Below, in pieces: positions 1 through 60,975 of a DNA stretch of 60,975 nucleotides. Numbering within the stretch: position 1 is the first letter of the stretch; each line of letters starts with the position of its first letter. Source of the DNA: Patescibacteria group bacterium. GTDB taxonomy: Bacteria; Patescibacteriota; Minisyncoccia; Minisyncoccales; JAHCRE01. The DNA lies in NCBI GenBank assembly GCA_020148025.1, contig JAHCRH010000002.1, positions 1-60,975 of the forward strand, given 5' to 3'. The notes under the pieces are model-generated. The model did no database searches and was not told the origin of the DNA. It worked only from the letters and a program-made list of their open reading frames with translations. The position numbers were made by a program, and so were the translations under genes.

Positions 1-176
1 AAATTCCTCAAGGCACTGAATCAGGAAAAATTTTACGAATTTCTGGAAAGGGAATCCCTCATTTTTCAGGAAGAGGTCGAGGTAATTTGTATATGGAACT
101 GATTATTAAGACACCAAAGAAATTAACGAAAAAACAAAAAGAACTTTTAGAAAAATTAAGAAGAGAAGGGATGTAA
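1..176 (+). CDS. dnaJ: DnaJ (Hsp40) co-chaperone, C-terminal fragment (5' end outside window)
   Basis: Frame 3 reads IPQGTESGKILRISGKGIPHFSGRGRGNLYMELIIKTPKKLTKKQKELLEKLRREGM*, with stop TAA at 174-176. This is the typical DnaJ C-terminal GxLxVxVxxxTPxxLxxxQxELL pattern. Confidence 0.75.
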   Translation, partial: IPQGTESGKILRISGKGIPHFSGRGRGNLYMELIIKTPKKLTKKQKELLEKLRREGM

Positions 177-179
177 TTT

Positions 180-253
180 GCGCCCATAGCTCAACCAGGT
201 AGAGCAGGATCCTTTTAAGATCAAGGTTGGGGGTTCGATTCCCTCTGGGCGCA
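180..253 (+). tRNA. tRNA-Lys (anticodon UUU)
   Basis: Cloverleaf read by hand: acceptor GCGCCCA/TGGGCGC, D arm GCTC-AACCAGGTA-GAGC, anticodon arm GGATC-CTTTTAA-GATCA, T arm GGGGG-TTCGATT-CCCTC, discriminator A. CCA is not encoded. Confidence 0.9.
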
Positions 254-398
254 CAATCATTCTTATCGAGAACTGTTCTCGGAAGATTTTGGAGAATAAA
301 ACTTGGCGATTTATCAAGGGCGTTTTCGTCTTTTTTTATTAAAAATCCGAAATTAATTTTAAAATGGACTTTTTGTCTAAATTTGCTATAAAATATTA

Positions 399-1586
399 AT
401 GGCTGTGTCCACAAAAAAGAAAATAGTTTTTGTCGTTTTGGGAATACTTTTAATTGGTATAAGTTTTGGCGCTGGTTTTTTAGTTGGGGAATTACAGGTA
501 ATTTGCCCTGTTTGTCCACCTGAAGAAATTGATTTTTCTCTTTTCTGGGAAGTCTGGAAAGTTTTGGAGGAAAAGTTTTTTGAACCTCAAAAACTTGACA
601 TCCAAAAAATGATTGAAGGAGCCATTTCTGGAATGATTAAATCTTTAGAAGACCCTTATACTGTTTTTTTCAATCCTGAAGAGACAAAAGAATTTATTGA
701 AGAAACAAAGGGAATTTTTGAAGGAATTGGGGCGGAAATTGGGATAAAAAAGGGCCAACTTTTAATTATTGCTCCTCTGGAAGGAACACCAGCTGAAAGA
801 GCAGGTCTGCGCTCCGGTGATAAAATTTTAAAAATTGATGACGCTATCACGACTAATTTAACAACTGAAGAAGCAGTTAGTTTAATCAGGGGAGCAAAAG
901 GAACAGAGGTTATTTTGACCATTTCTCGAGAAACTTGGGAAGAATCAAAAGAAATTAAAATTGTTCGAGCGACAATTAAGATTCCTTCTTTGAAATGGGA
1001 ACTAACCGAACAGGATATTGCATATTTAAAAATTTATCAATTTTTTGAGAAGACCGACGATGATTTTAGAAAGTTGGCAATCGAAATTTTGGCAAGTCCC
1101 AGCAAAAAAATAATTTTGGATTTAAGAAACAACCCCGGGGGTTATTTGGAAGTTGCCCAGGAAATTTCCGGTTGGTTTTTGGAAAGAGGAGATGTGGTAG
1201 CAATTGAAGATTTTGGTCTGGGAAAAGAGCAGAAGATTTATAAAGTCCAGGGAAATGAAAAATTTTTAGATTACCCAATGGTTATTTTAATTAATCAGGG
1301 ATCTGCCTCGGCATCGGAAATTTTAGCCGGCGCTTTAAGAGATAATCGCAAGATTCTAATAATTGGTGAAACCTCGTTTGGTAAAGGTTGTATTCAGGAA
1401 TTAGATGAATTGAGGGGAGGTTCCAGTTTAAAAATTACTGTTGCTAAATGGCTAACTCCAAAAGGAGAACTCATTACCGATAAGGGGCTTGAACCCGATA
1501 TTAAGGTTGAAATGACCGAAGAAGATTATGAAGAGGATCGGGATCCGCAACTCGAAGAAGCAATAAAAATAATTGAGAAATTATGA
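399..1586 (+). CDS. ctpA: S41 carboxy-terminal processing peptidase (PDZ domain, N-terminal membrane anchor)
   Basis: Motifs AERAGLRSGDKILKIDD (PDZ), LDLRNNPGGYL and LINQGSASASEILAGALRD. TGcTATAAA (384-392) ends 6 nt before the ATG, suggesting a leaderless transcript. Confidence 0.9.
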   Translation: MAVSTKKKIVFVVLGILLIGISFGAGFLVGELQVICPVCPPEEIDFSLFWEVWKVLEEKFFEPQKLDIQKMIEGAISGMIKSLEDPYTVFFNPEETKEFIEETKGIFEGIGAEIGIKKGQLLIIAPLEGTPAERAGLRSGDKILKIDDAITTNLTTEEAVSLIRGAKGTEVILTISRETWEESKEIKIVRATIKIPSLKWELTEQDIAYLKIYQFFEKTDDDFRKLAIEILASPSKKIILDLRNNPGGYLEVAQEISGWFLERGDVVAIEDFGLGKEQKIYKVQGNEKFLDYPMVILINQGSASASEILAGALRDNRKILIIGETSFGKGCIQELDELRGGSSLKITVAKWLTPKGELITDKGLEPDIKVEMTEEDYEEDRDPQLEEAIKIIEKL

Positions 1587-1778
1587 GGATCACGATTCTA
1601 GAAAGGGGGTCGGGGAAACTGGGTGTTTCCCCGTGGCGGAAATATTAAAACCGAGGGGTTTTAAGGAGCGGAGCGAAGCGAGCCCGAAGGGCGAGCGCTC
1701 GAACGAAGTGAGAGGGAGCGGAGCGACGATCGGGATCCGCAATTGGACAAAGCGATTGAAATAATACAAAAATTATAG
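1587..1778 (+). other. GC-rich mini-insert plus a second, diverged copy of the ctpA 3' end
   Basis: 1728-1778 encodes DRDPQLDKAIEIIQKL*, in frame and 192 nt downstream of 1536-1586 (DRDPQLEEAIKIIEKL*). A 15-nt identical core GATCGGGATCCGCAA is shared. There is a perfect 9-bp hairpin at 1611-1633 and GGAGCGGAGCGA direct repeats. Confidence 0.6.
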
Positions 1779-1817
1779 TAAAAATGCTATAATGAATTAA
1801 GGTTTTAACGTGGAGTT

Positions 1818-2264
1818 ATGCGGGTAATACTTTTACAAAACATAGATAAGCTTGGGAAGAAATATGAAGTTAAAGAAGTAAAAAATGGCTATGCCAGAAA
1901 TTTTTTGATTCCCAAGGGTTTGGCAAAACCAGCGACTAAGAAGGCGTTGAAATGGCTTAAGAACCAGAAAGAGATTAGGGCAAGAAAGGATGAAGAGGAA
2001 CTAAAGGAGATTCAGAGTTTTGCCTCCAGCGTCGATGGATTAGAACTAGTGATTCCGGTTAAGATTGGGGAAAAAGAGCAACTTTTTGAATCAATAACTT
2101 CTCAAAAAATTTTAGAGAAATTAAAAGAACGAGGCCTTGAGATTAAAAGAGCTCAAATTGATTTACCAGAGCCAATTAAAGAACTTGGCGAATTCCCGGT
2201 GAAAATTCATTTTGAACATAATTTAGAAGCCGAAATAAAAGTAATAATTACTGAGGAGAAATAA
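1818..2264 (+). CDS. rplI: 50S ribosomal protein L9
   Basis: N-terminus MRVILLQNIDKLGKKYEVKEVKNGYARNFLIPKGLA is the L9 signature. TGcTATAAT lies upstream (1784-1792) and a GGAG SD is present. Confidence 0.9.
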   Translation: MRVILLQNIDKLGKKYEVKEVKNGYARNFLIPKGLAKPATKKALKWLKNQKEIRARKDEEELKEIQSFASSVDGLELVIPVKIGEKEQLFESITSQKILEKLKERGLEIKRAQIDLPEPIKELGEFPVKIHFEHNLEAEIKVIITEEK

Positions 2265-2271
2265 TTGGCTT

Positions 2272-3900
2272 ATGGCGCGCTATATTTTTGTTGCCGGCGG
2301 TGTAATGTCCGGTATCGGCAAAGGGGTGGCTACTGCTTCAATTGGAAGGATTTTGCAGAGCAAGGGTTTTAAAGTAACCGCTACTAAAATTGACCCCTAT
2401 ATTAATGTCGATGCTGGAACTATGAACCCTATTGAACATGGGGAAATTTTCGTGACCAAAGATGGTGTAGAATGTGATCAAGATATGGGGAATTACGAAA
2501 GATTTTTAGATGAGAATTTGACTACCGATAATTATATTACCACCGGTCGAGTTTATCAGGCGGTGATCAATCGGGAAAGAAATTTAGAATACCGGGGTCG
2601 ATGTGTTGAGGTAGTGCCTGATATTCCAAATGAAGTAATTTCTCGAATTAAAAAAGCAGCCAGAAAAACTAAGGCTGATTTTGTTTTAATTGAAATTGGG
2701 GGAACAGTTGGTGAGTATCAAAACATGCTTTTCTTGGAGGCAGCCAGAATGATGAAGCTCCAAAGGCCAAAAGATGTTCTTTTTATTTTGGTTTCTTATT
2801 TACCAATTCCCGAAATGATTGGAGAAATGAAAACCAAGCCCACCCAGAATGCAGTCAGACTTTTAAATGATGCTGGAATTCAGCCTGATATTATTTTAGG
2901 AAGATCTAAAGTTCCCCTAGATGAGCCGAGGAAAAGAAAAATCTCAATTTTTTGTAATGTGCTTAAAGAAGATATAATTTCCGCTCCTGATGTTCAATCA
3001 ATTTATGAGGTTCCAATCAACTTCGAAAAAGAAAATTTAGGGAATCGAGTTTTAAAGAAATTTGACTTAAGACCAAGAAAAAGTAATTTAAAAGATTGGA
3101 AAGCTTTGGTCAGAATAATAAAAACTGCTAAAAAAATAGTTAAAGTTGGAATGGTCGGAAAATACTTCAAAACCGGAAAGTTCACTTTAATGGATTCCTA
3201 TATTTCAATAATTGAGGCAATAAAGCACGCCAGTTGGTTTCATAAAAGAATACCTGAGATTCATTGGTTATCTGCAGAAAAATATGAAAGAGATCCCAAG
3301 AAGCTCCAGGAATTAAAAAAATATGATGGGATAATCGTTCCCGGTGGTTTCGGGAGAAGGGGAGTGGAAGGAAAGATAAAAGCAATTGAATATTGTCGAA
3401 AGAAAAAAATCCCATTTTTGGGATTATGTTTGGGGATGCAGTTAGCAGTAGTTGAATTTGCCAGAAATGTCTGCGGTCTAAAAAACGCTAATTCAACTGA
3501 ATTCAAACCAGCGAGAACTCTTCTCGATGCTAATGTAATTGATGTGATGCCGGAGCAGAAGGCTCTTTTGAAAGAGAAAAAATATGGTGGGACAATGAGA
3601 CTGGGAGAGTATAAATGTGAATTAAAACGAGATACTTTAAGCTGGAAGTCATATGGTAAAAAAAATTATATTTTTGAAAGACATCGCCACCGCTATGAGT
3701 TAAATAATCAATTTAGAGAAATTTTAGAGAGAAAAGGATTGCAAATGGCGGGCCTAAATCCAGAAAGAGATTTAGTAGAAATCATTGAGTTGAAAAATCA
3801 TCCTTTTTTTGTGGCAACCCAATTTCATCCAGAATTTAAATCAGGGCCATTAAAACCTCACCCCTTGTTTAGAGAATTTATCAAAGCTTGTATAAAATGA
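2272..3900 (+). CDS. pyrG: CTP synthase
   Basis: YIFVAGGVMSGIGKG N-terminus; glutamine amidotransferase half with GLCLGMQ and the HRHRYE motif. Confidence 0.95.
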   Translation: MARYIFVAGGVMSGIGKGVATASIGRILQSKGFKVTATKIDPYINVDAGTMNPIEHGEIFVTKDGVECDQDMGNYERFLDENLTTDNYITTGRVYQAVINRERNLEYRGRCVEVVPDIPNEVISRIKKAARKTKADFVLIEIGGTVGEYQNMLFLEAARMMKLQRPKDVLFILVSYLPIPEMIGEMKTKPTQNAVRLLNDAGIQPDIILGRSKVPLDEPRKRKISIFCNVLKEDIISAPDVQSIYEVPINFEKENLGNRVLKKFDLRPRKSNLKDWKALVRIIKTAKKIVKVGMVGKYFKTGKFTLMDSYISIIEAIKHASWFHKRIPEIHWLSAEKYERDPKKLQELKKYDGIIVPGGFGRRGVEGKIKAIEYCRKKKIPFLGLCLGMQLAVVEFARNVCGLKNANSTEFKPARTLLDANVIDVMPEQKALLKEKKYGGTMRLGEYKCELKRDTLSWKSYGKKNYIFERHRHRYELNNQFREILERKGLQMAGLNPERDLVEIIELKNHPFFVATQFHPEFKSGPLKPHPLFREFIKACIK

Positions 3901-3947
3901 AAACCGTAGAGTTACGGTTCGAAATAACTATCTTTACTTATTAGGAT

Positions 3948-4220
3948 TTATTTCACATTAACAACCTTAACAGTTCGGCGAGAACGGTCAAATCTTATCT
4001 TCCTTTTTGTTCCAAATTCAACAAGCCCCTCTTTTATGGCATAAAGGGTATCATCTTTTCCTCTTCTGACATTTTTTCCGGGAAGGAATTTAGTTCCTCG
4101 CTGACGGATAATTATCATTCCTGGTTTGACTTTCTGTCCCTCAAAAATTTTAACTCCCAAATATTTAGGTTGTGAATCCCTTCCCAGCCTGGTAGCAGCT
4201 TTAGCTTTAGTTTTTGCCAT
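3948..4220 (-). CDS. rpmA: 50S ribosomal protein L27
   Basis: [45 protein letters not shown] matches the L27 core. The tracked ORF (to 4304) has an unconserved N-terminal extension, so I chose the internal ATG at 4218-4220. Confidence 0.88.
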
Positions 4221-4275
4221 ATTTGCGAAGCAAATATGGCAACCCCGTATTAATGGGGTGCCATACCTAATACCT

Positions 4276-4395
4276 ATGTTATCAAAACTTAAACAGTTTG
4301 TCAAAGAGCATCAAAGTGATACAATATTGCTAATAGGAGTTATTTTAATTTCCTTACTTTCTTTTGCTATGGGTTACATTGTTGCCAAGCAATAA
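4276..4395 (+). CDS. Possible 39-aa single-pass membrane peptide
   Basis: [39 protein letters not shown]. One clear hydrophobic helix but no SD. It overlaps the region upstream of rpmA. Confidence 0.25.
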
Positions 4396-4560
4396 GAAAA
4401 AGAACCGATTCTCATTGAATACCAGTGGACCCCTTTCTTTGCAAGACTACAACCTACCCTCCCATCTTCCCAGGCTTCGCTTGGGCCCCTGGTGTCCAAG
4501 CGCCAAAGAACACCAGGGTGTAAAATGTCTCGGGACCTTATAACCCGTAGAAATTTTACT
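4396..4560. other. GC-enriched structured intergenic segment (candidate ncRNA or long rpmA leader)
   Basis: 9-bp stem CCCTGGTGT...ACACCAGGG (about 4489-4520). Hairpins CCCAGGC-TTC-GCTTGGG and CGGG...CCCG. A minus-strand TATAAT lies at about 4560-4565, diverging from uppS. Confidence 0.25.
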
Positions 4561-4568
4561 GATTATAT

Positions 4569-5306
4569 ATGAAAAGAAAGAAAAAATTTAAAAAAGTTCC
4601 ATATCATTTAGTTTTATTCCCTGATGGTAATCGTCGTTGGGCCCGGAAAAGAGGATTACCAGCTCTAGAGGGTCATTCAGCAGGCCGTCGAAATTTTGAA
4701 AGGATTCTTACTCACTGTCAGAAAAGAGGAGTGAAGGTTTTAACTGTCTTTGGGTTTTCAACCGAAAATTGGAAAAGATCAAAAGAAGAGGTAAACTTTT
4801 TAATGAAATTGTTTGAGAGGCATTTATCAAATAAAGAAAGTATAAAAAGACTTCTTAAAGAAAAAGTAAAAGTGAAAATAATCGGCCAGAAAGAAAGATT
4901 ATCAAAATCTCTACAGAAAGTGATTAAAAAAATAGAGAATTTAACCAAGAATAATAAAAAATTCCAGTTAAATTTGGCTGTAAGTTATGGTGGCAGATGG
5001 GATATTTTACAGGCTGTTCAAAGGATTGTTAGGAAGAAAATTCCAGTTAAGAAAATTACTGAAAAACTAATAGAAAAATATCTTACAACTGCTGGTCTTC
5101 CAGCTCCTGACTTGGTCATTCGGGCTGGGGGAGAAAAAAGATTATCTAATTTTGTACTTTGGCAAACAGCCTATTCTGAGCTCTATTTTTCTGAAAAACT
5201 CTGGCCAGATTTTACTGAAAGAGATTTAGATAGAGCCCTTGAAGAATATGCTCGGCGGGAAAGAAGATTTGGCGGAAAGAAAATTAAAAAATATTTAAAA
5301 TCTTAA
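4569..5306 (+). CDS. uppS: Undecaprenyl-diphosphate synthase (cis-isoprenyl transferase)
   Basis: FPDGNRRWARKRGL, FSTENWKR, RAGGEKRLSNFVLWQTAYSELYF. Confidence 0.92.
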   Translation: MKRKKKFKKVPYHLVLFPDGNRRWARKRGLPALEGHSAGRRNFERILTHCQKRGVKVLTVFGFSTENWKRSKEEVNFLMKLFERHLSNKESIKRLLKEKVKVKIIGQKERLSKSLQKVIKKIENLTKNNKKFQLNLAVSYGGRWDILQAVQRIVRKKIPVKKITEKLIEKYLTTAGLPAPDLVIRAGGEKRLSNFVLWQTAYSELYFSEKLWPDFTERDLDRALEEYARRERRFGGKKIKKYLKS

Positions 5307-5319
5307 TTTTTAAAAAAAT

Positions 5320-5475
5320 ATGACAGAGGAAATTCGAGATCAAATTTCTGAAATAAAAAGAGAGGTGGAAAGAATTCGAAATATGCTTTATGACATAAAA
5401 GAGCTTATTGGGATCTTAAGTAGTGATATCAGAAATTTAAAACATAATATCGAAGAACTGAAAAGGAAAAAATAA
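5320..5475 (+). CDS. Hypothetical 51-aa coiled-coil peptide
   Basis: ATG at 5320 to TAA at 5473-5475: MTEEIRDQISEIKREVERIRNMLYDIKELIGILSSDIRNLKHNIEELKRKK. Below the ORF-track cutoff; heptad-like charge pattern. Confidence 0.35.
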   Translation: MTEEIRDQISEIKREVERIRNMLYDIKELIGILSSDIRNLKHNIEELKRKK

Positions 5476-5482
5476 AAAAATA

Positions 5483-5644
5483 ATGAATACTTTATATACA
5501 GGTTTTATTATAGTTGCGGCAATTGTCTTCTTAGTTAGTTTGATTGAATATTTAACCGGTGCTGAACGTGAGGGCTTGAAATTTTTTATTTTTGTTATAG
5601 TTGCATTTCTTATATTTTCTTTTATTGCCTCTTCAATTCAATAA
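5483..5644 (+). CDS. Hypothetical 53-aa two-helix membrane peptide
   Basis: MNTLYTGFIIVAAIVFLVSLIEYLTGAEREGLKFFIFVIVAFLIFSFIASSIQ. It is followed immediately by a tandem terminator. Confidence 0.35.
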   Translation: MNTLYTGFIIVAAIVFLVSLIEYLTGAEREGLKFFIFVIVAFLIFSFIASSIQ

Positions 5645-5710
5645 TCTATCGACTTACGAAGTCGATAGATCTTCACCACCGCCCGAGAGTTTTTCTCGGG
5701 GTTTTGTTTT
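5644..5710 (+). terminator. Tandem rho-independent terminators
   Basis: 11-bp stem ATCTATCGACT/AGTCGATAGAT (5644-5670), then CCCGAGA-GTTTT-TCTCGGG followed by a T-run (5682-5710). Confidence 0.7.
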
Positions 5711-5726
5711 GATATAATAAAAGAAT

Positions 5727-5960
5727 ATGAAGACCAAAAAAGAAAGAATTCATGGGTTCTGGCTGAAGTTTGACGAGGAGTTGAGAGAAGGAGTGCGGTA
5801 TCTCCGCGATGATTTGCAATACAGGGAGGCAAAGACACTTTTTGATGCAGCCCGCTTACAAGGCACTGCAGAATTCGAGGATGATTACGATCGGGACTGG
5901 ACCCTGACTTATAATCGCGGAGAGGGCACCTACACTTTAGTTCGCCGCCAACGAGAATAA
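5727..5960 (+). CDS. Hypothetical protein (77 aa)
   Basis: ORF with locally higher GC, followed by a B-family hairpin GCCCATCACTGGGC (5983-5996) oriented with the gene. Confidence 0.5.
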   Translation: MKTKKERIHGFWLKFDEELREGVRYLRDDLQYREAKTLFDAARLQGTAEFEDDYDRDWTLTYNRGEGTYTLVRRQRE

Positions 5961-6111
5961 GTTAGTCAACCAAACAAGAAAGCCCATCACTGGGCCCCGC
6001 ACCGTACGGTGCAGGGCTGGGCAATTTTTATTAGTAATATCAAATAGTAAGGAAGGGTAAGGGCAGTCATTAGTAAAATCCCTTTAATATTGTGCGATAC
6101 TTATTAGATAC

Positions 6112-6140
6112 TTGACAAGGGTTCTGGTCAGGAAGATAAT
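6112..6140 (+). promoter_or_regulatory. Consensus sigma-70-type promoter (TTGACA-17-GATAAT)
   Basis: TTGACA at 6112-6117, 17-nt spacer, GATAAT at 6135-6140. An M motif AATATTGTGCGATAC at 6086-6100 lies 11 nt upstream of the -35 box. Confidence 0.65.
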
Positions 6141-6146
6141 AGAAAG

Positions 6147-6325
6147 TGAGAGTTGTTCCTTGGGCAACTAAATCACCAATTATTGTCCTGAATGGACAGG
6201 AAATTTGAGAGCTGTTCCCAGAAAAACTCTCCCCCATTTTTTTATAAATGGGAAATAGCACCTTAACAAAATTCAGTCATCCTTACGAAAGGCACACTTC
6301 AATAAACGTGTGCCTCCCTTTTTTT
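6147..6325 (+). ncRNA. Candidate structured non-coding RNA, copy 1 (about 180 nt)
   Basis: It starts about 7 nt after the -10 box. Arms 6148-6168 and 6211-6231 are complementary (GAGAGTT...AACTCTC) around a 42-nt apical region. It shares a conserved 3' tail ATAGCACCTTAACAAAA..CAGTCATC..TTACGAAA and a terminator GGCACAC/GTGTGCC + T7 (6291-6325). No plausible ORF on this strand. Confidence 0.45.
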
Positions 6326-6438
6326 ATTTTTTCTTATATCCAAGAGCTCAGGAGCCTGTTTTGGGGAGGGTGGTTGGGAGTTGACAAATTTTAGAATTAT
6401 TGTAAAAATATAAATAAGTTAGCTTTTTAAAAATATGT

Positions 6439-7527
6439 ATGGAGGCGAGAATGGAGATGAAAGAGAACGATAAGATTCTATATTCTCTCAATGATTACGT
6501 AGCTCAACTCTTCAGTAAAGTACTGTACGCTACTAAGAATTCAAGAAGAAGATTAATTCTGGAAGCTTTTAATGAACATAAGACAAGAACTGAGGAGGAT
6601 ATCCAGCAATATCTTAAGAGGAAAGGCGTTATTAAAGATACTAGAGGGTACAGTAAAGGTAAGCTCAGAAAAAATCATTTAATTCCATTGGTAGAAGCCA
6701 AGATACTCGAAGAAGGAGAGGATCACTTATTTGAAATCACCTCATTTGGAAAAGAGATAAAACAAATAATTGGCAGAGTCAAAGAACTTGGCACCTTGAC
6801 CATATCTCCCCAACAAACGCTATATCCAGAGCGTGTTTTACTGAAATTACGAAAAGGAAGTAAGAGATATAGCAAACTCAAATCAAAAATATATATCTCG
6901 ACTTTCGAGAAAATCATACAAAAATTGGTAAACAGGGGCCTTGTTAGGGTGAATCATCCCTGTGGTTCGCCCCACATTCATTCACTCTCCCATTTCACTA
7001 CTTCTTCCTACTATCCATTTATCCAAAGCGTTAAGACTTACCCAGAAAGGACCGGCAGATCATGGTTTACAGAATATTCAATAACCCACTATTTAGCACA
7101 GGAATGGAAAGAAAAAGTTGGCAGACCCATAGATATAGATGAGATACGTGAACTCTTGAAAAAAGGCGTAGAAGTAGGCGATATCGTAAAAACCGATGGG
7201 AGCTACAAACCATCATCTATTAGTGATCCGCTTGAAAGCTTAAAAACGCCAGGTAGGAAAGTTTTTAATTCAATCAAGGAAGGCTACGATACTGTTCGAG
7301 AGATAAAAGATAAAAGTGGATTGTCTTTTGCATCAACCTACAAGATTCTATCGAGGTTGAAAGAAAAAAATTTAATCGAAGAGCACAAAGAGTATGTCAC
7401 AATTGAGTTAACAGAGAAGGGGAGAAAGCTTGCTGATTGCTTATTTCAAATAAAAGAATGCGTGATAAATTTTGTGTATACCCACAAGGCAGAATTTCAA
7501 GAAAGAGTTGAGGTTGAAAGCGAGTGA
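6439..7527 (+). CDS. Multi winged-helix (MarR/ArsR/TrmB-like) DNA-binding protein
   Basis: C-terminal TVREIKDKSGLSFASTYKILSRLKEKNLIEEHKEYVTIELTEKGRKLA is a classic wHTH, and two further wH-like segments lie upstream. SD GGAGG at 6441-6445 favours a start at ATG 6451. Confidence 0.55.
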   Translation: MEARMEMKENDKILYSLNDYVAQLFSKVLYATKNSRRRLILEAFNEHKTRTEEDIQQYLKRKGVIKDTRGYSKGKLRKNHLIPLVEAKILEEGEDHLFEITSFGKEIKQIIGRVKELGTLTISPQQTLYPERVLLKLRKGSKRYSKLKSKIYISTFEKIIQKLVNRGLVRVNHPCGSPHIHSLSHFTTSSYYPFIQSVKTYPERTGRSWFTEYSITHYLAQEWKEKVGRPIDIDEIRELLKKGVEVGDIVKTDGSYKPSSISDPLESLKTPGRKVFNSIKEGYDTVREIKDKSGLSFASTYKILSRLKEKNLIEEHKEYVTIELTEKGRKLADCLFQIKECVINFVYTHKAEFQERVEVESE

Positions 7528-7549
7528 AAATAAAGCAATTTGCTAATAA

Positions 7550-7581
7550 CCCACCAAACTTTTAGTTTAGTGGGTTTTTTT
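7550..7581 (+). terminator. Rho-independent terminator
   Basis: CCCACCAAAC / GTTTAGTGGG stem followed by T7. Confidence 0.7.
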
Positions 7582-7621
7582 ATTACAGCCCCGTTAATAT
7601 TGTGCGACATTTATTAGATAC

Positions 7622-7650
7622 TTGACAAGGGTTCTGGTTAGGATAATAAT
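7622..7650 (+). promoter_or_regulatory. Sigma-70-type promoter, paralogue of 6112-6140
   Basis: TTGACA at 7622-7627 and TAATAAT at about 7644-7650. M motif AATATTGTGCGACAT at 7596-7610. The block 7593-7656 is about 90 percent identical to 6083-6146. Confidence 0.6.
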
Positions 7651-7656
7651 AGAACT

Positions 7657-7875
7657 AGAGGGTTTCTTTGGGACAATAAGCTACCCTGGCCGGATGCGAA
7701 CCTCGAGATTGGCCTTATAGAGTAGAGGGTAGGAAAGAGGAAGGGGGATAAAGGAGAGTGTTCCCAAAGAAACTCTCTAATAGACGAGGATATAGCTCAT
7801 TATATAGCACCTTAACAAAATCAGTCATCATTACGAAAGGCACACCTCTGAATAAACGTGTGCCTCTCTTTTTTT
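7657..7875 (+). ncRNA. Candidate structured non-coding RNA, copy 2 (about 220 nt)
   Basis: Arms 7657-7675 (AGAGGGTTTCTTTGGGACA) and 7759-7778 (TGTTCCCAAAGAAACTCTCT) form a roughly 19-bp stem around an 83-nt variable insert that has its own CTACCCT/AGGGTAG stem. Same conserved 3' tail and GGCACAC/GTGTGCC terminator (7839-7875) as copy 1. Confidence 0.45.
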
Positions 7876-7989
7876 ATCTCATTTTTTTTGCGTCCGAGAG
7901 TTTTCTTAGAATCTTGTTTATTCTTGACAATTTTTATAAAAATATATAACATTGAATTAGAATTTAGTAAAAAAGGAGGGGATTAAAAA

Positions 7990-8343
7990 GTGGAAGGGAT
8001 AGCACAGAAAAAGGAAGAACTTTTATCTTCACTGAAACACAAGGTTGACCATTTGAAAGAGATGAAAGCTGAAAATCTTATCGATCACGTTGCTCACGAA
8101 GTACTTTATTTGGGTTTCATGGAATGGCTAAGGATTCTATTCAGTGCATTTCCTGGGTTCGAATGGCAAGGAAAAAAGGAAGCAATGGGTTTGGCCTTTG
8201 TACCGTATAAAAGATTTCTTTTTGACAGGTTCTTTATTGGGATAACTGAAAGAGTTCTTGATGGTTTCGGTGAAAAAGATAGAGAAAGACTGAGAGAAGG
8301 CGGTTGGCAGAAGTATCTTAATGCATATCGTGGTCTAGATTAA
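7990..8343 (+). CDS. Hypothetical protein (117 aa, GTG start)
   Basis: Strong SD AAGGAGGGG 8 nt upstream of the GTG. TTGACA-17-TAACAT lies upstream. No recognisable motif. Confidence 0.55.
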   Translation: MEGIAQKKEELLSSLKHKVDHLKEMKAENLIDHVAHEVLYLGFMEWLRILFSAFPGFEWQGKKEAMGLAFVPYKRFLFDRFFIGITERVLDGFGEKDRERLREGGWQKYLNAYRGLD

Positions 8344-8394
8344 GCAAGGCTCTTTTCCAATGGAAGTACAGCAACTTAACGTCAGGCATTTTAT

Positions 8395-8420
8395 GGCACA
8401 CCTCTGTGTGCCTGTTTTTT
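8395..8420. terminator. Bidirectional terminator between convergent genes
   Basis: GGCACAC-CTCT-GTGTGCC followed by a T-run. Same stem sequence as the two RNA-module terminators. Confidence 0.65.
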
Positions 8421-9375
8421 ATTCTCTTAGTTTTTTGCCACTATGAAATTTCCGATGGATTTCGCGCAATCTTTTACTTGTAACATGGGTGTAAATTTGG
8501 GTGCTGGTGATACTTCGATGGCCGAGGAATTCCTGAATAGTTCTTAAATCAACTCCTTGGGTCAAAAGATCCGTTGCCATGCTGTGACGAAGCGTGTGCG
8601 GCGTAGTAAAGATCGGGACACCGGCTAATATTGCATATTTTTTAACGATTCTTTCTATAGAACGAGCCGTTAAACGATTTTCTACACCTTTTCTGGCCCT
8701 ATAGTGAATAAATAGGGCTTTTACTTTATCTTTGCGAGTTTCTAAATATTGCTTAACCCAGGATAAGGCACGTTCTGAAAAATAGACGGTTCGAGGAGTA
8801 TCTCCTTTACCAATAATCGAAAGCTCCAAATCCTTTTTATCTCTTATGTTAGCGAATTGTTCTTTATTAAGGGCGACAAGTTCTGCTATTCTTAAGCCAG
8901 TCGAAAAAAAGGTCTCCAAAATAGCTCTGTCTCTTAAGCCAATCTTATTTTTCGTGTTAGGGGCTAATAAAAGCCGCTCAATCTGCTCTAGATTAAGGAA
9001 TTTAACGGTTTTTGCGCCTCTAGCGTCCTTTGGAAGCTTTATTTTGTCTGCCGGAAGTGAAACTATATCTTTGGCGGTAAAATAGCTTAAGAGGGCTCTC
9101 AGGGCGATTAAATAGTAGTTCTGGGTTATCTTTTTTAAAGGTTTGCCCTTATATGTGTGAAAACGGGATAAATATAAGCGGTAGTGCCAGATATCGTCTG
9201 TAGTCAGCTCGTGAGGCTTTAAATCTGCTTTATTTGTCTTTGTTAGCCAAGATTCGAATTTCCTAAGATAGCGCTTATAATTCTTTTGAGTATTATCTGA
9301 TAATCCTTTTTCTATCTCACAATAATCTAGAAAGTCGGGGATATGTTTTGTAATTGGTTTGTCAGATTTTTTCAT
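8419..9375 (-). CDS. Tyrosine site-specific recombinase (XerC/XerD-like integrase)
   Basis: Catalytic signature: GLRIAEL (Arg), HTLRHSMAT (H-x-x-R), LGHRSITSTQIYTHV (His, Tyr). N-terminal SAM-like core-binding domain. No IntI-type extra domain. Confidence 0.9.
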   Translation of the reverse strand: MKKSDKPITKHIPDFLDYCEIEKGLSDNTQKNYKRYLRKFESWLTKTNKADLKPHELTTDDIWHYRLYLSRFHTYKGKPLKKITQNYYLIALRALLSYFTAKDIVSLPADKIKLPKDARGAKTVKFLNLEQIERLLLAPNTKNKIGLRDRAILETFFSTGLRIAELVALNKEQFANIRDKKDLELSIIGKGDTPRTVYFSERALSWVKQYLETRKDKVKALFIHYRARKGVENRLTARSIERIVKKYAILAGVPIFTTPHTLRHSMATDLLTQGVDLRTIQEFLGHRSITSTQIYTHVTSKRLREIHRKFHSGKKLRE

Positions 9376-9387
9376 AAAAATATAAGA

Positions 9388-9429
9388 GCAGATTCTTGCG
9401 ACACTCGGGGGAGTGTCCGCAAAATCTGC
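9388..9429 (-). promoter_or_regulatory. Long hairpin in the recombinase 5' UTR
   Basis: GCAGATTCTTGCGACACTC-GGGG-GAGTGTCCGCAAAATCTGC: 19-nt arms with 1-2 mismatches, 13 nt upstream of the start codon. The arms contain an M-like TTGCGACAC. Confidence 0.5.
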
Positions 9430-9495
9430 GCCAGGTAAAGCGGGCTTATATCAGATAAGTCGATTTACCATCATTGTGCGACTATATCTATATTC

Positions 9496-9524
9496 ATAAT
9501 AAGGGGTCCAAAAAACCCTGTCAA
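9496..9524 (-). promoter_or_regulatory. Promoter of the recombinase gene (TTGACA-17-TATTAT)
   Basis: Minus-strand TTGACA at 9519-9524, 17-nt spacer, TATTAT at 9496-9501. An M-like motif (9475-9482) lies just downstream. Confidence 0.55.
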
Positions 9525-9632
9525 GTCCTCCCCCATCAAAAATACATGTCACTTTTTAGAAAGAACAAAAAAAGAGGGTCAATCCTTTTTGGAAAGCCCC
9601 TTGTTGACTTTCTTGGGAAGCTTTGTCTAGGC

Positions 9633-9848
9633 TTAGCAAGTTGTAATTTTTGCAATCTCCTTAAGCCGACCAGCTCCGCATAATCCTCGTTCTGCTTTGA
9701 AGGAGATTTTATCCCCTATCTTTATCTTAGTTATCCCTGCGCTCTTCAGACTCTCCTCGAGGATAAACCATTGGCCATGTCCTTCCCTTACATATACTCC
9801 CAATCCTGGTTTTATTTCTGTGACTTCTCCTTCTACTTTTCTTTCCAT
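9633..9848 (-). CDS. Hypothetical protein (71 aa)
   Basis: SD GGAGGTG 6 nt upstream of the ATG, plus a consensus promoter. Confidence 0.55.
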   Translation of the reverse strand: MERKVEGEVTEIKPGLGVYVREGHGQWFILEESLKSAGITKIKIGDKISFKAERGLCGAGRLKEIAKITTC

Positions 9849-9878
9849 TCTTTCACCTCCATTTTTTTGTGCTTCTAT

Positions 9879-9907
9879 TATATATACTCAAATAAAAAAT
9901 TTGTCAA
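9879..9907 (-). promoter_or_regulatory. Promoter (TTGACA-17-TATATA) with a tandemly duplicated -35 region
   Basis: Minus-strand TTGACA at 9902-9907 and again at 9920-9925, inside an 18-nt tandem duplication (AAAAATTTGTCAAGA-like unit, 9895-9930). Confidence 0.5.
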
Positions 9908-10039
9908 GAATAAAAAATTTGTCAAGATTAAACTAAAACCGTTAGTTCTTTACCCATCCGTAGCTTTAGCGGAGGAGGGCCTACCCCAACGGTTTTTTAT
10001 CGCATAATAAATATCGCACAATATAAACGCCGGGGAATG

Positions 10040-10438
10040 TTATTTAAATAATTCGCTCAGCGTTGCTGCGGCGCTCGGAGTATAATCCAATCCTTTCCAG
10101 TCATCTTTAGAAACCCATCTAAATTCAGTATGATCTTCATCTAATATAACTTCTCCGCTAATCGATTCAGCTCTAAAAGCATACACGGCTGTTTTGGTAT
10201 TTTCTTTCTTTCCGTGGGAATAGTAAAAAACATAAGAATAATCATCTAGGAGTTCTATTTCTAAATTAGTTTCTTCTTTTGCCTCCCTTTTTGCTGCCTG
10301 TTCTAAGCTTTCCTCGGTTTTAACATTTCCACCAGGTAGATTCCAGAGATTTGGAGAAACTTTGGAACGCGAGCTTCTTTTTAAAATAAGTACTCTATTT
10401 CGATTATCCGTAATAACAATGTTAACGCCTTTTTTCAT
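10040..10438 (-). CDS. NUDIX hydrolase
   Basis: Nudix box GGNVKTEESLEQAAKREAKEETNL. Confidence 0.85.
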   Translation of the reverse strand: MKKGVNIVITDNRNRVLILKRSSRSKVSPNLWNLPGGNVKTEESLEQAAKREAKEETNLEIELLDDYSYVFYYSHGKKENTKTAVYAFRAESISGEVILDEDHTEFRWVSKDDWKGLDYTPSAAATLSELFK

Positions 10439-10444
10439 ATTCTA

Positions 10445-10478
10445 ATTCTACCAAAAAATCGCCGTCCAGGCGATTTTT
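10445..10478 (-). repeat. A-family terminator-promoter module (representative)
   Basis: The minus strand reads AAAAATCGCC-loop-GGCGATTTTTTGGTAGAAT. Other copies: 11292-11320, 12839-12868, 13916-13950, 16046-16080, 18629-18666, 19379-19407, 24907-24937, 25667-25696, 46768-46798, 47786-47820, 48109-48139. Confidence 0.8.
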
Positions 10479-10496
10479 GATATATCTCTTAAAGTT

Positions 10497-11153
10497 TTAT
10501 TCTTTTCCTAAGCGTTTATAATTCCTTTTATAATTTCGTGGATTTTTAAGATAATTATCAATGGCTTTGACATAATCACTTGGTCTTTGATCTGCTTTCA
10601 CGTAGTAATCTTCCATCCCCGCATCTATGGCATCCTCAATCGTTGTTTCCGCGTCAAGAATGCCAAGTGCGATTATAGGGATATCTTTAGTTTTTTCATC
10701 TTTTTTTAACAACTTTGTCACTTCAATACCATTAATACCGGGCAAAATAATATCCATGGAAATAATATCTGGTTTTTCTTCAGCGATCTCTCGCACTAAT
10801 TCTTCAGAGCCAGAATCAAATGTTTTAATTTCAAACCCAGCCTTTTGAAATTTCTCTGTAAAAATATCTCTAATGAAAGGGTCGTCTTCAATCATTATAA
10901 TTTTCTTACCATTGCTGGTAGCAATTTTCTTCTTTGGTGGTTTTGATCTTTCCAGTGGTTTTTCTTCGGGTTTTCTCTTCGCTTCTTTAAACTCTATTGG
11001 CTTTGGTTTTTCGTATTCAATCGGGCGCCTTACTAATTCAGTCTCTAACTTTTCGATCCTTTCCTTGAATCCAGAAATCTCTCTCGAACGAGAGATTATA
11101 ATATAAATCAGACAAATAACTATTACTATTAAGATAATCTCGAATATGGTCAT
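10497..11153 (-). CDS. Membrane-anchored response-regulator receiver protein
   Basis: N-terminal TM helix, then a charged linker and a REC domain (IIMIEDDPFI ... DIISMDIILPGINGIE ... PIIALG). No output domain. Confidence 0.8.
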   Translation of the reverse strand: MTIFEIILIVIVICLIYIIISRSREISGFKERIEKLETELVRRPIEYEKPKPIEFKEAKRKPEEKPLERSKPPKKKIATSNGKKIIMIEDDPFIRDIFTEKFQKAGFEIKTFDSGSEELVREIAEEKPDIISMDIILPGINGIEVTKLLKKDEKTKDIPIIALGILDAETTIEDAIDAGMEDYYVKADQRPSDYVKAIDNYLKNPRNYKRNYKRLGKE

Positions 11154-11478
11154 CTTTATTTGCTTTTACGCCTTTTAAGGCTTGCCTAAGCTACCTTCTT
11201 GCCTCATTTTAACTTATTTCCAAGAATTTTCCCAGTATTTTTATACCCTATTATACCGCGTCCGCCCGAAGCTCGCAAGGAGCGAAGGAGGACCAAAAAA
11301 TCGCCTTTCAGGCGACTTTTAATCAGGGCCGAACTCCTGTCAAGTGGAAAAATACCACTCCCCTACAGATTCCACACTGACAAAAAACTAAAAGAATAAG
11401 GAATAAAAAAATAGGCGCACCGAAGTGTACCTTTGATTATGAAGATCTAAGTTGTTAAAGGTGCTATGAGAAAAGACT

Positions 11479-11829
11479 TTATGGAAGGAATCGTATCCGT
11501 TCAAATCCTGCTTTGAATGCCGCGAAAAATTCTTCGATTTCTTTTTCGTTTAAAGGTCCGTATCTGGCATCAAGGGTTCCTGTTATGTTAGTAGAGGTTA
11601 TTGTTATGTCAATTGAAGCATCATAAGGAGGTTTGAAAACTACCTTTATTTCCTCTTCACCTGATTCATTCACTATGGATTTGATGCTATTTACTATCCC
11701 AGATAGATTAGGTGAACCAGTAACAACATGGCTGAAAGGTTCTTCTTTCATATGGAATTCCTTGTATTCTCTTCGAGTTCCATCCTCATTAACTACCGCG
11801 AATATCCAGAATATTTTCATCTCTATCAC
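11479..11829 (-). CDS. Hypothetical protein (116 aa)
   Basis: ORF with its own consensus promoter. Its 3' tail ATAGCACCTTTAACAAC...terminator resembles the tail of the two RNA modules. Confidence 0.5.
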   Translation of the reverse strand: MIEMKIFWIFAVVNEDGTRREYKEFHMKEEPFSHVVTGSPNLSGIVNSIKSIVNESGEEEIKVVFKPPYDASIDITITSTNITGTLDARYGPLNEKEIEEFFAAFKAGFERIRFLP

Positions 11830-11842
11830 TTCCTATGTTCAA

Positions 11843-11871
11843 ATCATACCAAATCAAATTTAATTTGTCAA
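11843..11871 (-). promoter_or_regulatory. Promoter (TTGACA-17-TATGAT)
   Basis: Minus-strand TTGACA at 11866-11871 and TATGAT at 11843-11848. A C-family hairpin (11890-11912) and an M motif (11932-11940) lie upstream. Confidence 0.55.
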
Positions 11872-12109
11872 TATTAAATAATTAAAAAACCGTTAGTTCC
11901 CTACCCTAACAGTTTTCTCTCACCTATGAAATGTCGCACAATATTAAGATAAAAATAAAAATTGCCCAGCGCTGGGCTTTTTTGGTTTCTGCTCCATCTG
12001 TGCGACGATGTTAGAACCTGTTTTATTTATAGATTGTAAAAATAAAATCCCTCAAAATCGAGAGATTTTATTAAATCAAGGAAAAACGAAAAAGAAAAAG
12101 GGAATTCAT

Positions 12110-12406
12110 TTATTCGTAGGCTTCGCACTTATACATGTAGCCTGGCATCCAGCTTGATGACAACCAACCATCTCCATCATTCTGTCCTTCTAGTTTGTAT
12201 ACACAATGCAATTCTCTATTGCCGGTTATCCAAAGCTGGAAACCATCGTCTCCGGTCCAAAGTCTTAATAGGGTCTCGCCATTTGTGTAAGGAATAACTT
12301 TTAACTTCTTGTTCTTAGATTTCCATGGCCCTGGCTGTGCCATCGCTGTTCCTGCTAATGTCGCCAAAAAAACTACTATTACTCCAAATAAAATTAATTT
12401 TTTCAT
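12110..12406 (-). CDS. Small secreted protein (signal peptide)
   Basis: MKKLILFGVIVVFLATLAGTAMA, then a mature W/G-rich domain. Confidence 0.6.
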   Translation of the reverse strand: MKKLILFGVIVVFLATLAGTAMAQPGPWKSKNKKLKVIPYTNGETLLRLWTGDDGFQLWITGNRELHCVYKLEGQNDGDGWLSSSWMPGYMYKCEAYE

Positions 12407-12518
12407 ATTTTTACAATTAATTATGTATTAGATTCTCGACCTTTCCACTTTAATATTACTATCAGTTTTTGAAAAGTTCAAGGAAAAATAAAAATTGCCC
12501 AGCGCTGGGCTTTTTGAT

Positions 12519-12788
12519 TTATTTTTCCCAATATTCTTCGGCTTCTTTTTCCATTTTCTCTAATCTCGTATAGTAATCTGGAAATTCATTCAGGTGAGCA
12601 AGGGCAATCTTTCCAGTCATTAATGGATCATCATCAGTAACATTAGTGTTGGGGTCACAAGTGCCGTGTTCTAATTCTACGTCCATTCCCATTCTAAATT
12701 GCTCAACATCAAATTTTGACCAGTCAATCCCTAATTCCTCGCCAATTTTTTTAGCTTCTTCAGTTGTAAAATGTTTTTTAGGTTCCAT
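12519..12788 (-). CDS. DUF5661-like protein
   Basis: GMDVELEHG...VTDDD...KIALAHLNEFPDYYTRLEKME is the pattern I associate with DUF5661. The family name is from memory and unverified. Confidence 0.6.
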   Translation of the reverse strand: MEPKKHFTTEEAKKIGEELGIDWSKFDVEQFRMGMDVELEHGTCDPNTNVTDDDPLMTGKIALAHLNEFPDYYTRLEKMEKEAEEYWEK

Positions 12789-12868
12789 AGTTATTATTAC
12801 CTTTATTTGTTTTGACCTTTTTGTGTATTCTATATTTTATTCTACCAAAAAACCGCCTTCTTAGCGAT

Positions 12869-13444
12869 TTATTGTTCTTCGTATTTTACTTCTTCCGGAA
12901 ATAGTAGTTGAAATGGGTAACCTACATAGTTTCTCTTTATTTTCCCGCACCCTATATTCTTGAGAAAATTTATCATTTCTTCTGTAACTTTTTTCGGATT
13001 TACCTTTTTATTTTTGCCGATATATTCAATTTCTACAAAATCTCCCAGTTCTTTTACTGAATCTATCGAAATTTCATAATTTTTATATACCCACACCTTT
13101 CTTATTTTGTCGACTTTTACGAGCGACTGAAAATTAAGAGCCTCTAATATCTTTTTCAATTGAATTAAATTTTCTATTTCGGTTTCATATTCATCACAAT
13201 GATAACTTCTCCCATCTTTATCAAAATACCAGTTCTTGTAATTTATAAAATATTTACCACCTGAATCTCTTAATCTCAACCATTCGTTTACGGGACGAAC
13301 CGCAATAAAATTCCGATGAGCTGGAGAGAAATATTCATCTACCTGATGTTTTTCTGATTTAAATTCAGCATTCTTTTTTAAAAATTCTATCAACGGTTTA
13401 CTATTTTCAATATTAACTTGGATTTCAATTTCAACATTATTCAT
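12869..13444 (-). CDS. CYTH-domain protein (triphosphate tunnel metalloenzyme / class IV adenylate cyclase-like)
   Basis: N-terminal VEIEIQ (ExExK-like), WLRLRD, VDKIRKVWVY, GDFVEIEY. Confidence 0.65.
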   Translation of the reverse strand: MNNVEIEIQVNIENSKPLIEFLKKNAEFKSEKHQVDEYFSPAHRNFIAVRPVNEWLRLRDSGGKYFINYKNWYFDKDGRSYHCDEYETEIENLIQLKKILEALNFQSLVKVDKIRKVWVYKNYEISIDSVKELGDFVEIEYIGKNKKVNPKKVTEEMINFLKNIGCGKIKRNYVGYPFQLLFPEEVKYEEQ

Positions 13445-13542
13445 ATTTTTATATTAAATTCCCCTTCCAGCCCGAACTTACAAGAATTGTTAGGATACTG
13501 TCATAACTTAAGGAGGAGTTTATCGAGTAAGTGACCTGAGAT

Positions 13543-13851
13543 TTATTCCGATGGCATTTTCCCGAACTGCACATCCAGTTTTTTCTTAACTTTCTCAAAA
13601 CAGTTATTGAGATCAACTCCAAGATTGTTTGCTAAAGCACTTGTTACAAATAGGATATCTCCAATTTCTACTTCAATATCAAAATCTTCTGGTTTTTTAT
13701 GTTTCTTATGACCTTCTTTAATAGATAGAACCTCTCCAACTTCACCCACTTCTTCAACTAACCTCGCAAAATAATTCCACTTTGTCCAATCCATTTCTCC
13801 GATTATCCTAATCCATTTATCTACATATTCTTGTAATTCTTTAAGGTCCAT
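13543..13851 (-). CDS. MazG-like nucleotide pyrophosphohydrolase
   Basis: LVEEVGEVGEVL ... EVEIGDILFVTSALANNLGVDL (EExxE ... ExxD metal motifs). Confidence 0.7.
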   Translation of the reverse strand: MDLKELQEYVDKWIRIIGEMDWTKWNYFARLVEEVGEVGEVLSIKEGHKKHKKPEDFDIEVEIGDILFVTSALANNLGVDLNNCFEKVKKKLDVQFGKMPSE

Positions 13852-13989
13852 ATTATTTTCTTAAATTTCAAAGATGCTAACTCGACCTTTTATTTTTTAA
13901 ACTTTTCGTCATCTCATTCTACCAAAAAATCGCCGTTTAGGCGATTTTTTATGTGAAAATTATACCTCTGGGGATAATTTATTTCTAGA

Positions 13990-15396
13990 TTATAAACAAA
14001 GTTCGCTTGAAAAATCTTGATGACCACGACCTAGTTGACATTTGTACTCTATCAAAACCACTTCTCCTAATTCCCAAGCATTATTTACATGATGAGCTCG
14101 GGCAATTTTCTTTGTAGCTTGCACAGAATCATCCCTCATTCCTTCATAAATAGCTTGCACATACCACACACCATCTTTTCCATCTAACACATTGACGGTA
14201 AGCCTTTCACAATCAACTAAAGTGCAATCTCCCCAATTTTCCTTTATTAGGGCGGTAGCAGTGTCTTGAAACAAAGGTTCTCTAGAAATTTCTTTAAGTT
14301 TTTCATTCTCGATTCTTAAATATTTTGTTTTTCCGACTGAGGATTGAACAGAAAATGGTTCCCAGGGCATTCGGTCAGCGTAATTGTGCAAAATAAGACC
14401 ATTTTCTATATGCGTGTCTTTTGGAGCGATGCGGTCGCCCAAAAGAACTGCATTCGTTCCCTTGTATCCACCATCAATCTTGAGAGCTACTGCGATGTAA
14501 TAGAATGTCCCGCTTCCACCCGGATCGTATGTTAAAAGCACAACAGCATCATCCACCCCATCTCCATTTACGTCACCAATAGTCGGCTCGCCGAAAATTC
14601 TCATTTTTATTTTAGTTGCTGCACCAGGAACTATTTCTTGTTCTGAATATCCGTCTTCGAGAGTTATTAGTTCTTCATCAATAATATAGGTGCTATTTAA
14701 AGGGTCAACTCCCAAAGGTATCTCTAACTTGCCGCAATTGACATCTACATCTCTTTTTTCAGGCTCTGGTGGAATCCATTGACCTGTTGCTTCTCTATGT
14801 CCAGTAGCACCTTTTACAACAGCACAGACAATCTGCTCTTTTTTATATCCCACTAGTTCTGAGATAGTACCGGCAGCTACATTATAGAGATCTTTCTTAA
14901 AACCTTTATTCTTGAGAAACTCTTCAACTTTTGCCTCTTGTTCTATTGATATACCTATTGCCTCAGTTCTCTTTCCTTTAATATTCACATCTTGGACTGT
15001 TGGAGTTACTTTTGCAATCCACCTAAATTCAACTGGTTTTATTTCTGAAAAATCTATCCCGGTCTCTTGTTTAAGGTCTTCAAGAAGATTCGAAACTTCA
15101 TCTAGGGATAGGCATTCGCTCCCATCAAAACATTTATCGGGTCCGCAATCGCAAACTTTCACTTCGTGGCTGTATTCTGGTGAACAACCGCAAGGACCAA
15201 TAAGACAGGTGTTAGGAAAATCACCGGTTGTGTTGCAACATAAGGATGTGGAGATTTTCCCTCCAGAATTTATGCAAGCTTTTTCTTTTTCAGTTAATGC
15301 TTTGGGTTCTGATTTTACTTGAAGGTACCAATAAACTAATCCCACAAAAACAATTGCGATAATAATTATAATGATTATTTTAGACATTTTAGACAC
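13990..15396 (-). CDS. Secreted or anchored protein with a 10-Cys module and an FG-GAP/VCBS-like motif
   Basis: N-terminal TM/signal segment. Cys module at aa 41-98. GDVNGDGVDDAVV is a calcium-binding repeat motif. Confidence 0.65.
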   Translation of the reverse strand: MSKMSKIIIIIIIAIVFVGLVYWYLQVKSEPKALTEKEKACINSGGKISTSLCCNTTGDFPNTCLIGPCGCSPEYSHEVKVCDCGPDKCFDGSECLSLDEVSNLLEDLKQETGIDFSEIKPVEFRWIAKVTPTVQDVNIKGKRTEAIGISIEQEAKVEEFLKNKGFKKDLYNVAAGTISELVGYKKEQIVCAVVKGATGHREATGQWIPPEPEKRDVDVNCGKLEIPLGVDPLNSTYIIDEELITLEDGYSEQEIVPGAATKIKMRIFGEPTIGDVNGDGVDDAVVLLTYDPGGSGTFYYIAVALKIDGGYKGTNAVLLGDRIAPKDTHIENGLILHNYADRMPWEPFSVQSSVGKTKYLRIENEKLKEISREPLFQDTATALIKENWGDCTLVDCERLTVNVLDGKDGVWYVQAIYEGMRDDSVQATKKIARAHHVNNAWELGEVVLIEYKCQLGRGHQDFSSELCL

Positions 15397-15569
15397 ATAG
15401 TTATTAAGAGAAATTTCTGATAATGAGACCAGACGCTGATTTGATGTTTTAATTATAGCTTTAAAACATGAACTTTCTATGAAGAAAATTTCAAATAAAA
15501 AACGGGTAGTTCCCCACCTTAACGGTTTTCTCTTGGGCGGCGGGCGGAGATTAAAAGTTTACCGAAAAA

Positions 15570-16013
15570 CTAAAATGTTTTATACCAATCTTGAGGGTCT
15601 ATACTTGTAATTGTTTGTCCAGCTTCTACTGTAACTAAAACTGGCTCGTGAGATAAGCAATCGGGATTAAAGCCACAGGTAACAAATTCAGAATAATAAG
15701 CTTTATATCCTTTTATCATCTCGGTAGTTGCGGAAACATAATAATTGCCAGCTGGAACTTCAACTTTGTAACCTTCCCCATATGTATATTTACTATCCTT
15801 TATGTGTTCCTCTGTACAATACAATTCTTCTGTTTCAACATTTTCTGCGCATACTTTCATGTCAGGAGGGATAAACTCACTTGGATAACTCAAAGAGCCC
15901 TCAATTGTACCAAAGCGAGTTTCTTCTTTAGGTGTTGAGACCGCCTGATAGATCCAATAACCTAATCCGGCAACAATAATTACAACGATTATTACAATTA
16001 TTACTTTAGACAT
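15570..16013 (-). CDS. Membrane-anchored hypothetical protein
   Basis: N-terminal TM segment MSKVIIVIIVVIIVAGLGYWIY, the same style of anchor as the neighbouring gene. Confidence 0.55.
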   Translation of the reverse strand: MSKVIIVIIVVIIVAGLGYWIYQAVSTPKEETRFGTIEGSLSYPSEFIPPDMKVCAENVETEELYCTEEHIKDSKYTYGEGYKVEVPAGNYYVSATTEMIKGYKAYYSEFVTCGFNPDCLSHEPVLVTVEAGQTITSIDPQDWYKTF

Positions 16014-16126
16014 AATGTTGTTCGGTCAATTAAGTAACTTTTTTTATTCTATTAAAAAATCGCCAAGAAGGTATTTTTTGGGTAGAGATAGAAACACCTA
16101 TAATTTATTAATTCAATGAATCTAAT

Positions 16127-16684
16127 TTAAAATTTTACTTTAGGGGTTTCTCTTTCTTCCTCTTCTTCGATTTCGAAAAATTCAGCCTTTTTAAAATCAA
16201 ACAGCCCGGCTACTAAATTGTAAGGAAACTGTTCTTGTTTAATGTTAAAATTTCTTACATTACCATTGTAAAACTTTCGAGCTGCTTGAATTTTGTTTTC
16301 AGTATCAGTTAAATCTCCCTGAAGGTTTTGAAAGTTTTCTGAAGCTCTCAGTGTAGGGTAGTTTTCAGCCACTGCAAATAAAGTTTTTAAAGCCCCAGCT
16401 AATCCTCTTTCTGCTTCACCTGCTTCAGCGGGAGTTTTAGCGGCCAACGCCCTTGCTCTGGCTTCGGTTACTTTTTCAAAAACTCCTCTCTCGTGAGTTG
16501 CGTATCCTTTAACCGTTTCTACCAAATTAGGGATAAGATCGTATCTTCTCTTCAACTGAACATCGATACCAGCCCAGGCTTCTTTGGTTCTGTTCTTTAA
16601 ACTAATCAATCCATTATAAGCGGAAATGACCCAGCCGATGATTAAAACAATAAAGCCAATGATAACCCAAATAACAAAAGACAT
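16127..16684 (-). CDS. lemA: LemA family protein
   Basis: TM helix plus NGLISLKNRTKEAWAGIDVQLKRRYDLIPNLVETVKGYATHE. Confidence 0.88.
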   Translation of the reverse strand: MSFVIWVIIGFIVLIIGWVISAYNGLISLKNRTKEAWAGIDVQLKRRYDLIPNLVETVKGYATHERGVFEKVTEARARALAAKTPAEAGEAERGLAGALKTLFAVAENYPTLRASENFQNLQGDLTDTENKIQAARKFYNGNVRNFNIKQEQFPYNLVAGLFDFKKAEFFEIEEEEERETPKVKF

Positions 16685-16767
16685 AATTTTAAATTAATAA
16701 TATTAATTTTTTACAGTCGACCTTATTTTAATTAGATCAAAAGTCATAATTTTCTTTATAGGTAAAT

Positions 16768-18549
16768 CTATCCAGCGCCCCCTCCTCCTCCACCACCTCC
16801 TCCGCCAGCGCCTCCTCCGCCAGCGCCTACGCCTCCCACACCTGCTCCTCCGCCAAAAGTTCGGGCAATAGAAGATGTAAAAGAAGAAATGCTTGAAGAG
16901 AAAGAATTAAAAGATGTTGGAGCACCGCCTTTCCCACCAGGCACATAGACAGCTGGCACATACCAATTTTGCTCTTGATAAAAAAAATCAGAAAATCTTT
17001 CTGCCCATTTCTTTTCTACCCCTAAAACCAAAGCATAAGGAAGATACTTAGAAAAAGTTTCTAATGTCTCGGCTCCGAGTCTAAACCTCTCAGCAGTTTG
17101 AAGATACTCTTTAAAACCCAGTAATTTCCATTTAGCCTCTAACCCTTTTTGAGTTAAGCTTGGCATATAGTGAGCGAAAATTAAGATAATTATTGCTGAA
17201 ATAATCAAACCTAATTCAAGAATTAAAATCTGAGCAAAATATCTTATCATCTCTGCTTGCAACAAAAAAGATGTTATAAGCCAGCCGAAAAAAATGAGTA
17301 AGGCCAAAAAGAAAATTTTATAAGAAGTCTTTCCATATTCTTTCCTGACATTAAGGATATTGCCCATAAAATAACCGGTTTTTCCAACTTCTTGATGAAG
17401 CGATTTTTTTATTCCGGAAATTTCCTTATAGAATTTATTTCTCAAATCATCGCTAAAAACCGTATTTTTATTTCCAAAGATGCCTCTTATTATTTTTTGT
17501 TCAAAAGGCTTAAGGTCGCTTTCATCTTTTAACTTATCGAGGATATATTCTTGCTCCTTGAAAATAGAGAAACCTCCCCCCCTTTCTCTAATTCTCAAAT
17601 AACCCCTGACAGCTAAATTAATAATTGTTGCTGTAATATCTTTCATATCAGCGCCCTGATCAATTAAAACGCCGAATATAGCCGGAGAAAAATCTTCTGG
17701 AGGAGAATAGTGCGCTATGATAGTTTTGGCGATTTTAGGATCTTTACCCCTCTTTCTCCAGCCGATATACATTTTAACAAAAAAGAAAATTGGCAGAGCT
17801 AGGGCAATCAATAAAATTGTCCAATTAATCATCTGGTTGCGATAAAGAAAAGGCTTGGTAACTATTCCTTTGGGCCAAGTTACGACTATGGTCAAAAAAT
17901 TATGCGGTCTTATATTATACTCCCAAAATCTAACTGTTTTACCATCGATAATCTCGTAATTATTACTTTGAGTTTTACTTCCTAATCTTCCAACAAACAT
18001 TTTCTGATTTATCTCCTCTTTTACAAATTGAGCAGGAAGATGCACAATCACTTCTGCTTCTCTTACATCAACTTCTCTATCTTCAAAAATAGCATTCCAA
18101 TAAAGCTCATCCCATTCCTCATAAAAACCCAGGCCCCCGTGAACTTTGTATTTTACTGTCCAAGATTTCAACTCGTTATCAAAAACTCTCCGGGGAAAGT
18201 CCCATTGAACACTTACCCTGTTTCCTTTATAGGAGACCTTATACTCATTGTTATTTAATTTTTTTTCCTGACTGTCGAAAACCTCAATATTGGAAATATG
18301 GTCTAAATCCTTCAGTTCTACATCACGATAGAAATAACCAAAGCTCCCCGTCAAATTGTAGGTCTGTTTTTCCGTAACTTCAAAAGTACTATCTTGATTA
18401 ATTTGAATATCTACCTCAATTGAGTGATAATAATAACTTTTTTCCAAAGCAGCCTGGCAAAAATGATAATTCCCTGCTTCAAGAAGTAAGGAGGCAAAAA
18501 ATATCAAGAAAAATAGTCCAAAACTGAATTTTTTTAACTTTTGAAACAT
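16768..18549 (-). CDS. DUF2207-type membrane protein with poly-Gly C-terminus
   Basis: Signal peptide, large extracytoplasmic domain, several TM helices, and a GGGAGVGGVGAGGGGAGGGGGGGGGGAG tail. Its position beside lemA is the classic pairing. Confidence 0.75.
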   Translation of the reverse strand: MFQKLKKFSFGLFFLIFFASLLLEAGNYHFCQAALEKSYYYHSIEVDIQINQDSTFEVTEKQTYNLTGSFGYFYRDVELKDLDHISNIEVFDSQEKKLNNNEYKVSYKGNRVSVQWDFPRRVFDNELKSWTVKYKVHGGLGFYEEWDELYWNAIFEDREVDVREAEVIVHLPAQFVKEEINQKMFVGRLGSKTQSNNYEIIDGKTVRFWEYNIRPHNFLTIVVTWPKGIVTKPFLYRNQMINWTILLIALALPIFFFVKMYIGWRKRGKDPKIAKTIIAHYSPPEDFSPAIFGVLIDQGADMKDITATIINLAVRGYLRIRERGGGFSIFKEQEYILDKLKDESDLKPFEQKIIRGIFGNKNTVFSDDLRNKFYKEISGIKKSLHQEVGKTGYFMGNILNVRKEYGKTSYKIFFLALLIFFGWLITSFLLQAEMIRYFAQILILELGLIISAIIILIFAHYMPSLTQKGLEAKWKLLGFKEYLQTAERFRLGAETLETFSKYLPYALVLGVEKKWAERFSDFFYQEQNWYVPAVYVPGGKGGAPTSFNSFSSSISSFTSSIARTFGGGAGVGGVGAGGGGAGGGGGGGGGGAG

Positions 18550-18713
18550 GTCTTTTAGGAAAAAAAGATAAATTTATTATATCAAACCCCGAATGAAAAA
18601 TGGATGAAGAAATTTTACTATATATTTTATTCTGAAACCCAAAAAATCGCCGTTTAGGCGATCTTTTACGAGCTCGGGGTCTTGGACGGTGTTAGAACCT
18701 GCTTGGTGAAAAG

Positions 18714-19367
18714 TTAATGTATTGATTTTACTGTTTTCAATTCACCTAAAAAACAATAGTGTCTTCCATCAGAATTAACCCAGATATCATAAATTTTAAA
18801 ATTGTTAAATTCTTTCCTTAAAAGCTTCTTATTAAACCAATAATGTATCAATCCTTTTTCTTCATGGCTTAATGGAACAAAAGTTCTCGGGGCTATAAAT
18901 TTTATTTTCCACAATTTTTCTTTTGGTATTTCTTTTATAGACCCCTTTTTGCTCACGGTAATAAAGATAAAACCTTTTGGTTTGAGGATTCTTTCTATTT
19001 CTTTTATCAATTTTCTTATATTTCTTATCTTGTTATGATGTAAGGCTTGTGTGCTAATCAATGCATCAAAAAAATTATTTGGATAAGGTAATTTTTTATA
19101 AATATTATTAACTTTTAAGTTGGAACTTAATTTTTCTTTTTTTAACCAACTTTGCGTAATTCTGATTCCTTTTGGAGCAATATCAATTCCATAAACTTCA
19201 AAACCGTGCTTAGCCAAATAAACTATGTGTCTTCCTGAACCACAACCCAAATCAAGAACTTTTTTAACACCTTTTTTCTTAAATAGCTTTACAATCTTTG
19301 GTATATCTTTTTGGGGCTTAAGAAAAACTCTTCCGTGTTTTTTAAATATCTTATTCCATTGTTTCAT
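18714..19367 (-). CDS. Class I SAM-dependent methyltransferase
   Basis: Motif I VLDLGCGSGRH. Confidence 0.8.
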   Translation of the reverse strand: MKQWNKIFKKHGRVFLKPQKDIPKIVKLFKKKGVKKVLDLGCGSGRHIVYLAKHGFEVYGIDIAPKGIRITQSWLKKEKLSSNLKVNNIYKKLPYPNNFFDALISTQALHHNKIRNIRKLIKEIERILKPKGFIFITVSKKGSIKEIPKEKLWKIKFIAPRTFVPLSHEEKGLIHYWFNKKLLRKEFNNFKIYDIWVNSDGRHYCFLGELKTVKSIH

Positions 19368-19483
19368 AAATTTTCTTCATTCTACCAAAAAATCGCCCTC
19401 TTGGCGATAAATAAAAATTGCCTAGCGATGGGCTTTTTGAAAAATATTTCGGGTATCCCCCACCCTACCACTTACTATTTCTT

Positions 19484-21148
19484 TTAAGTAGCACTTAAGG
19501 TTTCCGCTTTTGTTTCTCGTTTGGCTTTTTTCATTTTTCTTTCCAGCCTCTTTTTACTTAGCCAACTACGAAGAGGAGGATAAAACTTCTTAGAGAAAAG
19601 AGTCAATACCAGTCCCAATAAAAGCCATAGATACCACATTTTTAAAAGAGATTTTAGCATTAATCCTATAGTAGCTACCCACGTTCCGGATTCTTTAGCC
19701 CACATTCCGGATCTTTCAAGAGTAATTTTTACTGAATCAGAAACAGATAAGTTTTCCACATTAACATTTCCACTAATTTCTGTTTCAGTTTTTTCGATAT
19801 CGATGAGTTCATTTGGAGACATTTCTCCTCTAAAAGTGATTGTTTTTATTGTATTCGATGAGAGAGAGCCTGTATCAATACCGTCTCTAATATCGCCTGT
19901 ATAAGGAACTCCATCAATTTTTAATTCGCCCTTATAGATTATTTCCTGGGGAATTTCTGCTTTGACAATTACGTTATTAAGAATTTCTGGACTATTGTTG
20001 ACAACAACTATAAGAAAATCGGATTTTTCCTCAGGTTTTATATCAAACTCTTCCTTCCATTCCGTAGGAGTGGTTTCTGTTTTTCCTAAAATTGAAATTA
20101 TAAGACCGCAATCTCTAGAACATGTACAATTATTCTCCTCACAATTACAAATATCATCACCACAGTGGTTACAATTTTCACAATAATCTGTTGAACCAAC
20201 CTGACAGGTTGTTTCATCACATTTCAATTCATTAAAACATTTTCCATCTTGACATCCATCTATGGTGCACTCATTATCATCAGAACAATCTTGATATTTG
20301 TCCTGTCTTATTCCTTTTGAATCAAACCAATAAAGGTCATTATCATAACAATTTTTTATATAATGTTTAATATAAGTGGTTTGGGGTTGAGCACACTCTG
20401 AACTGTATTGACATTGAGAATAACCAACCACACAAACTTCCTTAGAGGAACAGTCATCAGAAACCAACCACCTGGTCCAAGGCGTCCAATCACTCCATCT
20501 TCCAGAACATTGAGAGCTGTTTCCTGAACAATACCTAAATCTAGTTCTTATTCTTCTTCCAACATCAGCTCCACAAACTGAACTCCAGGGACAGCTATAT
20601 TGGGTTTGGCTTTCCGTATCGCAAATTGCCGGATAAGATTTGTAGTGACAGCCATCGCAACAGGGTCCGCTATAACATTCACATGAACCCACACATTGTC
20701 CATTTCTACAAATTTGGTTCGAAAAACAATCCTGATATTTTTCTTGTCTGCCTAATATATAATCAAACCAATAAACATCATTATTGTAACAACCCAGGTA
20801 ATCATGATAAGAAACGCTACCCAGATCGGCCTGACAGGAATAAAAACATTTTTGCTTTGAATAGCTGCAATACCATTTAGGCCTCTGATTGGCAGAACAA
20901 AATCCATATCCATAAGAGGTGCTACCTGAACATAACTGAGGTGATGACCACTCTAGGCATGAATCATAATCATAATCGTCACAAACTAACCGGTAAGTAC
21001 GATTATAACATTGAGTCTTTCCAATAAAAGGACAGTCATCTGCACAGGATGATGATTGGCCAATTGAGCCACCTAAAAGGAAAATCAGAACCGATATAAT
21101 CAGAAAAATTTTTTTGGGGTAATGATATCTCTTTTTTGGTATTCTCAT
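19484..21148 (-). CDS. Cysteine-rich secreted protein with a C-terminal TM anchor
   Basis: Signal peptide, more than 60 Cys, and an internal duplication (YNNDVYWFDYILGRQEKYQDC / YDNDLYWFDSKGIRQDKYQDC). C-terminal hydrophobic helix followed by a basic tail. Confidence 0.7.
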   Translation of the reverse strand: MRIPKKRYHYPKKIFLIISVLIFLLGGSIGQSSSCADDCPFIGKTQCYNRTYRLVCDDYDYDSCLEWSSPQLCSGSTSYGYGFCSANQRPKWYCSYSKQKCFYSCQADLGSVSYHDYLGCYNNDVYWFDYILGRQEKYQDCFSNQICRNGQCVGSCECYSGPCCDGCHYKSYPAICDTESQTQYSCPWSSVCGADVGRRIRTRFRYCSGNSSQCSGRWSDWTPWTRWLVSDDCSSKEVCVVGYSQCQYSSECAQPQTTYIKHYIKNCYDNDLYWFDSKGIRQDKYQDCSDDNECTIDGCQDGKCFNELKCDETTCQVGSTDYCENCNHCGDDICNCEENNCTCSRDCGLIISILGKTETTPTEWKEEFDIKPEEKSDFLIVVVNNSPEILNNVIVKAEIPQEIIYKGELKIDGVPYTGDIRDGIDTGSLSSNTIKTITFRGEMSPNELIDIEKTETEISGNVNVENLSVSDSVKITLERSGMWAKESGTWVATIGLMLKSLLKMWYLWLLLGLVLTLFSKKFYPPLRSWLSKKRLERKMKKAKRETKAETLSAT

Positions 21149-21292
21149 AAAAAATTATTAGATTTCTTTCTATTAGCAAATATATTTTATTGTGTCAAGG
21201 AAAGAAAAAATCCGATGAAATCCCTCAGACGAAAAAACTGCCCAGCGATAGGCTTTTGTTTGGCTCCGCCGCGCGCTGAGCAAAATAAAAAA

Positions 21293-21350
21293 CCGTTAGT
21301 TCCCTACCCTAACGGTTTTGCCTGTCAAATAATATACCTTAGCGACATTA
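21293..21350 (+). repeat. Junction repeat J1 (C-family hairpin plus degenerate arm-spacer-arm site)
   Basis: CCGTTAG-TTCCCTACC-CTAACGG (21293-21315), then ...TATACCTTAGCGACA. It lies in a divergent intergenic region, so it cannot terminate either flanking gene. Confidence 0.6.
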
Positions 21351-21410
21351 AGGTGTCCTAGCGCCATCCGCAATTCAAAAATTATTATAATTCTGGAAAA
21401 TAAGGAGTAT

Positions 21411-21482
21411 ATGGCAATGATTAAGGAGAAACTGTTGGAAATTAAGAGATTTTATAAGGGCTTAAGGTTCTCCTATCAATAA
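21411..21482 (+). CDS. Possible 23-aa upstream micro-ORF
   Basis: AAGGAG SD 4 nt before the ATG: MAMIKEKLLEIKRFYKGLRFSYQ. TATAAT at 21386-21391. Purely speculative. Confidence 0.2.
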   Translation: MAMIKEKLLEIKRFYKGLRFSYQ

Positions 21483-21512
21483 AAATTACAGGGTTTAAAT
21501 TTGGGTTTAATC

Positions 21513-21521
21513 TGGTATAAT
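21513..21521 (+). promoter_or_regulatory. Extended -10 promoter TGGTATAAT of the MTase gene
   Basis: An exact TGnTATAAT 30 nt upstream of ATG 21552. Confidence 0.5.
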
Positions 21522-21551
21522 GTATTAATAAATAAGACCGCACAAATTAAA

Positions 21552-23456
21552 ATGAACGGGATAGAAAAAGAAATTAATTACTTAATTGACAAATTCGGCA
21601 TAAAAAAAGAAAGGGCAATAATTTTAAGCTACTCTTTGCTCCTAAGAGATTATTTCCTGAATAATCTAGACAAACGGTATATGCCAAGAATTGAAAGTTT
21701 GATAGATTCACAGGTGGGATTTAGGATTGAAGATTATGACATACCTGATTTGATTATTAACGAGAATTTAAAAGAAACCCTAAACAATGGGGGGATAGAT
21801 ATAATAGGAATTTCTTACAATAAAATAATTGATAAAGAGCTAAGAAAGATTTTTGGCAAATTTTATACGCCCATTCCTTTAGTTGAACATGTATTGGATT
21901 CAATAAATTTATCTAAAAAACCGAATGGAACAGTTATGGATTTAGCTTGTGGTGCGGGGGTTTTTCTTTCCGCTGCAGTAAAAAGGTTAATTAGGCTAAA
22001 TTCTAGGCTAAATAATGAGGTTCTGTTAAATAAAATCATAGAACAAATTTATGGAATAGACATTGACGCTACTGCATGCACCTTAGCTAAATTAAGTTTG
22101 TTGGTATCAACTTTTCCTTTGTGGAAAAACATTATTCCCAAAAGAGATTTAGAAATTAAATTCAATATCTTTTGTAAAAATTCGTCACTCATTCCTCAAG
22201 GGCAAGTTTCATTATTTAAAACGGAAAGTAATAAACTCATTGAAAAATTTGACTTTGTTATAGGTAATCCGCCTTATATTGAGGCCAAAAAACTACCCAT
22301 TAAAGATAAAAAGATTTGTAGAAGAAATTTCCCAGATATAGCAAAGGGTGCATTTGATATATATATTTGTTTTATCGGCTTGGGCTTGAATCTTTTAAAA
22401 GAGGGAGGATATTTGGGTTTTGTTTTGCCAAATAAATTTTTAGTAGCGAAATATGCATCCCACATAAGAAAAAAGATTTTAGAAAATTATCACTTAACTG
22501 AAATTTGTGATATATCCAATCTAAAATATTTTGAAGGAACAGATGTTTATCCAATACTTTTAGTCGTTAAAAATAAAAAGGGAAAAGCCAAAATTAAAAC
22601 GATAAGCGGTCTAGAAAACAGGGATATGTTTGAGTCAAAAAAAATCAAATATATTAAAGTTGCACAAGAAAAATATAAATTATTAAATAAAATATTGCCT
22701 TTCTATTGTTTTGAAAAAGAAATTGACAAAAAAATACTATTTAAATTAATAAATGGAAAACAAAATAAATTGAGTGATTTTTTAGAAATTAAAACTACAG
22801 TATCTTTTCATGCTAAAGGACTAAGAGAAAAATATGTATCAAAAGACATAGACTCAAAGTATAGATACAAGTATCTAGGTGGGAAAAGCTATTCAAGGAA
22901 AAATGAAGTAAGAGCTTATCGTGTTGAATGGGATGGATATTATATCAATTATGATAATTTAGTTTTAAACAAAATAAATAATCCACTTCCACCGATTTCT
23001 AATTTCGAAAAGCCCAAAATTATATTCTGCCAGCATGCAAAAAGAATGTTAGCCTATACAGACATAAAAGGAGAGTGGGTCACAAAAGATGTTTTCCCAA
23101 TAGCGTTTCTGAAAGACAATGATGTTACTAAAACTTATTATTATACTGGCTTCTTAAACTCTAAAATTTTTTCTTTTATATATGGGGTAATTTACAAGGG
23201 AATACAAATTAGTGAGGGTTATTTTCATTTTCTCCCCAGCTTCTTGTCAGTAATTCCAGCCCCAGAAGAAAATAAATTAATAATAAAAAAAGTCGCACAA
23301 ATAGTGCAAAAATTACAAAAAAATAAAAGGATAGAAAAAAAATTAACGGAGAAAATTGATAAGCTCTTTTATAATTCTTTTAAATTAACCAAAGATGAAA
23401 TAGCCCGAGTAGAAATATATAACAAAAAATATCTAAACAAGTTTATAAGCCAGTAA
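21552..23456 (+). CDS. N6-adenine DNA methyltransferase (Eco57I/TaqI-like gamma class)
   Basis: FGKFYTP, motif I MDLACGAGVFL, motif IV VIGNPPYIEAKK, and a long C-terminal TRD. The tracked TTG start (21501) is replaced by the first ATG downstream of the promoter. Confidence 0.85.
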   Translation: MNGIEKEINYLIDKFGIKKERAIILSYSLLLRDYFLNNLDKRYMPRIESLIDSQVGFRIEDYDIPDLIINENLKETLNNGGIDIIGISYNKIIDKELRKIFGKFYTPIPLVEHVLDSINLSKKPNGTVMDLACGAGVFLSAAVKRLIRLNSRLNNEVLLNKIIEQIYGIDIDATACTLAKLSLLVSTFPLWKNIIPKRDLEIKFNIFCKNSSLIPQGQVSLFKTESNKLIEKFDFVIGNPPYIEAKKLPIKDKKICRRNFPDIAKGAFDIYICFIGLGLNLLKEGGYLGFVLPNKFLVAKYASHIRKKILENYHLTEICDISNLKYFEGTDVYPILLVVKNKKGKAKIKTISGLENRDMFESKKIKYIKVAQEKYKLLNKILPFYCFEKEIDKKILFKLINGKQNKLSDFLEIKTTVSFHAKGLREKYVSKDIDSKYRYKYLGGKSYSRKNEVRAYRVEWDGYYINYDNLVLNKINNPLPPISNFEKPKIIFCQHAKRMLAYTDIKGEWVTKDVFPIAFLKDNDVTKTYYYTGFLNSKIFSFIYGVIYKGIQISEGYFHFLPSFLSVIPAPEENKLIIKKVAQIVQKLQKNKRIEKKLTEKIDKLFYNSFKLTKDEIARVEIYNKKYLNKFISQ

Positions 23457-24357
23457 AGTTTTCCTCGGTAAATATTTCCTCAAGCCTCTTCATCTCTTCT
23501 TCTCCAATTTTTCCAATGGATTTTAACCATCTCATTAAATAAAAATATTGATTTGGATGCAACATGGGCTTTATTACTCCCTTTAAATTAATTTCTCCTT
23601 TTAAAAACTTAACGATATCGCCTGAAATAACCCCTCTTCCAGCCAAATCTATTGCCATTCTCATTACGTCAACAGAGGTTAAGTTTAAACCTCCTTTTTT
23701 CTTAATATCTGCCTCTATGTCTTTTGGTTCTAATTTCAACAAATCCTTGGGATCCGGAAATCCATTTAAATTTTTATTATAAAATTCAATCTCATGACTA
23801 CGATATGGAAACCAACTTATACCTCGCTCACTCAAAGAACCCGGTGGTAAGTAGACTCCCTCTCTCTTAACACGTTCTTTTGAAACCCATCCACATATGT
23901 ATAATTTCCATTTCTTCTGTCTTGGCGTTCCAGGTAATTCTCCATTTTTGGGGGTTTCTAGGTGCGTCATAAGATAGATGTCAGTATCTAGTTCTCTATC
24001 ATAAACCTGACGGGCGAAAAGATTGTGCTTAGCTTCCCTTGGCATACCATCGCTTCCAGCATATAACTCCTGAAAGGGCCGAATTCCACCCCTACACTTC
24101 ACATCAACTTTGACGCCGCTTTTTAATGGAAAATCAAAACCTTTAGGATGGGTGATGGGGTCTATCTCGGGAAGCCCCAATTCTTTTCTGACAACTATTT
24201 CTGCTAAAGCACCGTAGGTTTGTTCTCTTGGTCTACCGGCTTCTGGTCCCCTTACAAGAACCTTTTCTACAAACTGCACTGCTTTGAGGCGTAATTCGTA
24301 TCCTTTTGGTCCCGCTAGACCGATCTCAATTGGTTTTGGTGTGGAATATTTATACAT
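23443..24357 (-). CDS. Putative PD-(D/E)xK restriction endonuclease partner
   Basis: GFDFPLKSGVKVDVKCRGG fits D...(D/E)xK. The gene is convergent with the MTase gene and overlaps its 3' end by 14 nt. Confidence 0.45.
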   Translation of the reverse strand: MYKYSTPKPIEIGLAGPKGYELRLKAVQFVEKVLVRGPEAGRPREQTYGALAEIVVRKELGLPEIDPITHPKGFDFPLKSGVKVDVKCRGGIRPFQELYAGSDGMPREAKHNLFARQVYDRELDTDIYLMTHLETPKNGELPGTPRQKKWKLYICGWVSKERVKREGVYLPPGSLSERGISWFPYRSHEIEFYNKNLNGFPDPKDLLKLEPKDIEADIKKKGGLNLTSVDVMRMAIDLAGRGVISGDIVKFLKGEINLKGVIKPMLHPNQYFYLMRWLKSIGKIGEEEMKRLEEIFTEENFTGL

Positions 24358-24441
24358 AAATATTGATCCTGTTTTAATTTATCACCTTTTTACTTAAAAA
24401 ACAAGCTGGTTTAAAATAGAAATCGCCCAGCGATGGGCTTT

Positions 24442-24900
24442 TTATTCCTTGACTATTTTTAGAATTTTTTTACCAAAACTTTCTGCTTCCTTTAAATTTT
24501 CTTCATTTGGTCTACCTTTATTAAAAATCCTCGGCCCAAAGTTTCCGATAAGTCTACTTAAACCAAGGCAGGAAAACCCATCAATAAAAGAAATCCCCTT
24601 GTTTCTAAGTTTTTCTTTTATAATTTTGAAAGTTCTTTTGTCTCCCCAAATGTGCATCGTACAAAAAGCAGCTCCTTTTTTACCAGACATAACAGGAAGC
24701 TCATCTAAGAATTTTTCTACCTTTTTTGCAGGACCAAAACCGTGAACTGGCGTTCCTATACATAATAAATCGTAATCCTTTATATCTTCTATTTTTACAT
24801 CTTCAATTTTTTTTAGTTCAGAACTTAACCCTCTAGCAATTGCCTTAGCAACTTTTTCTGTATTTCCAGTTTCAGAATAATATAGAACTAACGCCCTCAT
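24442..24900 (-). CDS. Flavodoxin-like protein
   Basis: MRALVLYYSETGNTEKVAKAIA FMN-binding loop. Leaderless-type TGATAAAAT lies 6 nt from the ATG. Confidence 0.8.
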   Translation of the reverse strand: MRALVLYYSETGNTEKVAKAIARGLSSELKKIEDVKIEDIKDYDLLCIGTPVHGFGPAKKVEKFLDELPVMSGKKGAAFCTMHIWGDKRTFKIIKEKLRNKGISFIDGFSCLGLSRLIGNFGPRIFNKGRPNEENLKEAESFGKKILKIVKE

Positions 24901-24981
24901 ATTGTTATTTTATCAAAAAATCACCGATAAGGCGATTCTTTACTCCCCCGGAGGGATGAATCTAGAACCTGTTTGGTGAAA

Positions 24982-25659
24982 TTATTTACGTAATTTTCTT
25001 TGAACTTTTTCGCTTGTTAACTCTTTAATCGCATCAGTAGCAATCCATTTAGCAGTTCTGTGATTATTTTTTTGAATTTCTTTAGCGAATTTAACTGCCT
25101 TTTTATTTAAATTTAAATTTCTTTTACCGATTTGCCTCAATGCCCAATTAACTGCTTTTTTTACAAAGTTTCTCTCATCCATTGAGTGTTTCTTTATTAT
25201 TGGGAAAAATTTATCAAAATCTTTATCTTTGGAGTTTTTATCGTGGACTGAAAGTGTCGCCATCAGAACAAAGCCTGCCCTTTTAACAAATTCCTCTTTT
25301 CTTTTACTCCATTCAAATGCTTTTTTGTAGGCAAATTTAGTTTTATCAAAAAGATTACCACATACTTGATCACAGACATCCCAGGAATCAAAATCTCTTA
25401 CCCATTTTTCCATTTGTCTTTCAGTTACCTCACTGGGTTTATCAATAAATCCAGCAAGAATTCTAGCCTCATGAATTTCTGAGTCCCATAACTGTTGGGC
25501 GAGCTTATGACTTTTTCCAATTTTTTTTGCGATATCTCTCAGAACATAAACAGAAATACCTAAAGTATTTTTTGGATTAATGCCGAACCTTGCCATTCCA
25601 GCTACATTCTTAGGATTGGAGAGCGATTTTAATTTTTTGATGATTTCTCTATATTTCAT
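24982..25659 (-). CDS. DNA alkylation repair protein (AlkD-like HEAT-repeat glycosylase family)
   Basis: GMARFGINPKNTLGISVYVLRDIAKKIGKSHKLAQQLWDSEIHEARILA is a typical family pattern. Confidence 0.75.
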   Translation of the reverse strand: MKYREIIKKLKSLSNPKNVAGMARFGINPKNTLGISVYVLRDIAKKIGKSHKLAQQLWDSEIHEARILAGFIDKPSEVTERQMEKWVRDFDSWDVCDQVCGNLFDKTKFAYKKAFEWSKRKEEFVKRAGFVLMATLSVHDKNSKDKDFDKFFPIIKKHSMDERNFVKKAVNWALRQIGKRNLNLNKKAVKFAKEIQKNNHRTAKWIATDAIKELTSEKVQRKLRK

Positions 25660-25750
25660 ATCTATTATTCTATCAAAAAACCGCCTTCTTGGAGATTAAT
25701 ATACCTTTTCCGACAATTATTGCCCAGTGATGGGCCTTTTTAAATTCTAG

Positions 25751-26434
25751 CTAAAAGTTTGATGCTTTCTTAAGCCACTGGTCGAATTTACAATCTGGAC
25801 TATGGGGAGGCGGCGTGTTTTTTCTCAAAAGAGTAACTGCGTCTTTAAAAAGTCCTGGGATATCCGAAGGGTTCGTTTCAATTTCATGGAGTTCTTTTCG
25901 AAAAGGTAATCTGTCTTCGAAACCACTTTCTTTATTAACTATATAAAAAGCTAAATAGCCCTTCCGGGGAGTTAAAAAGCCATTTTTTTCTAAAAGAAAA
26001 GTGTAAGTATCCATCTGCAACTGAAAACGATCATACACTTTTGCGACTTTACTACCGGTGGACTTATAATCAAGTGGAGCTAATTTATCTTCGGGAAACT
26101 CTAAAATATCATCAACTGCTCCAAAAAGAGTTGCGTCTAATTCAGAATCATAATAACGTATCCCTACAAAATTACTTCGCCATTGATTTAATAAATCTTG
26201 GTTTGGAAAAAGTTTGGCATTAACATTATTGGCAATAAGCAAAGGATGGGGTTCTCCTTTTGCTCTATACCCATCGAACTCTTGCTTTAAAAGAACGTCA
26301 ACGGCCATATTAAGAGCATAAGGATAAGGTGGCGGCCTTTTGATCCCTTGTCTTTTGTTCAGCCAAAAACAATGAGGGCATTCCAAAAATAAATTTAAAG
26401 AATTAGGCGAAAGCTGAATTGGTTTATTGTTCAT
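25751..26434 (-). CDS. PD-(D/E)xK nuclease family protein (Cas4/RecB-like fold)
   Basis: N-terminal LSPNSLNLFLECPHCFWL; core GAVDDILEF...LAPLDYKS (D ... D-x-K). Confidence 0.6.
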   Translation of the reverse strand: MNNKPIQLSPNSLNLFLECPHCFWLNKRQGIKRPPPYPYALNMAVDVLLKQEFDGYRAKGEPHPLLIANNVNAKLFPNQDLLNQWRSNFVGIRYYDSELDATLFGAVDDILEFPEDKLAPLDYKSTGSKVAKVYDRFQLQMDTYTFLLEKNGFLTPRKGYLAFYIVNKESGFEDRLPFRKELHEIETNPSDIPGLFKDAVTLLRKNTPPPHSPDCKFDQWLKKASNF

Positions 26435-26495
26435 AATAATTATCTATCTTCAAAATAACTTCATTTTTAAAAAAATTCAAGAAAGAAACAAAAAA

Positions 26496-26550
26496 CCGTT
26501 AGTTCCCTACCCTAACGGTTTTCTTTGTCTTGCAAGGTGTATTGTGCGAC
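26496..26550 (+). repeat. Junction repeat J2 (C-family hairpin plus TCTTGCAA-N6-TTGTGCGA site)
   Basis: CCGTTAG-TTCCCTACC-CTAACGG at 26496-26518, then TCTTGCAA GGTGTA TTGTGCGAC at 26528-26550. Segment 26499-26550 matches 30405-30456 outside the 6-nt spacer. Confidence 0.7.
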
Positions 26551-26745
26551 ACTTTTATTGGTTCGAATCCTATCCCTCTTCCCTAATCGGTCTCGAACCC
26601 GTGTTTTAGGGGAAAAATATGGGCTTTTTGAGGCTATCCCAGAATGCCCCTCTCGGTCGGGGTGTTTTAACCTAAAATGAGACAAATGAGACAGTTTAAA
26701 AAGTAATAAAAAATAGAGTTGACTCCATTTTTATTTTTGTTATTT

Positions 26746-26774
26746 TTGACTAAAATATATTGAGGATATATAAT
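26746..26774 (+). promoter_or_regulatory. Consensus promoter of the SIR2-DUF262 operon (TTGACT-17-TATAAT)
   Basis: TTGACT at 26746-26751, exact 17-nt spacer, TATAAT at 26769-26774. The leader is about 100 nt with no obvious SD. Confidence 0.6.
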
Positions 26775-26879
26775 TATTATGATGTAATCAAGAAGGATCT
26801 GTGAATACAACTTACTGGAAAAAAAGGAAAACTACAATTCATATCTTCTATCGATATATTTATTATCCTTCTCCTTTTC

Positions 26880-27872
26880 ATGTATAAGATTGTATATTTA
26901 TTTGGTGCAGGCGCAACTCATGCTGAAGTTGTTAATCTCAGGAAAGATCTTTCTGTAAAATTTCTAAAGGAAAATGGTTTATTGATAAATGATGTTTCTA
27001 AGAGAGTTATTAAAGAAGCGCAAGGTAATTCAAGATATTTAAAAAAGATTAAAATGGTTTCAGCGGCTGAGGGTTCTTTGAACATTGAATTATTGATAAG
27101 TCTGTTTGAAAAAAATCGTATCCCAGACGCCGAGTATAAAACTGACCTCCTAAAAAAATTAGTTAAAGACGATATCCTAGATAAATTAACTGATTATCGA
27201 CTAAAAAGATTTTATTTGCATAAAGCTTTATTAGAACTTCATTCGAAAATCAAAGATAAAGAAAAATTATTTGGTATTATTTCTCTGAATTATGATCATA
27301 TCCTGGATGAAGCATATAAGACTATATTTGAGCATGAACCAAATTACTGTTTTTCTTTAGAAGAATGCAAAAATATCCCTTTATTGAAATTGCATGGTTC
27401 TTTTAATTGGAAGAATATTATAATATACGGAAGAAAAAAGACTGTCCCAATCATTCCTTTTGGAATAGACAAAAATTATTTACAATTACCATATAACTTC
27501 ATTTGGGGTCGTGCAATGGAGATCTTAATAGATTGTGATGTACTTCGAATAATTGGTTGTTCACTCAATCAAAATGATGTTGGACTAATTGACTTACTCT
27601 TTAAAGCGCATCTAGCAAAAGGAAAACCGTTTGAGATTCAAATAATAGATTTCCAAAAAGTCGGTGCATCGATAAAAGGAAACTATGGTTTTTTCCCAGA
27701 AATTATAAAACCAAAAGATCTCGAGGATGCCTTAATAGCCGACGAGTCAATTCATGACCCCAGTAAGGGTGGAAATCCTTTTAAAATATGGTTAAGGGCA
27801 AAAGGGATGAAGATGTTAAAAGAAGAAGTTATTAGAAAAACCAAATATTTGAAAAAAGTTTTTGATTTATAA
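26880..27872 (+). CDS. SIR2-like (SIR2_2 family) protein, stand-alone
   Basis: YLFGAGATHAE (Rossmann GAG), ISLNYDHILDEAY, LLKLHGSFNW (catalytic His), LRIIGCSLNQNDV. No fused TIR, SLOG, STAND or HerA partner domain. Confidence 0.75.
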   Translation: MYKIVYLFGAGATHAEVVNLRKDLSVKFLKENGLLINDVSKRVIKEAQGNSRYLKKIKMVSAAEGSLNIELLISLFEKNRIPDAEYKTDLLKKLVKDDILDKLTDYRLKRFYLHKALLELHSKIKDKEKLFGIISLNYDHILDEAYKTIFEHEPNYCFSLEECKNIPLLKLHGSFNWKNIIIYGRKKTVPIIPFGIDKNYLQLPYNFIWGRAMEILIDCDVLRIIGCSLNQNDVGLIDLLFKAHLAKGKPFEIQIIDFQKVGASIKGNYGFFPEIIKPKDLEDALIADESIHDPSKGGNPFKIWLRAKGMKMLKEEVIRKTKYLKKVFDL

Positions 27873-27889
27873 TCACAGGCATAAAAAAT

Positions 27890-29005
27890 ATGTCAAAAAA
27901 AAATAAGAAGAAAAGAAAAAGCAAATCGGAGAAGAGAAGGAGTACTTTGCTACTTACAGTTAAGGAATTTATTAATAAATATGTCTATCGAATTGATTTA
28001 GATGCAGATTATCAAAGAGAAAAAGTTTGGTCAAAAAAAGAGCAGGAATTACTATTGGATTCGATACTTAGAGATATTGACATACCTAAAATTTATCTTG
28101 CCAAAGTTGAGGGCAATAAACAATTCGATTTTGAATGCATTGATGGAAAACAACGCATGATAACTCTATTAAATTATTTTAAACCAGATCCAAATGAAAA
28201 GAATTCTTTAATAGTTGAGGTTGCAGGAGGGAAATATACTTACAAACAATTAAAAAAAGAATATCCTAAAGCAGCAAAAAAAATTGAAAACTACGAGCTG
28301 ACTTTTATCATTTACAAAAAAATTGATGATGATCTTATCAGAGAAATATTTAGAAGATTACAATTAGGAATTAGACTGAATTCCGGTGAATTATTAAAAA
28401 CTTATACGGGTGCTATTAGAGATTTTATCTACAAAGAAATTGGAAATAAGGGTCCCTTCTTTAGATACACAAAACTATCTGAAAAAAGATTTTCAAGACC
28501 ATTTACCTTAGCTCAAATTTGCATTAATTCATTTAAACGCATAGAAACAGGTGATTTTGTCAGAGCAAGATTAGTAGATATCCAAGATTTTTTCGAAGAT
28601 AATTATAACCTAAAAAAGGACGATGAAAATTTAATTCGAATAAAAAAGGTTCTTAAAATTATGGATGCTGAATTTGGAGAAGATGCTAAAGACATTTCAA
28701 GCAGAGGGATTGCTGTAACAGCATATTTTTTTACTGAGAATTTATATCTAAAAGAGAAAAAAGGTCTTATTCCAAAATTTGTTGAATTCTATCTTAAATT
28801 ACTAGATGAAATCAAACATAATATGAAACTAATAAAGAGTTATGAAAAACCGGAAAATATTAATTTAATGGAGGAGTTCCATAAATATATCTTACAAGCT
28901 TCAGTTGAACCATACTCCATTCGAAGAAGACATAACTTCCTCAAAAAGGCTTTTGATTATTACTTAAATCCAGAGACAAAAGGAAAAATTATTGGTAGTA
29001 AATAA
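27890..29005 (+). CDS. DUF262 (ParB/Srx-like, GmrSD N-terminal type) protein without the DUF1524/HNH half
   Basis: DADYQREKVWSKKEQELLLDSILRDIDIPKIYL and IDGKQRMITLLNYF (the DGQQR motif). The C-terminal ~170 aa are helical and unassigned. Confidence 0.75.
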   Translation: MSKKNKKKRKSKSEKRRSTLLLTVKEFINKYVYRIDLDADYQREKVWSKKEQELLLDSILRDIDIPKIYLAKVEGNKQFDFECIDGKQRMITLLNYFKPDPNEKNSLIVEVAGGKYTYKQLKKEYPKAAKKIENYELTFIIYKKIDDDLIREIFRRLQLGIRLNSGELLKTYTGAIRDFIYKEIGNKGPFFRYTKLSEKRFSRPFTLAQICINSFKRIETGDFVRARLVDIQDFFEDNYNLKKDDENLIRIKKVLKIMDAEFGEDAKDISSRGIAVTAYFFTENLYLKEKKGLIPKFVEFYLKLLDEIKHNMKLIKSYEKPENINLMEEFHKYILQASVEPYSIRRRHNFLKKAFDYYLNPETKGKIIGSK

Positions 29006-29009
29006 TTTT

Positions 29010-30254
29010 TTACGAATTTTTCCAAATAATGATGCTTTCTCTTGAGGGCTTTCTTTTAAATTTTTTCATTTGCTGAGCACTATTTCCTCTGTATCTGGCA
29101 ACAAATATGATATCAGTTGATAATCCTGTTTGTTCACCTATCTCAGCAAGTATTTCATCAACAGGAATATTAACACCTCCAAAACGAACATTGCTTATAA
29201 CAAGCCCTATCTTCCCGTTCTTTTTTAGATGTTTTTGCATCTGCAATAATGAAAGATACATATCTTCAAAATATCCTTCAATCATCTCGGGAATTTTTGA
29301 ATTGTTCAAACCTGCCTTTTTAACCTTAGTAATTATTTCGTCAATGGTTGAAGGTTTTTTATAACCATTAGACTTAAACTTCTTTCTTGCTTCGACATGA
29401 GATCTAAGTGTGTCATATCTGATTTGTTTTAATTCATCATTATCCCCAACAAAATTAAATATTAATTCAAGCCCATATATTCTCGTATAATCATGCCTAT
29501 TTGGATATGGTGGGGAAGTAATTATTGCATCAAATTTTCTCTTTGTTGAAAATCTTCTTGAATCTGATATTTTTGCATTTACCTTTGCATTAGTGAATTT
29601 TGAATTATCATTGAATTCTTCAACATCTTGAATCATTACTTCAACTTTTGATAGAAATTTCGGATATACTTCTTTTCCAGAAACATTTTTTTCATCAATT
29701 CGTAAAAAACCTCCCGCCTTTGAAGTATTGCTTACCGATTCAAGTATGCTTAGTAATCCCAACATATAGAAATCTCTCACTTTGAGATCTCGAATCATAT
29801 TAATCTTGTACTTTAGATAAAGTAATTCGTCTTTTACATCGTTACTAAAAGCCTTCTCTATAATTTTAATATCGGGCAAATAAGTATTCTTTACTGTTAA
29901 TTTACCATTTCTATTAAAATTCTTAAGTCGTTGTCTTAGTTTACAGGGCTCATACGTTCTCGTTTTGACGTTAGATAAAAATACTGAAAAAGGAAGTATA
30001 TCAAAACCTTTTGAATTAATACCCAACTCTTTGCATGCAAGTAATGTTGTGCCACTACCACAGAAAGGGTCTAGAACCCATGAACCCTTACTAAGTTTGA
30101 ATTCTTCAATTAGCTTTTCAACCAACCCTTTCGAGTAGCTATGTTTAAAGACATGCCAGTTATATATTGGTTTACCGCGGTCACTAAAAGGAGATATGAG
30201 TGGCCCATACTCATTTGTCTTCATAATAAGAGGAGCGATAGCCATATGTAACAA
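29010..30254 (-). CDS. N4/N6 DNA methyltransferase (motif I before motif IV)
   Basis: VLDPFCGSGTTLLA (motif I) ... AIITSPPYPNRHDY (motif IV). Its stop is 4 nt from the stop of the DUF262 gene (convergent). Confidence 0.8.
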   Translation of the reverse strand: MLHMAIAPLIMKTNEYGPLISPFSDRGKPIYNWHVFKHSYSKGLVEKLIEEFKLSKGSWVLDPFCGSGTTLLACKELGINSKGFDILPFSVFLSNVKTRTYEPCKLRQRLKNFNRNGKLTVKNTYLPDIKIIEKAFSNDVKDELLYLKYKINMIRDLKVRDFYMLGLLSILESVSNTSKAGGFLRIDEKNVSGKEVYPKFLSKVEVMIQDVEEFNDNSKFTNAKVNAKISDSRRFSTKRKFDAIITSPPYPNRHDYTRIYGLELIFNFVGDNDELKQIRYDTLRSHVEARKKFKSNGYKKPSTIDEIITKVKKAGLNNSKIPEMIEGYFEDMYLSLLQMQKHLKKNGKIGLVISNVRFGGVNIPVDEILAEIGEQTGLSTDIIFVARYRGNSAQQMKKFKRKPSRESIIIWKNS

Positions 30255-30404
30255 TAATGTTTTTTAAAAGACTTAAAGAGTGAGCGAGAGAGCTTGATAG
30301 AAAATAAAAAATGGAATTTCATCTAACAAGTTTTAAACACACCCCATAAAAACTTGTTTTAAAATCGACCTTTTTAAAATTGCCCAGCGACGGGCTTTTT
30401 GAAA

Positions 30405-30456
30405 TTAGTTCCCTACCCTAACGGTTTACTTTGTCTTGCAAGATACCTTGTGCGAC
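30405..30456 (+). repeat. Junction repeat J3 (truncated C hairpin plus TCTTGCAA-N6-TTGTGCGA site)
   Basis: TTAGTTCCCTACCCTAACGGTTTACTTTGTCTTGCAAGATACCTTGTGCGAC. The 5' arm of the hairpin is replaced by a B-family hairpin (30382-30395). Confidence 0.7.
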
Positions 30457-30509
30457 GCTTTCCGTTATAGTAAATACCGTATGACATCAAATTGGATTAC
30501 CCCCCTTTT

Positions 30510-31808
30510 TTATGGGGACGATAATAAATCTCTAAGCTCTAGGGCATCATCAATGTTAAATTTCTTTTTACAGTAAGGGCATTCCATTGTTCTATCCAAC
30601 GATGACTTTCTTTTATTATGTAATTCTCTAGTGACCTCTCTTCTACAGAATGGACAGAAGAATTGTTCTCCACTAGGGTAGATGGCTCCTGAACCAGCTA
30701 TACCTAAATCACCGGGCCTAAAAGCTCTTGTAATATCTTCGCCCCTAATACCACTAACGCCTGTATCGTAGATTCTCTCAAAACCTCTATAATCACCGGG
30801 CCTAAAAGCTCTTGTAATATCTTTGCCCCTAATACCACTAACGCCTGTATCGTAGATTCTCTCAAAACCTCTATCGGGGCTGATAACTCCAACGCCAGCA
30901 TCAGAGATTCTATCAAGTCTGAAAACACCAGTATCAGGTCTGTCATATTCACTTCTCTCTTTAATTTCTTTTAAAGCTTGCTTTCTAACTTTCTTTTTGA
31001 TCTTTACATATTTTCCAGCTAATTCCATAAAATTATCTAATCGATACATATAAAAACTCATTTTAGTCTTTTCTACAAATTCATTGATAAGCTCTGGTCT
31101 TGGACCAATAATCTGATTTTGAGAAATTAACCACCAGTCTTCTTCCTTTTCGTCAGTAATCAAAATAACGCCTTTGTTTTCACTCGCAGCTTTATCAATC
31201 ATTTGTTTCCACATTACTAAGTCTCCATACTTTCTATTTCCTCTTTTTTCTTTCCTATCCTTGTAACCAGGTGGCACCTTTTCCTCGTACCTTTCCTTTC
31301 CTTCTCGGTAAATCTTTTTAAGATCCTTGCTAGAATACGGAGAACCAACTTTAGATTTAAATAGGCTAGAAATTTTTCTAATAATTTTGTCGTCGCTCAG
31401 TAGTTTCTTATACTTTTTCTTGCTAGCGTTTAACTCTTTTCTAATCTCTTTAAAAATCTCAGAAAGATCTTCCATAGTATCTTCCCTTATAAGATGACGC
31501 TTCCTGCGGTCTTTAAAGTCTTGTTCAATTTGATTAAGGGACTTAAAGATTAACTCGTGGGACTTTAACTGTTTTTCTATTACGTTTAGGCGATTCTTAA
31601 GACATTCTGAAGAAGCCTGATGAGACAACCAAATTCTTTCCTTAATTTTTGGCAAGGTTAAGATCCGAATAAATTCTTCTCTAGTTTTATCGGAGTACCT
31701 ATAAAGGTTCAATAAAACACTAGCATCGAAAGTAAAAATACAGCTATTCCATAAGCTTTTGAATTGTTTTTCGGATAGCTTGAAATATCCAGGAAAAGTT
31801 TTTTTCAT
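30510..31808 (-). CDS. PIN-like (DUF4935-type) nuclease-domain protein with a 28-aa tandem repeat and C-terminal zinc ribbon
   Basis: N-terminal FTFDASVLLNLYRYS, later ITDEKEEDWW. Repeats GFERIYDTGVSGIRG(K/E)DITRAFRPGD occur twice. C-terminal CPFC...CPYC. Confidence 0.6.
   Translation of the reverse strand: MKKTFPGYFKLSEKQFKSLWNSCIFTFDASVLLNLYRYSDKTREEFIRILTLPKIKERIWLSHQASSECLKNRLNVIEKQLKSHELIFKSLNQIEQDFKDRRKRHLIREDTMEDLSEIFKEIRKELNASKKKYKKLLSDDKIIRKISSLFKSKVGSPYSSKDLKKIYREGKERYEEKVPPGYKDRKEKRGNRKYGDLVMWKQMIDKAASENKGVILITDEKEEDWWLISQNQIIGPRPELINEFVEKTKMSFYMYRLDNFMELAGKYVKIKKKVRKQALKEIKERSEYDRPDTGVFRLDRISDAGVGVISPDRGFERIYDTGVSGIRGKDITRAFRPGDYRGFERIYDTGVSGIRGEDITRAFRPGDLGIAGSGAIYPSGEQFFCPFCRREVTRELHNKRKSSLDRTMECPYCKKKFNIDDALELRDLLSSP
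30708..30875 (-). repeat. 84-bp tandem duplication inside the PIN-like gene
   Basis: Units 30708-30791 and 30792-30875 are 82/84 identical. A degenerate third unit follows (about 30876-30950). Confidence 0.9.
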
Positions 31809-31936
31809 AAATAAATCCTCTATTTAAAAAATGAGACTTATCATTAAAAGTTGTTAACCTAAATAAAAATTGTCCAGCCCCGTACCGTCTGGGACAGAGC
31901 CCAGCGACGGGCTTTTCAGTTTATTCTGTAATATTT

Positions 31937-32119
31937 TCATTCATTTACTTCTACTCTAAAAAATTTCTCATTATCATCCAAAATACGGCCACAGCGCCCA
32001 CACTTCCATTGGCCAATTCTTGTTCCAGGACTAAGATATTTTTTATCCCCAACACACATATTCACCAAAACTCTGTCGGATTCCTTTTTGCACTTATTGC
32101 AAACATTAATTTTTTTCAT
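31937..32119 (-). CDS. Small zinc-ribbon protein (60 aa)
   Basis: CNKC ... CGRC pairs. Confidence 0.45.
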   Translation of the reverse strand: MKKINVCNKCKKESDRVLVNMCVGDKKYLSPGTRIGQWKCGRCGRILDDNEKFFRVEVNE

Positions 32120-32225
32120 GTTTTTTATAAAATTTATAGATTTTTCTTAATTTTTTCTTTCATAGATTGTTATCCGTCTCGGTCGCTCGAACCGAGCACA
32201 AGCCTGCTCCGGGGGACGGACGATG

Positions 32226-33092
32226 TTAGAACTTGTGCTTCCCGTGACTTATTAAATCTACAAGGCTAGAAGGACTCCCGTCCCAAAAAATTACATTAGT
32301 CAATTTGTGTAAATTAGCCTTTGTAGAATATGATAGTTTACTTATACCTATATCTTTTAGTTCAAAAATGGGCTTCTTAGAGAACTTAAATCTATGTGGC
32401 CACTTTTCGCTTGAACCGTGTTCCCATCTCTCTTTTTCATTATAATAATAACCCTCTGTAACTCTAAATACAATAATTTTCTCAATTTTGCCCTTGAATT
32501 TATTAAATGGAACTCTGCCACCAGTTACTGCCCTCCCCTTTCTTCTCAATGGATACCATGGCCCAATAAATGCAATCAAATCCTCTTTTTTTATATCTCT
32601 AAACCTATTTAATTGTCTGAAATTCTTAGGTACGCCCCATGTTTGTTTTTCAATCTCCTCATAAAAATGAATGTTTGCAGATTTATTTAAATAATAAAAC
32701 CATAATTTAGGAAATTTTCTCTCAGAAATTTCTTTAACTACTTCTTTCAATGACTCGGATAATATTCTATTAGAATTTTTGCTAAACCAATTTTCAAAGT
32801 CTTTTCTCTTAATTATTATTTGTTCAAGTTCAAAATTTTGATTTTGCTCAAAAACAATGATAAAGCCATTATCTTCCTTTAAAACTGAAATGTCATGATT
32901 AAAATCACTAGTTTTCCATTCAATTTCTGCTGGAACTTCGTTTCCGTCTTCCAGTAAACAATAAACATCTGGATATTGGTCAAAAGTAGGATTAAATTTA
33001 GATTTAATTATCTGTAGACCTCTGATAGAATATTTTTTACAATTTTCTACCCAATACTTCTGTAGTATTTTTTCATCAACCCATTTTGGCAT
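32226..33092 (-). CDS. PD-(D/E)xK nuclease-like N-domain fused to a PUA/EVE-like C-domain (candidate modification-dependent nuclease)
   Basis: YPDVYCLLEDGNEVPAEIEWK (PD ... ExK). C-terminal WFYYLNKS..TWGVPKNFRQLNRFRDIKKEDLIAFI ... IEKIIVFRVTEGYYYNE ... WPHRFKF resembles EVE/ASCH-type beta-barrel signatures. Confidence 0.4.
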   Translation of the reverse strand: MPKWVDEKILQKYWVENCKKYSIRGLQIIKSKFNPTFDQYPDVYCLLEDGNEVPAEIEWKTSDFNHDISVLKEDNGFIIVFEQNQNFELEQIIIKRKDFENWFSKNSNRILSESLKEVVKEISERKFPKLWFYYLNKSANIHFYEEIEKQTWGVPKNFRQLNRFRDIKKEDLIAFIGPWYPLRRKGRAVTGGRVPFNKFKGKIEKIIVFRVTEGYYYNEKERWEHGSSEKWPHRFKFSKKPIFELKDIGISKLSYSTKANLHKLTNVIFWDGSPSSLVDLISHGKHKF

Positions 33093-33124
33093 AAATATTA
33101 CTGAAAATAATTTTAATAACTTTC

Positions 33125-33313
33125 TTATTTTTTTCTTTTTCTCTTTTTAATTTCTTTCGATTTCTCAACGAGGTACAATAGAAGCCCTTCGATATTAACA
33201 ACCCTAGCTCTTCCTTTATTAATATCTTTGTGGCGAACAAAGAATGTAATTTTTCCTTTTGCTCTCCCAATATGAACTAAAAATGCTTCAGATTCTTTTA
33301 TTTTTTTAAGCAT
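33125..33313 (-). CDS. Small basic hypothetical protein (62 aa)
   Basis: The first ATG gives MLKKIKESEAFLVHIGRAKGKITFFVRHKDINKGRARVVNIEG... with a KKRKRKK tail. The overlapping alternative-frame ORF 33076-33270 is judged less likely. Confidence 0.35.
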   Translation of the reverse strand: MLKKIKESEAFLVHIGRAKGKITFFVRHKDINKGRARVVNIEGLLLYLVEKSKEIKKRKRKK

Positions 33314-33399
33314 ATTTAATTTAATTTTATTTCTCAATTAAGCCTTCGACTTTTTGTTTATTTCTCTTAATTTTTTTTCATAGATTTGGTCGTCAGCCA

Positions 33400-33717
33400 T
33401 TATCTCCAAAATTGATACCATTTTTTCCTACTTTTCCTGATTTTCTCAATATTCTTATCTATATAAGGGGTCGGCATCCAATTATCGGTCAAATCAATTT
33501 TGTAGTGGTAGTTCAATCTGTGGCCACATACTGAACAGTGCCTAAATTTTTGATTGATGTGCTTGCATTTGAGTTTTAGTAAAAATTTTGATAAAAATGG
33601 TATTTTAGAAAGATTAACAAACCCATACCCACATTGCTCACAATAATTAGCGTCTATATTGTTTCTCCATAAACAAATCTTACATTCTTTCTTATTGTTT
33701 ATATTATTCATATTCAT
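33400..33717 (-). CDS. Double zinc-ribbon protein (105 aa)
   Basis: CKIC-x12-CEQC and CKH...CSVC. Confidence 0.5.
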   Translation of the reverse strand: MNMNNINNKKECKICLWRNNIDANYCEQCGYGFVNLSKIPFLSKFLLKLKCKHINQKFRHCSVCGHRLNYHYKIDLTDNWMPTPYIDKNIEKIRKSRKKWYQFWR

Positions 33718-33851
33718 TTTTCCTTCCCCAAGTATAATGCTTCTCCACTTTCAAGATAGCCCGATTTTCGAGAAAGTTCAAGCAAGAATAAAAATTGCCC
33801 AGCGACGGGCTATTTATTTTGAGTATTCGAAATTTTGGGTATGTTCTCAGT

Positions 33852-34664
33852 TTATCCAATTCCTCGATTTGTTAGGCATACTTTATTTATCAGGCACTTA
33901 TTACATTTAGGTTTAGCGCTACAAACATCCCTTCCAAAATGCCAGAATATTCTATCCAATTCGCCGGGAGAGTAACCGCTTTTCTCTGATAATCTAATGA
34001 TTAGATTCCTAAGGAAAATATAATTTTTCTCATTCCCCGGATTAGTCCCTAAGTCGATATCACCGTACCCATAAACTAATAAACCAGTCCTACTTAGAAC
34101 CCTAACTACATGGAGGTCATTTGCGGCATAGAGCTTTGAAAAACAACTAAGTGCTAAATCTCTTACCTTAAAGCCAATATTTAGGATATTTAAAAATGGG
34201 TCGTCAGGAAAATTCTCTTTATATTTCTTTTCTGCTTCTTTAAAATATCGTTCCCAACCCTTTTTATATTTTTTAAATAATACCTTTTTAGCTCCTAAAA
34301 ATACTTTTGTTCCACTTTTCACTCCCCATCTATACTTTGCTTTTTTCAGAACGACTTTAGCTTTATCCTCGATGATATCGTTAAAAGTTTTAAATTCCGC
34401 ATTCATTTGTCGGTAAATATACGCTCCTCTCTCGCCCGGCATTGCTCTCATTAAAAGGTTCATAGTAAAGGTATTAAATATTTGAATGGGTTTTCCTTTC
34501 CTGTTCTGAGATAGTTGTTTTAGATAGGATTTTCTACAGTCTTCGATGGTTTGCCTTCGCTTTATATAACCTAAAGAGGGATGGATTTCTTCTGAACCAA
34601 AAGTAGATTCTATCTTCAGAATTGGAGAGATTATTTTATTTACATTAGGAAGTATCAACTTCAT
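33852..34664 (-). CDS. HhH-GPD / endonuclease III-like DNA glycosylase with Fe-S cluster loop and an atypical N-terminal extension
   Basis: IGFKVRDLALSCFSKLYAANDLHVVRVLSRTGL (HhH plus catalytic Asp context). FWHFGRDVCSAKPKCNKCLINKVC gives the C-x5-C-x2-C-x5-C cluster. Confidence 0.65.
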   Translation of the reverse strand: MKLILPNVNKIISPILKIESTFGSEEIHPSLGYIKRRQTIEDCRKSYLKQLSQNRKGKPIQIFNTFTMNLLMRAMPGERGAYIYRQMNAEFKTFNDIIEDKAKVVLKKAKYRWGVKSGTKVFLGAKKVLFKKYKKGWERYFKEAEKKYKENFPDDPFLNILNIGFKVRDLALSCFSKLYAANDLHVVRVLSRTGLLVYGYGDIDLGTNPGNEKNYIFLRNLIIRLSEKSGYSPGELDRIFWHFGRDVCSAKPKCNKCLINKVCLTNRGIG

Positions 34665-34742
34665 ATTAATACGTTATAAAGAAATTGCTCAGCGATGGGC
34701 TTTTTTTGTTCTTACTATAAAAACACAAAACTGACCATTCCA

Positions 34743-37691
34743 CTATCTCATTTCTTTCGTAGCTTTTAATTCTTCTACTAAAGCGTCATAAACTTTAGGT
34801 AACCATTCTTCAATCTGTGCATCAGAAAATCCTAAAGTTTGTAATATATTTTTATCCAATTCAACTCTTGCTGGGAATCTCTTTTCTAATTGTTCAATAA
34901 TAGAAGGGAATTCTACATTTGTTATTTTGTCAAAGGTTTTTAATAACGATTTCCTTTCGTTTTCGCTTAATCTATCAACATTAATAACATCAATAAGCGC
35001 CAAATCTGGCTGCATTATTTCAATAAGCTGTCCTGTGGTCTCACTTTTATTTAAAAACAACTGAACCAAATAGAGAATGCTATTAAGATATAATGATAAG
35101 ATTTTACTCTTTTTAGGGTTATCAATCTTAAATATCAGAAATTTATTGGTTGGAACAAATTTTGTATCAGAATAAACTGCTAAAAGATGAGTGTTGTCAG
35201 AATACAAATTAAATCTCCGGGGAATAGCTAAATTGGTTTTCGTATGCTCAGACTTATCTTTTACAAAATTCCAGTCGAATTTCCTTTTTTTATTCCAATT
35301 TGAAAATTTAATTATAGAATCAGAATCCTTAAAATCTGATTGTATTAAATAATCATGTTTCTCGTTTAATGAAATGGATTTTATTCCTGTGATAGTTTTC
35401 AATGCAGGAACGGTTTTATTCTTATCTATTCTATATCTAAACTTAGGTATGGATTTAATTTGAAATGAAATATTATTATTTTCTTCCCTTAAAAGAAGAA
35501 AGGCTCTTTTTTCCCTGCTTTTATCAGAGGGTCTTATTAAAAACACTATCTGGCTTAAGCCTGCGGGGTAATCTGGGAAACCGTATTGCAACCAGTCTTT
35601 TTCAATTTTAATCATTTTATCTTTAAATTGTTTGCATTGAGCTAAAAAGTTATCGATAACTCTCTTCCGTTTTAATGCCGAAAAGGCTAAAAAATACATT
35701 AAATTATACTTGTTTTCTAGTAACTTCTTATGTTCTATGAATTCAATTTCAAATTCCTCACACGAATACTGATAACCTGCTTTTGGATTAATACTCTTTA
35801 TTTCTTTAATCAGATTTCTTGCATCTATATCTGATAAATCTCTTATAGATTTTTTGAGAAATATTATTCCTGTTAAATCTTTGGGTTTCGGTTTCCTCTT
35901 TTGGGTAATGAAGAGTATGTCTCTAAATGCGGCGCCTTCACTAAAAGCTATCTCTCGAGTTGTTTTCAGAATATATTGAGTGTAATAATTCTTAAGGATA
36001 TAATCCCTTATTTGCTGAGTGGCTTCTCCTCGAGCTATATTTATCGGAATAACTAATCCCATCCTTCCTTTTTCTTTTAATAAATAATCTGCAAGTGCCA
36101 AGAAGAATCCCCAGAAATTTATTTGATTGCCGCATATTTTTATTAAATGCTGGAAATCTTTTAAATGTTCTTTGTATTCTTTTGGCATCTTGTGTCTATC
36201 GGAAAATGGCGGATTCATTAAAACTATATCTAGAGGCTTTAATATAAATTTCTCTCCTTTCCCACCTTCGAGCCCCACAGCGCCAGCACGCTCCAATACT
36301 TTTTCTTTGCCAAAAATAGTAAATTGGGCTAGAGTCTGAAATGGTTCAATAGGAATTCCCTCTTTGGTAAACTCTGGGCTTGATAATCTACTTTGAAGCT
36401 CTAATGAGTCCTGACAGCCTACCCTTACTTTATTTGTTATTGCATTAGGATTTTGAGCAGCAAGATTAACAGCTGTAAGATGAGAAGCGAATGGCATTAT
36501 GTCAATTCCTGTTATTTGCTCTTCTACAAATTTTTTATGAAGATTTTTCAATTGCAAAGAGGAATTGTCCTGTTTTTTTTGTTTATACAGATTAAATTTT
36601 CTCTTATAAGCGGCGACTAAAAGCGTTCCCGAACCACAGGCGGGGTCAATGACTGTATTGTCCCATTTATCAATTGTTAAGCCGGCGAGAATGTCTGCAG
36701 CTATAGGGTTCGTATAAAAAGCTGCTAACACTTTTCTTGTAGTTGGGGGTAATAATTCGTGATAAAGTCTTCCCAATAAATCATGGCTTACAAATTCTGG
36801 CTTTAGAATATTTATTGCTTTAATAATTTCTCTAACCTCTGCTACAATTTCTTTTTGATTTGGTAATCTAGAAGCTAGATCTACTGAATAAATCGCTTTA
36901 TAATTAATGTCAGTAATTTTTTTGAAGTAGCCCCTGAGGCTCTCGATAGAAGTTATTTTACCTTCATCTAACTTTTCTATTTTTCCTGTGGTCTCAGAAA
37001 ATACACGATAAAAAAGTATTTGGTTGCTGAGAAGATAGGGAATCAAATCAATAGCAGCAAGTTGAAGGTTCTCTATAGCCTTTTTAGTCTTTTCTATTTG
37101 TCCTAAACCTAAGAATAAATCGAATCTTCCAACCACTATATCTATTAATTCACTAATTTCCTTTTTGGTTCTTTGTGCTCTTAAAATCTCGGAAATTATA
37201 CCTATGCCAGTTCTTAATGTCTCGATAACAAGTTTAAATGATGTTTTCGTCTCTTTAGTGGCCAGGAATTCATCTATGGAAAATTTAAGCCTTGGGAATA
37301 ACTCCGAAGCCTTTACCGATGAAAAACTCTCATTAAAAAAATCAGAGAGGAAAATTGCGTTAACTTTACTTTCTGTCGTTAGGTGTCTTACTATCTCGGG
37401 CTTTATAAATAATGGAGTTCTTATTTGGGCCGGATACTCTATGACTAAAATACCGTCTCCTTTTACCTTCTGACAATAACCCCAAGCCTGGGTAATGCCC
37501 CGTAAAAGATTCTTTAAATATCTTCCAGTCCCTATTTTGATCTCGGCTATAAATCTTTTTGAATTGTAGAAACACTCAAAATCAAAATAGCCATGTCTAA
37601 TCCCTATAGCAGAGATGTTGTCAAAACCATTTGCTTTTAGTAGCTTTGATATTTCAGGATATAGGCTTTGTTCCGTTATCCTTTTCTTCAT
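34743..37691 (-). CDS. Type IIG/IIL-like fused restriction endonuclease-N6-adenine methyltransferase (982 aa)
   Basis: N-terminal FDFECFYNSKRFIAEIKIG (D-x12-ExK), motif I IDPACGSGTLL, motif IV VLMNPPFS, and a long C-terminal TRD-like region. Confidence 0.7.
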   Translation of the reverse strand: MKKRITEQSLYPEISKLLKANGFDNISAIGIRHGYFDFECFYNSKRFIAEIKIGTGRYLKNLLRGITQAWGYCQKVKGDGILVIEYPAQIRTPLFIKPEIVRHLTTESKVNAIFLSDFFNESFSSVKASELFPRLKFSIDEFLATKETKTSFKLVIETLRTGIGIISEILRAQRTKKEISELIDIVVGRFDLFLGLGQIEKTKKAIENLQLAAIDLIPYLLSNQILFYRVFSETTGKIEKLDEGKITSIESLRGYFKKITDINYKAIYSVDLASRLPNQKEIVAEVREIIKAINILKPEFVSHDLLGRLYHELLPPTTRKVLAAFYTNPIAADILAGLTIDKWDNTVIDPACGSGTLLVAAYKRKFNLYKQKKQDNSSLQLKNLHKKFVEEQITGIDIMPFASHLTAVNLAAQNPNAITNKVRVGCQDSLELQSRLSSPEFTKEGIPIEPFQTLAQFTIFGKEKVLERAGAVGLEGGKGEKFILKPLDIVLMNPPFSDRHKMPKEYKEHLKDFQHLIKICGNQINFWGFFLALADYLLKEKGRMGLVIPINIARGEATQQIRDYILKNYYTQYILKTTREIAFSEGAAFRDILFITQKRKPKPKDLTGIIFLKKSIRDLSDIDARNLIKEIKSINPKAGYQYSCEEFEIEFIEHKKLLENKYNLMYFLAFSALKRKRVIDNFLAQCKQFKDKMIKIEKDWLQYGFPDYPAGLSQIVFLIRPSDKSREKRAFLLLREENNNISFQIKSIPKFRYRIDKNKTVPALKTITGIKSISLNEKHDYLIQSDFKDSDSIIKFSNWNKKRKFDWNFVKDKSEHTKTNLAIPRRFNLYSDNTHLLAVYSDTKFVPTNKFLIFKIDNPKKSKILSLYLNSILYLVQLFLNKSETTGQLIEIMQPDLALIDVINVDRLSENERKSLLKTFDKITNVEFPSIIEQLEKRFPARVELDKNILQTLGFSDAQIEEWLPKVYDALVEELKATKEMR

Positions 37692-37873
37692 ATATTTTCT
37701 GTGTGTTTTTTATTTGAGTTTTCTTTTAAAAATTTTTCTAAATCTCTCCTCTTAATACGCCACTGGCCAATGCGAGAAGCTCGAAGTCGGCCAGATTCGA
37801 TATAACGCAAAACAGATCTTTCGCTGACCTTGAGATATTTTGCTACTTCTTTAATAGTAAAGAGATGATCCAT
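37688..37873 (-). CDS. Excisionase/MerR-type helix-turn-helix protein, translationally coupled to the Type IIG gene
   Basis: FTIKEVAKYLKVSERSVLRYIESGRLRASRIG. Its stop overlaps the downstream start (ATGA at 37688-37691). Confidence 0.7.
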   Translation of the reverse strand: MDHLFTIKEVAKYLKVSERSVLRYIESGRLRASRIGQWRIKRRDLEKFLKENSNKKHTENI

Positions 37874-37882
37874 GTTGTTTTA

Positions 37883-37911
37883 TTTTAAGTTTTAAATTAT
37901 CGCCTGTCAAC
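37883..37911 (-). promoter_or_regulatory. Promoter of the HTH/Type IIG operon (TTGACA-17-TAAAAT)
   Basis: Minus-strand TTGACA at 37906-37911 and TAAAAT at 37883-37888. An M motif at 37950-37958 lies upstream. The TGTCAA..TTGGCAATTTTTGACA block recurs at 40385-40410. Confidence 0.55.
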
Positions 37912-38148
37912 TTTTGGCAATTTTTGACAGAATTCTCAACGTGTCTAAATGTCGCACAATATTGAAACTGGGCTTGAAGTACAAATTGAAAAAGATACTA
38001 ATTTGTTCGGATATATATTGTCCGAATTGTCCGAACTACTAAATGTCGCGCAATATGTCTTGTGAGGCTATTCTGTAAATAAAAAAAAGCGGTTAGAAAC
38101 CGCTATTTTGGAAAGAACTATTATAGAAAATGGAAAGAAAGAAAAAGA

Positions 38149-38937
38149 TTATGAAGACCGAATAGGAGTTAGTAGTAATTCAACTAGTCTTTCTGTGGGC
38201 AATGCCGTGATTAGTTCTTTTTTCTCTCCTCTTTCTTTCAGAATTTCCTTGGCTTTTTCTTTGTATGTTCCTGAGCAGTTATGAGCTAACCATTCGAGAA
38301 TCGCATTGCCAGGTTCTTGTTCTATAAGTTTATCCCAGGCCGCGGCTTTATAACCTTCCGGAGCGTTCAATATCAGGTCTCGCAGATCACCTTCAGTGGG
38401 TGCTTCTTGAAGTCTTTTCCAAGCCTTAAGTTTGTAATTCTGCGGAGCAAGTTGAATCACTAAGCAAAGGGCTTTGTGGTTATCTTTGAATGATGCGGAA
38501 TTCAGAACCCATTCTGAAACTTTGGCTCTATATTTTTCCGGAGCCCCCTCCAGTAAATCTTTGATCTCTTCAAGAGAAAGCTCTTTAGATTTAAGCATCA
38601 TCCATGCTGCTTCTGGATATGATCCCGTAGCATGCTTGATTATCTTACAAAAGATAGCATTGACAGGACTTCGTTCTATAAGAGCCTTCCAAGCTTTTTC
38701 TTTGTAGGCTTTATCAAAGCCCGTATTTACTAGACAGCAAAGAGCGAGAGTGCCTTCAGCAGCTGGTAATCCTGGCAGTTTTAGAATCTCTTGAAAAGCT
38801 CTTTCTCTATCTTTTCTCAGCGGAGCTTCGTTGACTATTCTAATAAAGATAGATGGTTTCGTACCTGTCCGTTCTGATAGTACCTTCCAAATCATTTCTC
38901 TTTCAATTCTACCGATTTTTCCTATATCTCTTTTCAA
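38149..38937 (-). CDS. Alpha-helical repeat protein (HEAT-like), TTG start
   Basis: Repeated ...KAWKALIE / AAWMMLKS / KAWKRLQE / AAWDKLIE... units about 35 aa apart. Confidence 0.5.
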   Translation of the reverse strand: MKRDIGKIGRIEREMIWKVLSERTGTKPSIFIRIVNEAPLRKDRERAFQEILKLPGLPAAEGTLALCCLVNTGFDKAYKEKAWKALIERSPVNAIFCKIIKHATGSYPEAAWMMLKSKELSLEEIKDLLEGAPEKYRAKVSEWVLNSASFKDNHKALCLVIQLAPQNYKLKAWKRLQEAPTEGDLRDLILNAPEGYKAAAWDKLIEQEPGNAILEWLAHNCSGTYKEKAKEILKERGEKKELITALPTERLVELLLTPIRSS

Positions 38938-38966
38938 TTTTTAACTCTCCATTTCTTGATGTTTAT

Positions 38967-38995
38967 ATTATATGCCCCAGTAAATAATTTGTCAA
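38967..38995 (-). promoter_or_regulatory. Promoter (TTGACA-17-TATAAT)
   Basis: Minus-strand TTGACA at 38990-38995 and TATAAT at 38967-38972. Confidence 0.55.
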
Positions 38996-39063
38996 GGTTC
39001 TGCACCGCTTTCTTATTTCCAAAATGGCCTCACGCAATATATCTTGTGCGATATTGAACAAAC

Positions 39064-39092
39064 TTGATTTTTTTTAAATAACTCTTATTATA
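39064..39092 (+). promoter_or_regulatory. Promoter (TTGATT-17-ATTATA) preceded by an M-type site
   Basis: TTGATT at 39064-39069 and ATTATA at 39087-39092. The site CTCACGCAA-TATATC-TTGTGCGA lies at 39029-39051. Confidence 0.45.
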
Positions 39093-39126
39093 AAAACAGC
39101 TCGTTGAAAAGGAGGTGAATTGAAAA

Positions 39127-40176
39127 ATGAAGAAAAATAGCATCTGGTGTTTCCTTGATAATGAAGGACCTCAAACGCTTAATGACAACGCTCAGGAAAA
39201 TATGGTGGTATTAGCCAAGCAATGTGGCCTTGGTGAGCAAGTTGGGATTGATTTTTATCGGCGAATAAGTGTAGTTGATGATATCTGGGGGGATTTCCAT
39301 AAAATAGCAAAAGATCCGCATTACTCTTCGGGACATACACTTAAGGTTAGTCTACCTTTTTTCAAGGCAATGGGTGCAACCTATCAGTGGCTTTATGAGT
39401 TTGCTAGGAGAAGTATTAGAACGGTTCCTAATATAGCAGGAGTCTTAAGAAGTCTTGATGGTAAGTATAATGTTCGTCAAATTTCAACAAGCTATGATTT
39501 CTTCATCAGAGCATATTGCGATTTAGTCGGTTTTGACTTCACAAAAAGTGTCTGCACTAAAGTGCCCGTATTTGATGAAATATCGATTTCAGAAGAAGAT
39601 GCTGAAGTATTAAGAGCTTTCATGAAGGAGGTTACAAAATGGCCGATTATTATATATGACCAAAAAACTGGTAAAGTATTCCCCCCTCACGAACGTTACT
39701 ATAGCTGCATCACCGGCTTTATTTGGGAGTTTGTTTACCATCTTCAGGTTGGGACATTACTTCAATCAGTCCATCCTATCGGCCAACAACAAAAACGGGA
39801 AATTCTTATTAGGGCTGCTCAGAAATTCAACATACCAAGAGAAAAGATATTCTATGTCGGCGATAGTCAAACCGATGTTGGATGTGTTCAACTTCTAAAA
39901 GGAGAAGGTTTGACGATGATGTTCAATGGCAAAGGTAAGGTCTGCGACGAATCTGACTTGATGTATATCGGAGAAGACGCTAGGATAATCGAAGAAGTGG
40001 CCTATTTATTTGATCAGCATGGAAGAGAATGGGTAATAGGACACTATACACCATTGCGTCGGGTAAAACACGGATTAATTGCGGCGGTTACGCCACAAAA
40101 CCTCGGAGAGCTCAAGGAAATGAGCGTTAAAAAGAGAAAAGAATTCAGAGGAGCTCATATAGGAGAGCTAACATAG
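39127..40176 (+). CDS. HAD-superfamily-like hydrolase (349 aa)
   Basis: N-terminal CFLDNEGPQT (DxD/E-type motif I variant) and YVGDSQTDVGCV (motif IV). Confidence 0.45.
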   Translation: MKKNSIWCFLDNEGPQTLNDNAQENMVVLAKQCGLGEQVGIDFYRRISVVDDIWGDFHKIAKDPHYSSGHTLKVSLPFFKAMGATYQWLYEFARRSIRTVPNIAGVLRSLDGKYNVRQISTSYDFFIRAYCDLVGFDFTKSVCTKVPVFDEISISEEDAEVLRAFMKEVTKWPIIIYDQKTGKVFPPHERYYSCITGFIWEFVYHLQVGTLLQSVHPIGQQQKREILIRAAQKFNIPREKIFYVGDSQTDVGCVQLLKGEGLTMMFNGKGKVCDESDLMYIGEDARIIEEVAYLFDQHGREWVIGHYTPLRRVKHGLIAAVTPQNLGELKEMSVKKRKEFRGAHIGELT

Positions 40177-40557
40177 GATAGCAAAGACCTTTATTTGTTA
40201 AAATGCCCTTATTTGGGCATTTTTTATTTCATGGAATATGTCTTGCGAGACTATGTTTAGATATAAAAAATATCCCGAGAGTTCTTCTCTTGGTCGTTCC
40301 ATTTTTGGCAAATCGCGAATAGTAAATTTTCTCATAAATTTAATTCATTTTCGCATAAAAAATCGGCTTTTTCAAGCCGATTTTTTTGTCAATTTTGGCA
40401 ATTTTTGACACCTCCCTAAACGTCGCACAAATGTCTCGTGAGACGATATTTACGGAGAAATAAAACGCCCGAGAGAAAAACTCTCGGGCGGGAGGGCGGA
40501 GATAAAAAAAAGGGGCATTAAGCCCCGAAAATTTGAAGAAAAAAAGAAAGAAAAGAG

Positions 40558-40884
40558 CTATGTTTGTTGAGCTTCGAGGAATGCTTTGCGGAACTGGGCG
40601 ATTTCGTCTGCGTCAAGGGCCCGAAAATCCTTATCTATACTATGAAGAGTGATCGAACCATCAGCCCAGAGAGTAGCAATATCAGTTCCTGGCGGCTCGT
40701 ATCGTATAGCTATACCTTCTTTGGGATGTTGCTTGACTAACTGTTTGATTTCCGCAGCTAATTTGGCAAGATCTGATGTGGCTCCGAATCCTCGTAGCTC
40801 TGGTTCTCCTGCCTTTATAGTTTCTAGTATGTATGCACCGTATTCTTTAAGACCTTTCCAAAAACCTACCCAACACAGTTTCAA
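40558..40884 (-). CDS. Hypothetical protein (108 aa, TTG start)
   Basis: AAGGAGG SD 8 nt upstream of the TTG, plus a consensus promoter. Confidence 0.5.
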   Translation of the reverse strand: MKLCWVGFWKGLKEYGAYILETIKAGEPELRGFGATSDLAKLAAEIKQLVKQHPKEGIAIRYEPPGTDIATLWADGSITLHSIDKDFRALDADEIAQFRKAFLEAQQT

Positions 40885-40918
40885 TCTTTCGTCCTCCTTA
40901 TACTATTAACTAAAAATT

Positions 40919-40947
40919 AGTATATCAAATCAAATTATTTTTGTCAA
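40919..40947 (-). promoter_or_regulatory. Promoter (TTGACA-17-TATACT)
   Basis: Minus-strand TTGACA at 40942-40947 and TATACT at 40919-40924. Confidence 0.55.
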
Positions 40948-41079
40948 GCGGCGGCTCCCAAAAGGTGGGGCGGCGAAAATAAAAAAAGAAGGGCATTTAT
41001 AGTCAGCCCTAAAGACTTTTTTTTAAAAAAAAGTGGGGTTGAAGCTTAGCCTCTTAGCTTCTTTAAAGCACGCACCCTT

Positions 41080-41730
41080 TTATTCTTCTCCTTGACACAA
41101 AGAAAGCGCTAGTTCTTCAATTCGTATTATTCTTGCGATTTCGCGTGCTCGGCGATAGAGTTGGTGTCGAGCCTTAGTCCAGTCTTTTATAGCTTTACCC
41201 AATTCTCTCCATATTTCTTCTGATGTTGACTTTGTCTTCGCAATAATTGTCGCTAAATCTGATTCTTCGATATGCACTCTTGTAGCTCTCTCGTATCCTC
41301 GTTTTTTGTATCCTGGTTCACCTTTGAATTCAACTTTTGCCAAAATCCATTGACCAGCTCTGGTAAGGCCCCAGATGTACATTGTCCCATCAGGACAACC
41401 ACCGCCCGGAGCACGATAACCGCTGTTCGGAATCCTCTGGATACCAGACCAGGGGCGGCGGAAGATACCTTGAGTTTTCAGAGAAAACCTCGTATCTCCT
41501 GTTACAGTGAGAGTATCGCGGATGGTAAGAGCATCGTATAAATCATGTCCTTCAGTCCAACTTTCGGTTCTAAGACATTTAAGTTCGCCGAGTTTGGGGA
41601 GGGTAAATGAATCAAGGTGCGGTTTGATGAGAGAACGGCGAGCCTCTATAAGGTCAAGCCACTCCTCATCGCTTGGTGGGTGCTTGCGAACTAGCAACCC
41701 TAATCCTTTAGTGTTGGGCGTACCCTTCAC
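41080..41730 (-). CDS. Hypothetical protein (216 aa)
   Basis: Long ORF with no recognisable motif. GC appears higher than in the flanking sequence. Confidence 0.5.
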   Translation of the reverse strand: MKGTPNTKGLGLLVRKHPPSDEEWLDLIEARRSLIKPHLDSFTLPKLGELKCLRTESWTEGHDLYDALTIRDTLTVTGDTRFSLKTQGIFRRPWSGIQRIPNSGYRAPGGGCPDGTMYIWGLTRAGQWILAKVEFKGEPGYKKRGYERATRVHIEESDLATIIAKTKSTSEEIWRELGKAIKDWTKARHQLYRRAREIARIIRIEELALSLCQGEE

Positions 41731-41907
41731 CTCCTTTTCTATTATTTCTGAAAGGCGTACCTCTCAGATAAATCATTTTCACATAATCCCACCTTTTTGT
41801 CAATAGAAACACCCGAGAAAAACCCTCGGGTTAATTTTTTATACCTAATTCTTGTAAAATATATGTACTTTGAACAATTAAATAAAAAAGACTGAGTTAT
41901 GCTCAGT

Positions 41908-42231
41908 CTATTTAATTGGTGGTTCAATAGAGAATGGCAACAGTATACCCGTTCCTATTTTTAGATAGATGACAAACTTTATTGGCCATACGACAAGAAA
42001 CCATAGTAATTCAGCGAATTTCCTCTTCTTGACAAAAAAACCAGCTAATCGTAGCACGCCGAAATAGTATTGAATAAAACCACTCGGAGTCCTTAGAGTC
42101 TTTTTTAGTTCTTTTTGTTTTTCTAAGATTTCAGCTCCACAGAGTGCAAAGAGAATTGCTAAACGAATCGGATGTCCTACCACTGGAAGATCTTTTTCCC
42201 ATTTTTTTAAAACCGCTGGGGTTATTCCCAT
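41908..42231 (-). CDS. Hypothetical protein with an ArsR-like HTH signature and a hydrophobic C-terminus
   Basis: GHPIRLAILFALCGAE, then two hydrophobic segments. Confidence 0.4.
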   Translation of the reverse strand: MGITPAVLKKWEKDLPVVGHPIRLAILFALCGAEILEKQKELKKTLRTPSGFIQYYFGVLRLAGFFVKKRKFAELLWFLVVWPIKFVIYLKIGTGILLPFSIEPPIK

Positions 42232-42364
42232 CTTTGGAACCTCATTTTCAAACAGCTATTTTCTTTATATCAAATATTTATTAGCATATCAAGAGAATCA
42301 AGCCCCGAGAGTTTTTCTCGGGCGAGACGACCAGAAATAAAAAACCCACTTGAAAAAAGTGGGG

Positions 42365-43765
42365 TTATTTGGGTGGATTGATAATGTCTTTTGCCCTTTT
42401 AGCGATGAGTTGTGCTTTTTCGGCTGCTAAGCCAATGTATTCGTCTGGGTTTTCAAGAAGTCGTCGAATTTCCCACGGAATTCTAGCTAGTATCTTAGCC
42501 AATGATTCATCTTTCTTTGAAAGTTCTTCTAATACCGCAATCAGCGGTTTTTTTGGTGTCGCGCGAGGCACAAGCTCTTTTTTCACGAAATCGTGAGCAT
42601 CTCTTTCAAATCCTGCCACTTGGAGAGCAAGATAAAGTGGTTCTGCCATAACAAGGTGAGTATTCAGTTCAAGGTTCTTCTTTAAAGCTTCGGGGTCAAT
42701 TTTCATTTTGGCAATTACCTTTATCATTCGCTCAAGTTGATATTGAACCAAGACCACAATTCCTGGGAATTCCCGGGAAGGAGCACTTCCGACAAGATCG
42801 CGTTGATGTTCTGAAATTAGGGTATCTAATACTTTGCCGTATTCGTTCTTTACGATGATGAAAATAGCTTCTGTATTTTCGAACGAAATCGGATTTTTCT
42901 TATGAACCATTGTTGAAGAACCGGTTTGATCTTCTCCAAATTCTTCTGCTATTTCTCCAATTTCAGTCCGTTGCAAATGACGACAATCGCGGCCGAGTTG
43001 AGCTAAGCAAGCACTTAGGAGGACGTGGGCGTGAAGAAAATCAGCTAAGAGTTCTGGTGGCAATATTTGAGTGCTAATTTCTGCAGCTGAAAGCTTGAGT
43101 TTTGCTAAAACTCTTTCTTCGATATTTCGCTCCAAGAGGCCGACTTGAGCATTGTAAGCTCCTACTGCTCCGCTGAATTTTCCGCGAAGATCATCACAGG
43201 TGATTACGAGACGCTCACGACAGTTCAATAGACGATTAAGAATGGTGGCTAACCAGAAACCTACGGTGATTGGTATCGCATGCTGTCCGTGTGTTCTGCC
43301 AATTTGGCGGACCTTTGCAAATTCTTCAACTTTGGCCATCAAAAGTTCGATGAGTCTATCAATAGTAGGAAGCATCACTTCAAGAAAAGCACGTTTGAAA
43401 GCAAGAATAGCGCCAGTATCTCTGATATCGAAGCTAGTTGCTGTCAAGTGAACCCATCGCCTCAATAGAAAAGGGTGTGGAATCATCTCTCGGATGAGTT
43501 GGACCAGAGCCACAACGTCATGCTTTGTTTCTTCTTCACGTTCATCAACTTCAGTGGTTGTGATGTTTTTGATTCTTCTGCGAACATCTAGTGTCAATCT
43601 GGCATATTCTTCTTGAGGAATGACTTCGATTTCTGCTAGAACATCAATTAAAGCTAATTCCACTTCAATCCATGGTTTTACAAGATTGTCATATCCGAAA
43701 TACGGAATCATCGATTTTGGTTGATATCGTGGATTACCAGGTAATATATAGTTCACAACTATCAT
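42365..43765 (-). CDS. Fumarate-lyase superfamily enzyme, adenylosuccinate lyase-like
   Basis: Signature GSSTMVHKKNPISFEN (GSSxMxxKxN). Confidence 0.75.
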   Translation of the reverse strand: MIVVNYILPGNPRYQPKSMIPYFGYDNLVKPWIEVELALIDVLAEIEVIPQEEYARLTLDVRRRIKNITTTEVDEREEETKHDVVALVQLIREMIPHPFLLRRWVHLTATSFDIRDTGAILAFKRAFLEVMLPTIDRLIELLMAKVEEFAKVRQIGRTHGQHAIPITVGFWLATILNRLLNCRERLVITCDDLRGKFSGAVGAYNAQVGLLERNIEERVLAKLKLSAAEISTQILPPELLADFLHAHVLLSACLAQLGRDCRHLQRTEIGEIAEEFGEDQTGSSTMVHKKNPISFENTEAIFIIVKNEYGKVLDTLISEHQRDLVGSAPSREFPGIVVLVQYQLERMIKVIAKMKIDPEALKKNLELNTHLVMAEPLYLALQVAGFERDAHDFVKKELVPRATPKKPLIAVLEELSKKDESLAKILARIPWEIRRLLENPDEYIGLAAEKAQLIAKRAKDIINPPK

Positions 43766-43993
43766 CTCCTTTATATTTTTAAGGAACTGATTCCCTCAGT
43801 ATAAAACTACCAAATTTAGGAAAATTTATCAAGAACGAATAAAAAAAGCAGAAAAAGCTGGTTTTTACCAGCTTAAATTAAATGTGCAATCGAAGAAGTT
43901 TTCTAAAAAATTGGGTGTCTTCTCCTTTCTATATTTTTACAAACTACTCTGCTCTATTTTTATTCTCGGATAGCACTTGAGAGAACCGGCCGT

Positions 43994-44179
43994 CTATTCA
44001 TCGAGTAGTATTTGAAGCATTCTCGCTACTCTAAGCTTTCGGCATTTTCCTTCGAAATGCTCCCACCAGCATTCTAAGCATATTAGAATTTCGAGGACCG
44101 AGCCATCTGGAAACTTTATTTGAATAGGTTTTGCAGCCACCGTAATATCTCCACAATCATCGCACCACATTATGTTCAC
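43994..44179 (-). CDS. Small zinc-ribbon protein (61 aa)
   Basis: CDDC ... CLEC. Its start overlaps the stop of the upstream gene by 4 nt. Confidence 0.45.
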   Translation of the reverse strand: MNIMWCDDCGDITVAAKPIQIKFPDGSVLEILICLECWWEHFEGKCRKLRVARMLQILLDE

Positions 44180-44550
44180 CCACTACTAACTTTGGCCATG
44201 ATTATTCCAAGCAAGTTGTTGGTCACAACAATTGTATAGAATCCCACTAAGAACAACAAATTGATATTCAGCAGCCAGAACCCTTTGGAGTAGTTCTCTT
44301 TCTTGCATAGGCCATAAGTGATGGTGGAAAAGCCACTATAAACGAGCGGTAAACCAATCTTGATAATCAATGACTCCTTAGTGACAAACGAATCGCCAGA
44401 AAATAAGGGATTAAACTCCCCGGCACCAAGAGATAAGCCATAGACAGTGGTGATTATGTCGGTTGAGTTCAAGGCTACGAGCAGACCGAGCAGCCACACG
44501 AATTTCTTGTTCAAGTTCTCACCCTCTTTTTTGTTTTTCTTCTTCGCCAA
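44176..44550 (-). CDS. Small multi-pass membrane protein (DUF5658-like)
   Basis: NSTDIITTVYGLSLGAGEFNPLF motif and 3-4 hydrophobic helices. The family name is from memory. Confidence 0.5.
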   Translation of the reverse strand: MAKKKNKKEGENLNKKFVWLLGLLVALNSTDIITTVYGLSLGAGEFNPLFSGDSFVTKESLIIKIGLPLVYSGFSTITYGLCKKENYSKGFWLLNINLLFLVGFYTIVVTNNLLGIIMAKVSSG

Positions 44551-44673
44551 TTCTTTTCATTCTTCGAGTTTCAAAGAACTGTATTTCAAGCATAGCATAA
44601 AATAATATTATGTCAAGGAAAAAGCGGGAATCGAGGGTGAGACGCAATCAGAATTGGTTCTGGGAAGAATTTT

Positions 44674-45783
44674 CTATTCGCTTTCAATAGCTACGCACTC
44701 CTCTCCATCAAAGCACTTCTCGAGCCCACAATCACAAATTTTTACCTGATGACTGTTTTCTGGTGCGCAACCACAAGGCCCAACAAGACATAGGTTGGGA
44801 AAATCATTAGTTGCTTCACAGCACAATGAGGTTGATACTGTCCCCCCAGAATCTATACAAGCTTGCTCTTCCTCGGTTAACTCTTCAGAAAGTGTACTGA
44901 ATGTTTCCTCAATGCTGATCTCATAATTACCTGCCTCATCAGCAGAGCTTACTAGATAATAGTAGGTAGTATCTGGAGTCAAATCAGAGAGCGCAATTTC
45001 ATGTTCTAATACTAACTCAGAAGAGCTTTCCACGGGGGTTAAATCCGTTACAACAAGCGGAGTTACTGTATCGTACCAGACCTTGCTATCTGCTTCTTCA
45101 TTAGTAACCCAGGTAATTTTCGCTGATGTTGTAGTAGTATCTATAGCACTGAGTTCTGAAATAAGGGGTGCTGTAGTATCTGGAGCAGGTATTTCTCCTA
45201 GCTTCTTAGCAATACCAGGAGGAAGCTCTTGTCCGGGTAAGGGCTTTGGTTCGAAATCAAGCTTTTTTCTAATTCCCTGGGCAATTAAAAGACCAGGTGG
45301 CACCTTACCAGACTCACCGGCACCTTCTACAAGCAACTCGTTTATTCTAGCTAGTGTTTTTGGCCCGACCACTCCGACCTGCTCAATTCCTGCTATCTTC
45401 TGAAATCTTTTTACCGCATTTCTTGTTAGCTGACCAAAATATCCCGTAACCAATCCTTCAGGATAAACATCTAGGTCTGTTGCCAATATCTCTTGTAACA
45501 ACTCGATATCTTCCCCGCTCATACCTATTCGCAGTTGTCTAATTAACTTTAGAGTTACTTTAATCTCTTTTTCTGTTTCCTTTATTTCCAACTTTGCCTG
45601 TCTTAATGATTCTATCTGTGTCACTAATGCTTGTATCTGCGTCTTTAATTGTTCTATTTGTTGTTGCAATGCTTGAATAAGCTCTTGTACCGAAGAAGTA
45701 TTTGTCTCTTCTGCTAAAACGGGTATAGACAACAAACCAAACAAAACACTTACACCCAAAAGGATAGTAATAATTTTTTTCAT
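44674..45783 (-). CDS. Secreted peptidoglycan-binding protein with an FN3-like domain and a C-terminal 10-Cys module
   Basis: Signal peptide and coiled coil. PG_binding_1-like GEDIELLQEIL...GYFGQLTRNAVKRFQ. FN3-like ITWVTNEEADSKVWYD...TTYYYLVSSAD. Cys module at aa 309-364. Confidence 0.7.
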   Translation of the reverse strand: MKKIITILLGVSVLFGLLSIPVLAEETNTSSVQELIQALQQQIEQLKTQIQALVTQIESLRQAKLEIKETEKEIKVTLKLIRQLRIGMSGEDIELLQEILATDLDVYPEGLVTGYFGQLTRNAVKRFQKIAGIEQVGVVGPKTLARINELLVEGAGESGKVPPGLLIAQGIRKKLDFEPKPLPGQELPPGIAKKLGEIPAPDTTAPLISELSAIDTTTTSAKITWVTNEEADSKVWYDTVTPLVVTDLTPVESSSELVLEHEIALSDLTPDTTYYYLVSSADEAGNYEISIEETFSTLSEELTEEEQACIDSGGTVSTSLCCEATNDFPNLCLVGPCGCAPENSHQVKICDCGLEKCFDGEECVAIESE

Positions 45784-45944
45784 TTTATCCTATTAGTTTA
45801 ATGAATTAGATTTTTAATATTAATTCGACCTTTGATGTTTATTAATGGATAAACTTCTCCCTTCTTATAGGATAAACTTTAGGGAAACAAAAATCAAGCT
45901 CGAGAGAAAAGCGCTCGGGTTAGAAACTGCCCGGCGACGAGTTT

Positions 45945-46751
45945 TTATTTTATTGGTTTTTGGCCGATACCGAATTCTACTGCTCTTTTAATTTGAGGTA
46001 TCTCCCAGGGATCGATATTCTTGAGCGAATTATTTTCAAAGCTTTGAATTATTTTAATGCCCTCTACATCCAGAGCAACCCTGTCAGTTGAGGCCAAAAT
46101 TAAATCAGATTCTCCAACCTCCCCTTCTGATGGTCCCCTATTAATAAAACATTTCCTGGCATCCATAATGATTAAATCAGGATTAATGATTTTGTTTAAT
46201 TCGGCTATTTTTTCTTGAATGCGTCTAAGATGAAGGTGAATCCGTTGAAGAGGTTTTATAAAACCAACAGAAAGTTTTAAGCTTCCTGTAAATTGAGCTT
46301 GAAAGTGAGTTTTCAAACAAGGAAGAAGAATTAACTTATCCACTTGATCTAAAAATTCGGTTACCGAGACTTTTTTCAAAAATTTAGCTCCAGGAATTTC
46401 TTTTTTAACCCACCCTCTCTCGTCAAAAATATAAATCCGAGGGGGTCTTTCCATCTTTTCTAGCTCAAAAATTCCAAGTTCTTCCATTACCTTACGAGTA
46501 TTCGATTTCATGGTGGAAGAATCACCAATCATTACCACTTTAGGTTTGCAGTCATAAACTAACTCAACCACGACTTTTAAAAATTCAGGGTCAGAAGAAG
46601 CAGGAAAAGGATCGGCGGTATTAAAATTTGGTTTCAACAAGACCACATCGGCGGGCTCAATAAATTTTTTAAAACCGCCAATTTGATTCACCGCCCTCAA
46701 TATTGAATCCTTTAAACTTTTCTCAAATTTTACTTTCACCACTTTTCCCAT
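45945..46751 (-). CDS. DUF362 domain protein
   Basis: VVLLKPNFNTADP...VMIGDSS pattern. ATG at 46751 preferred over the tracked TTG at 46763 because the A-family -10 box lies at 46768-46775. Confidence 0.65.
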   Translation of the reverse strand: MGKVVKVKFEKSLKDSILRAVNQIGGFKKFIEPADVVLLKPNFNTADPFPASSDPEFLKVVVELVYDCKPKVVMIGDSSTMKSNTRKVMEELGIFELEKMERPPRIYIFDERGWVKKEIPGAKFLKKVSVTEFLDQVDKLILLPCLKTHFQAQFTGSLKLSVGFIKPLQRIHLHLRRIQEKIAELNKIINPDLIIMDARKCFINRGPSEGEVGESDLILASTDRVALDVEGIKIIQSFENNSLKNIDPWEIPQIKRAVEFGIGQKPIK

Positions 46752-46847
46752 ATTCGTTACCAATCTTATTCTACCAAAAAATCGCCTTTTTGGCGATTAA
46801 ATAAAAACAGCCCAGTGACGGGCTTTTTGGTTTTTGTATGCATTTAT

Positions 46848-47465
46848 TCAAAACATTGGGGCCAATATTAGTAGAATTAATAGCCTACTTCCAGAGAGTG
46901 CAAGAATCGTCATTAAAATTATAGTAGTCGAGTTCAGTATTGGATATTCAAATCTCTTAGTCGCAGTATTTTTTTTAGAGAAGCAGTAAAATATTCTTAC
47001 CAATATTAGGATAGCTGGCATTAAGATTGATGCAAATAATATATATGACGTCATAAGCAAACGTGTTGGTACAATATGTACTACTTTACCTACCACCTGA
47101 TCCGCTGTTATTTTCCCCTTGTCTGGTCTTTCATTAGCATCTCCTTTTGTCCGAAATGTGAGGATTGGATTTTCCCCTATATCCACTACCCTGTGAACAA
47201 TCGTTACTGGTATCGAGTCTACTTTGAAGGAGATTATGTCTCCGACTTGGATGCCTTCTGTGCCTTTTTTTATTAATATTGTATCGCCATTCATCAACGC
47301 CGGGGCCATACTGTATCCTATTACCGGCATAAAGATACGGTCAGCACCCGCTAAGGAAAATAAGAAGGAATAGAGTACAAGAATGGACGGTGTAATCGAT
47401 ACCAATAATGCCACTATCAGCCCCACATTTAGAACTACTTTCAACACTTTTTTCTTTTTCATCAT
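46848..47465 (-). CDS. Signal peptidase I (S26, archaeal/eukaryal-like type)
   Basis: GYSMAPALMNGDTILIKK (Ser nucleophile), GDIISF, TIVHRVV (His). Confidence 0.72.
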   Translation of the reverse strand: MMKKKKVLKVVLNVGLIVALLVSITPSILVLYSFLFSLAGADRIFMPVIGYSMAPALMNGDTILIKKGTEGIQVGDIISFKVDSIPVTIVHRVVDIGENPILTFRTKGDANERPDKGKITADQVVGKVVHIVPTRLLMTSYILFASILMPAILILVRIFYCFSKKNTATKRFEYPILNSTTIILMTILALSGSRLLILLILAPMF

Positions 47466-47587
47466 CTCGTCCTCCTGTATTCAGATTTTAAAGGACTTTC
47501 TATTAAGAATAATTTACCGCAAATTCTTTATTTTGTCAATCAAGCCCCGAGAAAAACTCTCGGGGTTTTATTTCGCTTAACTGTCCT

Positions 47588-47779
47588 TTAATTTTCTTTA
47601 TATTTTTTATAACACTTCCTGCATAAATGAATCTCACACTTGAAACCTTTATAATCAAACCAAATATGCCAAGCCTTATGCATATATTTTTGACAGTTAG
47701 CGCATCTAAAACCTCTGTATTTTGGTTTAGGATTTATATTCCAACTTTGAACAGTTTTTAATAAAATTTTTTTATTCAT
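47588..47779 (-). CDS. Small zinc-finger protein (63 aa)
   Basis: CANC ... H ... CRKC. Leaderless-type TGATAAAAT lies 6 nt from the ATG. Confidence 0.5.
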   Translation of the reverse strand: MNKKILLKTVQSWNINPKPKYRGFRCANCQKYMHKAWHIWFDYKGFKCEIHLCRKCYKKYKEN

Positions 47780-47850
47780 TAACCCATTTTATCAAAAAAT
47801 CGCCTTTTAGGCGATTTTTTGAAAATCGCCCAGTGATTGGCTTTCTTGTG

Positions 47851-48102
47851 TTATTTTTTCTCGTAAATTCTGCGCCACCAAAATTTTCCCTGCCAGAAGC
47901 CAAATAAAGCCCCGGCAATAAAAAGAATAACAGTCCCTATATGGTGGATTATAAACCATTGCGACCATGAAAAACCAAGACTATATTTTGGAAAATCGCG
48001 AATTAGAAGACCAATATACCAAGTTTCAACCAAGCCATGGATTAAAAACTGAAGCAGAATACCCAAAAATGTGAATAAAGTTATATAAATTGTCTTTTTC
48101 AT
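47851..48102 (-). CDS. Small membrane protein (83 aa)
   Basis: Two to three hydrophobic helices. GGTAGAAT lies 6 nt from the ATG. Confidence 0.55.
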   Translation of the reverse strand: MKKTIYITLFTFLGILLQFLIHGLVETWYIGLLIRDFPKYSLGFSWSQWFIIHHIGTVILFIAGALFGFWQGKFWWRRIYEKK

Positions 48103-48108
48103 ACTTTT

Positions 48109-48164
48109 ATTCTACCAAAAAATCGCCTTCTTGGCGATTAAACAAAAACTGCCCAGCGACGGGC
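48109..48164 (-). repeat. Tandem B-family and A-family modules (representative)
   Basis: B hairpin GCCCAGCGACGGGC at 48151-48164, then the A module TCGCC-TTCTT-GGCGA with GGTAGAAT (48109-48139). The same B-then-A order occurs at 19379-19433, 46768-46823 and 47786-47841. Confidence 0.8.
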
Positions 48165-48232
48165 TTTTTGATTTTTCTCCTTTTTCCAGCTCACAAGATT
48201 TGCGGGCTCGAAAAAAGAGGGGGAAGGAACGT

Positions 48233-48763
48233 TTAGATCATAATAAGGTTTAAGAGTTTCGATGGTTTGTCCACTTTTCCGACCTCTAATTCCCATTTAG
48301 GCATTTGGATGAGACGCCATCGTCTTAAACGCTCTCCAGATTCATTGTGGATATAGCTCCCAACTTCTTTGTAACCTGCTCTTCTGGCAATAATGAACGC
48401 GGCTTTTATAAGATACTGCCAGATTTTATATCCGCTTTCATTCTCTAACCAAGGAGTTTGGTCTAAAACCACTTCTTTGCCTCGGAATTTTGGTTCAACA
48501 TAGAGATCACCTATGAGTGGTGGTTGACTACGCAGATCTAATCTGACAAATCCTACAGGTTCACCTTTGCAATATACCAATATGTTCACTCTTAACCCAA
48601 GTCTCAATTGTTCTTCTCCGATTGCTAAATCTCCACGATCAGCTTCGACGGATTCTCTGAACTTTTGATCGAGTATCTTGTATTCTGAGAGATACTTTTT
48701 TCCTAAATTACGATGTAGGATTTTGAGTGAGATCTTAAACATCATCTTCGCCTCGGCAGGCAA
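48233..48763 (-). CDS. GNAT-like acetyltransferase-fold protein (start uncertain: TTG 48763 or ATG 48745)
   Basis: GEPVGFVRLD...IGDLYVEPKFRGKEV...IKAAFIIARRAGYKEV resembles the GNAT motif A region. Confidence 0.4.
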   Translation of the reverse strand: MPAEAKMMFKISLKILHRNLGKKYLSEYKILDQKFRESVEADRGDLAIGEEQLRLGLRVNILVYCKGEPVGFVRLDLRSQPPLIGDLYVEPKFRGKEVVLDQTPWLENESGYKIWQYLIKAAFIIARRAGYKEVGSYIHNESGERLRRWRLIQMPKWELEVGKVDKPSKLLNLIMI

Positions 48764-48950
48764 GAAACCAATTTTGATTCCCTCTCTGCCGAGGTGAACT
48801 CCTTCCCCATAAATTATGTTAAAGAACTTTATCTTAAGGAGCTAAGCTCCTTTTTCCAGCTCACAACATGTTTCCTCATTCCCAGCGAGAAGTGTTCTCG
48901 CTGGTCTGAACATTGCGGGCTCGAAAAAAGAGGGGAGAAGGAAAAGCTTT

Positions 48951-49160
48951 TTAATTATGTCTCACACGGTTAATAACGAGGTAGGCACTAGGAAATACAA
49001 TGAGATAGCAAAAGATACCGATGATAGGACAAGCGATTCCTGGCCACCTAAAGCCCGGCTCTGGAAAAACGAAAATTCCAAGGCAAACCGTTACCAATAC
49101 CGCTACTGTCATTGCGACTCCAAAGCTTATTCCCAGATTTATATCTGTCTTCTCCTTCAT
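48951..49160 (-). CDS. Small membrane protein (69 aa)
   Basis: Two hydrophobic helices. Long structured 5' UTR. Confidence 0.5.
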   Translation of the reverse strand: MKEKTDINLGISFGVAMTVAVLVTVCLGIFVFPEPGFRWPGIACPIIGIFCYLIVFPSAYLVINRVRHN

Positions 49161-49190
49161 TTTTTATTTCCTTCTATTCACTTTTGATTT

Positions 49191-49245
49191 CGGATAGCCC
49201 AATTTATCTACCAGTGAAAAACTGATAAGCAAGTTGGGCTATCCG
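49191..49245 (-). promoter_or_regulatory. 12-bp perfect stem in a 5' UTR
   Basis: CGGATAGCCCAA ... TTGGGCTATCCG with a 31-nt loop, between promoter 49303-49331 and ATG 49160. Confidence 0.4.
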
Positions 49246-49302
49246 AATTTCTTCTCCCTCCCCATAAATTTTTTAAAAGAACTATTCTTATCTTACACCT
49301 CT

Positions 49303-49331
49303 ATTATACACCCAAAGAAAAAATTTGTCAA
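49303..49331 (-). promoter_or_regulatory. Promoter (TTGACA-17-TATAAT) with an M motif upstream
   Basis: Minus-strand TTGACA at 49326-49331 and TATAAT at 49303-49308. M motif at 49349-49357. Confidence 0.55.
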
Positions 49332-49458
49332 GCGAAATATCTCATAAATGTCGCACAGAAGGTAGGGTGCATTCAATTAAAAAAAGGCTTAAAAAGCCCT
49401 GCTCTCTCCCACCATTCGTATAAAATTTACACAAAATTCGAATTCTAGTTCGTATAAT

Positions 49459-49869
49459 TCATTTTTTGATTAGCTTTTTTAATCTTTCCCAAAATTTTTC
49501 CCAAAGATTTTTTTCTTCTTTTGGAGTTTCCTCTTCAACTTTGAATTCTTCTTCAATTTCAGTAATTAATTTTTTTTCTCCAATTTCTCTTCTGAAAAAA
49601 TCAGAAATTTTTTGCCAGATATTTTGAAAGAAAGGAAAAATATAAGAATCCCAGAGATTTTTGAACCATTTCCATATTCCTTGCCAAATTTTTAAAACTT
49701 CCTGCCAAGCTCCCTTTAGGGCCATAGGGAAAAATTCCAAAATTTTTTTACCAATTTCTTTTAATTCAGCTGAACTTTCAGGTGCTTTTACTGGTTGATC
49801 TTCTTGGGCAAAAGAAAAACTCGGTAAAATTAAGCCAAATATTAACAAAATTATGACTAATTTGTTCAT
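49459..49869 (-). CDS. Secreted Trp-rich hypothetical protein
   Basis: Signal peptide MNKLVIILLIFGLILPSFSFA, then an amphipathic W-rich segment. Confidence 0.55.
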   Translation of the reverse strand: MNKLVIILLIFGLILPSFSFAQEDQPVKAPESSAELKEIGKKILEFFPMALKGAWQEVLKIWQGIWKWFKNLWDSYIFPFFQNIWQKISDFFRREIGEKKLITEIEEEFKVEEETPKEEKNLWEKFWERLKKLIKK

Positions 49870-49872
49870 AGT

Positions 49873-51471
49873 TCATAGTTTATTCCTCGCCTTTTTAATT
49901 CTTTTTAAGACCTTTTCTTTTCCCAAAATTTCGGCGATTTCAAAAGGACCAGCTGAAGCTTTTTTTCCAGTCAAAGCTACTCTCAAGGGCCATAAAATGT
50001 ATCCCCTATCCCCTGCCTCGCCGGCAGGCGGGCCTGCTGGTTTTTTTATTTCTTTAGCAAACTTTTCCGCTTCTGGTAATAAAATTCTTTCTAAGTTTTC
50101 CTTATTAAATTCTTCGCCCCTTATTTTATATAATATTTTTCTTGATTTGTCAAGCGAATGCTTAATTTCTTTATCAGTCATCTCCCGCCACCTTAAAAGC
50201 TCTTTGTCATATTCTAATTTTTCTTTGAAGAAAAAATCAGTTAATTCAGAAATTTCAGATAATTTTTTTAATCTCTCTTGATAAATTGAAATAATTTTTT
50301 TTAGAGTTTCAAGAGAAATTTCTTTTCCGGTTTCTCTAATTTTAAACTGGGCTTTTTCTTTCAAAGGCAGTTTTAAAGGTTCGGGATTATTTTTTCCTTC
50401 AATTAAACCTGATTCAATTAGATAAGGGAGGCAGAGCTCAGTTAATCTGTCAATCGATTTTTGACGGATATAAAATCCATTTAAAAAATCTAATCTTTTA
50501 ATATTAAAAACTGCTCCTCCTTTTTGGCATCTCTCAATTGAAAATTCTTTAACTAAAGAAGCCAAGGAATAAATTTCTCTTTCAGTTCCCGGATTCCATC
50601 CTAAAAAGACCATAAAATTAATCAAAGTCTCAGGCAAATATCCAGATTTTTGATATTGATTAATCGAGATTGCTCCGTGCCTTTTACTTAATTTGCTTCT
50701 ATCCGGCCCTAGAATTAAGGGTAAATGGGCATATTTTGGTCGAGGAAAATTGAGGGCTTTCTGAATTAAAATCTGTTTTGGGGTGTTGGAAATGTGTTCC
50801 TCTCCTCTGATTACATGAGACACCCGCATCTCAAAATCATCGACCACGCAGGCAAAATTATACAAAGGAGTAGATAAATCTTTGGCAATGACAATATCGC
50901 CAATTAAACTGGCATCAAATTCTATTTTCCCTCGAATTAAATCATCAAACTCAACTTTTCTTGCTGGAATTCTAAATCTAATAACTGGTTTTTTTCCTTC
51001 CGCTTTATATTTTTTTACCTCTTCTTTTGAAAGCTGGGCGCATTTTCCAGAATAACGGGGAGGTTCGCCAATTGACATTTGATATTGTCTCTGGGCTTCT
51101 AATTCTTCTTCTGAACAAAAGCAATAATAGGCCCTATCTTCGCTTAAGAGTTTCTCTAAATATCTCTGATAAATTTCTTCTCTCCGGCTTTGACGATAAG
51201 GTCCGTATTGTCCGCCAATATCTGGCCCTTCATCCCATTCAATTCCCAGCCATTTTAAGCTTTCCACAATATCTTTTTCGTATTCAGGTTTAGACCTTTC
51301 AACATCAGTATCTTCAATCCTTAAAATAAAAGTGCCTTGATATTTTTTAGCAAAAAGATGATTGAAAAGAGCGGTTCGGGCAACTCCAATGTGAAAAAAA
51401 CCTGTAGGAGAGGGAGCGATTCTAGTTCGAATCTCTCCTGGTTTGATAAATTTAAAATTTTGATCCTCCAT
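49873..51471 (-). CDS. gltX: Glutamyl-tRNA synthetase
   Basis: RIAPSPTGFFHIGVARTALFN (HIGH) and KLSKRHG (KMSKS). It contains a GC-rich palindromic insert encoding PAGPPAGEAG. Confidence 0.93.
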   Translation of the reverse strand: MEDQNFKFIKPGEIRTRIAPSPTGFFHIGVARTALFNHLFAKKYQGTFILRIEDTDVERSKPEYEKDIVESLKWLGIEWDEGPDIGGQYGPYRQSRREEIYQRYLEKLLSEDRAYYCFCSEEELEAQRQYQMSIGEPPRYSGKCAQLSKEEVKKYKAEGKKPVIRFRIPARKVEFDDLIRGKIEFDASLIGDIVIAKDLSTPLYNFACVVDDFEMRVSHVIRGEEHISNTPKQILIQKALNFPRPKYAHLPLILGPDRSKLSKRHGAISINQYQKSGYLPETLINFMVFLGWNPGTEREIYSLASLVKEFSIERCQKGGAVFNIKRLDFLNGFYIRQKSIDRLTELCLPYLIESGLIEGKNNPEPLKLPLKEKAQFKIRETGKEISLETLKKIISIYQERLKKLSEISELTDFFFKEKLEYDKELLRWREMTDKEIKHSLDKSRKILYKIRGEEFNKENLERILLPEAEKFAKEIKKPAGPPAGEAGDRGYILWPLRVALTGKKASAGPFEIAEILGKEKVLKRIKKARNKL

Positions 51472-51477
51472 AAATTT

Positions 51478-52602
51478 TTACATTTTTAAATATTCGACGA
51501 TATATTCGGCAATTATTTTAGCTGCTCGAGGTTTAGAAAATTCCTTAGCTAGCTTCCCCATTTTCTCTAATTGACTGGGGTGAGAAAATAAATACTTTAT
51601 TCTTTCTAAGAAAAAATGAGGGGTGAAATTTATCTCTTCAATTATAAGAGAGGCCTCATTTTGGGCGAAGGAGTAGGCGTTTTTCACTTGATGGTTTTGG
51701 GCCGCTTCTGGTAAAGGAATTAAAATACTTGGCTTTCCTAGGGCTGAAATTTCAAAAATCGTTCCTGATCCTGCCCGACCGACAATTAGATCACAAGCCT
51801 GGTAGGCCTGCTTGAGCTCTTCTTCTTTTAAAAAGGGAAAAAGATGATAATATTTTTTAAAACCCTCAGGCACTATAACCTCTATTTCTTTTTTAACTGC
51901 TTTGAAGTTTTTTGTTCCCGCTTGATGAATTAGCTCAAAATCTTTGAGAATTTCTGGTAAGATTACTGAGATTACATCATTAATTCTTTGAGCTCCCTGA
52001 GAGCCACCTAAGATTAAAATTAGCGGTTTCTTTCCATTCAATTTAAATAATTCCCTAGCTTCTTTTTTCGAACCTTCCAAGACTTCTCTTCTTATTGGGT
52101 TGCCAACCAGAATCATTTTTTTCGGGGAAAAATATTCAGTCCGGGGAAAGGAGACAAAGATTTCTAAAGCAAATCTGCTTAAAAATCGATTAGATAAGCC
52201 CGGGGCAATATCTGATTCATGTAAAAAGATTGGAACTCCCAGAAACCAACCAGAAATTACAGTTGGGATTGAGCCATATCCTCCTTTGCTAAATATTAAA
52301 TCGGGAGCGGAAAAGAAAATAAACAAAAAGGCCTGAATGATCCCCAACGGGATTTTAAATAAAATATCGATGAGATTTAGAAAGAAGCTCCCTACTCCTA
52401 AATATCTTCTGATTTTCCCAGCTAATATTATCTTGACCTTAATCCCTTCTTGGGAGAGCAAATCTGAACTAAGCTCGTCCTTCGGGCCCAGATAAAGAAA
52501 TTTGAGATTTTTTTCAGGATAAATTCTTCTTATCTCTCTACAAACTGCAATTATTGGAAAAATGTGACCACCGGTACCGCCACCGGTAAAGAGAATCTTC
52601 AT
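51478..52602 (-). CDS. murG: UDP-N-acetylglucosamine--N-acetylmuramyl-(pentapeptide) pyrophosphoryl-undecaprenol GlcNAc transferase
   Basis: FTGGGTGGHIFP N-terminus. LILGGSQGA and GRAGSGTIFE motifs. Confidence 0.9.
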   Translation of the reverse strand: MKILFTGGGTGGHIFPIIAVCREIRRIYPEKNLKFLYLGPKDELSSDLLSQEGIKVKIILAGKIRRYLGVGSFFLNLIDILFKIPLGIIQAFLFIFFSAPDLIFSKGGYGSIPTVISGWFLGVPIFLHESDIAPGLSNRFLSRFALEIFVSFPRTEYFSPKKMILVGNPIRREVLEGSKKEARELFKLNGKKPLILILGGSQGAQRINDVISVILPEILKDFELIHQAGTKNFKAVKKEIEVIVPEGFKKYYHLFPFLKEEELKQAYQACDLIVGRAGSGTIFEISALGKPSILIPLPEAAQNHQVKNAYSFAQNEASLIIEEINFTPHFFLERIKYLFSHPSQLEKMGKLAKEFSKPRAAKIIAEYIVEYLKM

Positions 52603-52666
52603 GTTAACATTTTAACATACAAACATTTAAACATTTTGAATATTTTTTGTTTAGACATTTAGGTAC

Positions 52667-53794
52667 TTAGATTGTTGTTTTCGAAATATTGAGTAGTATT
52701 CCTACTCCAATGAGTTCGACGATTAGATGGGATGCTCCATAACTGATAAAGGGTAAAGGAATGCCGGTTAGGGGCAGTAGACCTATCATTGATCCGATAT
52801 GCAAAAAGGCTTGTAAGGCTATCCAGGAGCTAATTCCCAAAGCTACCAATTTAGAAAATTTATTCGGGGATTTTTTTGAAATTTCAAACCCTCGCCAGAA
52901 AAAAATTAAGAAAAGCGAAATCAAAATTAAAGAACCAATAAACCCGGTTTCCTCAGCAAAGATAGCAAAAATTGAATCAGCTATTGGGTGAGGCAAAAAG
53001 CCAAATTTTTGAAGTGACATTCCCAAACCCAAACCTGAAATTCCTCCCGATCCCACGGTAATTAATGCCTGTTTTGACTGATAACCCATACCCATTGGAT
53101 CGATTCCAGGATTTAAAAAAACTAAAAGTCTTTCCATTCGGTAAGGAGCCAGCTCTACTAAAGCTATGAGCGAGCCTGAAATAATTAAAACTATTAAAAT
53201 AGTATACCAGAAAGGGGTTTTGGCTGAAAAATACATTAATATGGCAATAGAGATAATCAATCCCAGGGTACTGAGATCTGGTTGAAAAATTAAAAATAGG
53301 CTAATTAATCCAATGACTATTAAAAAAGCAATTAATTTTATTTTTTCGTTAATTCCTTTTTTTTGATTTTTACTTCTTTCTTTTAAAGAAGAAAAATCAC
53401 TTTTCGTTAACCAGCTAGCTAAATAGATTATAAAAGTAAGTTTTAGAAGTTCTGAGGGCTGAAAAGAAACAGGACCTAGAGATATCCATCTGGTTGCCCC
53501 GCCAATCGAAACTCCAAGATTTGGGATAAAAACCATTCCTAAGAATCCCAAGCTGATTAAAAACAAAATCAGAACTATTTTTTTTAGAAAGGCCAGGGGA
53601 ATTTTAAAAAAGAGAAAAGCTAAAATTGCGCCTGGTAAAAACCCAAAGAGAATTTGTCGCTTTAAATAATAGAAAGTTTGACCAAATCTTTCCTGAGAAA
53701 AAGAAGCCGAGACACTATATACTATTAAAACTCCTAAAATCACTAAAATCACCAAAACTCCAATTAAAATATAGTCAGGATGTTGAGTTTTCAT
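52667..53794 (-). CDS. ftsW: SEDS-family peptidoglycan polymerase (FtsW/RodA)
   Basis: Ten-TM profile. [15 protein letters not shown]-like and ISYGAS motifs. Confidence 0.88.
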
Positions 53795-55176
53795 TTATTT
53801 TTCCCTAAAAGCTTTACTTCTCTTTTAAATAAATTCCCCCTTTCACGATAATTTTTAAAGAGATTAAAACTGGCTGCAGCAGGAGATAACAAACAGATTT
53901 TTCCTTTTTTTGTATTTTGATAGCAAAACTTTACCGCCTCTTTCATATTATCTACAAAAAAACACTTCAATTTATTTCCATAGGTCGGACCTCTGGCAGA
54001 TTTTTGGATTTGGCGCCAGATTCTTTTTCCTGTATCAGGAAATAAAATTACTGTCTTAATATTGCTATTTAAAATCTTTTTTGCTAATTTCTTGAAATTC
54101 CGCCCTCTATCAAATCCTCCAAGAATAATTGTTTGAAGATTTTTTTCAAGAGTATCAATCGCTGCAATTGTGGCTTCGGGAATTGTTGATAGAGAATCAT
54201 TATAAAATCTTATACCAGAGAACCTTCCAACAAATTCTAATCTATGAGGTAAGGGTTTAAATTTTTTAATAGCTTTTGCAATATCTTTTTCAGAAACTCC
54301 AAAAATTTTTCCTACCATAATCGCTGCCATTACATTTTGAAGATTGAATTTCCCAATCAAAGGAATCTTCTTAATTTTTTTCGTAATTCGTTTAAATTCG
54401 TAATTCGTAGGGCTAATAGGGATTTTTCTGGCTTTTGATTTTTCAGCGATTTTTCTGACAATTTTATCTCGAGAGTTAAAAATCAAATAATCTTTTTTTG
54501 TCTGATAACGAGTGATATTCGCTTTGGCTCTTACATATTCTCTAAAGTTCTTGTAATAGTCTAAATGCTCAGGAAAAACATTCAAAAAAACAGCAATTTG
54601 AGGACTTTTTTTGAGATTGAATAGTTGATGGGAAGATAATTCGTAAACGTAAGCATCTTTTTTGGTAGCAGAAAATAAGAGTGATAATACCGGTCTTCCA
54701 ATATTTCCAACCAGATGAGCTTGGATTCCAGCTTCTTTTAATATTTTATAGATCAAAGAGGCGGTTGTGCTTTTCCCTTTCGTTCCCGTAACACCTATAA
54801 TTTTTCCCGGGCAATTTTCAAGAAAAATTTCAGTTTGAGAAGTAATTTTTTGCCCTTTTTTCAAGAACGGCTTTAAAATTTTCGGTGAAACTCCAGGTGA
54901 CTTTATTATAACATCATAATTTTTAAGCGACTTTAGATAATTCTCACCCAAATGCAGCTTCACCTTTTTATCTGACTTAATCACTGTCTTCGCTTGATTA
55001 CTTAATTCACTTAATTTCAGCCTATCCCCCACCCCCAAAATTTTCTTTGGAAAAAGCTTTCTCAGAAATTTAAAATTATCTACCCCCTCTCTTCCAAAAC
55101 CCAAAATTAATATTCTTTTATTTTTTAGTTTATCTCTTATTTTAAAATCTCGCATTCTACTTTTAAAATAACACAA
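53791..55176 (-). CDS. murD: UDP-N-acetylmuramoylalanine--glutamate ligase
   Basis: [12 protein letters not shown]-loop and Mur-ligase domain order. The start may be the internal M at 55155. Confidence 0.88.
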
Positions 55177-55283
55177 ATTTTCGATAAAAGATAGATTTTC
55201 AGAACAAAAAAGTCTCTAGCAGGATTTCCTTTTTAAAAACAGGATCCCTACTAGAGACCGATGTGTAGAGAAGGAGGTATGTT

Positions 55284-55442
55284 CTAGTTTCCGTAGTCCC
55301 TATTAATGGCTTGTCGAGTGATTTTTCTTCGACCCCTTGGTTTCCTAACTGAAACTGGAATAATTTCTCCTCCTTTGACTACATTGCGTCTGAACAATTT
55401 CAGTATCTTTCTATCCAGTACGGCTACACCTTCTCTTGGCAT
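55284..55442 (-). CDS. Small basic hypothetical protein (52 aa)
   Basis: GGAGGTG SD 5 nt before the ATG: MPREGVAVLDRKILKLFRRNVVKGGEIIPVSVRKPRGRRKITRQAINRDYGN. Followed by a long imperfect hairpin (about 55213-55259). Not in the ORF track (under 60 aa). Confidence 0.5.
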   Translation of the reverse strand: MPREGVAVLDRKILKLFRRNVVKGGEIIPVSVRKPRGRRKITRQAINRDYGN

Positions 55443-55501
55443 TGTTTCACCTCCGCTACCATTGTTTTACAATATGAATTATAGCAAATTATCAGAATTT
55501 G

Positions 55502-56917
55502 TCAAGAGCTAACGGACTTTTTAAGTATTTTTTCAAATTCTTTCGTTAAATTATGCTGATTGTTCCAGGAATTTATTATTTTTTTTGATTCTTTTTCTAG
55601 ATTTTTAAATTTTGGCAAAATATTTTTTTCAAAATACTTCAAAAGAAACGGCAGCCTGACAGAGGCCCGTCCTCTGTATTTTCTCGAGCTTAAATAAAAG
55701 GCAATCAGGCTTTCTTTTTTTGTTCCAACGCATTCAAATGGTTTGAATTTCTTTTCGCCAATCAATTCTAACATCGTTGGTAAAAAAGAAATTCTTTCAA
55801 AGATATTTTCCCCGAATATTTTTACCAATCGATATCCCCCCAAAAATGGATAAAGGGTAGCGAAAACAAATAGACATTTTGGGCATTTTTTACACCATCT
55901 TTCTATCGGCTCCTTTTTCCCAGAATAAGTTTTAAAGGCCTCATTGCAACTTATGAAAGAAGAAAAATATTTAGGATATTTTGTGAACAATTTTGCAATT
56001 TGAATTTCATAAACCGGTCTTAAAAAACTGGAATATTCAATATTTTTTGCCAGATATTTTTTTGAATACCTTCGAAACTTTTTCTCAAAGTCAAAACTTT
56101 TAGAATACTGATGATTAATTACTTTTCCTAGATATTTCAAATTTCCTTCATTTGAACTTCTTTCATTTGAAAAAGCAATATATTTAAAGTCAAACAAAAC
56201 CGCACATAAAACACTCAAAAAAGCCAAATAAGCAGAAAAAGGAGTGTGACCATTTAAAAATCCTTTTTGATTTAATTCTAAGAGTTTTTTATCGATTTTC
56301 CTTTTAACAATAATTGGCTTCTTGCAACCTGCAATTTTCATTATTTTTTTTGAAGCCTTTGTTGGACTTAAAGAAAAACAAGTAATATTTCTTTTTGTCT
56401 TCTTTAATATCTCTAAAGTAACAATTGAATCTTTTCCTCCTCCCACTGGCACCAATATTCTGTTTTTCAATTCCTCCCTTATTACGAGAACTGTTCTCGT
56501 AGTATTATCTTTTCGGTCTGAGATTATTTTTAAAAAATTTGGTTTCAAAAAATCGATTTTATTTTCATAAAAAAATTGGCCCATTCCCTTGATTATTAAA
56601 TTTTTCCACCATCTAATTTGTTCTTTATTTAAAAAGCCAGCTAAAATTTCAATTTCTGGCGAGCAAGTCGCCTTCCAATAACTTAAAATTTCAACTAAAC
56701 CCAGATGAAAAACCAAATTATCTAATATCCCCTCCCCCATTCTTTTAATTTGATTTTTGTCAATATTTTTTATAACTACTTCTGGTCGAAACTTGATATC
56801 GGATCCAGTCCTAAAATCAAAAGAAATTTTTAAATCTTTTCCCGAAATTTTCCAAGAATAATTTTCATAAATAAATCTTGGATATTTTTTTCTTAAGATA
56901 AGATATTTTTTGGGCAT
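55502..56917 (-). CDS. PP-loop-like ATP-binding protein embedded in the cell-wall cluster (possible MurL-type epimerase)
   Basis: VPVGGGKDSIVTLE resembles the SGGxDS PP-loop. Located between mraY and murD. The assignment is inference only. Confidence 0.4.
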   Translation of the reverse strand: MPKKYLILRKKYPRFIYENYSWKISGKDLKISFDFRTGSDIKFRPEVVIKNIDKNQIKRMGEGILDNLVFHLGLVEILSYWKATCSPEIEILAGFLNKEQIRWWKNLIIKGMGQFFYENKIDFLKPNFLKIISDRKDNTTRTVLVIREELKNRILVPVGGGKDSIVTLEILKKTKRNITCFSLSPTKASKKIMKIAGCKKPIIVKRKIDKKLLELNQKGFLNGHTPFSAYLAFLSVLCAVLFDFKYIAFSNERSSNEGNLKYLGKVINHQYSKSFDFEKKFRRYSKKYLAKNIEYSSFLRPVYEIQIAKLFTKYPKYFSSFISCNEAFKTYSGKKEPIERWCKKCPKCLFVFATLYPFLGGYRLVKIFGENIFERISFLPTMLELIGEKKFKPFECVGTKKESLIAFYLSSRKYRGRASVRLPFLLKYFEKNILPKFKNLEKESKKIINSWNNQHNLTKEFEKILKKSVSS

Positions 56918-56942
56918 TAAAATATATAAATTTTGTCAAGAA

Positions 56943-58004
56943 TTAACCAAGGAGTCTTATAGCGACTCCTATAATCGCCATGAGAATACCAATTACCCAA
57001 AATCGCATTGTCACTTTGTAATGGGGCCAGTTCTTTGCTTCAAAATGGTGATGAATTGGAGCGGCTAAAAATATTTTTTTCTTTCCGAATTTTTTTGAAA
57101 GAAGTTGCAAAATTACTGAGCCTGATTCAATAACTAATAAAAAGCCAATGATTGGTAAAACCAAGACCGAATCAGTCAAAAAAGCAACAACAGTGAGGAC
57201 GGCACAAAGACCTAAAATTCCGGTTTCTCCCATATAAAATCTGGCCGGTGGAATATTAAACCACAAAAATGCTAAGGTTGCTCCCAAAATTACGGTGCAA
57301 AAGGCAGCAATATCTATTTGACCTCGAGATAAAGCAATTGTCGCATAAGCACCGAAAATTGAAGCAAAAATTCCTCCTGCCAACCCATCCAAACCATCAA
57401 TTACTCCACCTGAATAAGTTGCCATCATCACTAAAACAAAAAAAGGAATATACCAGATTCCAATTGTAAAATCTCCTACTCCCGGAACATGCAAAGTTCT
57501 CCAGCCAAGTTTGGAATAAAACCAAAAACCCCCAATTAGCCCAATCAAACAAACTAAAATAAGGCGAGTTTTAAGACTTAATCCTCCACCAATATATTTT
57601 CCTCTGCCAAAAATCTGGAAAAGGTCATCAACCAATCCCAATAAAGAGGCGGCAACCAAAGCAAAAAGGGGCAGCCAGGTCTGTGATCTGCTTAAAAAAT
57701 TTAATTTGTCTAACCACCAGATATCACTAATTTTTGAAATGCCCCAAAATAAAAAAATTAAAATTAAAGCAGTTACCCAGATGAGTAAACCTCCAAATCT
57801 GGGAATGCGAATTTCCTCTTTTCCGTGAAATTTTTGAAAAAAAGAGACCTCTCCCCCATCTATTGCTTTGCCCCTTACTTCTTTTCGCCAGAGTTTATAT
57901 TTGTATAAAAAATGAGTTAAAATTGGGGTTAACAAAAAGGCTACAATAAACCCAAAGGCTCCCAGGGCAAAAATTTTAATAACGTCTATGGGTAATTCCG
58001 GCAT
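56943..58004 (-). CDS. mraY: Phospho-N-acetylmuramoyl-pentapeptide transferase
   Basis: Multi-TM profile. GLVDD, DGLDGLA and APIHHHFE motifs. Confidence 0.92.
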   Translation of the reverse strand: MPELPIDVIKIFALGAFGFIVAFLLTPILTHFLYKYKLWRKEVRGKAIDGGEVSFFQKFHGKEEIRIPRFGGLLIWVTALILIFLFWGISKISDIWWLDKLNFLSRSQTWLPLFALVAASLLGLVDDLFQIFGRGKYIGGGLSLKTRLILVCLIGLIGGFWFYSKLGWRTLHVPGVGDFTIGIWYIPFFVLVMMATYSGGVIDGLDGLAGGIFASIFGAYATIALSRGQIDIAAFCTVILGATLAFLWFNIPPARFYMGETGILGLCAVLTVVAFLTDSVLVLPIIGFLLVIESGSVILQLLSKKFGKKKIFLAAPIHHHFEAKNWPHYKVTMRFWVIGILMAIIGVAIRLLG

Positions 58005-58016
58005 ACCGCTATCTAG

Positions 58017-58967
58017 TTACTGGTTATTAATTACTGAATTGATTAACTTTTTCATTTCTTCAAATTTATTTTCTGATCCCAAAATCACATTTATTAAAAA
58101 ACCCTTATTTTTCGGGGCTTTCAAAACCAAAAGAAAACATCCTTTGGCTTCAGGAAGAAAGCCTGTTTTCCCCCCAACTGTTTGTGGTATTTCCCCCAAA
58201 AGTTCATTAGTATTTAAAAGTTTGTGATGGAAGACTCCGTCTGGTCCATAAAGATCAAATTCGGGTTCTCCCAAAATCTCCCAGATTAAAGGTCTTTCCA
58301 ACAAATGTTTTGTTAAAATAATTAGATCTTTTACACTCGACCGGTTTTCTGAAGAAATTCCAGTGGAATCTACAGAATAACTATTTTCCATTCCCAAAAA
58401 TTTTGCCTCCAAATTCATCAAACCAACAAACCCCTCCTCACCGATTATTTCTGTCAGCGCGAAGGCTGCGTCATTACTCGATTCAATTAGCATGATATAT
58501 AAAAGGTCTTTCACTGAGAGACGCTCCCCGATTTTTAGATCTCCAAAATCCTCTGTTTGAAAAACCGCCTCTTGAGAAATTTCAATAGTTTGGGAAAGAT
58601 CAGGATAATATTCCAAAACAACATTAGCAGTCATTAATTTAGCCAAGCTGGCAATTGGTAAAACTTTTTCAATTTCTTTTTCAAATAAGATTTTTTCCTC
58701 CCCATCTGGCTTTATCCATACAGAAACAACTGATTCCGCTTGAATTGCCAGAGGCCCGTCCTCTGGCAATTTGGGAATTTTTTGAGTTTCAAATTGCCTA
58801 ACATTCAGCTGGGCAATAAATATCTGAGGGTTTTCAATTATTTCCTGCCAAAAGAAAAGATCTTCCAAATTTTTTTCAAAGAGATTCATCCCCCACCAAA
58901 AAGGCAAACTAAATACTAAGGCAACAAAAAAATATTTTAGATTCTCGTATTTTAGAGTTTCAATCAT
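58017..58967 (-). CDS. D-alanyl-D-alanine carboxypeptidase (S11 penicillin-binding protein)
   Basis: SLAK (SxxK), SSND (SxN) and GGKTGF (KTG). Confidence 0.85.
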   Translation of the reverse strand: MIETLKYENLKYFFVALVFSLPFWWGMNLFEKNLEDLFFWQEIIENPQIFIAQLNVRQFETQKIPKLPEDGPLAIQAESVVSVWIKPDGEEKILFEKEIEKVLPIASLAKLMTANVVLEYYPDLSQTIEISQEAVFQTEDFGDLKIGERLSVKDLLYIMLIESSNDAAFALTEIIGEEGFVGLMNLEAKFLGMENSYSVDSTGISSENRSSVKDLIILTKHLLERPLIWEILGEPEFDLYGPDGVFHHKLLNTNELLGEIPQTVGGKTGFLPEAKGCFLLVLKAPKNKGFLINVILGSENKFEEMKKLINSVINNQ

Positions 58968-60336
58968 TTTTTTTCCTTGCCCGCCGAAGCCTCGGCGAAG
59001 GCGGGTTCTTTGGCTTTAAAGTAGATAGTCTTTGATCAATTCTTGCCATATCGCGAGGAAAGAAACTGGCCTCCCGAAGATTTTTTAATCCCAAAACTTG
59101 TTTTGTGATTCTTTCAGCTCCCAGAGCAAAACCACCTTCAGGTGGCATTCCATATTTGAAGGTCTGCAAATAAAATTTGAAATCTTTTACTTTTCCTCCA
59201 AATTTTTTTATATTTTTTAGAAGTTTTTCATATTCATGAATTCTCTGACCACCAGTAACTATTTCCATTCCTTTATAAAGAAGGTCGAAACTTAAAGTAT
59301 ATTCTGGATCTTCAGGGTCAGGATAGGTATAAAATGGTCGCTTTTTACTTGGGAAATGAGTAATAAAAACGAGTTCAGTGTTCTTTTTTTCTTTCGCCCA
59401 CTGGCAAATTTCTTTTTCATCTTCGGGTGTTAAATCTGCTTCTCGTCGGTTATCTCTTCCGGTACGTTCAAATATAATTTCCTGAGCTTCCCGCAATTTT
59501 AATCGAGGAATTGGAATTCCTAAACTGGGAATACTTTGGCCAAATATCTTTAATTCTTTTTTACAGTTTTTCTTCAAATCAGAAAAGATATTATAAATTA
59601 GAATCTGGCAGATATCCATCAAATCTTCCCAAGAATCAATAAAGCCCATCTCTACGTCTAAACTTATATATTCACACAAATGCCGGGTAGTGACACTGGG
59701 CTCAGCTCGGTAAGCCCTAGTAACAGTAAAAACTCGTTCAAAAACCCCAACTAAAATTTGTTTGTAAAGCTGGGGACTTTGGGCGAGATAAGCATCGTAA
59801 TCAAAATAATCAATACGGAAAACCTCAGCTCCACCTTCAGTAGCAACCGGCACAATTGTCGGGGCCTGAAACTCAAAAAAGCCCAAATCTTTCATATTCT
59901 TTCTAAAACTTTCAATAATTTTTTCTTGAACCCGAAAAATAGCTTTGATTTTCGGATGGCGCAATGTTATTGGCCGATAATCCAAAAGCGTAGGTAAGCT
60001 CACCTTTAATTCTTGATTCCTTAAATCAAAGGGAAGAGAAGCTGCTTTAGCTAAAATTTCAATTTTTGATACTTGAATTTCTATTTTGCCGGTTTCCAGT
60101 TTAGGATTTATCATATCAGCTGGCCTTTTATTAACTTTTCCCTCCACAGCTAAAACATATTCATCTTTTATATCCTTGGCTAATTTTGAAGGACAGACTA
60201 CCTGAACGATTCCGGATCTATCTCTTAAATCCAAAAAAACTATCCCTCCGTGGTCTCTTCTGGAATTTACCCATCCGCAAACCTTTACTTTTTTATTGAG
60301 TTTTTTTGCTGTTTCTATATTGAGAATTCTCTGCAT
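58960..60336 (-). CDS. aspS: Aspartyl-tRNA synthetase, archaeal/type-2 short form, with a basic C-terminal extension
   Basis: OB-fold N-terminus, class II motifs (FRAEPSVTTRHLCEY, GGQRIHEYE, GFALGAERI). The extra tail PKNPPSPRLRRARKKND is encoded by a GC-rich palindrome. Confidence 0.88.
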   Translation of the reverse strand: MQRILNIETAKKLNKKVKVCGWVNSRRDHGGIVFLDLRDRSGIVQVVCPSKLAKDIKDEYVLAVEGKVNKRPADMINPKLETGKIEIQVSKIEILAKAASLPFDLRNQELKVSLPTLLDYRPITLRHPKIKAIFRVQEKIIESFRKNMKDLGFFEFQAPTIVPVATEGGAEVFRIDYFDYDAYLAQSPQLYKQILVGVFERVFTVTRAYRAEPSVTTRHLCEYISLDVEMGFIDSWEDLMDICQILIYNIFSDLKKNCKKELKIFGQSIPSLGIPIPRLKLREAQEIIFERTGRDNRREADLTPEDEKEICQWAKEKKNTELVFITHFPSKKRPFYTYPDPEDPEYTLSFDLLYKGMEIVTGGQRIHEYEKLLKNIKKFGGKVKDFKFYLQTFKYGMPPEGGFALGAERITKQVLGLKNLREASFFPRDMARIDQRLSTLKPKNPPSPRLRRARKKND

Positions 60337-60338
60337 AG

Positions 60339-60710
60339 TTATTTGGGTAAGTAATGTTTAATTTTCTCGACGATTTCTTGGGGGGTGAAGTCGGTCTTAA
60401 TTATGTATTCTTTAGCGCCCAATTCTAAAGCCTTTTTTCTTACATCAGGATGATCGTAATTTGAGAGAGCGACAACTGGAATTGAGGCAATTTCTGGATC
60501 TTTCTTTCTCTCTTCTAGGAGGAAAATTCCATCTTTTTCGGGCAGTAAAATATCAAGAATTATTAAATCCGGTTTTTCTTTTTTAGCCAATTTTAACCCC
60601 TTCTCAGCATCAATTGATAAAATCATCTCATAACCCTCCTGAGAAAACTTCTCTTTATACATCTCAAGCAAAATTTTTTCGTCCTCAATTAACAAGATTT
60701 TTTTTGCCAT
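60339..60710 (-). CDS. Single-domain response regulator (CheY-like receiver)
   Basis: KILLIEDEKIL ... DLIILDILLPEKDG ... PVVALSN. Confidence 0.88.
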   Translation of the reverse strand: MAKKILLIEDEKILLEMYKEKFSQEGYEMILSIDAEKGLKLAKKEKPDLIILDILLPEKDGIFLLEERKKDPEIASIPVVALSNYDHPDVRKKALELGAKEYIIKTDFTPQEIVEKIKHYLPK

Positions 60711-60724
60711 AATTTCAAATTTTT

Positions 60725-60975
60725 TTAACTTTTTACTGGAAGCTCTATGTAGAAAGTTGAGCCTTTATCTTTCCCCGGAGATTCAGCCCATACCTTGCCT
60801 TGGTGCATCTCGACGAATTTCCGGGCGATATAAAGACCCAAACCTGTCCCTTCTGTCCAAAGTCGCATTCCGGCCCTTCCTCGAGTCATAACTTCAAAAA
60901 GTATATCAATCTCCCCTTTCTCCATTCCAACCCCGGTATCAGAAACCTTTATTCTTAATTCAGAATTCATTCTCC
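60725..60975 (-). CDS. Sensor histidine kinase, C-terminal HATPase_c fragment (5' end outside window)
   Basis: VSDTGVGM (G1) and GTGLGLYIARKFVEMHQG (G2 box). The ORF is open to the window edge. Confidence 0.85.
   Translation of the reverse strand, partial: RMNSELRIKVSDTGVGMEKGEIDILFEVMTRGRAGMRLWTEGTGLGLYIARKFVEMHQGKVWAESPGKDKGSTFYIELPVKS

Follow-up and report, generated by a model that had tools for sequence, protein, structure and literature searches.

Two paralogous non-coding units lie on the + strand of a contig from a Patescibacteria group bacterium, within the 60,975-nucleotide stretch of DNA that was analysed as a whole (the window). Unit 1 spans positions 6084–6325 and unit 2 positions 7594–7875, and their neighbours encode a wHTH protein, a 117-aa protein, an Xer recombinase and a 77-aa protein. 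Both units consist of a near-consensus promoter, a long imperfect stem, an apical sequence unrelated between the two copies, a conserved 3′ tail and a terminator in which GGCACAC faces GTGTGCC ahead of a T7 run. The wHTH and 117-aa genes lie downstream of the units with separate promoters, as a sequence-only reading of this DNA had described. The features are as follows.

6084–6103, + strand: M motif ahead of unit 1, an exact match to TTAATATTGTGCGA
6112–6140, + strand: unit 1 promoter, TTGACA-17 nt-GATAAT, 11 of 12 consensus matches
6148–6231, + strand: unit 1 long hairpin (P1 5′ arm 6148–6168, apex 6169–6213, P1 3′ arm 6214–6231)
6232–6252, + strand: unit 1 small hairpin P2, CCCAU...AUGGG, from the predicted fold
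6253–6290, + strand: unit 1 conserved single-stranded tail with the core AUAGCACCUUAACAAAAUUC, conserved in 8 of 8 units
6291–6325, + strand: unit 1 intrinsic terminator, GGCACAC, 10-nt loop, GTGTGCC, then T7, from the fold
7594–7613, + strand: M motif ahead of unit 2, from a motif search with the consensus
7622–7650, + strand: unit 2 promoter, TTGACA-17 nt-AATAAT, 11 of 12 consensus matches
7657–7778, + strand: unit 2 long hairpin (P1 5′ arm 7657–7673, apex 7674–7761, P1 3′ arm 7762–7778)
7804–7838, + strand: unit 2 conserved single-stranded tail, from the alignment and predicted unpairing
7839–7875, + strand: unit 2 intrinsic terminator, GGCACAC, 12-nt loop, GTGTGCC, then T7, from the fold
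8365–8420, + strand: third, degenerate tail and terminator at the 3′ end of the 117-aa gene (nhmmer E = 4e-7, pattern match)
11405–11469, − strand: fourth, degenerate tail and terminator at the 3′ end of a 116-aa gene (nhmmer E = 9e-8)

The upstream blocks of the two units (6083–6146 and 7593–7656) agree at 56 of 64 positions (87.5%, hand count on a pairwise alignment), and the downstream tail blocks (6255–6325 and 7804–7875) are 91.8% identical over 73 columns, in keeping with the figure of about 90% given earlier. The TTGACA-17 promoters previously assigned to both units were confirmed, with inferred start sites at ~6147 and ~7657. Taken as a class, promoter-like sites show no enrichment here (14 versus 11.2 ± 3.1 expected); the promoter call rests on the quality of the match and on conservation in relatives, the extended −35 element TTGACAAG being found in 8 of 8 units. 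The terminator, likewise reported before, is part of a GGCACAC-N-GTGTGCC pattern that occurs three times in the window, one copy being newly found, and in none of 100 shuffles; a helix check on the alignment shows its stem kept in all units, with loops ranging from 4 to 12 nt. From start site to terminator, the predicted RNAs would measure roughly 180 nt for unit 1 and 220 nt for unit 2. An M motif does precede each unit, as had been claimed, but it is not specific to them: the window contains 11 copies of its core, TTGTGCGA, typically upstream of other promoters, and its consensus, TTAATATTGTGCGACATTTA, was derived from 22 copies in the window and its relatives. M motifs are general to the intergenic regions of this genome, which abounds both in them and in near-identical terminator families.

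Complementary arms of about 20 nt had been proposed to close each unit into a stem. Both pairs of arms are present; those of unit 1 pair imperfectly, with three bulges and one G·A, and those of unit 2 form 17 bp including one G·U. The inserts between them, previously put at 42 and 83 nt, were re-delimited to 45 and 88 nt and have, as stated, no similarity to each other. The unit 1 apex contains a small hairpin of its own, and in the unit 2 apex a variable hairpin precedes a purine-rich strand that bears AGGA/GGAG motifs (purine fraction 0.86 in its 3′ half; four GGAG/AGGA motifs). Folding energies lie below those of shuffled sequences (z = −3.8 for unit 1, z = −2.3 for unit 2). In the predicted folds of all eight units known to us, described below, the 5′ end is paired to the central part of the RNA, which leaves a 3′ extension of ~100 nt.

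No credible ORF was said to lie on the transcribed strand, and this agrees with our analysis. The sole + strand ORFs over the units (48 aa, 6248–6394; 63 aa, 7758–7949) were rejected as genes: both traverse the terminators, and their frame is lost between the two copies through 1- and 2-nt indels. ORF conservation was absent among the units. The Shine-Dalgarno-like AAGGAG of the apexes that resemble unit 2 was also considered as a gene start and discarded; GUG or UUG follows after only 1 nt, and no stop precedes the terminator.

DNA pattern and synteny searches revealed six further units in five related Patescibacteria contigs: two in L007 and one each in L010 (Patescibacteria MAG CR_Bin_039), L012 (identical to L013), L017 and L024 (identical to L025). 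The TTGACAAG promoter, the basal helix P1, the tail and the terminator are common to all of them. The position of the unit is orthologous in relatives, except that in L017 it sits elsewhere in the locus than beside xer. L014 and L016 carry no unit at all; both they and L017 keep a promoter that points towards the 3′ end of xer. In more distant relatives (L021 and L026–L034) synteny is lost and no unit was found. Scans for the tail gave no match in a viral collection, one true locus and two chance matches in a metagenome collection, and, in genome collections, first no match and then one true locus and one chance match. The family is narrow, limited to a subclade of Patescibacteria (Parcubacteria-like MAGs).

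These homologues bear on the possibility that the units are 5′ leaders or attenuators controlling the wHTH and 117-aa genes, which both window units precede in the same orientation. In L010, L012 and L024 unit and xer converge, the unit facing the xer 3′ end with no gene downstream, from which it follows that the unit is not a leader. Moreover, the two downstream genes have their own promoters in the window, the wHTH gene retains its promoter in L003, where there is no unit, and wHTH homologues in L001–L006 likewise stand without units; control in cis is thus a very remote prospect. Functional pairing of the units with the wHTH gene was considered in its own right and rejected: of 13 homologues found, six loci were read, and there the gene has its own promoter and terminator and no unit. 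The earlier view of the units as stand-alone structured RNAs is borne out by homologues in five contigs, three of them lacking a co-oriented downstream gene, and by covariation in the stem.

Specifically, a hand-anchored table of P1 pairs for the eight units, which represent about six independent lineages, contains 128 cells, of which 119 are Watson-Crick pairs, six are G·U and three are mismatches (125/128 paired), and 6 of 17 columns have changed on both sides. None of 2000 shuffles reached the observed pairing, a count that overstates significance since the units are related. RNAalifold applied to an uncurated MAFFT alignment recovered the inner P1 helix and the terminator; in that alignment 89.4% of cells pair versus 84.0 ± 1.2% in shuffles, and seven pairs change on both sides versus 2.7 ± 1.2, with 0 of 500 shuffles reaching either observed value, again among related units. 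Controls in which the partner arm was slid gave 30–58% pairing. The G·U cells pair only on the + strand, where 0.98 of cells are paired, versus 0.94 on the opposite strand. The long stem thus retains its pairing through compensatory and G·U changes.

This behaviour of the arms also weighs on two other readings. The sequence-only reading had offered, as an alternative, that a miniature element (MITE), captured inside a promoter-terminator cassette, supplied the arms as its terminal inverted repeats, and inverted repeats of ~20 nt do flank unrelated inserts. However, the arm sequences are confined to the two units in a search of the window, target-site duplications are absent, the position is orthologous in relatives, and the arms co-vary, G·U pairs included, as an RNA helix does; we reject this origin as barely credible. 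The second reading takes the units for non-functional filler, reused promoter and terminator modules around a decaying remnant whose hairpin is fortuitous. The abundance of near-identical terminator families and M motifs in the genome would fit it, as would intergenic hairpin modules that come and go between close relatives. Against this, compensatory changes maintain P1 across lineages in which the third-codon-position identity of the neighbouring gene is only 45–85%, the tail core is nearly invariant over the same range of divergence, and L017 has retained its unit despite relocation within the locus, which makes decay distinctly improbable.

The tail is a segment of ~20–35 nt that reads AUAGCAC-N-UUAACAAAAU... 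Its core, AUAGCACNUUAACAAAAU, is conserved in sequence, remains constant where P1 has altered by covariation, and is predicted to be unpaired, with a mean probability of being unpaired of 0.97 in unit 1 and 0.69 in unit 2; across units the values are 0.68–0.99, versus 0.38–0.55 for the whole RNAs. The small hairpin P2 between stem and tail is optional in the family: a hairpin occupies that position in six of eight units and has been lost in unit 2 and L012.

Two further copies of the tail, each with a terminator, close protein genes in the window. The third copy abuts the xer stop codon and corresponds by position to the unit tail of L012, its orthologue; window 8367–9526 and L012 6460–7634 form a single continuous alignment with 92.9% identity. 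From this orthology it follows that the window carries an insertion of ~590 bp. Downstream of the fourth copy on the − strand, at ~11369–11398, the final ~30 nt of xer recur, and window 11369–11428 aligns with L012 6558–6498 at 85% identity.

The locus, a gene-turnover hotspot, sits at the GC-skew switch. Between the 77-aa gene and xer, each relative carries a different set of genes, and in L014 and L016, whose flanks are 99.7–100% identical, the intervening genes differ; one or two units per locus contrast with two to four variable genes. Intergenic hairpin modules are also gained and lost between close relatives. The tyrosine recombinase that had been placed next to the pair is indeed there, of the Phage_integrase/XerC-XerD type (Pfam 4e-38), with full-length NCBIfam XerC/XerD matches of ~220 bits; it is a complete protein of the usual XerC/D-like kind, encoded at the replication terminus. 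Its identity as an integron integrase (IntI), which would carry an integron-specific additional domain, was rejected, the model TIGR02249 covering only residues 234–302 at 80 bits versus a cut-off of 265. The 77-aa neighbour has a confident AlphaFold model (pLDDT 93.6) and no significant PDB match; its best resemblance, to RelE/HigB-like proteins, is weak (E 0.16, TM 0.47) and was uninformative when an RNA chaperone was considered.

Such surroundings raise the question of whether the element acts at the level of DNA, with the tail and terminator or the hairpin serving as a junction or attachment site for cassette capture and shuffling by the adjacent Xer and the RNA being incidental. Its analogues would then be the attC sites of integrons or the Xer-dependent dif modules of Acinetobacter plasmids. 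The four tail copies, each ending a different transcription unit, are consistent with such a site, as are the ~590 bp insertion (long tail, terminator, promoter and 117-aa gene), whose position coincides exactly with the 5′ edge of the tail, the ~30 nt of the xer 3′ end that accompany the fourth copy, the variable gene content between the 77-aa gene and xer, including that of L014 versus L016, and the location at the skew switch. The units also share with attC an imperfect bulged hairpin with a variable terminal structure near a tyrosine recombinase and a variable gene array. However, integrons carry an attC at the 3′ end of every cassette, and their cassettes are mostly promoterless, whereas here a locus holds one or two units, each with a promoter and terminator, and the cassettes carry their own promoters. 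The bases of the unit stems read GAGAG/CTCTC, with AAC/GTT triplets next to the loop, and lack the R″/R′ boxes (RYYYAAC/GTTRRRY) of attC. By eye, no convincing dif-like 11-6-11 dyad was seen in the tail, the M motif or the terminator. Terminator loops of 4–12 nt are unlike a fixed recombination core, and the integron-integrase model matches only the C-terminal ~70 residues of the recombinase. Cassettes turn over in the unit-free L014 and L016 as well; the tolerance of G·U in P1 suits RNA and not duplex DNA; a DNA site needs no conserved promoter or terminator; and homologous recombination between dispersed copies could yield the duplications. We consider a purely DNA-level role quite unlikely. 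An intermediate reading, to which we likewise give little weight, is that an RNA gene doubles as a recombination landmark, its tail and terminator, possibly with the 20-nt M motif, marking the junctions of cassette capture, duplication or swap at the terminus beside xer. A related proposal, that the replaceable apical hairpin is a specificity module, is less likely still.

Apical variability is genuine, even among close relatives. The apical hairpin has been replaced in unit 2 versus L012 although the flanks align at 83–95% and the neighbouring gene is 93% identical; the unit 1 apex is 91% identical to that of its orthologue L007_A. The sequence-only reading had seen in this pattern a programmable guide or specificity RNA, whose variable apex would encode a target for a recombinase or nuclease, and the conserved basal helix and tail around unrelated paralogue apexes, the swap between unit 2 and L012 and the adjoining tyrosine recombinase gene all agree with it. 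The units resemble the IS110 bridge RNA and IS1111 seekRNA in being structured non-coding RNAs with conserved stems and a variable loop beside a recombinase gene. Bridge RNAs and seekRNAs act together with a DEDD/RuvC-like recombinase that also has a Tnp domain, and are encoded in the non-coding end of an insertion sequence, whereas the units adjoin a chromosomal XerC/D-type tyrosine recombinase without IS boundaries and lie outside any mobile element. No linked nuclease, IS110/IS1111-type, TnpB/IscB, Cas or reverse-transcriptase gene was found, nor, as would be needed for a retron, an RT domain in any ORF scanned. Neither insert has a match of at least 13 nt elsewhere in the window, in the 34 fetched loci, in the phage collection or in IMG/VR, a search that, with 61 kb of sequence, has little power against short guides of 7–11 nt. 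The recombinase is of the housekeeping type at the terminus, and no Xer recombinase is known to use RNA. The type-1 apex, that of unit 1, is conserved between the window and L007, and the sequence-conserved part is a single-stranded tail and not a scaffold around a variable loop. The guide reading found no support in these comparisons and appears highly improbable.

The apexes of unit 2, L012 and L010 (type 2) differ in sequence and have in common a strand of 30–45 nt with 72–88% purine and four to five GGAG/AGGA motifs, largely unpaired in the predicted folds; the strand is absent from type-1 units and from L007_B. Retention of this strand in otherwise divergent apexes, together with its exposure, would suit a protein-sequestering RNA of the 6S or CsrB/Rsm kind, in which a long hairpin with a large internal loop or a GGA/AGGAG strand titrates a protein or the anti-Shine-Dalgarno of the 30S subunit and the tail is secondary. 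Like 6S, CsrB and RsmZ, the units form a long, irregularly paired hairpin that opens into a large internal loop, and type 2 displays GGA/AGGAG repeats on an unpaired strand. 6S RNA (RF00013) is ~180 nt long, and a stem between its 5′ and 3′ ends closes off a central bubble. Unlike in 6S, the ends of the units are not paired with each other, and the unit hairpin, at 84–150 nt, is much shorter. The 6S, CsrB and Rsm models have no match even at E ≤ 10, type 1 lacks the GGA-rich strand, no partner protein was seen (CsrA was not found in the partial genome sequence), and the tail is the most conserved element. Sequestration as the principal function is unlikely.

No Rfam family matches the units. 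With Rfam 15 at the gathering score, only a tRNA matches in the window; at E ≤ 10 the + strand of the units is free of matches, and a single chance-level match to mir-1822 falls on the − strand; at E ≤ 1 the units of L007, L010, L012, L017 and L024 have no match. A close parallel is offered by intrinsically terminated trans-acting bacterial sRNAs, which include Hfq-independent ones of Gram-positive bacteria such as RsaE/RoxS. As in those, each unit is a lineage-restricted gene that stands alone between a promoter and a Rho-independent terminator of its own, is about 180–250 nt long, and combines structured 5′ domains with a conserved, accessible single-stranded stretch. The units differ in that the conserved stretch lies directly before the terminator and is present on two mRNAs as well, that the apex is unusually changeable, and that Rfam holds no match.

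Homology, helix covariation, tail conservation, predicted accessibility, the lack of coding potential and independence from the downstream gene together lead to the reading of the units as structured-RNA genes, in which we have considerable confidence. Features expected of a stand-alone sRNA gene were found, namely a promoter and intrinsic terminator of its own, no dependence on a downstream gene, and compensatory changes within a small sample of eight units. With moderate confidence, we propose more specifically that they are paralogous genes for a previously undescribed, lineage-restricted small non-coding RNA, duplicated in this genome. According to this model, each unit would be transcribed from its own sigma-70-type promoter and end at its intrinsic terminator, giving an RNA in the order P1 (17–20 bp), changeable apex, optional P2, conserved single-stranded tail and terminator. 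The original site would be between the conserved 77-aa gene and the xer 3′ end, at the replication terminus, and this lineage and relative L007 hold two diverged copies, type 1 being a simple long hairpin and type 2 a variable hairpin with a purine-rich, AGGAG-bearing strand. Function probably resides in the conserved single-stranded tail, which may pair with another RNA or bind a protein; P1 and the apex would then form a stabilising or accessory domain, to which the type-2 purine-rich strand may add a second binding surface. Action in trans through the exposed tail is only a tentative proposal. Several observations run against the sRNA reading. The promoters and terminators are predictions from sequence; matches to the complement of the tail are no more frequent in the 61-kb window than chance predicts (7–8 ten-mers versus 11 expected, and 11-mers likewise); neither Hfq nor CsrA was detected by tblastn in the sequence at hand, a fraction of the genome; and L014/L016 and L017 have no unit beside xer. 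The tail with its terminator also closes two protein genes, so its conservation could reflect a general role at 3′ ends or at the DNA level.

The regulatory RNAs of Patescibacteria (Candidate Phyla Radiation) appear little charted, and a literature search found nothing relevant. Unless the tail or the M motif prove to be recombination junctions, the units described here are one further orphan sRNA, of use chiefly for annotation and as a candidate for a new Rfam family; as an sRNA family they offer a defined architecture, a helix supported by covariation and an exposed conserved segment with which targets or partners could be fished. If the landmark reading were true, the locus would represent an Xer-linked, integron-like cassette platform in Patescibacteria, and if the tail or the M motif are recombination junctions, they would reveal the exchange of single-gene modules in these tiny genomes.

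Alignment of 6040–6345 with 7550–7900 recovered both units as the sequence-only reading described them:

6084–6325, + strand, unit 1, a putative small-RNA gene
7594–7875, + strand, unit 2, its paralogue

The common 5′ block consists of the M motif (a short intergenic motif), TTGACA, a 17-nt spacer, and GATAAT or AATAAT. The common 3′ block contains a conserved tail, ATAGCACCTTAACAAAA(T)TCAGTCATCMTTACGAAA, followed by a GGCACAC-loop-GTGTGCC terminator and T7. Both promoters score 11/12, and the window has three occurrences of the terminator pattern where shuffled sequences have none. The inserts between the stem arms are indeed unrelated, without any alignable sequence, and the claim that the + strand holds no credible ORF stands, as overlapping ORFs cross the terminators and lose frame between the copies via small indels. 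The predicted fold of each RNA consists of a long 5′ hairpin, a mostly unpaired tail, and the terminator, with folding z-scores of −3.8 (unit 1) and −2.3 (unit 2). An Rfam search of the window at up to E ≤ 10 matched no family to the units.

The wHTH gene 3′ of unit 1 has homologues at six loci (L001–L006), where the gene carries a promoter and a terminator of its own and no unit is present, so the unit is not tied to this gene. A degenerate tail pattern identified a single true metagenomic locus, L007, whose first unit is a ~90% identical orthologue of unit 1, again with the wHTH gene 3′ of it, and whose diverged second unit precedes an unrelated 134-aa gene. A looser pattern found L010, from a Patescibacteria MAG, and the 86 protein homologues of the 77-aa gene, the conserved upstream neighbour, led to L012/L013, L017, and L024/L025, with one unit each. 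Each of the eight units combines a TTGACAAG promoter with a long basal helix (P1), an apex of unrelated sequence between the P1 arms, the tail, and a GGCACAC-type terminator; a small second hairpin is usual but not constant. Three loci, L010, L012, and L024, have the unit placed between the side of the 77-aa gene and the 3′ end of xer, the XerC/D-like recombinase gene; it is convergent with xer, and no gene follows it. A leader or attenuator of a following gene is thereby ruled out as the general function, a role contradicted by the relatives and highly improbable. In more distant relatives, synteny is lost and units were not seen; judged from these genomes, the distribution of the RNA family is narrow.

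In a hand-anchored pair table of the eight units, 119 of 128 P1 cells are Watson–Crick, six are G·U, and three are mismatched, with both-sided changes in 6 of 17 columns (e.g. A-U / C-G / G-C at one position); none of 2000 shuffles reached the observed pairing. As an independent check, RNAalifold was run on the full RNAs in an uncurated MAFFT alignment; it recovered the terminator and the inner helix of P1.

Pairing in the uncurated MAFFT alignment
Cells paired: 89.4% observed; 84.0 ± 1.2 in shuffles, 0/500 reaching it
Pairs changed on both sides: 7 observed; 2.7 ± 1.2 in shuffles, 0/500 reaching it
Cells paired with the partner slid 1–3 columns (control): 30–58%

The G·U cells of P1 pair on the + strand only, in agreement with the orientation of promoter and terminator. 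From this covariation, measured on eight related sequences of which two are near-identical and from which the structure itself was derived, we conclude that P1 is a genuine helix formed by RNA. The same covariation contradicts the reading of the units as functionless filler, which we consider quite improbable, and the suggestion that the arms are the ends of a MITE is directly contradicted and carries next to no weight. The units are, in our judgement, probably real structured RNA genes.

Paralogues differ from orthologues in the behaviour of the apex. The apex of unit 1 is 91% identical to that of its L007 orthologue, and a UGUCC-loop-GGACA tip is common to unit 1 and the distant L017 unit. 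The window is very close to L012 (77-aa gene 93% identical, third codon positions 85%, flanks 83–95%), and despite this the hairpin that forms the 5′ part of unit 2's apex gives no alignment with its counterpart in L012 or L010. The 3′ part stays purine-rich (72–88% purine, with 4–5 GGAG/AGGA motifs) in all three. From these patterns, two unit types appear to exist, type 1 with a simple long hairpin and type 2 with a variable hairpin and a purine-rich strand, and the type 2 apical hairpin appears to have been replaced at least twice recently. Because the genomes concerned also replace hairpin modules in their ordinary intergenic spacers, we read the apex change as weak constraint with high local hairpin turnover, not programmed variation. 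Apex sequences matched nothing in the window, the loci, a phage collection, or IMG/VR. For the earlier proposal of a programmable guide or specificity RNA there is no partner gene and, in those searches, no target, and it is very unlikely. A sponge RNA acting through the purine-rich strand is also unlikely, if less so, as that strand is conserved in type 2 only.

The tail core, AUAGCAC-N-UUAACAAAAU, is nearly invariant across lineages with diverged P1 sequences and is predicted to be unpaired (P = 0.68–0.99 vs 0.38–0.55 for whole RNAs); in these models it looks like a seed or protein-binding site. The best-supported reading of the units is a lineage-restricted small RNA gene, duplicated in the window genome. 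Its RNA would act in trans via the exposed, conserved tail, and P1 together with the apex would serve as accessory domain; this tail-based mechanism is a tentative proposal. Tail-complementary sites showed no excess within the window. Two further tail copies in the window came up in a search with an HMM built on the 3′ part:

8365–8420, + strand, extra tail and terminator closing the 117-aa gene
11405–11469, − strand, extra tail and terminator closing a 116-aa gene

The former runs unbroken into xer when aligned to L012 (92.9% identical), which identifies it as the original, xer-adjacent tail. The alignments indicate that a long tail, terminator, promoter, and the 117-aa gene are inserted at its 5′ edge in the window genome. 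Next after the latter comes a copy of the final ~30 nt of xer. Taken as a pair, 8365–8420 (+) and 11345–11469 (−) amount to a partial, inverted duplication on either side of xer and three further genes.

At ~8.4 kb the genes turn from + to − orientation, and the sign of the GC skew flips at 8–10 kb, so that window ~8000–10000, beside the XerC/D-like gene, is probably the replication terminus; no dif site was recognisable around it. The recombinase (8419–9375) is a full-length XerC/D-like protein rather than an integron integrase. From one relative to the next, the interval that separates the 77-aa gene from xer is occupied by different single-gene modules, all with promoters of their own:

window 5960–8420, turnover interval
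L012 6234–6528, turnover interval
L014 5235–6890, turnover interval
L016 5235–7170, turnover interval
L017 5235–7781, turnover interval
L024 5235–8965, turnover interval

Interval genes encode CAP, GDSL lipase, hexapeptide transferase, Gmad2, and GH3 proteins in relatives, and the wHTH and 117-aa proteins in the window. L014 and L016 have 99.7–100% identical flanks around different genes (a two- to three-gene swap), with the right breakpoint exactly at the M motif. Since interval genes vary in every relative, including this pair, the units sit, on comparison of these loci, in a hotspot of single-gene turnover. A DNA-level cassette junction for Xer would agree with the hotspot and the tail duplications; no dif-like core was seen in the units, and they are not needed for turnover in relatives without them, leaving this reading improbable. 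In loci that lack a unit next to xer, a TTGACA promoter is still aimed into the 3′ end of that gene with no terminator between, which suggests a putative antisense transcript to xer:

L014 6800–6890, xer-directed promoter
L016 7110–7170, xer-directed promoter
L017 7720–7781, xer-directed promoter

The 77-aa protein itself (5727–5960), whose 86 homologues span many Parcubacteria, has a confident AlphaFold model (pLDDT 93.6) with a beta-beta-alpha-alpha-beta-beta-beta order and no significant match in the PDB, the best being a weak RelE/HigB-like resemblance (E 0.16).

The M motif (~20 nt, consensus TTAATATTGTGCGACATTTA) recurs intergenically:

6090, 7600, 9474, 26542, 30448, 39044, + strand, M motif
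10021, 11941, 23300, 37959, 40430, − strand, M motif

It is also found in L010, L012, L014, L016, L017, and L024, and usually precedes a CCGTTAG-type hairpin and promoter; a regulator site, a module boundary, and a recombination site are candidate roles. Repeat families (D1–D7) with 5–11 near-identical intrinsic terminators run through the window (e.g. 10432–10481, 11958–11986, 21283–21326), some of them joined directly to an extended −10 promoter (TGGTAGAAT), and the intergenic regions look, from their sequences, to be built of reusable modules. At L007 820–1040, a further stretch of ~190 nt stands alone between promoter and terminator, with neither an ORF nor an Rfam match. Eco57I/MmeI-like methyltransferases, another DNA methylase, and a PIN-like gene (21501–23456, 29010–30254, 30510–31808, 34743–37691) form a cluster on the terminus-proximal arm that looks like a restriction-modification or defence island; its 432-aa PIN_8-domain gene (30510–31808, −) contains an 84-nt tandem duplication, 99% identical, at 30707–30874.

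Among known systems, the unit most resembles an ordinary intrinsically terminated sRNA and belongs to no Rfam family. It fails the defining tests of bridge/seek RNAs (the recombinase class is wrong and there is no IS), integron attC/IntI, MITEs, 6S RNA, and retrons. No described Patescibacteria sRNA was found in the literature searched. The interest of the units is modest; it comes from how few sRNAs have been described in Patescibacteria, and from the unusual neighbourhood of the units.

Follow-up and report, generated by a model that had tools for sequence, protein, structure and literature searches.

The DNA that we analysed (60,975 nucleotides; this whole stretch is hereafter the window) belongs to a Nealsonbacteria-like CPR bacterium of the Patescibacteria with a tiny genome. 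It encodes a Xer-family tyrosine recombinase, which an earlier sequence-only reading had recognised and which Pfam and NCBIfam profiles confirm. The full-length NCBIfam models score the protein at 219 bits for XerC and 218 bits for XerD, both under the equivalog cut-offs; the scores against the integron integrase and XerS models are 80 bits (cut-off 265) and 110 bits (cut-off 267). More than 120 protein clusters share 79-91% amino-acid identity with it. The GC skew changes sign and the genes converge at 8.4-9.5 kb, and because both signals meet there we place the replication terminus in this interval. The recombinase gene belongs to a unit with the order promoter, small gene, dif, xer and terminator.

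The site within this unit is probably the chromosomal dif, judging from its sequence and layout. Its start lies some 13 nt past the xer -10 box, inside the 5' leader, and with 37.6 bits it is the sole strong match to a dif profile in the window. Of the roughly 74 related loci with enough DNA upstream of the gene, 63 have a site of this kind 30-260 nt before xer (54 unique sequences), and it is present in the window, L002 and L003. The site can be written GTCGCACAA-N6-TWAAGCGAC, and the consensus in the clade shares 17 of 28 positions with the dif site of E. coli (sequence from PMC3025954).

The 40 kb from 9.5 to 49.4 kb form a variable island; a complete relative and many metagenome loci have the same core blocks without this DNA between them. 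The island is rich in defence genes, its scanned ORFs hold no recombinase besides Xer, and in other loci single genes of the island turn up to either side of xer. Two of its gene blocks are separated by the repeats J1, J2 and J3, and their content is as first described: MTase, PD-ExK, flavodoxin, AlkD-like and nuclease genes between J1 and J2, and SIR2, DUF262 and MTase genes between J2 and J3. GC content is low (~29-30%) in the blocks that adjoin J1 and J2. The left end of the SIR2-GmrSD-MTase block lies about 290 nt from J2, and the block recurs at 84% identity in another genome, where no GTCGCACAA site is found within 10 kb of it.

Table 1. The recombinase gene, Xer-type sites and associated features in the window.
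Feature	Position	Strand	Description
Half-site	7600..7608	(+)	Opposite side of xer, inverted relative to 10013; second copy at 6090-6098
Xer-family tyrosine recombinase gene	8419..9375	(-)	Pfam Phage_integrase and SAM-like domains; at the skew and orientation switch (terminus)
Probable dif	9459..9482	(-)	Xer strand GTCGCACAA-TGATGG-TAAATCGAC; 9-6-9 layout, just upstream of xer
Half-site TTGTGCGAT	10013..10021	(-)	Canonical upstream half-site for the xer unit; next to promoters and a hairpin C variant (9939-9991)
Composite of hairpin C, 20 nt and half-site GTCGCACAATATTAA	11876..11947	(+)	76-90% identity to xer-flanking copies in other species
J1	21293..21346		Intact hairpin C (21293-21315) and degenerate arms, xer strand GTCGCTAAG-GTATAT-TATTTGACA
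J2 hairpin C	26496..26518		CCGTTAG-TTCCCTACC-CTAACGG with A-tract and T-tract; bidirectional terminator-type
J2 core	26527..26550	(-)	Xer strand GTCGCACAA-TACACC-TTGCAAGAC; orientation as dif
SIR2-GmrSD-MTase block	26845..30373		Horizontally shared unit within J2-J3, GC ~29%
J3 hairpin C, truncated	30405..30424		5' stem half replaced by the adjoining B-type hairpin (30376-30404)
J3 core	30433..30456	(-)	Xer strand GTCGCACAA-GGTATC-TTGCAAGAC
Half-site	37951..37959	(-)	Upstream of HTH_17 defence operon
K-type full site	38045..38068	(-)	Xer strand GCCTCACAA-GACATA-TTGCGCGAC; spacer and context shared with L086 position 1057
K-type full site	39029..39052	(+)	CTCACGCAA-TATATC-TTGTGCGAT; between divergent genes
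K-type site, 5-nt spacer	40422..40445	(-)	Half copy at 40249-40262
Outermost half-site	49350..49358	(-)	Adjoins conserved core genes (GltX, MurG, FtsW, MurD block)

The three J copies lie where they had been reported, all repeated in the same direction on the + strand. Their description as a hairpin followed by inverted arms holds for J2; however, half of the hairpin stem is missing from J3, and J1, which had rightly been called a degenerate copy, retains the hairpin with decayed arms (CTTAGCGAC at 21338-21346). On the + strand J2 reads GTCTTGCAA (26527-26535), spacer GGTGTA (26536-26541) and TTGTGCGAC (26542-26550, the reverse complement of GTCGCACAA), and in J3 the arms at 30433-30441 and 30448-30456 enclose GATACC. 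The two copies are 89% identical over 57 nt (repeat family D17), and four of the six differences fall within the 6-nt spacer (hypergeometric P = 5e-4, calculated post hoc). The near-identity of their arms and the difference in their spacers were thus correctly seen, but the hairpins are not alike: in J3 the 5' stem half is replaced (GAAATTAG), which leaves 4 of the 7 bp that had been assigned to it, and it folds no more stably than shuffled sequence (z = -0.5, vs -3.7 for J2).

J2 and J3 carry a perfect left arm of dif, a 6-bp spacer and the orientation of dif, and this agreement with the xer-adjacent site bears out their earlier assignment to the tyrosine-recombinase type. Because that xer-adjacent counterpart is conserved in 63 related loci, the arm-spacer-arm structure can be tied to the Xer gene. 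The second arm is weak: TTGCAAGAC deviates from dif at inner positions where dif itself hardly varies, and the two arms are complementary at six of nine positions. On the dif profile J2 scores 11.8 bits and J3 less than 8, and in shuffled versions of the window matches above 12 bits occur about 0.08 times per copy. Sequences within one mismatch of TTGTGCGAC occur 20 times in the window against 4.2 expected, a count that none of 100 shuffles reached. We regard J2 and J3 as putative dif-family sites fused to a terminator hairpin that would insulate the next transcription unit.

The hairpin part of J is, from its predicted structure, an ordinary terminator-type hairpin. Hairpin C is bordered by an A-tract and a T-tract, compensatory changes at six of its nine pairs keep the stem, and in relatives it acts as the terminator of xer. 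J1 and J2 do lie between divergent genes, but the conclusion drawn from this position, that they are not simply terminators, does not hold for the hairpin. The additional copies noted at 11890-11912, 15503-15527 and, with an insert in the loop, 9939-9991 were all recovered, and at least four families of intergenic hairpins occur in the window, hairpin C among them. The exact hairpin 20-mer occurs in two other species representatives among 185,579, with three matches, none of them farther than about 5 kb from xer; this rarity and confinement indicate that the J hairpin is not a dispersed high-copy repeat.

The J repeats do partition the island; however, half-sites and K-type sites partition it as well, and J1-J3 are not its main partitions. 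The half-site motif, TAAAT-GTCGCACAA-TATTAA, is polar; in nearly all relatives the xer unit lies between outward-facing copies, and others recur across the island. With the sites inside xer and the xer-adjacent site left out, exact GTCGCACAA sites upstream of xer number 22 on the (-) and five on the (+) strand, and those downstream 49 on the (+) and none on the (-) strand; the five exceptions are the three J sites and two displaced or degenerate dif sites. The K-type site at 40422 and its half copy bracket a remnant defence module with an HTH operator and a truncated RadC N-terminus.

Comparison of strains that are 93-100% identical revealed that homology breaks at dif or at half-sites. In the pairs L006/L045 and L014/L076 it stops within about 15 nt of a half-site, and in L057/L061 and L014/L076 at the edge of dif. 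The breaks at half-sites fall just past the arm GTCGCACAA and TATT, the point beyond which variable DNA starts and where a Xer-type crossover would lie. Those at dif fall at the outer edge of the site and not in the spacer, which fits homologous exchange of the entire dif-xer unit. The J core is a patch of about 57 nt kept between unrelated flanks in three species, with the spacer TACACC identical in J2 and its orthologues in L084 and L086. In L086 the J element, 813 nt upstream of xer, forms the proximal end of an 8-kb defence block that lacks an integrase and has a K-type site at its distal end. The independent contig L085 begins inside J, contig ends near sites are about three times as frequent as a crude expectation, and the phage-like contig L103 has two half-sites and an exact dif-type site but lacks xer within its 11 kb. 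The one other assembly, L001, is identical at J2/J3, and neither excised circles nor presence/absence variants of these two sites came to light. The claim that J sites bound variable content stands in part: J and related sites border variable DNA, but the SIR2 block also occurs elsewhere without them.

The mechanism that appears most likely to us, although we propose it tentatively, is that Xer captures gene blocks in the manner of IMEX or dif modules. The xer-dif unit itself resembles XerS/difSL of streptococci and lactococci (cf. XerH/difH and archaeal XerA/dif), in which dif likewise lies directly upstream of a lone xer gene, as an asymmetric site at the terminus with one well conserved and one looser arm (PMC1914069). 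In contrast to that system, the Xer of the window, with the single xer gene found there, scores as XerC/XerD-like, the site sequence is another, and the unit has inverted polar half-sites. IMEX (integrative mobile elements exploiting Xer) such as CTX-phi, TLC-phi and the gonococcal GGI are integrase-less accessory blocks beside dif, bounded by dif-like sites oriented as dif and forming arrays (PMC6744903); however, J2 and J3 are 17-21 kb away from dif and have a weak second arm and unlike spacers, the island has no phage or replication functions, a cargo block is also found elsewhere without such sites, and circles were not observed. Like an integron platform (intI, attI, attC), the locus combines a recombinase gene beside a conserved half-site with variable, mostly promoter-proximal cassettes beyond it and site copies between them. 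Unlike in integrons, the recombinase is not an integron integrase by its profile score, folded sites of the attC type (R''/L''-L'/R') are absent from the locus, the cassettes have their own promoters and terminators, and variable DNA lies on both sides of the recombinase gene. In pdif modules the bounding XerC/D and XerD/C sites face in opposite directions, and both of their arms are well conserved. The sites of the island are direct repeats, many of them one-armed, and the Xer is the host's, with an adjoining dif. The likeness to Acinetobacter pdif and chromosomal dif modules, or dif module islands, is in the accessory-gene arrays split by Xer-type 28-bp sites (PMC12907356).

An alternative explanation, which we judge unlikely, takes the sites not for cassette junctions but for Xer-arm sites with an architectural or regulatory role, which may organise the terminus or regulate and insulate promoters. 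If this were the case, a Xer monomer or another protein would recognise TAAAT-GTCGCACAA-TATT on the polar half-sites, and J2 and J3 would be two sites back to back, that is, terminator-site-promoter modules copied by ordinary duplication. The strictly polar half-sites around xer in almost every relative point to such a conserved housekeeping role. The half-sites at 6090, 7600, 39044 and 49350 precede -35 boxes by 11-18 nt and share the orientation of the downstream gene, even at 39044, where that gene points away from dif; this spacing would suit a transcription factor site too. The overlap of dif with the xer leader is expected of autoregulation, and only one arm of J matches dif. There is also a precedent: XDS of Bacillus subtilis, as described in papers citing Karaboja et al. 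2021 (PMC11894783; PMC10945525), are extra Xer-arm sites clustered at the terminus and distinct from dif, at which XerD unloads SMC complexes and which are not needed for dimer resolution. Compared with those descriptions, the sites here are strictly polar, lie by terminator hairpins and occur at strain breakpoints. However, an architectural role leaves unexplained the exact homology breaks of near-identical strains at the sites, the same-orientation copies bracketing variable blocks, the conserved J patch between unrelated flanks, and the sites on the phage-like contig.

Less probable still is that transcription termination and initiation maintain the modules (hairpin families A, B and C together with the Xer-arm motif beside them), and that these happen to serve as anchors of 50-100 nt between which related strains swap genes by homologous recombination, with no site-specific step. 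Junction families are indeed highly alike across unrelated gene pairs (family D7, 70 nt at 93% identity), and the J2-J3 repeat begins within the hairpin rather than at the arms; the outer-edge breaks, with the whole dif-xer unit moving together, and the SIR2 block without sites also agree with such exchange. Yet 50-60 nt at 85-90% identity is a poor substrate for homologous recombination, and neither the dif-like 9-6-9 layout nor the concentration of J2-J3 differences in the spacer is explained; the half-site breaks also fall where a Xer-type crossover would be expected.

Simple intrinsic terminators that adjoin a repeat by coincidence, or selfish repeats of the REP/MITE type, would suit the terminator shape of hairpin C with its compensatory changes and the many further hairpin families, but this reading is very improbable and largely refuted by the roughly fivefold excess of an arm motif that is identical to the xer-adjacent site and conserved across 80 loci, by the rarity of the 20-mer and by the polarity of the sites. 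Scars of elements that integrated into tRNA genes, in which case the relevant tRNA would end in ...GTCGCACA, are the most far-fetched of the alternatives: the 11-nt T-loop-like string GGTTCGAATCC after J2 (26560-26570), earlier taken for a T-arm fragment, lies outside every tRNA or partial tRNA called by ARAGORN or Rfam, permissive thresholds included, is not conserved in the J orthologue from a sister species and is probably due to chance, the 3' end of tRNA-Lys (GGCGCACAA, 248-256) matches GTCGCACAA with one mismatch where about four such matches are expected by chance, and a tRNA-targeting integrase is not present.

Several observations weaken the preferred reading, capture by Xer. Classical tyrosine recombination requires matching overlap regions, and the spacers of J2 and J3 differ at four of six positions. 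Both sites fit the full dif profile poorly, the SIR2 block exists elsewhere without the site, and the breakpoints at dif lie at its outer edge. Decay is greatest in J1, which lies closest to dif, the opposite of what simple serial insertion predicts, and half-site orientation is inseparable from gene orientation. The earlier interpretation of the locus as recombination-bounded cassettes is partly supported. Under capture, Xer would bind the arms of J and the half-sites, and circular DNA with a compatible site would be taken up at the platform site by site-specific recombination, or excised again, each capture adding one more copy of the site. The conserved half would behave like attI of an integron, and the whole would resemble IMEX elements or dif modules. 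Judged from the sequence, the foreign gene blocks stacked beside dif have Xer-type sites at their borders, and the outcome of capture in these bacteria would be an array of such blocks, mostly for restriction-modification and other defence, split by J, K-type and half-sites.

The recombinase gene that the sequence-only reading had called Xer-like (xer) matches both the XerC and the XerD models over its full length (~220 bits), and its product is conserved at 79-91% amino-acid identity in more than 120 protein clusters. Plus-strand genes (encoding an S41 protease, L9, PyrG and UppS) extend up to ~8.3 kb, and from 8.4 kb onward nearly all genes lie on the minus strand. The sign of the GC skew switches at the same place, with a maximum of the cumulative skew at 8-10 kb (the GC content of the window is 35%). 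This is the pattern expected of a housekeeping Xer recombinase encoded at the replication terminus. Aligning all occurrences of TTGTGCGAC revealed a candidate dif: a site of two 9-nt arms around a 6-nt spacer (9-6-9) lies directly upstream of xer in the window and in two comparison loci, L002 and L003. We then took 80 metagenome loci encoding Xer relatives at 61-84% identity; the site is found on the xer strand, 30-260 nt upstream of the gene, in 63 of the ~74 loci with sufficient upstream DNA. The consensus reads GTCGCACAA-TGTAGG-TWAAGCGAC, with a promoter ahead of the site, shades into TTCGCATAA-TTATAC-TTAAGCG in more distant loci, and has 17 of 28 positions in common with the dif of E. coli (sequence as cited in PMC3025954). 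With a profile of 54 unique sites, nothing in the 61-kb window other than the copy upstream of xer (37.6 bits) scores above 12 bits. Within the window this is the single strong site, it coincides with the switch in skew and gene orientation, and it is conserved in relatives, as is typical of a chromosomal dif. We consider it a candidate dif for a large clade of CPR bacteria, located in the xer leader. A single xer gene with dif directly upstream is the known layout of the XerS/difSL system (PMC1914069), and the arrangement found here is of this single-Xer kind.

Between dif and the start codon, the leader of xer also contains a long imperfect hairpin (GCAGATTCTTGCGACACTC / GAGTGTCCGCAAAATCTGC) that is kept in L084, a locus from a sister species, and holds arm-like TTGCGAC strings; this hairpin may regulate xer. 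In another comparison locus, L079, a gene for a LAGLIDADG-type homing endonuclease (8723-9292; motif GFVDGEGCF, read by eye) is located between the xer stop codon and the terminator/half-site.

Positions of sites, motifs and other features in the window and in comparison loci
Feature	Locus	Position	Strand	Sequence or remark
xer gene	window	8419-9375	-	Xer-family tyrosine recombinase
Candidate dif	window	9459-9482	-	xer strand: GTCGCACAA-TGATGG-TAAATCGAC
xer-leader hairpin	window	9391-9432		
J1	window	21293-21346	+	hairpin intact, arms degenerate
J2	window	26496-26550	+	stem-loop CCGTTAG-TTCCCTACC-CTAACGG 26496-26518; 8 nt; GTCTTGCAA 26527-26535; GGTGTA; TTGTGCGAC 26542-26550
J3	window	30405-30456	+	arms as in J2, 30433-30441 and 30448-30456; spacer GATACC
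J element	L084			GTCGCAAAA-TACACC-TTGCAAGAC-AAAGAAAA-hairpin
J element	L086			GTCGCACAA-TACACC-TTGTAAGAC-AAAGAAAA-hairpin
Half-sites, one side of xer	window	7600, 6090	+	
Half-site, other side of xer	window	10013	-	
Further copies	window	11933, 37951, 38045, 40422, 49350	-	
K-type sites	window	38045-38068, 39029-39052, 40422-40445		5-nt spacer in the last
Paralogous non-coding regions	window	6070-6325, 7580-7873		
Junction families A/B	window	10432-10481, 13903-13952, 46766-46835, 48107-48176		and ~20 other places, 10-49 kb
SIR2 promoter	window	26746-26774		
SIR2-GmrSD-like-methylase block	window	26845-30373		
Tandem duplication in PIN_8	window	30707-30874		84 bp
TGTCAAAAATTGCCAAAA repeat	window	37895-37925, 40385-40410		
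TGTCAAAAATTGCCAAAA repeat	L086	~1260-1290		
TGTCAAAAATTGCCAAAA repeat	L088, L090, L092			upstream of HTH_17
GATGTTAGAACCTGT motif	window	11989-12021, 18670-18702, 24940-24972, 32204-32236		
GATGTTAGAACCTGT motif	L086	~1010-1030		
TCGACCTTT motif	window	12440, 13880, 16720, 30365, 45830		
TCGACCTTT motif	L090	~2930		

The three composite elements J1, J2 and J3, each described by the sequence-only reading as a hairpin followed by an arm-spacer-arm core, are present at the positions in the table, all on the plus strand. J2 and J3 are 89% identical over 57 nt, and their spacers are indeed unlike: four of the six differences between them fall in the spacer (P = 5e-4, post hoc). A 7-bp stem had been ascribed to every copy; it exists in J1 and J2 but not in J3, where the 5' half of the stem is replaced, 4 bp can be paired and folding is not better than in shuffled sequence. 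The 9-mer TTGTGCGAC occurs, with at most one mismatch, 20 times in the window against 4.2 expected, a number reached in none of 100 shuffles. One arm of J2 and J3 matches the left arm of dif exactly, and the second arm, TTGCAAGAC, is complementary at six of nine positions, with the outer GAC and the inner TT retained. The spacer is exactly 6 bp long in J2, J3, the J elements of the two sister-species loci (L084 and L086), dif, and the sites at 38045 and 39029, which belong to the other full 9-6-9 sites that we call K-type. J sites and dif have the left arm, the spacing and the outer GAC in common, whereas the spacer and the inner portion of the right arm differ; against the dif profile J2 scores 11.8 bits and J3 less than 8 bits, compared with 37.6 bits for dif itself. 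The proposal that J is the core site of a tyrosine recombinase thus keeps its 6-bp central region and one perfect arm, but the second arm is weak and the profile score is low. The arm-spacer-arm portion of J is best read as a Xer-type site, and, going by the sequence likenesses, dif, the half-sites described below, J and K are best read as one site family that partitions an island near the terminus.

The arms were also considered as a promoter and rejected: on inspection of the sequence TTGCAA-N17-TTTTAT is weak in J2 and missing from J3, and the actual SIR2 promoter lies further downstream. A RusA remnant adjoining J2 was looked for and not found, and Rfam, at gathering and permissive thresholds, gave no known RNA family over the J elements or hairpins.

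The half-sites consist of a single Xer-type arm followed by TATT and have the form (CACC)TAATAAAT-GTCGCACAA-TATTAA. In most loci one is found just past the xer stop codon, on the xer strand, and another 0.3-1.1 kb upstream on the opposite strand; the unit of promoter, small gene, dif and xer is bracketed by this inverted pair, with the arms facing inwards. Counting unique exact GTCGCACAA sites, and excluding xer and the xer-adjacent site, we find 22 minus-strand and five plus-strand sites upstream, against 49 plus-strand and no minus-strand sites downstream (Fisher P = 1e-14). Of the five plus-strand sites upstream, two are displaced or degenerate copies of dif and three are J elements (J2 and J3 of the window and that of L086); among the unique exact GTCGCACAA sites outside xer, J elements are the sole non-dif sites oriented like dif. 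Small blocks are bracketed by two or three half-sites of the same orientation in L005, L006, L012, L062, L076, L081 and L086. No inversion of the xer unit between the inverted half-sites was found: core block B lies upstream and core block A downstream wherever they were seen. Two paralogous non-coding regions of ~250 nt, with segments that are 84% and 74% identical, each contain a half-site, a TTGACA promoter and a strong terminator; the first precedes the gene for a winged-helix protein (6439-7527), and the second that for a 117-aa protein (7990-8343). Rfam gave no match for these regions, which could be a leader, a riboswitch or a small RNA.

Besides the hairpin of the J elements (family C), the window contains at least three other families of intergenic hairpins. 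The folding energy is -17.9 kcal/mol for J1 (z = -4.3) and -18.8 kcal/mol for J2 (z = -3.7). Among 25 copies, compensatory double changes occur at least once in six of the nine predicted pairs. In relatives hairpin C, which has an A-tract and a T-tract, directly follows the xer stop codon and precedes the half-site by ~20 nt. J1 and J2 have the GC-containing stem, T-tract and compensatory changes of a rho-independent terminator, and J3, with its broken stem, does not; by these features hairpin C is a terminator-type hairpin. It had been argued that the hairpin cannot be a terminator in J1 and J2, which lie between divergent genes. This argument fails, as the plus-strand blocks adjoining J1 and J2 were inserted later. 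The same combination of J and hairpin is located in L086 downstream of a co-oriented gene and upstream of a promoter.

Two more junction families, A and B, occur at almost every gene boundary of the island. Family A is ATTCTACCAAAAAATCGCC-N4-GGCGAT; read on the coding strand, the hairpin is followed by TGGTAGAAT, an extended -10 box whose end is often ~7 nt ahead of the ATG, which suggests that the downstream mRNAs are leaderless. Family B is AAAATTGCCCAGCGACGGGCTTTTT, and pairs of A and B from unrelated genes reach 93% identity over 70 nt.

The J-type elements of the two sister species have the spacer of J2. All four J copies are conserved between the outer edge of the perfect arm and the T-tract of the hairpin, and beyond this core neither flank is related. 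The J element of L086 lies 813 nt upstream of xer, where the upstream half-site usually is; its distance to dif is ~0.7 kb, against 17 kb for J2 and 21 kb for J3 in the window, where other blocks lie between. In L086, J forms the proximal end of an 8-kb integrase-less block (HTH_17, methylase, PLD, HATPase, RusA), whose distal end is GTCTCACAA-GACATA-TTAAGCGAC. The window HTH_17 (85% amino-acid identity to that of L086) adjoins GCCTCACAA-GACATA-TTGCGCGAC, the K-type site at 38045-38068. The contig of L084 ends 330 nt past J, and an independent assembly, L085, starts inside J.

We considered HTH_17 as a marker of a Xer-exploiting element and rejected it. Its homologues head defence operons in many unrelated CPR contexts with no Xer-arm sites near, and they have a conserved operator, TGTCAAAAATTGCCAAAATTGACA, in common, from which we infer that HTH_17 is a controller of defence operons and not an element marker. 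The promoter of the 58-64-aa HTH_17 gene, which heads restriction-modification and other defence operons in many CPR genomes, is overlapped by an inverted repeat, TGTCAAAAATTGCCAAAA(G/T)TTGACA; this suggests that protein and repeat are controller and operator. Behind the window copy at 40.4 kb there is only a truncated RadC N-terminus.

In a complete relative, as in many metagenome loci, xer is preceded at ~1 kb by homologues of window 49.8-58 kb (GltX, MurG, FtsW, MurD) and followed by homologues of 0.4-5.3 kb. With these core blocks adjacent to xer in relatives, window 9.5-49.4 kb is therefore a variable island of ~40 kb. Its genes include NUDIX, CYTH, MazG, LemA/DUF2207, several restriction-modification methylases, SIR2, GmrSD-like, PIN-like and Cas4-like PD-(D/E)XK; no integrase, transposase or resolvase domain was found in its ORFs of at least 80 aa, nor in the K-to-J block of L086. 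Some island genes recur singly elsewhere, on either side of xer. LemA-DUF2207 is found downstream of xer in L086 and in the comparison locus L021, and PDDEXK, DUF5661 and an 83-aa gene are found downstream of xer in L079, where they are tightly packed without J, which rejects J as an intrinsic part of these genes. GC content falls to ~29% in the SIR2 block and ~30% in the block beside J1, against 35% overall. The SIR2-GmrSD-like-methylase block has 84% DNA identity to a block in another genome (loci L096 and L097), with unrelated surroundings. The homology to L096 ends on the right exactly at the B-type hairpin abutting J3, and on the left ~290 nt from J2. No GTCGCACAA site lies within 10 kb of the block in L096; the block can therefore move without J. 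SIR2 homologues occur across many phyla. Of the proposed J-bounded cassettes, the variability of the island and the position of J at block borders stand, but half-sites and K sites partition the island too and the SIR2 block recurs without J.

An exact-protein look-up returned contig JAHCRG010000022.1 from another Patescibacteria assembly (L001), which is identical over 11 kb save for an 84-bp tandem duplication; these look-ups gave no empty-site variant at J2-J3, where L001 is identical. The duplication (copies 99% identical) falls within the PIN_8 gene and lengthens its product in frame by 28 aa; with a single copy the protein has 404 aa in JAHCRG010000022.1, versus 432 aa in the window. A motif of ~33 nt ending in GATGTTAGAACCTGT directly follows the stop codon in at least three unrelated genes of the minus strand, with a fourth copy ~90 nt beyond the stop, and one copy overlaps the Xer-arm-like CTGTGCGAC. 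Another short motif, TCGACCTTT (AAAGGTCGA on the coding strand), lies 60-110 nt upstream of several island genes, and the homology between the SIR2 block and L096 stops just past one of its copies.

Breakpoints were compared between loci that have stretches of 93-100% identity in common. Of about ten major internal breakpoints, four are no more than 15 nt from a site, at a site density of ~1 per 6.4 kb, and contig ends near sites are ~3 times the crude expectation. Between L006 and L045, divergent sequence becomes 99% identical a few bases past the arm of the half-site downstream of xer. L014 and L076 are ~98% identical until ~5 nt before dif, diverge through dif and xer, resume ~99% identity over the xer terminator and half-site, and are unrelated straight after GTCGCACAA-TATT; L057 and L061 are 97% identical from 12 nt before dif onward. 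Over ~9850-11450, L014 and L076 have flanks that are 97-99% identical, and their dif-xer alleles clearly differ (the two Xer proteins have 81% and 64% identity to that of the window). Judging from this alignment, the dif-xer unit seems to have been exchanged as a cassette.

Xer-mediated capture and reshuffling of gene blocks at dif, half-, J and K sites is the most likely mechanism, and we favour it tentatively, at a little short of an even chance. A broader joint reading, which we find rather doubtful as a whole, is that CPR bacteria of the Nealsonbacteria type have a gene-capture platform at the terminus that uses the housekeeping Xer, attI-like half-sites and J/K joints, with a possible terminus-organising role. 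On either side of the dif-xer unit, outward-facing Xer half-sites would form the border and behave as the attI of integrons does; promoter-bearing blocks, largely defence systems, would be inserted and shuffled there, also between both replichores, with J- and K-type full sites as the joints between blocks; and the same polar half-sites may organise the terminus too, in the manner of XDS (XerD-binding sites) or Ter. Xer-mediated capture has these main weaknesses: the second arm of J is weak, J2 and J3 have unequal spacers, a copy of the SIR2 block occurs without sites, and J1 is decayed. In addition, site polarity is inseparable from gene orientation, and no direct sign of excision was seen.

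An unlikely alternative, though one to be taken seriously, is that the Xer-arm sites are purely architectural or regulatory; the polar half-sites recall the XDS of B. subtilis as these are described in papers citing the original work. Homologous exchange through conserved junction modules appears improbable. Because the breaks at dif fall on its outer edge, dif and xer move as one whole unit, as this explanation has it; these dif-edge breaks would fit homologous and site-specific exchange equally well. Plain terminators or selfish repeats are a very poor explanation: a scan of one genome per species for the exact hairpin 20-mer gave three matches, one in the complete 689-kb chromosome of a Candidatus Nealsonbacteria and two in a sister Patescibacteria bin, all at most ~5 kb from a xer homologue. 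The hairpin therefore keeps to the surroundings of xer and is not scattered over the genome in the manner of a REP- or MITE-type repeat. Scars linked to tRNA genes are scarcely credible, as the tRNA fragment that had been proposed after J2 finds no support (ARAGORN and Rfam, gathering and permissive, give only tRNA-Lys 180-254), the T-arm-like string is not kept in J orthologues, and no recognisable tRNA 3' segment is duplicated at the junction.

A scan of viral contigs with the J-type pattern gave four hits in non-integrative phage contexts (two in a phi29-like phage, one beside a terminase gene), which we reject as evidence, as this is, by a rough estimate with the collection size uncertain, about the chance number for 17.5 specified bases. 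The dif-type pattern gave five hits. The phage-like contig L103 (IMGVR_UViG_3300050014_000157; 32% GC), which encodes an HNH endonuclease, an RNA ligase and an exonuclease, contains at 1000-1620, in a 1.8-kb non-coding stretch, the exact dif-type site GTCGCACAA-TGTACG-TTAAGCGAC and two half-sites, and no xer in the 11 kb examined; it is a candidate for a phage that uses the host Xer. In the contig L105 a tyrosine integrase gene is located 300 nt from a dif-type site. The viral contigs with dif-type sites are a lead for Xer-exploiting elements in the clade, not proof.

The island resembles arrays of integrative mobile elements exploiting Xer (IMEX) and the dif-module islands of Acinetobacter (PMC6744903; PMC12907356), and its array layout is like that of dif modules (PMC12907356). 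As in IMEX, the island and the L086 block have no integrase of their own and would rely on the host Xer. J is in direct orientation with dif, close to it in L086 and, in the window, separated from it by other blocks. Unlike IMEX, the SIR2-GmrSD-MTase block recurs without sites and there is no element-specific recurrence at dif; no circular form is visible in these data. The pdif modules are bounded by oppositely oriented Xer sites, whereas J1, J2 and J3 are direct, all in the orientation of dif, and do not alternate. The attC-like logic suggested earlier does not apply. The Xer is not IntI-type, scoring 80 bits with TIGR02249 (cut-off 265) and 51 bits with NF011946 (cut-off 435), with matches to the C-terminal 70 residues only. 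The attC sites of integrons are imperfect palindromes of 57-141 nt with R''/L'' and L'/R' boxes and GTTRRRY, whereas the junction hairpins here have 7-11-bp stems with A/T tracts and no GTTRRRY core. By these sequence features the island is not an integron.

CPR bacteria (Patescibacteria) have tiny genomes with few recognisable mobile elements, and to our knowledge their acquisition of defence and accessory genes is poorly understood. In the literature searched we found no description of a dif/Xer system in CPR bacteria, nor of inverted polar half-sites bracketing dif-xer. The motif GTCGCACAA-TGTAGG-TWAAGCGAC in the xer leader is a concrete, testable dif candidate for a large CPR clade; it is a marker of the terminus in fragmented CPR assemblies and helps to account for the contig breaks there. 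In nearly every relative dif-xer is bracketed by inverted polar half-sites, a new layout, and the comparative data show variable blocks that begin exactly at these sites. If Xer does not drive exchange, the half-sites remain candidate terminus-organising sites. If it does, the island would represent, in an uncultivated phylum, a chromosomal counterpart of IMEX and dif modules, and defence islands would turn over there without a dedicated integrase.

Follow-up and report, generated by a model that had tools for sequence, protein, structure and literature searches.

The question raised by this locus is whether a SIR2-like gene, a DUF262 gene and an adjacent DNA methyltransferase gene, located in a defence island within the 60,975-nt stretch of DNA that was analysed (hereafter the window), act together as one immune system, and by what means. 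The three ORFs (Table 1) make up a unit of about 3.5 kb, in which the SIR2 and DUF262 genes are 17 nt apart (27873–27889) and the convergent DUF262 and methyltransferase genes have their stop codons separated by 4 nt (29006–29009). The promoter-like site in front of the SIR2 gene matched the consensus at 11 of 12 positions and was the top-scoring site within 26300–30600; as a class, promoter-like matches showed no enrichment in this AT-rich DNA (21 found vs. 19.5 expected). The ORFs, the two gaps, the protein motifs and the TTGACT-17-TATAAT site had all been listed in an initial annotation of the region, and each was found again in the sequence. Neighbours in the island, as identified by Pfam and PADLOC, were an Eco57I-type methylase, a 982-aa methylase fusion, a PIN_8 protein and a Cas4-like nuclease, and no endonuclease was recognisable in the unit itself from the ORF list, Pfam or PADLOC.

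Table 1. Features of the SIR2-DUF262-methyltransferase locus and its flanks (positions in the window).
Feature	Position	Strand	Remarks
Promoter-like site, TTGACT-17 nt-TATAAT	26746–26774	+	About 105 nt 5′ of the SIR2 start codon
SIR2-like protein gene	26880–27872	+	ORF1, 330 aa, stand-alone; putative NAD+-consuming effector
DUF262 protein gene	27890–29005	+	ORF2, 371 aa; putative DNA/methylation sensor
Amino-methyltransferase gene	29010–30254	-	ORF3, 414 aa, TTG start
Upstream copy of dispersed hairpin repeat	26483–26555	+	AAAACCGTTAG-TTCCCTACC-CTAACGGTTTT plus 3′ extension; flank, probably outside the system
Downstream repeat copy	30405–30461	+	Flanked by the start of the methyltransferase gene and the 3′ end of PIN_8

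The SIR2-DUF262 pair was found in more than 10 bacterial phyla and in one archaeal MAG (Altiarchaeia), all carriers being uncultured genomes. The SIR2 gene preceded and adjoined the DUF262 gene in 39 of 40 species-level genome loci, and in 80 metagenome loci it was present wherever the contig extended upstream of DUF262. When only loci flanked by 1.3 kb or more on each side were counted, a DNA methyltransferase gene was located no more than 2.5 kb from the pair in all 57 (34/34 from genomes and 23/23 from metagenomes). In the reverse direction, 5 of 5 sampled methyltransferase homologues on long contigs, including that of the Altiarchaeia archaeon, adjoined a SIR2-like and DUF262 pair. Gene order and layout were kept even in distant pairs (29–34% identity), with overlapping stop and start codons in 4 of 5. 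The conserved neighbours were DUF262 and methyltransferases only, the flanks being otherwise unrelated across loci, and the placement of the methyltransferase gene varied among related loci (convergent, co-directional or divergent). The initial annotation made its case conditional on SIR2 and a nuclease-less DUF262 protein being conserved neighbours, and asked whether a methyltransferase is nearby; both held across this sample. By comparative genomics, a three-gene system is strongly supported. No SIR2-DUF262 fusion was seen, the 150 best family representatives all being stand-alone proteins of 92–458 aa, too short for a fusion. No copy turned up in the viral contigs and plasmids that were scanned. 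Decay of the unit was noticed in three loci, two of which had a SIR2 gene without the His region (L034 and L038) and one of which had no DUF262 (L002), with the methyltransferase intact in all three; restriction genes decay likewise while the modification gene stays. Among loci with good flanks, none combined an intact pair with a methyltransferase that was clearly dead, and apparent frameshifts, which may be assembly errors, occurred only in MFD-labelled assemblies (L009, L027 and L030).

The match of the SIR2 protein to Pfam SIR2_2 (PF13289) exceeded the cut-off only marginally (25.7 vs. 24.5 bits), and the same match is precomputed for many of its homologues. Alignment of 20 homologues revealed that G9-A10-G11-A12-T13, N137 and D139 were invariant and H172 (KLHGS) nearly so; these loop and catalytic motif residues were also retained in relatives at 29–44% identity. 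For the AF2 model (pLDDT 87, pTM 0.89), the top Foldseek matches were SIR2-HerA (E 3e-7), DSR2, SPARSA, ThsA and sirtuins, the likeness to defence SIR2s being at the fold level (TM ~0.5). Both the SIR2_2-type assignment and the catalytic Asn and His proposed in the initial annotation agree with these data. Searches of PDB chains with the sequences and family profiles of the SIR2 and DUF262 proteins gave nothing meaningful, and fold comparison alone worked; as no sequence-level match to a solved SIR2 was obtained, the catalytic residues were assigned by motif and fold and not by residue-level alignment. PADLOC returned weak generic SIR2/Aga_SIR2 matches (E >= 1.5e-4), and NCBIfam had no model for either the SIR2 or the DUF262 protein. 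Judging from the modelled fold, the output of the SIR2 protein is likely to be NAD+ hydrolysis.

The DUF262 protein matched Pfam GmrSD_N/DUF262 (PF03235, 6e-15), and its motifs DADYQRExxW, DGKQR and FRRLQLGxRLN were invariant among 20 homologues. It is composed of a ParB-like DUF262 NTPase domain and a helical C-terminal domain, the C-terminal half being all-helical in the structure model, and the fold search returned SspE (closest), CTP-bound ParB, Noc and BrxU, all as weak matches (E ~2e-3). In PADLOC, residues 19–357 aligned with positions 48–381 of the 385-position NsnA profile (2.8e-22), PD-T4-2_A matched more weakly (2.7e-12), and a REBASE-derived Type II REase model, PDLC03418, matched the N-terminus (4.3e-07). 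Neither a DUF1524 domain (Pfam) nor a nuclease fold (fold search) was detected in this protein; the PF03235 call and the missing DUF1524/HNH half were thereby borne out, but such an absence is less unusual than it may seem, since DUF262 proteins lacking DUF1524 have already been described in Menshen (NsnA), PD-T4-2 and Dazbog (PMC12065111, PMC10952713).

The methyltransferase gave matches to Pfam N6_N4_Mtase (7e-15) and PADLOC MTase_II PDLC03224 (3.6e-83), together with a weak motif-region match to mad2. Its motif I, DPFCGSGTT, lies near the N-terminus and its motif IV, SPPY, at about residue 247; the latter was kept in 37 of 39 window-family methyltransferases near SIR2-DUF262 pairs. The methyltransferases beside the pair fell into two unrelated families, one window-like and the other beta-class. 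Furthermore, 22 of the 57 loci contained a classical restriction enzyme as well, the genes frequently running M-R-SIR2-DUF262 in one direction, a 235-aa ORF occupied the endonuclease position in 1 further locus, and 33 loci, like the window, had no recognisable endonuclease. In the latter, the pair stands where the R component would be. Window-like methyltransferases co-occurred only with BsoBI-family endonucleases (Pfam 5.7e-135) and beta-class methyltransferases only with XhoI-family endonucleases (Pfam 1.3e-66). The BsoBI-type site is CYCGRG, of which the XhoI-type site, CTCGAG, is a subset. This XhoI/BsoBI-type R-M link, the main clue at this locus, was absent from the initial annotation. 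The identity of DUF262 proteins was 64.0% between the two methyltransferase classes and 64.7% and 70.2% within them, and that of SIR2 proteins was 54.1% between and 54.3% and 59.7% within, so that neither protein diverged further between the classes than inside them. Since the pair is accompanied by two methyltransferase families and by endonucleases for CYCGRG and its subset CTCGAG, it appears to be tied to one DNA site and not to one partner protein. From the endonucleases of sibling loci, the sole source of this assignment, we infer that the methyltransferase targets CTCGAG or CYCGRG, the mark being probably N4-methylcytosine; the window enzyme is 28–30% identical to the methyltransferases paired with BsoBI-like enzymes. 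Avoidance of the site was looked for as well: both CYCGRG and CTCGAG were over-represented in the window, partly owing to CCCGAG...CTCGGG hairpin stems, and across related loci (976 kb) the depletion of CTCGAG was only mild (O/E 0.71–0.78, rank 6–13 of 64).

The SIR2-DUF262 pair was claimed by no known system in PADLOC, and no description of SIR2 paired with DUF262 was found in the literature searched, which is in line with its earlier placement outside the named systems. From its gene content, the pair with its methyltransferase looks like an undescribed R-M-like immune system. It resembles Type II R-M (XhoI, CTCGAG; BsoBI/AvaI, CYCGRG) in that a dedicated amino-methyltransferase with its own site stands in tight linkage with a partner that is potentially toxic, the order of the genes is variable, the R side decays while M stays, and siblings hold true XhoI/BsoBI-family endonucleases beside the same methyltransferase families; it differs in that the unit in the window is devoid of an endonuclease and has SIR2 and a ParB-like NTPase, neither with a nuclease fold, in the R position. 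With Menshen (NsnABC) it shares a DUF262 protein that aligns nearly end to end with NsnA, a ParB-DUF262 protein with a helical DNA-binding domain and without DUF1524 (PMC12065111), but here the partner is SIR2 and the methyltransferase is obligatory. Neither the NsnB ABC ATPase nor the NsnC inPIN/BECR effector was found in the window or among the conserved neighbours of the 40 loci. In SspE and in GmrSD/BrxU, as proposed here, a DUF262 NTPase domain reads the modification state of DNA and controls an effector, and Ssp has its modification enzymes in linkage with this sensor (PMC12065111, PMC10952713). The DUF262 fold of the window protein is similar to those of SspE, GmrSD and BrxU, but their DUF1524/HNH nuclease is missing from it, and methylation by a single methyltransferase stands in the place of the phosphorothioation of SspABCD-SspE. 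GmrSD and BrxU have modified DNA as their target and, to our knowledge, no linked methyltransferase. The SIR2 fold with glycine-rich loop, Asn/Asp and His is common to SIR2-HerA, DSR2, SPARSA and ThsA, whereas the present unit has a separate ParB-like protein as putative sensor and lacks both a large sensor domain and any partner of the HerA, Argonaute, SLOG or TIR kind, and its self-recognition would be by methylation; PADLOC found no match among the neighbours to the partners of known SIR2 systems (TIR/SLOG, DSR sensor, HerA and short Argonaute), to Dzb proteins of Dazbog or to the PD-T4-2 partner. BREX, DISARM and MADS also combine methyltransferase self-marking with a non-canonical restriction arm, using much larger gene sets of unrelated proteins, and we know of none of them that uses SIR2 and DUF262.

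We propose that the three proteins form one R-M-like system in which unmethylated DNA triggers NAD+ hydrolysis by SIR2, a reading to which we give about an even chance of being right. By this proposal, 1) the methyltransferase would mark host DNA at a specific site (CTCGAG or CYCGRG), 2) the DUF262 protein would act as an NTPase switch of the ParB type and, with its DNA-binding helical domain, read the methylation of this site, 3) on unmethylated, foreign DNA it would activate the co-translated SIR2, presumably by contact, and 4) SIR2 would hydrolyse NAD+ and the infected cell would be arrested. More tentatively, with a confidence somewhat short of even, the loci may represent a widespread R-M family that works without DNA cutting, in which a sequence-specific, methylation-sensitive ParB-type NTPase at unmethylated CTCGAG/CYCGRG-type sites switches on a SIR2 NADase, and which replaces, or is stacked on, XhoI/BsoBI-type endonucleases sharing its methyltransferase.

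The effect of methylation could run opposite to the above proposal, since the DUF262 domain of SspE, the closest fold match, is stimulated by modified self DNA (PMC12065111), its NTPase responding to phosphorothioate (PMC12065111, PMC10952713). By analogy, the methylated self site would activate the DUF262 protein and the pair would act on DNA devoid of the mark, making the methyltransferase a required co-factor instead of an antidote. The strict co-occurrence of the methyltransferase fits this equally well, but in the few decayed loci it is SIR2 or DUF262 that is gone and the methyltransferase that remains, as would be expected of a toxic R partner, and an intact pair next to a methyltransferase that was clearly dead was seen in no good-flank locus; we consider this direction unlikely. 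It is also conceivable, but distinctly unlikely, that the pair carries out a true DNA-targeting restriction, with the ParB/Srx-fold protein as a nickase or SIR2 as an ADP-ribosyltransferase of DNA or protein, and not bulk NAD+ depletion. Some ParB/Srx proteins (e.g. Osa) are DNases and some sirtuins are ADP-ribosyltransferases; in addition, the pair replaces XhoI/BsoBI-type endonucleases beside the same methyltransferases, and the match of PDLC03418 to the DUF262 N-terminus points the same way. This chemistry is opposed by the lack of a nuclease domain in Pfam and fold searches and by the fold matches of the SIR2 protein, the closest of which are all NADase effectors.

Since the gene cluster also includes an endonuclease in 22 of the 57 loci, it may be that the pair is an add-on and not the R component. 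As an accessory or guard of an XhoI/BsoBI-type R-M system, it would sense inhibition or cleavage products, XhoI- and BsoBI-type cleavage both leaving 4-nt 5′ overhangs, with no methylation reading of its own. However, the window and 33 of the 57 loci hold no recognisable endonuclease, and the pair, highly conserved as it is, would need to be a guard for two unrelated families of endonucleases and methyltransferases. As the pair swaps freely between the two methyltransferase families, the guarding of a protein seems unlikely, and we regard the accessory or guard role in general as very unlikely. That independent systems merely cluster here, the methyltransferase being an orphan or belonging to another system, would suit the defence-island setting of the window, but is strongly disfavoured, to the point of being nearly negligible, by the adjacency seen from the pair (57/57) and from the methyltransferase (5/5) in many phyla with unrelated flanks.

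If SIR2 is indeed switched on at unmethylated sites as we propose, methylation-based self/non-self discrimination would be joined to abortive infection by NAD+ depletion, two pillars of immunity usually treated apart, and ParB-like DUF262 domains would gain a defined function, that of reading ordinary base methylation in a sequence-specific manner. Many orphan-looking methyltransferases in environmental genomes would be accounted for as well. The predicted CTCGAG/CYCGRG site makes the hypothesis directly testable, and the system is compact and easily transplanted; a methylation-gated NADase could also serve as a tool.

The initial annotation further described the unit as bracketed by direct repeats and suggested that it moves as a cassette. 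The direct repeat is real, 26499–26555 and 30405–30461 being 89% identical over 57 nt. It is a hairpin with a 9-nt loop and GTTAG...CTAAC arms, unlike an integron attC, and is unrelated to the sole tRNA gene, tRNA-Lys at 180–254. Of the initial interpretation, the conserved triad, its place outside known systems and the catalytic residues stand, whereas the repeat-bracketed mobile cassette was abandoned, as related loci place the methyltransferase differently and the repeat, being dispersed in five copies, does not specifically bracket the SIR2-DUF262-methyltransferase unit. The five copies of the hairpin core are at 11893, 15506, 21296, 26499 and 30405, all on the + strand.

The SIR2-like and DUF262 genes of the window were separated by 17 nt, and the DUF262 gene converged with the DNA methyltransferase gene, with the two stop codons 4 nt apart; the three ORFs and both gaps matched the coordinates of the initial annotation exactly. 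Pfam also placed the SIR2-like and DUF262 proteins in the families proposed there, the former marginally. The Pfam match of the methyltransferase was restricted to the surroundings of motif I, and DPFCGSGTT was located near the N-terminus with SPPY at about residue 247, which is consistent with a permuted motif order. The sigma-70-like site described at first as a textbook promoter was present, but such sites were no more frequent in the region than in shuffled sequence, which makes it a plausible, not a proven, promoter.

Positions of the features described (window coordinates unless a locus is named)
Feature	Position	Strand	Remarks
SIR2-like ORF, 330 aa	26880-27872	+	Pfam SIR2_2, 25.7 bits vs 24.5 cut-off (marginal pass)
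DUF262 ORF, 371 aa	27890-29005	+	Pfam GmrSD_N/DUF262, 6e-15
Methyltransferase ORF, 414 aa	29010-30254	-	Pfam N6_N4_Mtase, 7e-15
Sigma-70-like site TTGACT-17-TATAAT	26746-26774		Candidate promoter upstream of SIR2 gene; 11/12 positions, region's best
Hairpin copies	11893, 15506, 21296, 26499, 30405	+	Stem AAAACCGTTAG/CTAACGGTTTT, loop TTCCCTACC
235-aa ORF between beta-class methyltransferase and SIR2	L004 6151-6858; L074 3160-3864		One contig

Scanning of one genome per species yielded 40 loci, distributed among Acidobacteriota, Nitrospirota, Bacteroidota, Betaproteobacteria, Omnitrophota, Desulfobacterota-like bacteria, Thermodesulfobacteriota, Verrucomicrobiota, Patescibacteria/Saccharibacteria, Dormiibacterota, Melainabacteria and FCPU426. 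A DUF262 homologue directly followed the SIR2-like gene in 39 of them, and clustering of the neighbouring ORFs revealed only two further conserved families, both DNA methyltransferases: MT_A, resembling the window enzyme (about 410-480 aa), and MT_B, a classical beta-class N6_N4_Mtase (about 337 aa, SPPY then DPFMGTGTT) matching PDB 2zie/TTHA0409 at 6e-104. An independent scan of metagenome contigs added 80 loci, with the gene picture unchanged. When the count was limited to pairs flanked on either side by at least 1.3 kb, 34/34 genome loci and 23/23 metagenome loci had a gene for MT_A or MT_B within 2.5 kb, bearing out the co-occurrence suggested for the window genes. The order SIR2-DUF262 was constant, and the methyltransferase had four placements (upstream co-directional, upstream divergent, downstream convergent as in the window, and downstream co-directional). 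A few decayed loci had lost the DUF262 gene (L002, the one exception among the 40) or the His-172 region of SIR2 (L034 and L038) yet retained the methyltransferase, as is the case for restriction genes. All carriers found were metagenome-assembled or single-cell genomes, and no copy of the pair was present on the plasmids and viral contigs scanned, which may account for screens of cultured strains having missed the system.

In a reverse test, five homologues of the window methyltransferase on long contigs (60-71% identical), one of them in an Altiarchaeia archaeon, all adjoined a SIR2-like and GmrSD_N pair; where the partner had no Pfam SIR2 match, SIR2 was recovered by profile comparison (5e-81 and 1.2e-38). 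A full HMM search of the wider SIR2 family gave 126 clusters at E <= 1e-30, all stand-alone, with no fusion proteins among them. In the five distant members examined (29-34% identical to the window SIR2), a DUF262 protein invariably followed SIR2, the stop and start codons overlapped in four, and an MT_A methyltransferase adjoined four, the fifth contig (L125) stopping before any neighbour. Since both the reverse test and the distant relatives keep the layout, the triad is a real, old unit and no accident of the window.

In many loci the methyltransferase and the pair had a fourth gene between them or next to them, and this always encoded a BsoBI-family endonuclease in MT_A loci (Pfam PF09194, 5.7e-135) and an XhoI-family endonuclease in MT_B loci (PF04555, 1.3e-66), a correlation with zero exceptions among 120 loci. 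The known cleavage sites are C^YCGRG for BsoBI and AvaI and C^TCGAG for XhoI and PaeR7I (REBASE, Pfam family definitions), so that the XhoI-type site is a subset of the BsoBI-type one. The pair was no more divergent between MT_A- and MT_B-linked loci than within these classes (DUF262, 64.0% identity between vs 64.7% and 70.2% within; SIR2, 54.1% vs 54.3% and 59.7%). With two unrelated methyltransferase and two endonuclease families beside one conserved pair, the DNA site would be the sole common factor, and the most economical interpretation is that what matters to the pair is whether this site is methylated, not contact with a particular methyltransferase. Motif IV was SPPY in 37/39 MT_A and 37/37 MT_B enzymes; this motif usually points to N4-cytosine methylation, a rule with exceptions, and such methylation is thus favoured for both families.

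The SIR2-like family was tight (853 matches, typically 55-65% identical), with G9-A10-G11-A12-T13, N137 and D139 invariant and K170-L-H172-G-S nearly invariant. The AlphaFold model was confident (pLDDT 87, pTM 0.89), and its closest structures were the SIR2 subunit of SIR2-HerA (E 3e-7, TM about 0.5), then DSR2, SPARSA and ThsA, which share the SIR2 fold with it at the fold level, and then sirtuins. A search against solved structures gave no sequence-level match, so that the catalytic residues are assigned from motif and fold. In the DUF262 family (920 matches, mean column identity 72%), the motifs DADYQRExxW, DGKQR and FRRLQLGxRLN were all invariant. In the DUF262 model, a ParB/Srx-like N-terminal domain precedes an all-helical one, with fold matches to SspE, CTP-bound ParB, Noc, BrxU and KorB (E about 2e-3), and no nuclease domain was detectable by profile and fold searches. 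With PADLOC, residues 19-357 aligned with Menshen NsnA (2.8e-22) and, more weakly, PD-T4-2_A. This architecture was already named ParB-DUF262 plus ParBDB in the Menshen study (PMC12065111); nuclease-less DUF262 proteins were thus previously known, namely from Menshen, Dazbog and PD-T4-2 (PMC10952713).

No recognisable endonuclease was present in the window unit. Of the 57 well-flanked loci, 4 had a BsoBI-type enzyme, 18 an XhoI-type enzyme, 2 (from one contig sampled twice) the 235-aa ORF in endonuclease position, and 33 nothing recognisable there. The 235-aa ORF, without Pfam or PADLOC match, fills the slot held elsewhere by XhoI-like endonucleases and may represent an unrecognised CTCGAG-type endonuclease family. 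Where the endonuclease is missing, the pair fills the position of the restriction component in a restriction-modification unit; that the pair is instead an accessory or guard of classical XhoI/BsoBI systems, which do accompany it in some loci, seems quite improbable.

In the best-supported model, which joins the observed architecture and conservation to a predicted CTCGAG or CYCGRG target site, sign of methylation effect, complex and NADase chemistry, the methyltransferase would mark host DNA, the ParB-type NTPase (DUF262) with its helical DNA-binding domain would read the site, and DUF262 on unmethylated DNA would switch on its SIR2 partner, which would consume NAD+. A SIR2-DUF262 complex is suggested by the overlapping stop and start codons. 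The opposite sign, an SspE-like licensing in which the methyl mark activates the DUF262 sensor, agrees with the SspE fold match and is possible, if unlikely. Somewhat more doubtful is a different chemistry, with the ParB/Srx fold nicking DNA or SIR2 ADP-ribosylating.

PADLOC (2023) assigned the pair to no system, consistent with the candidate undescribed module of the initial annotation; NCBIfam held no model for either protein, and our literature search returned no paper pairing SIR2 with a DUF262 or ParB-like protein. The Menshen survey of DUF262 neighbourhoods comprised only GmrSD, PD-T4-2, Dazbog, SspE and Menshen (PMC12065111). Marking of self DNA by methylation, DUF262 sensors and SIR2 effectors are each already known singly; their combination appears to be without earlier description in PADLOC 2023, NCBIfam and the literature searched.

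The unit had been proposed to move as a cassette bracketed by repeats. A 57-nt direct repeat on both flanks was real, but its hairpin core (AAAACCGTTAG-TTCCCTACC-CTAACGGTTTT) occurred in five copies within 20 kb, in one orientation and between unrelated gene groups, and the flanks differed in related loci of other genomes; cassette movement was thus not evidenced and the idea was rejected. The repeat, of which the last three copies have a common longer 3' extension (about 55 nt), appears to be a dispersed element of the REP or terminator type and could act as a bidirectional terminator. A fragment resembling a tRNA T-arm (TTGGTTCGAATCCTAT...) was noticed at 26556-26585, directly after the repeat copy that precedes the SIR2 gene; neither ARAGORN nor Rfam called a tRNA there, and the fragment may be the remnant of an old integration site.

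The window is chromosomal and contains genes for tRNA-Lys, CTP synthase, adenylosuccinate lyase and Glu/Gln-tRNA synthetase. The unit lies inside a defence island (about 21-38 kb) that also includes an Eco57I/TaqI_C-type methylase, a 982-aa methylase fusion, a PIN_8 protein and a Cas4-like nuclease. The first of these is an N6-adenine methylase of 651 aa (PADLOC MTase_II, 3e-117), and a convergent 304-aa ORF overlapping it by 14 nt, with no Pfam, PADLOC or NCBIfam match, is a candidate uncharacterised restriction endonuclease; the two genes together span 21501-24357. The 982-aa protein (34743-37691, -) has a central N6_Mtase/MmeI_Mtase/Eco57I region and a long N-terminal part matched by no model, and is possibly a Type IIG/IIL-like enzyme; the neighbouring ORFs 32226-33092 and 33852-34664 had no family matches. 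At L122, a locus with a distant SIR2-DUF262 pair, the region upstream of the pair (1443-4982) encodes an MmeI/Eco57I/TaqI_C-type enzyme of 1093 aa that includes a DUF7814 domain, followed by a 78-aa zinc-ribbon-like ORF, with a truncated window-like methyltransferase on the opposite side. The stand-alone Cas4-like PD-(D/E)XK nuclease gene (25751-26434, -; PDDEXK_1 6.7e-10, weak Cas4 matches) is divergent from the SIR2 operon, and the ORFs examined included no CRISPR-Cas genes. The PIN_8 gene (30510-31808, -) contains an 84-nt tandem duplication (30707-30874, 99% identical) that keeps the frame perfectly and thereby duplicates 28 residues (...GFERIYDTGVSGIRG[K/E]DITRAFRPGD...) within the C-terminal region of the protein, which ends in a zinc-ribbon-like CxxC...CxxC. 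CYCGRG occurred 38 times in the window vs 21 expected, a count inflated by CCCGAG and CTCGGG, which often pair across 7-9 nt to form short hairpins (5682-5700, 40468-40488, 41812-41830, 42304-42322 and 47546-47564), probably terminator stems.
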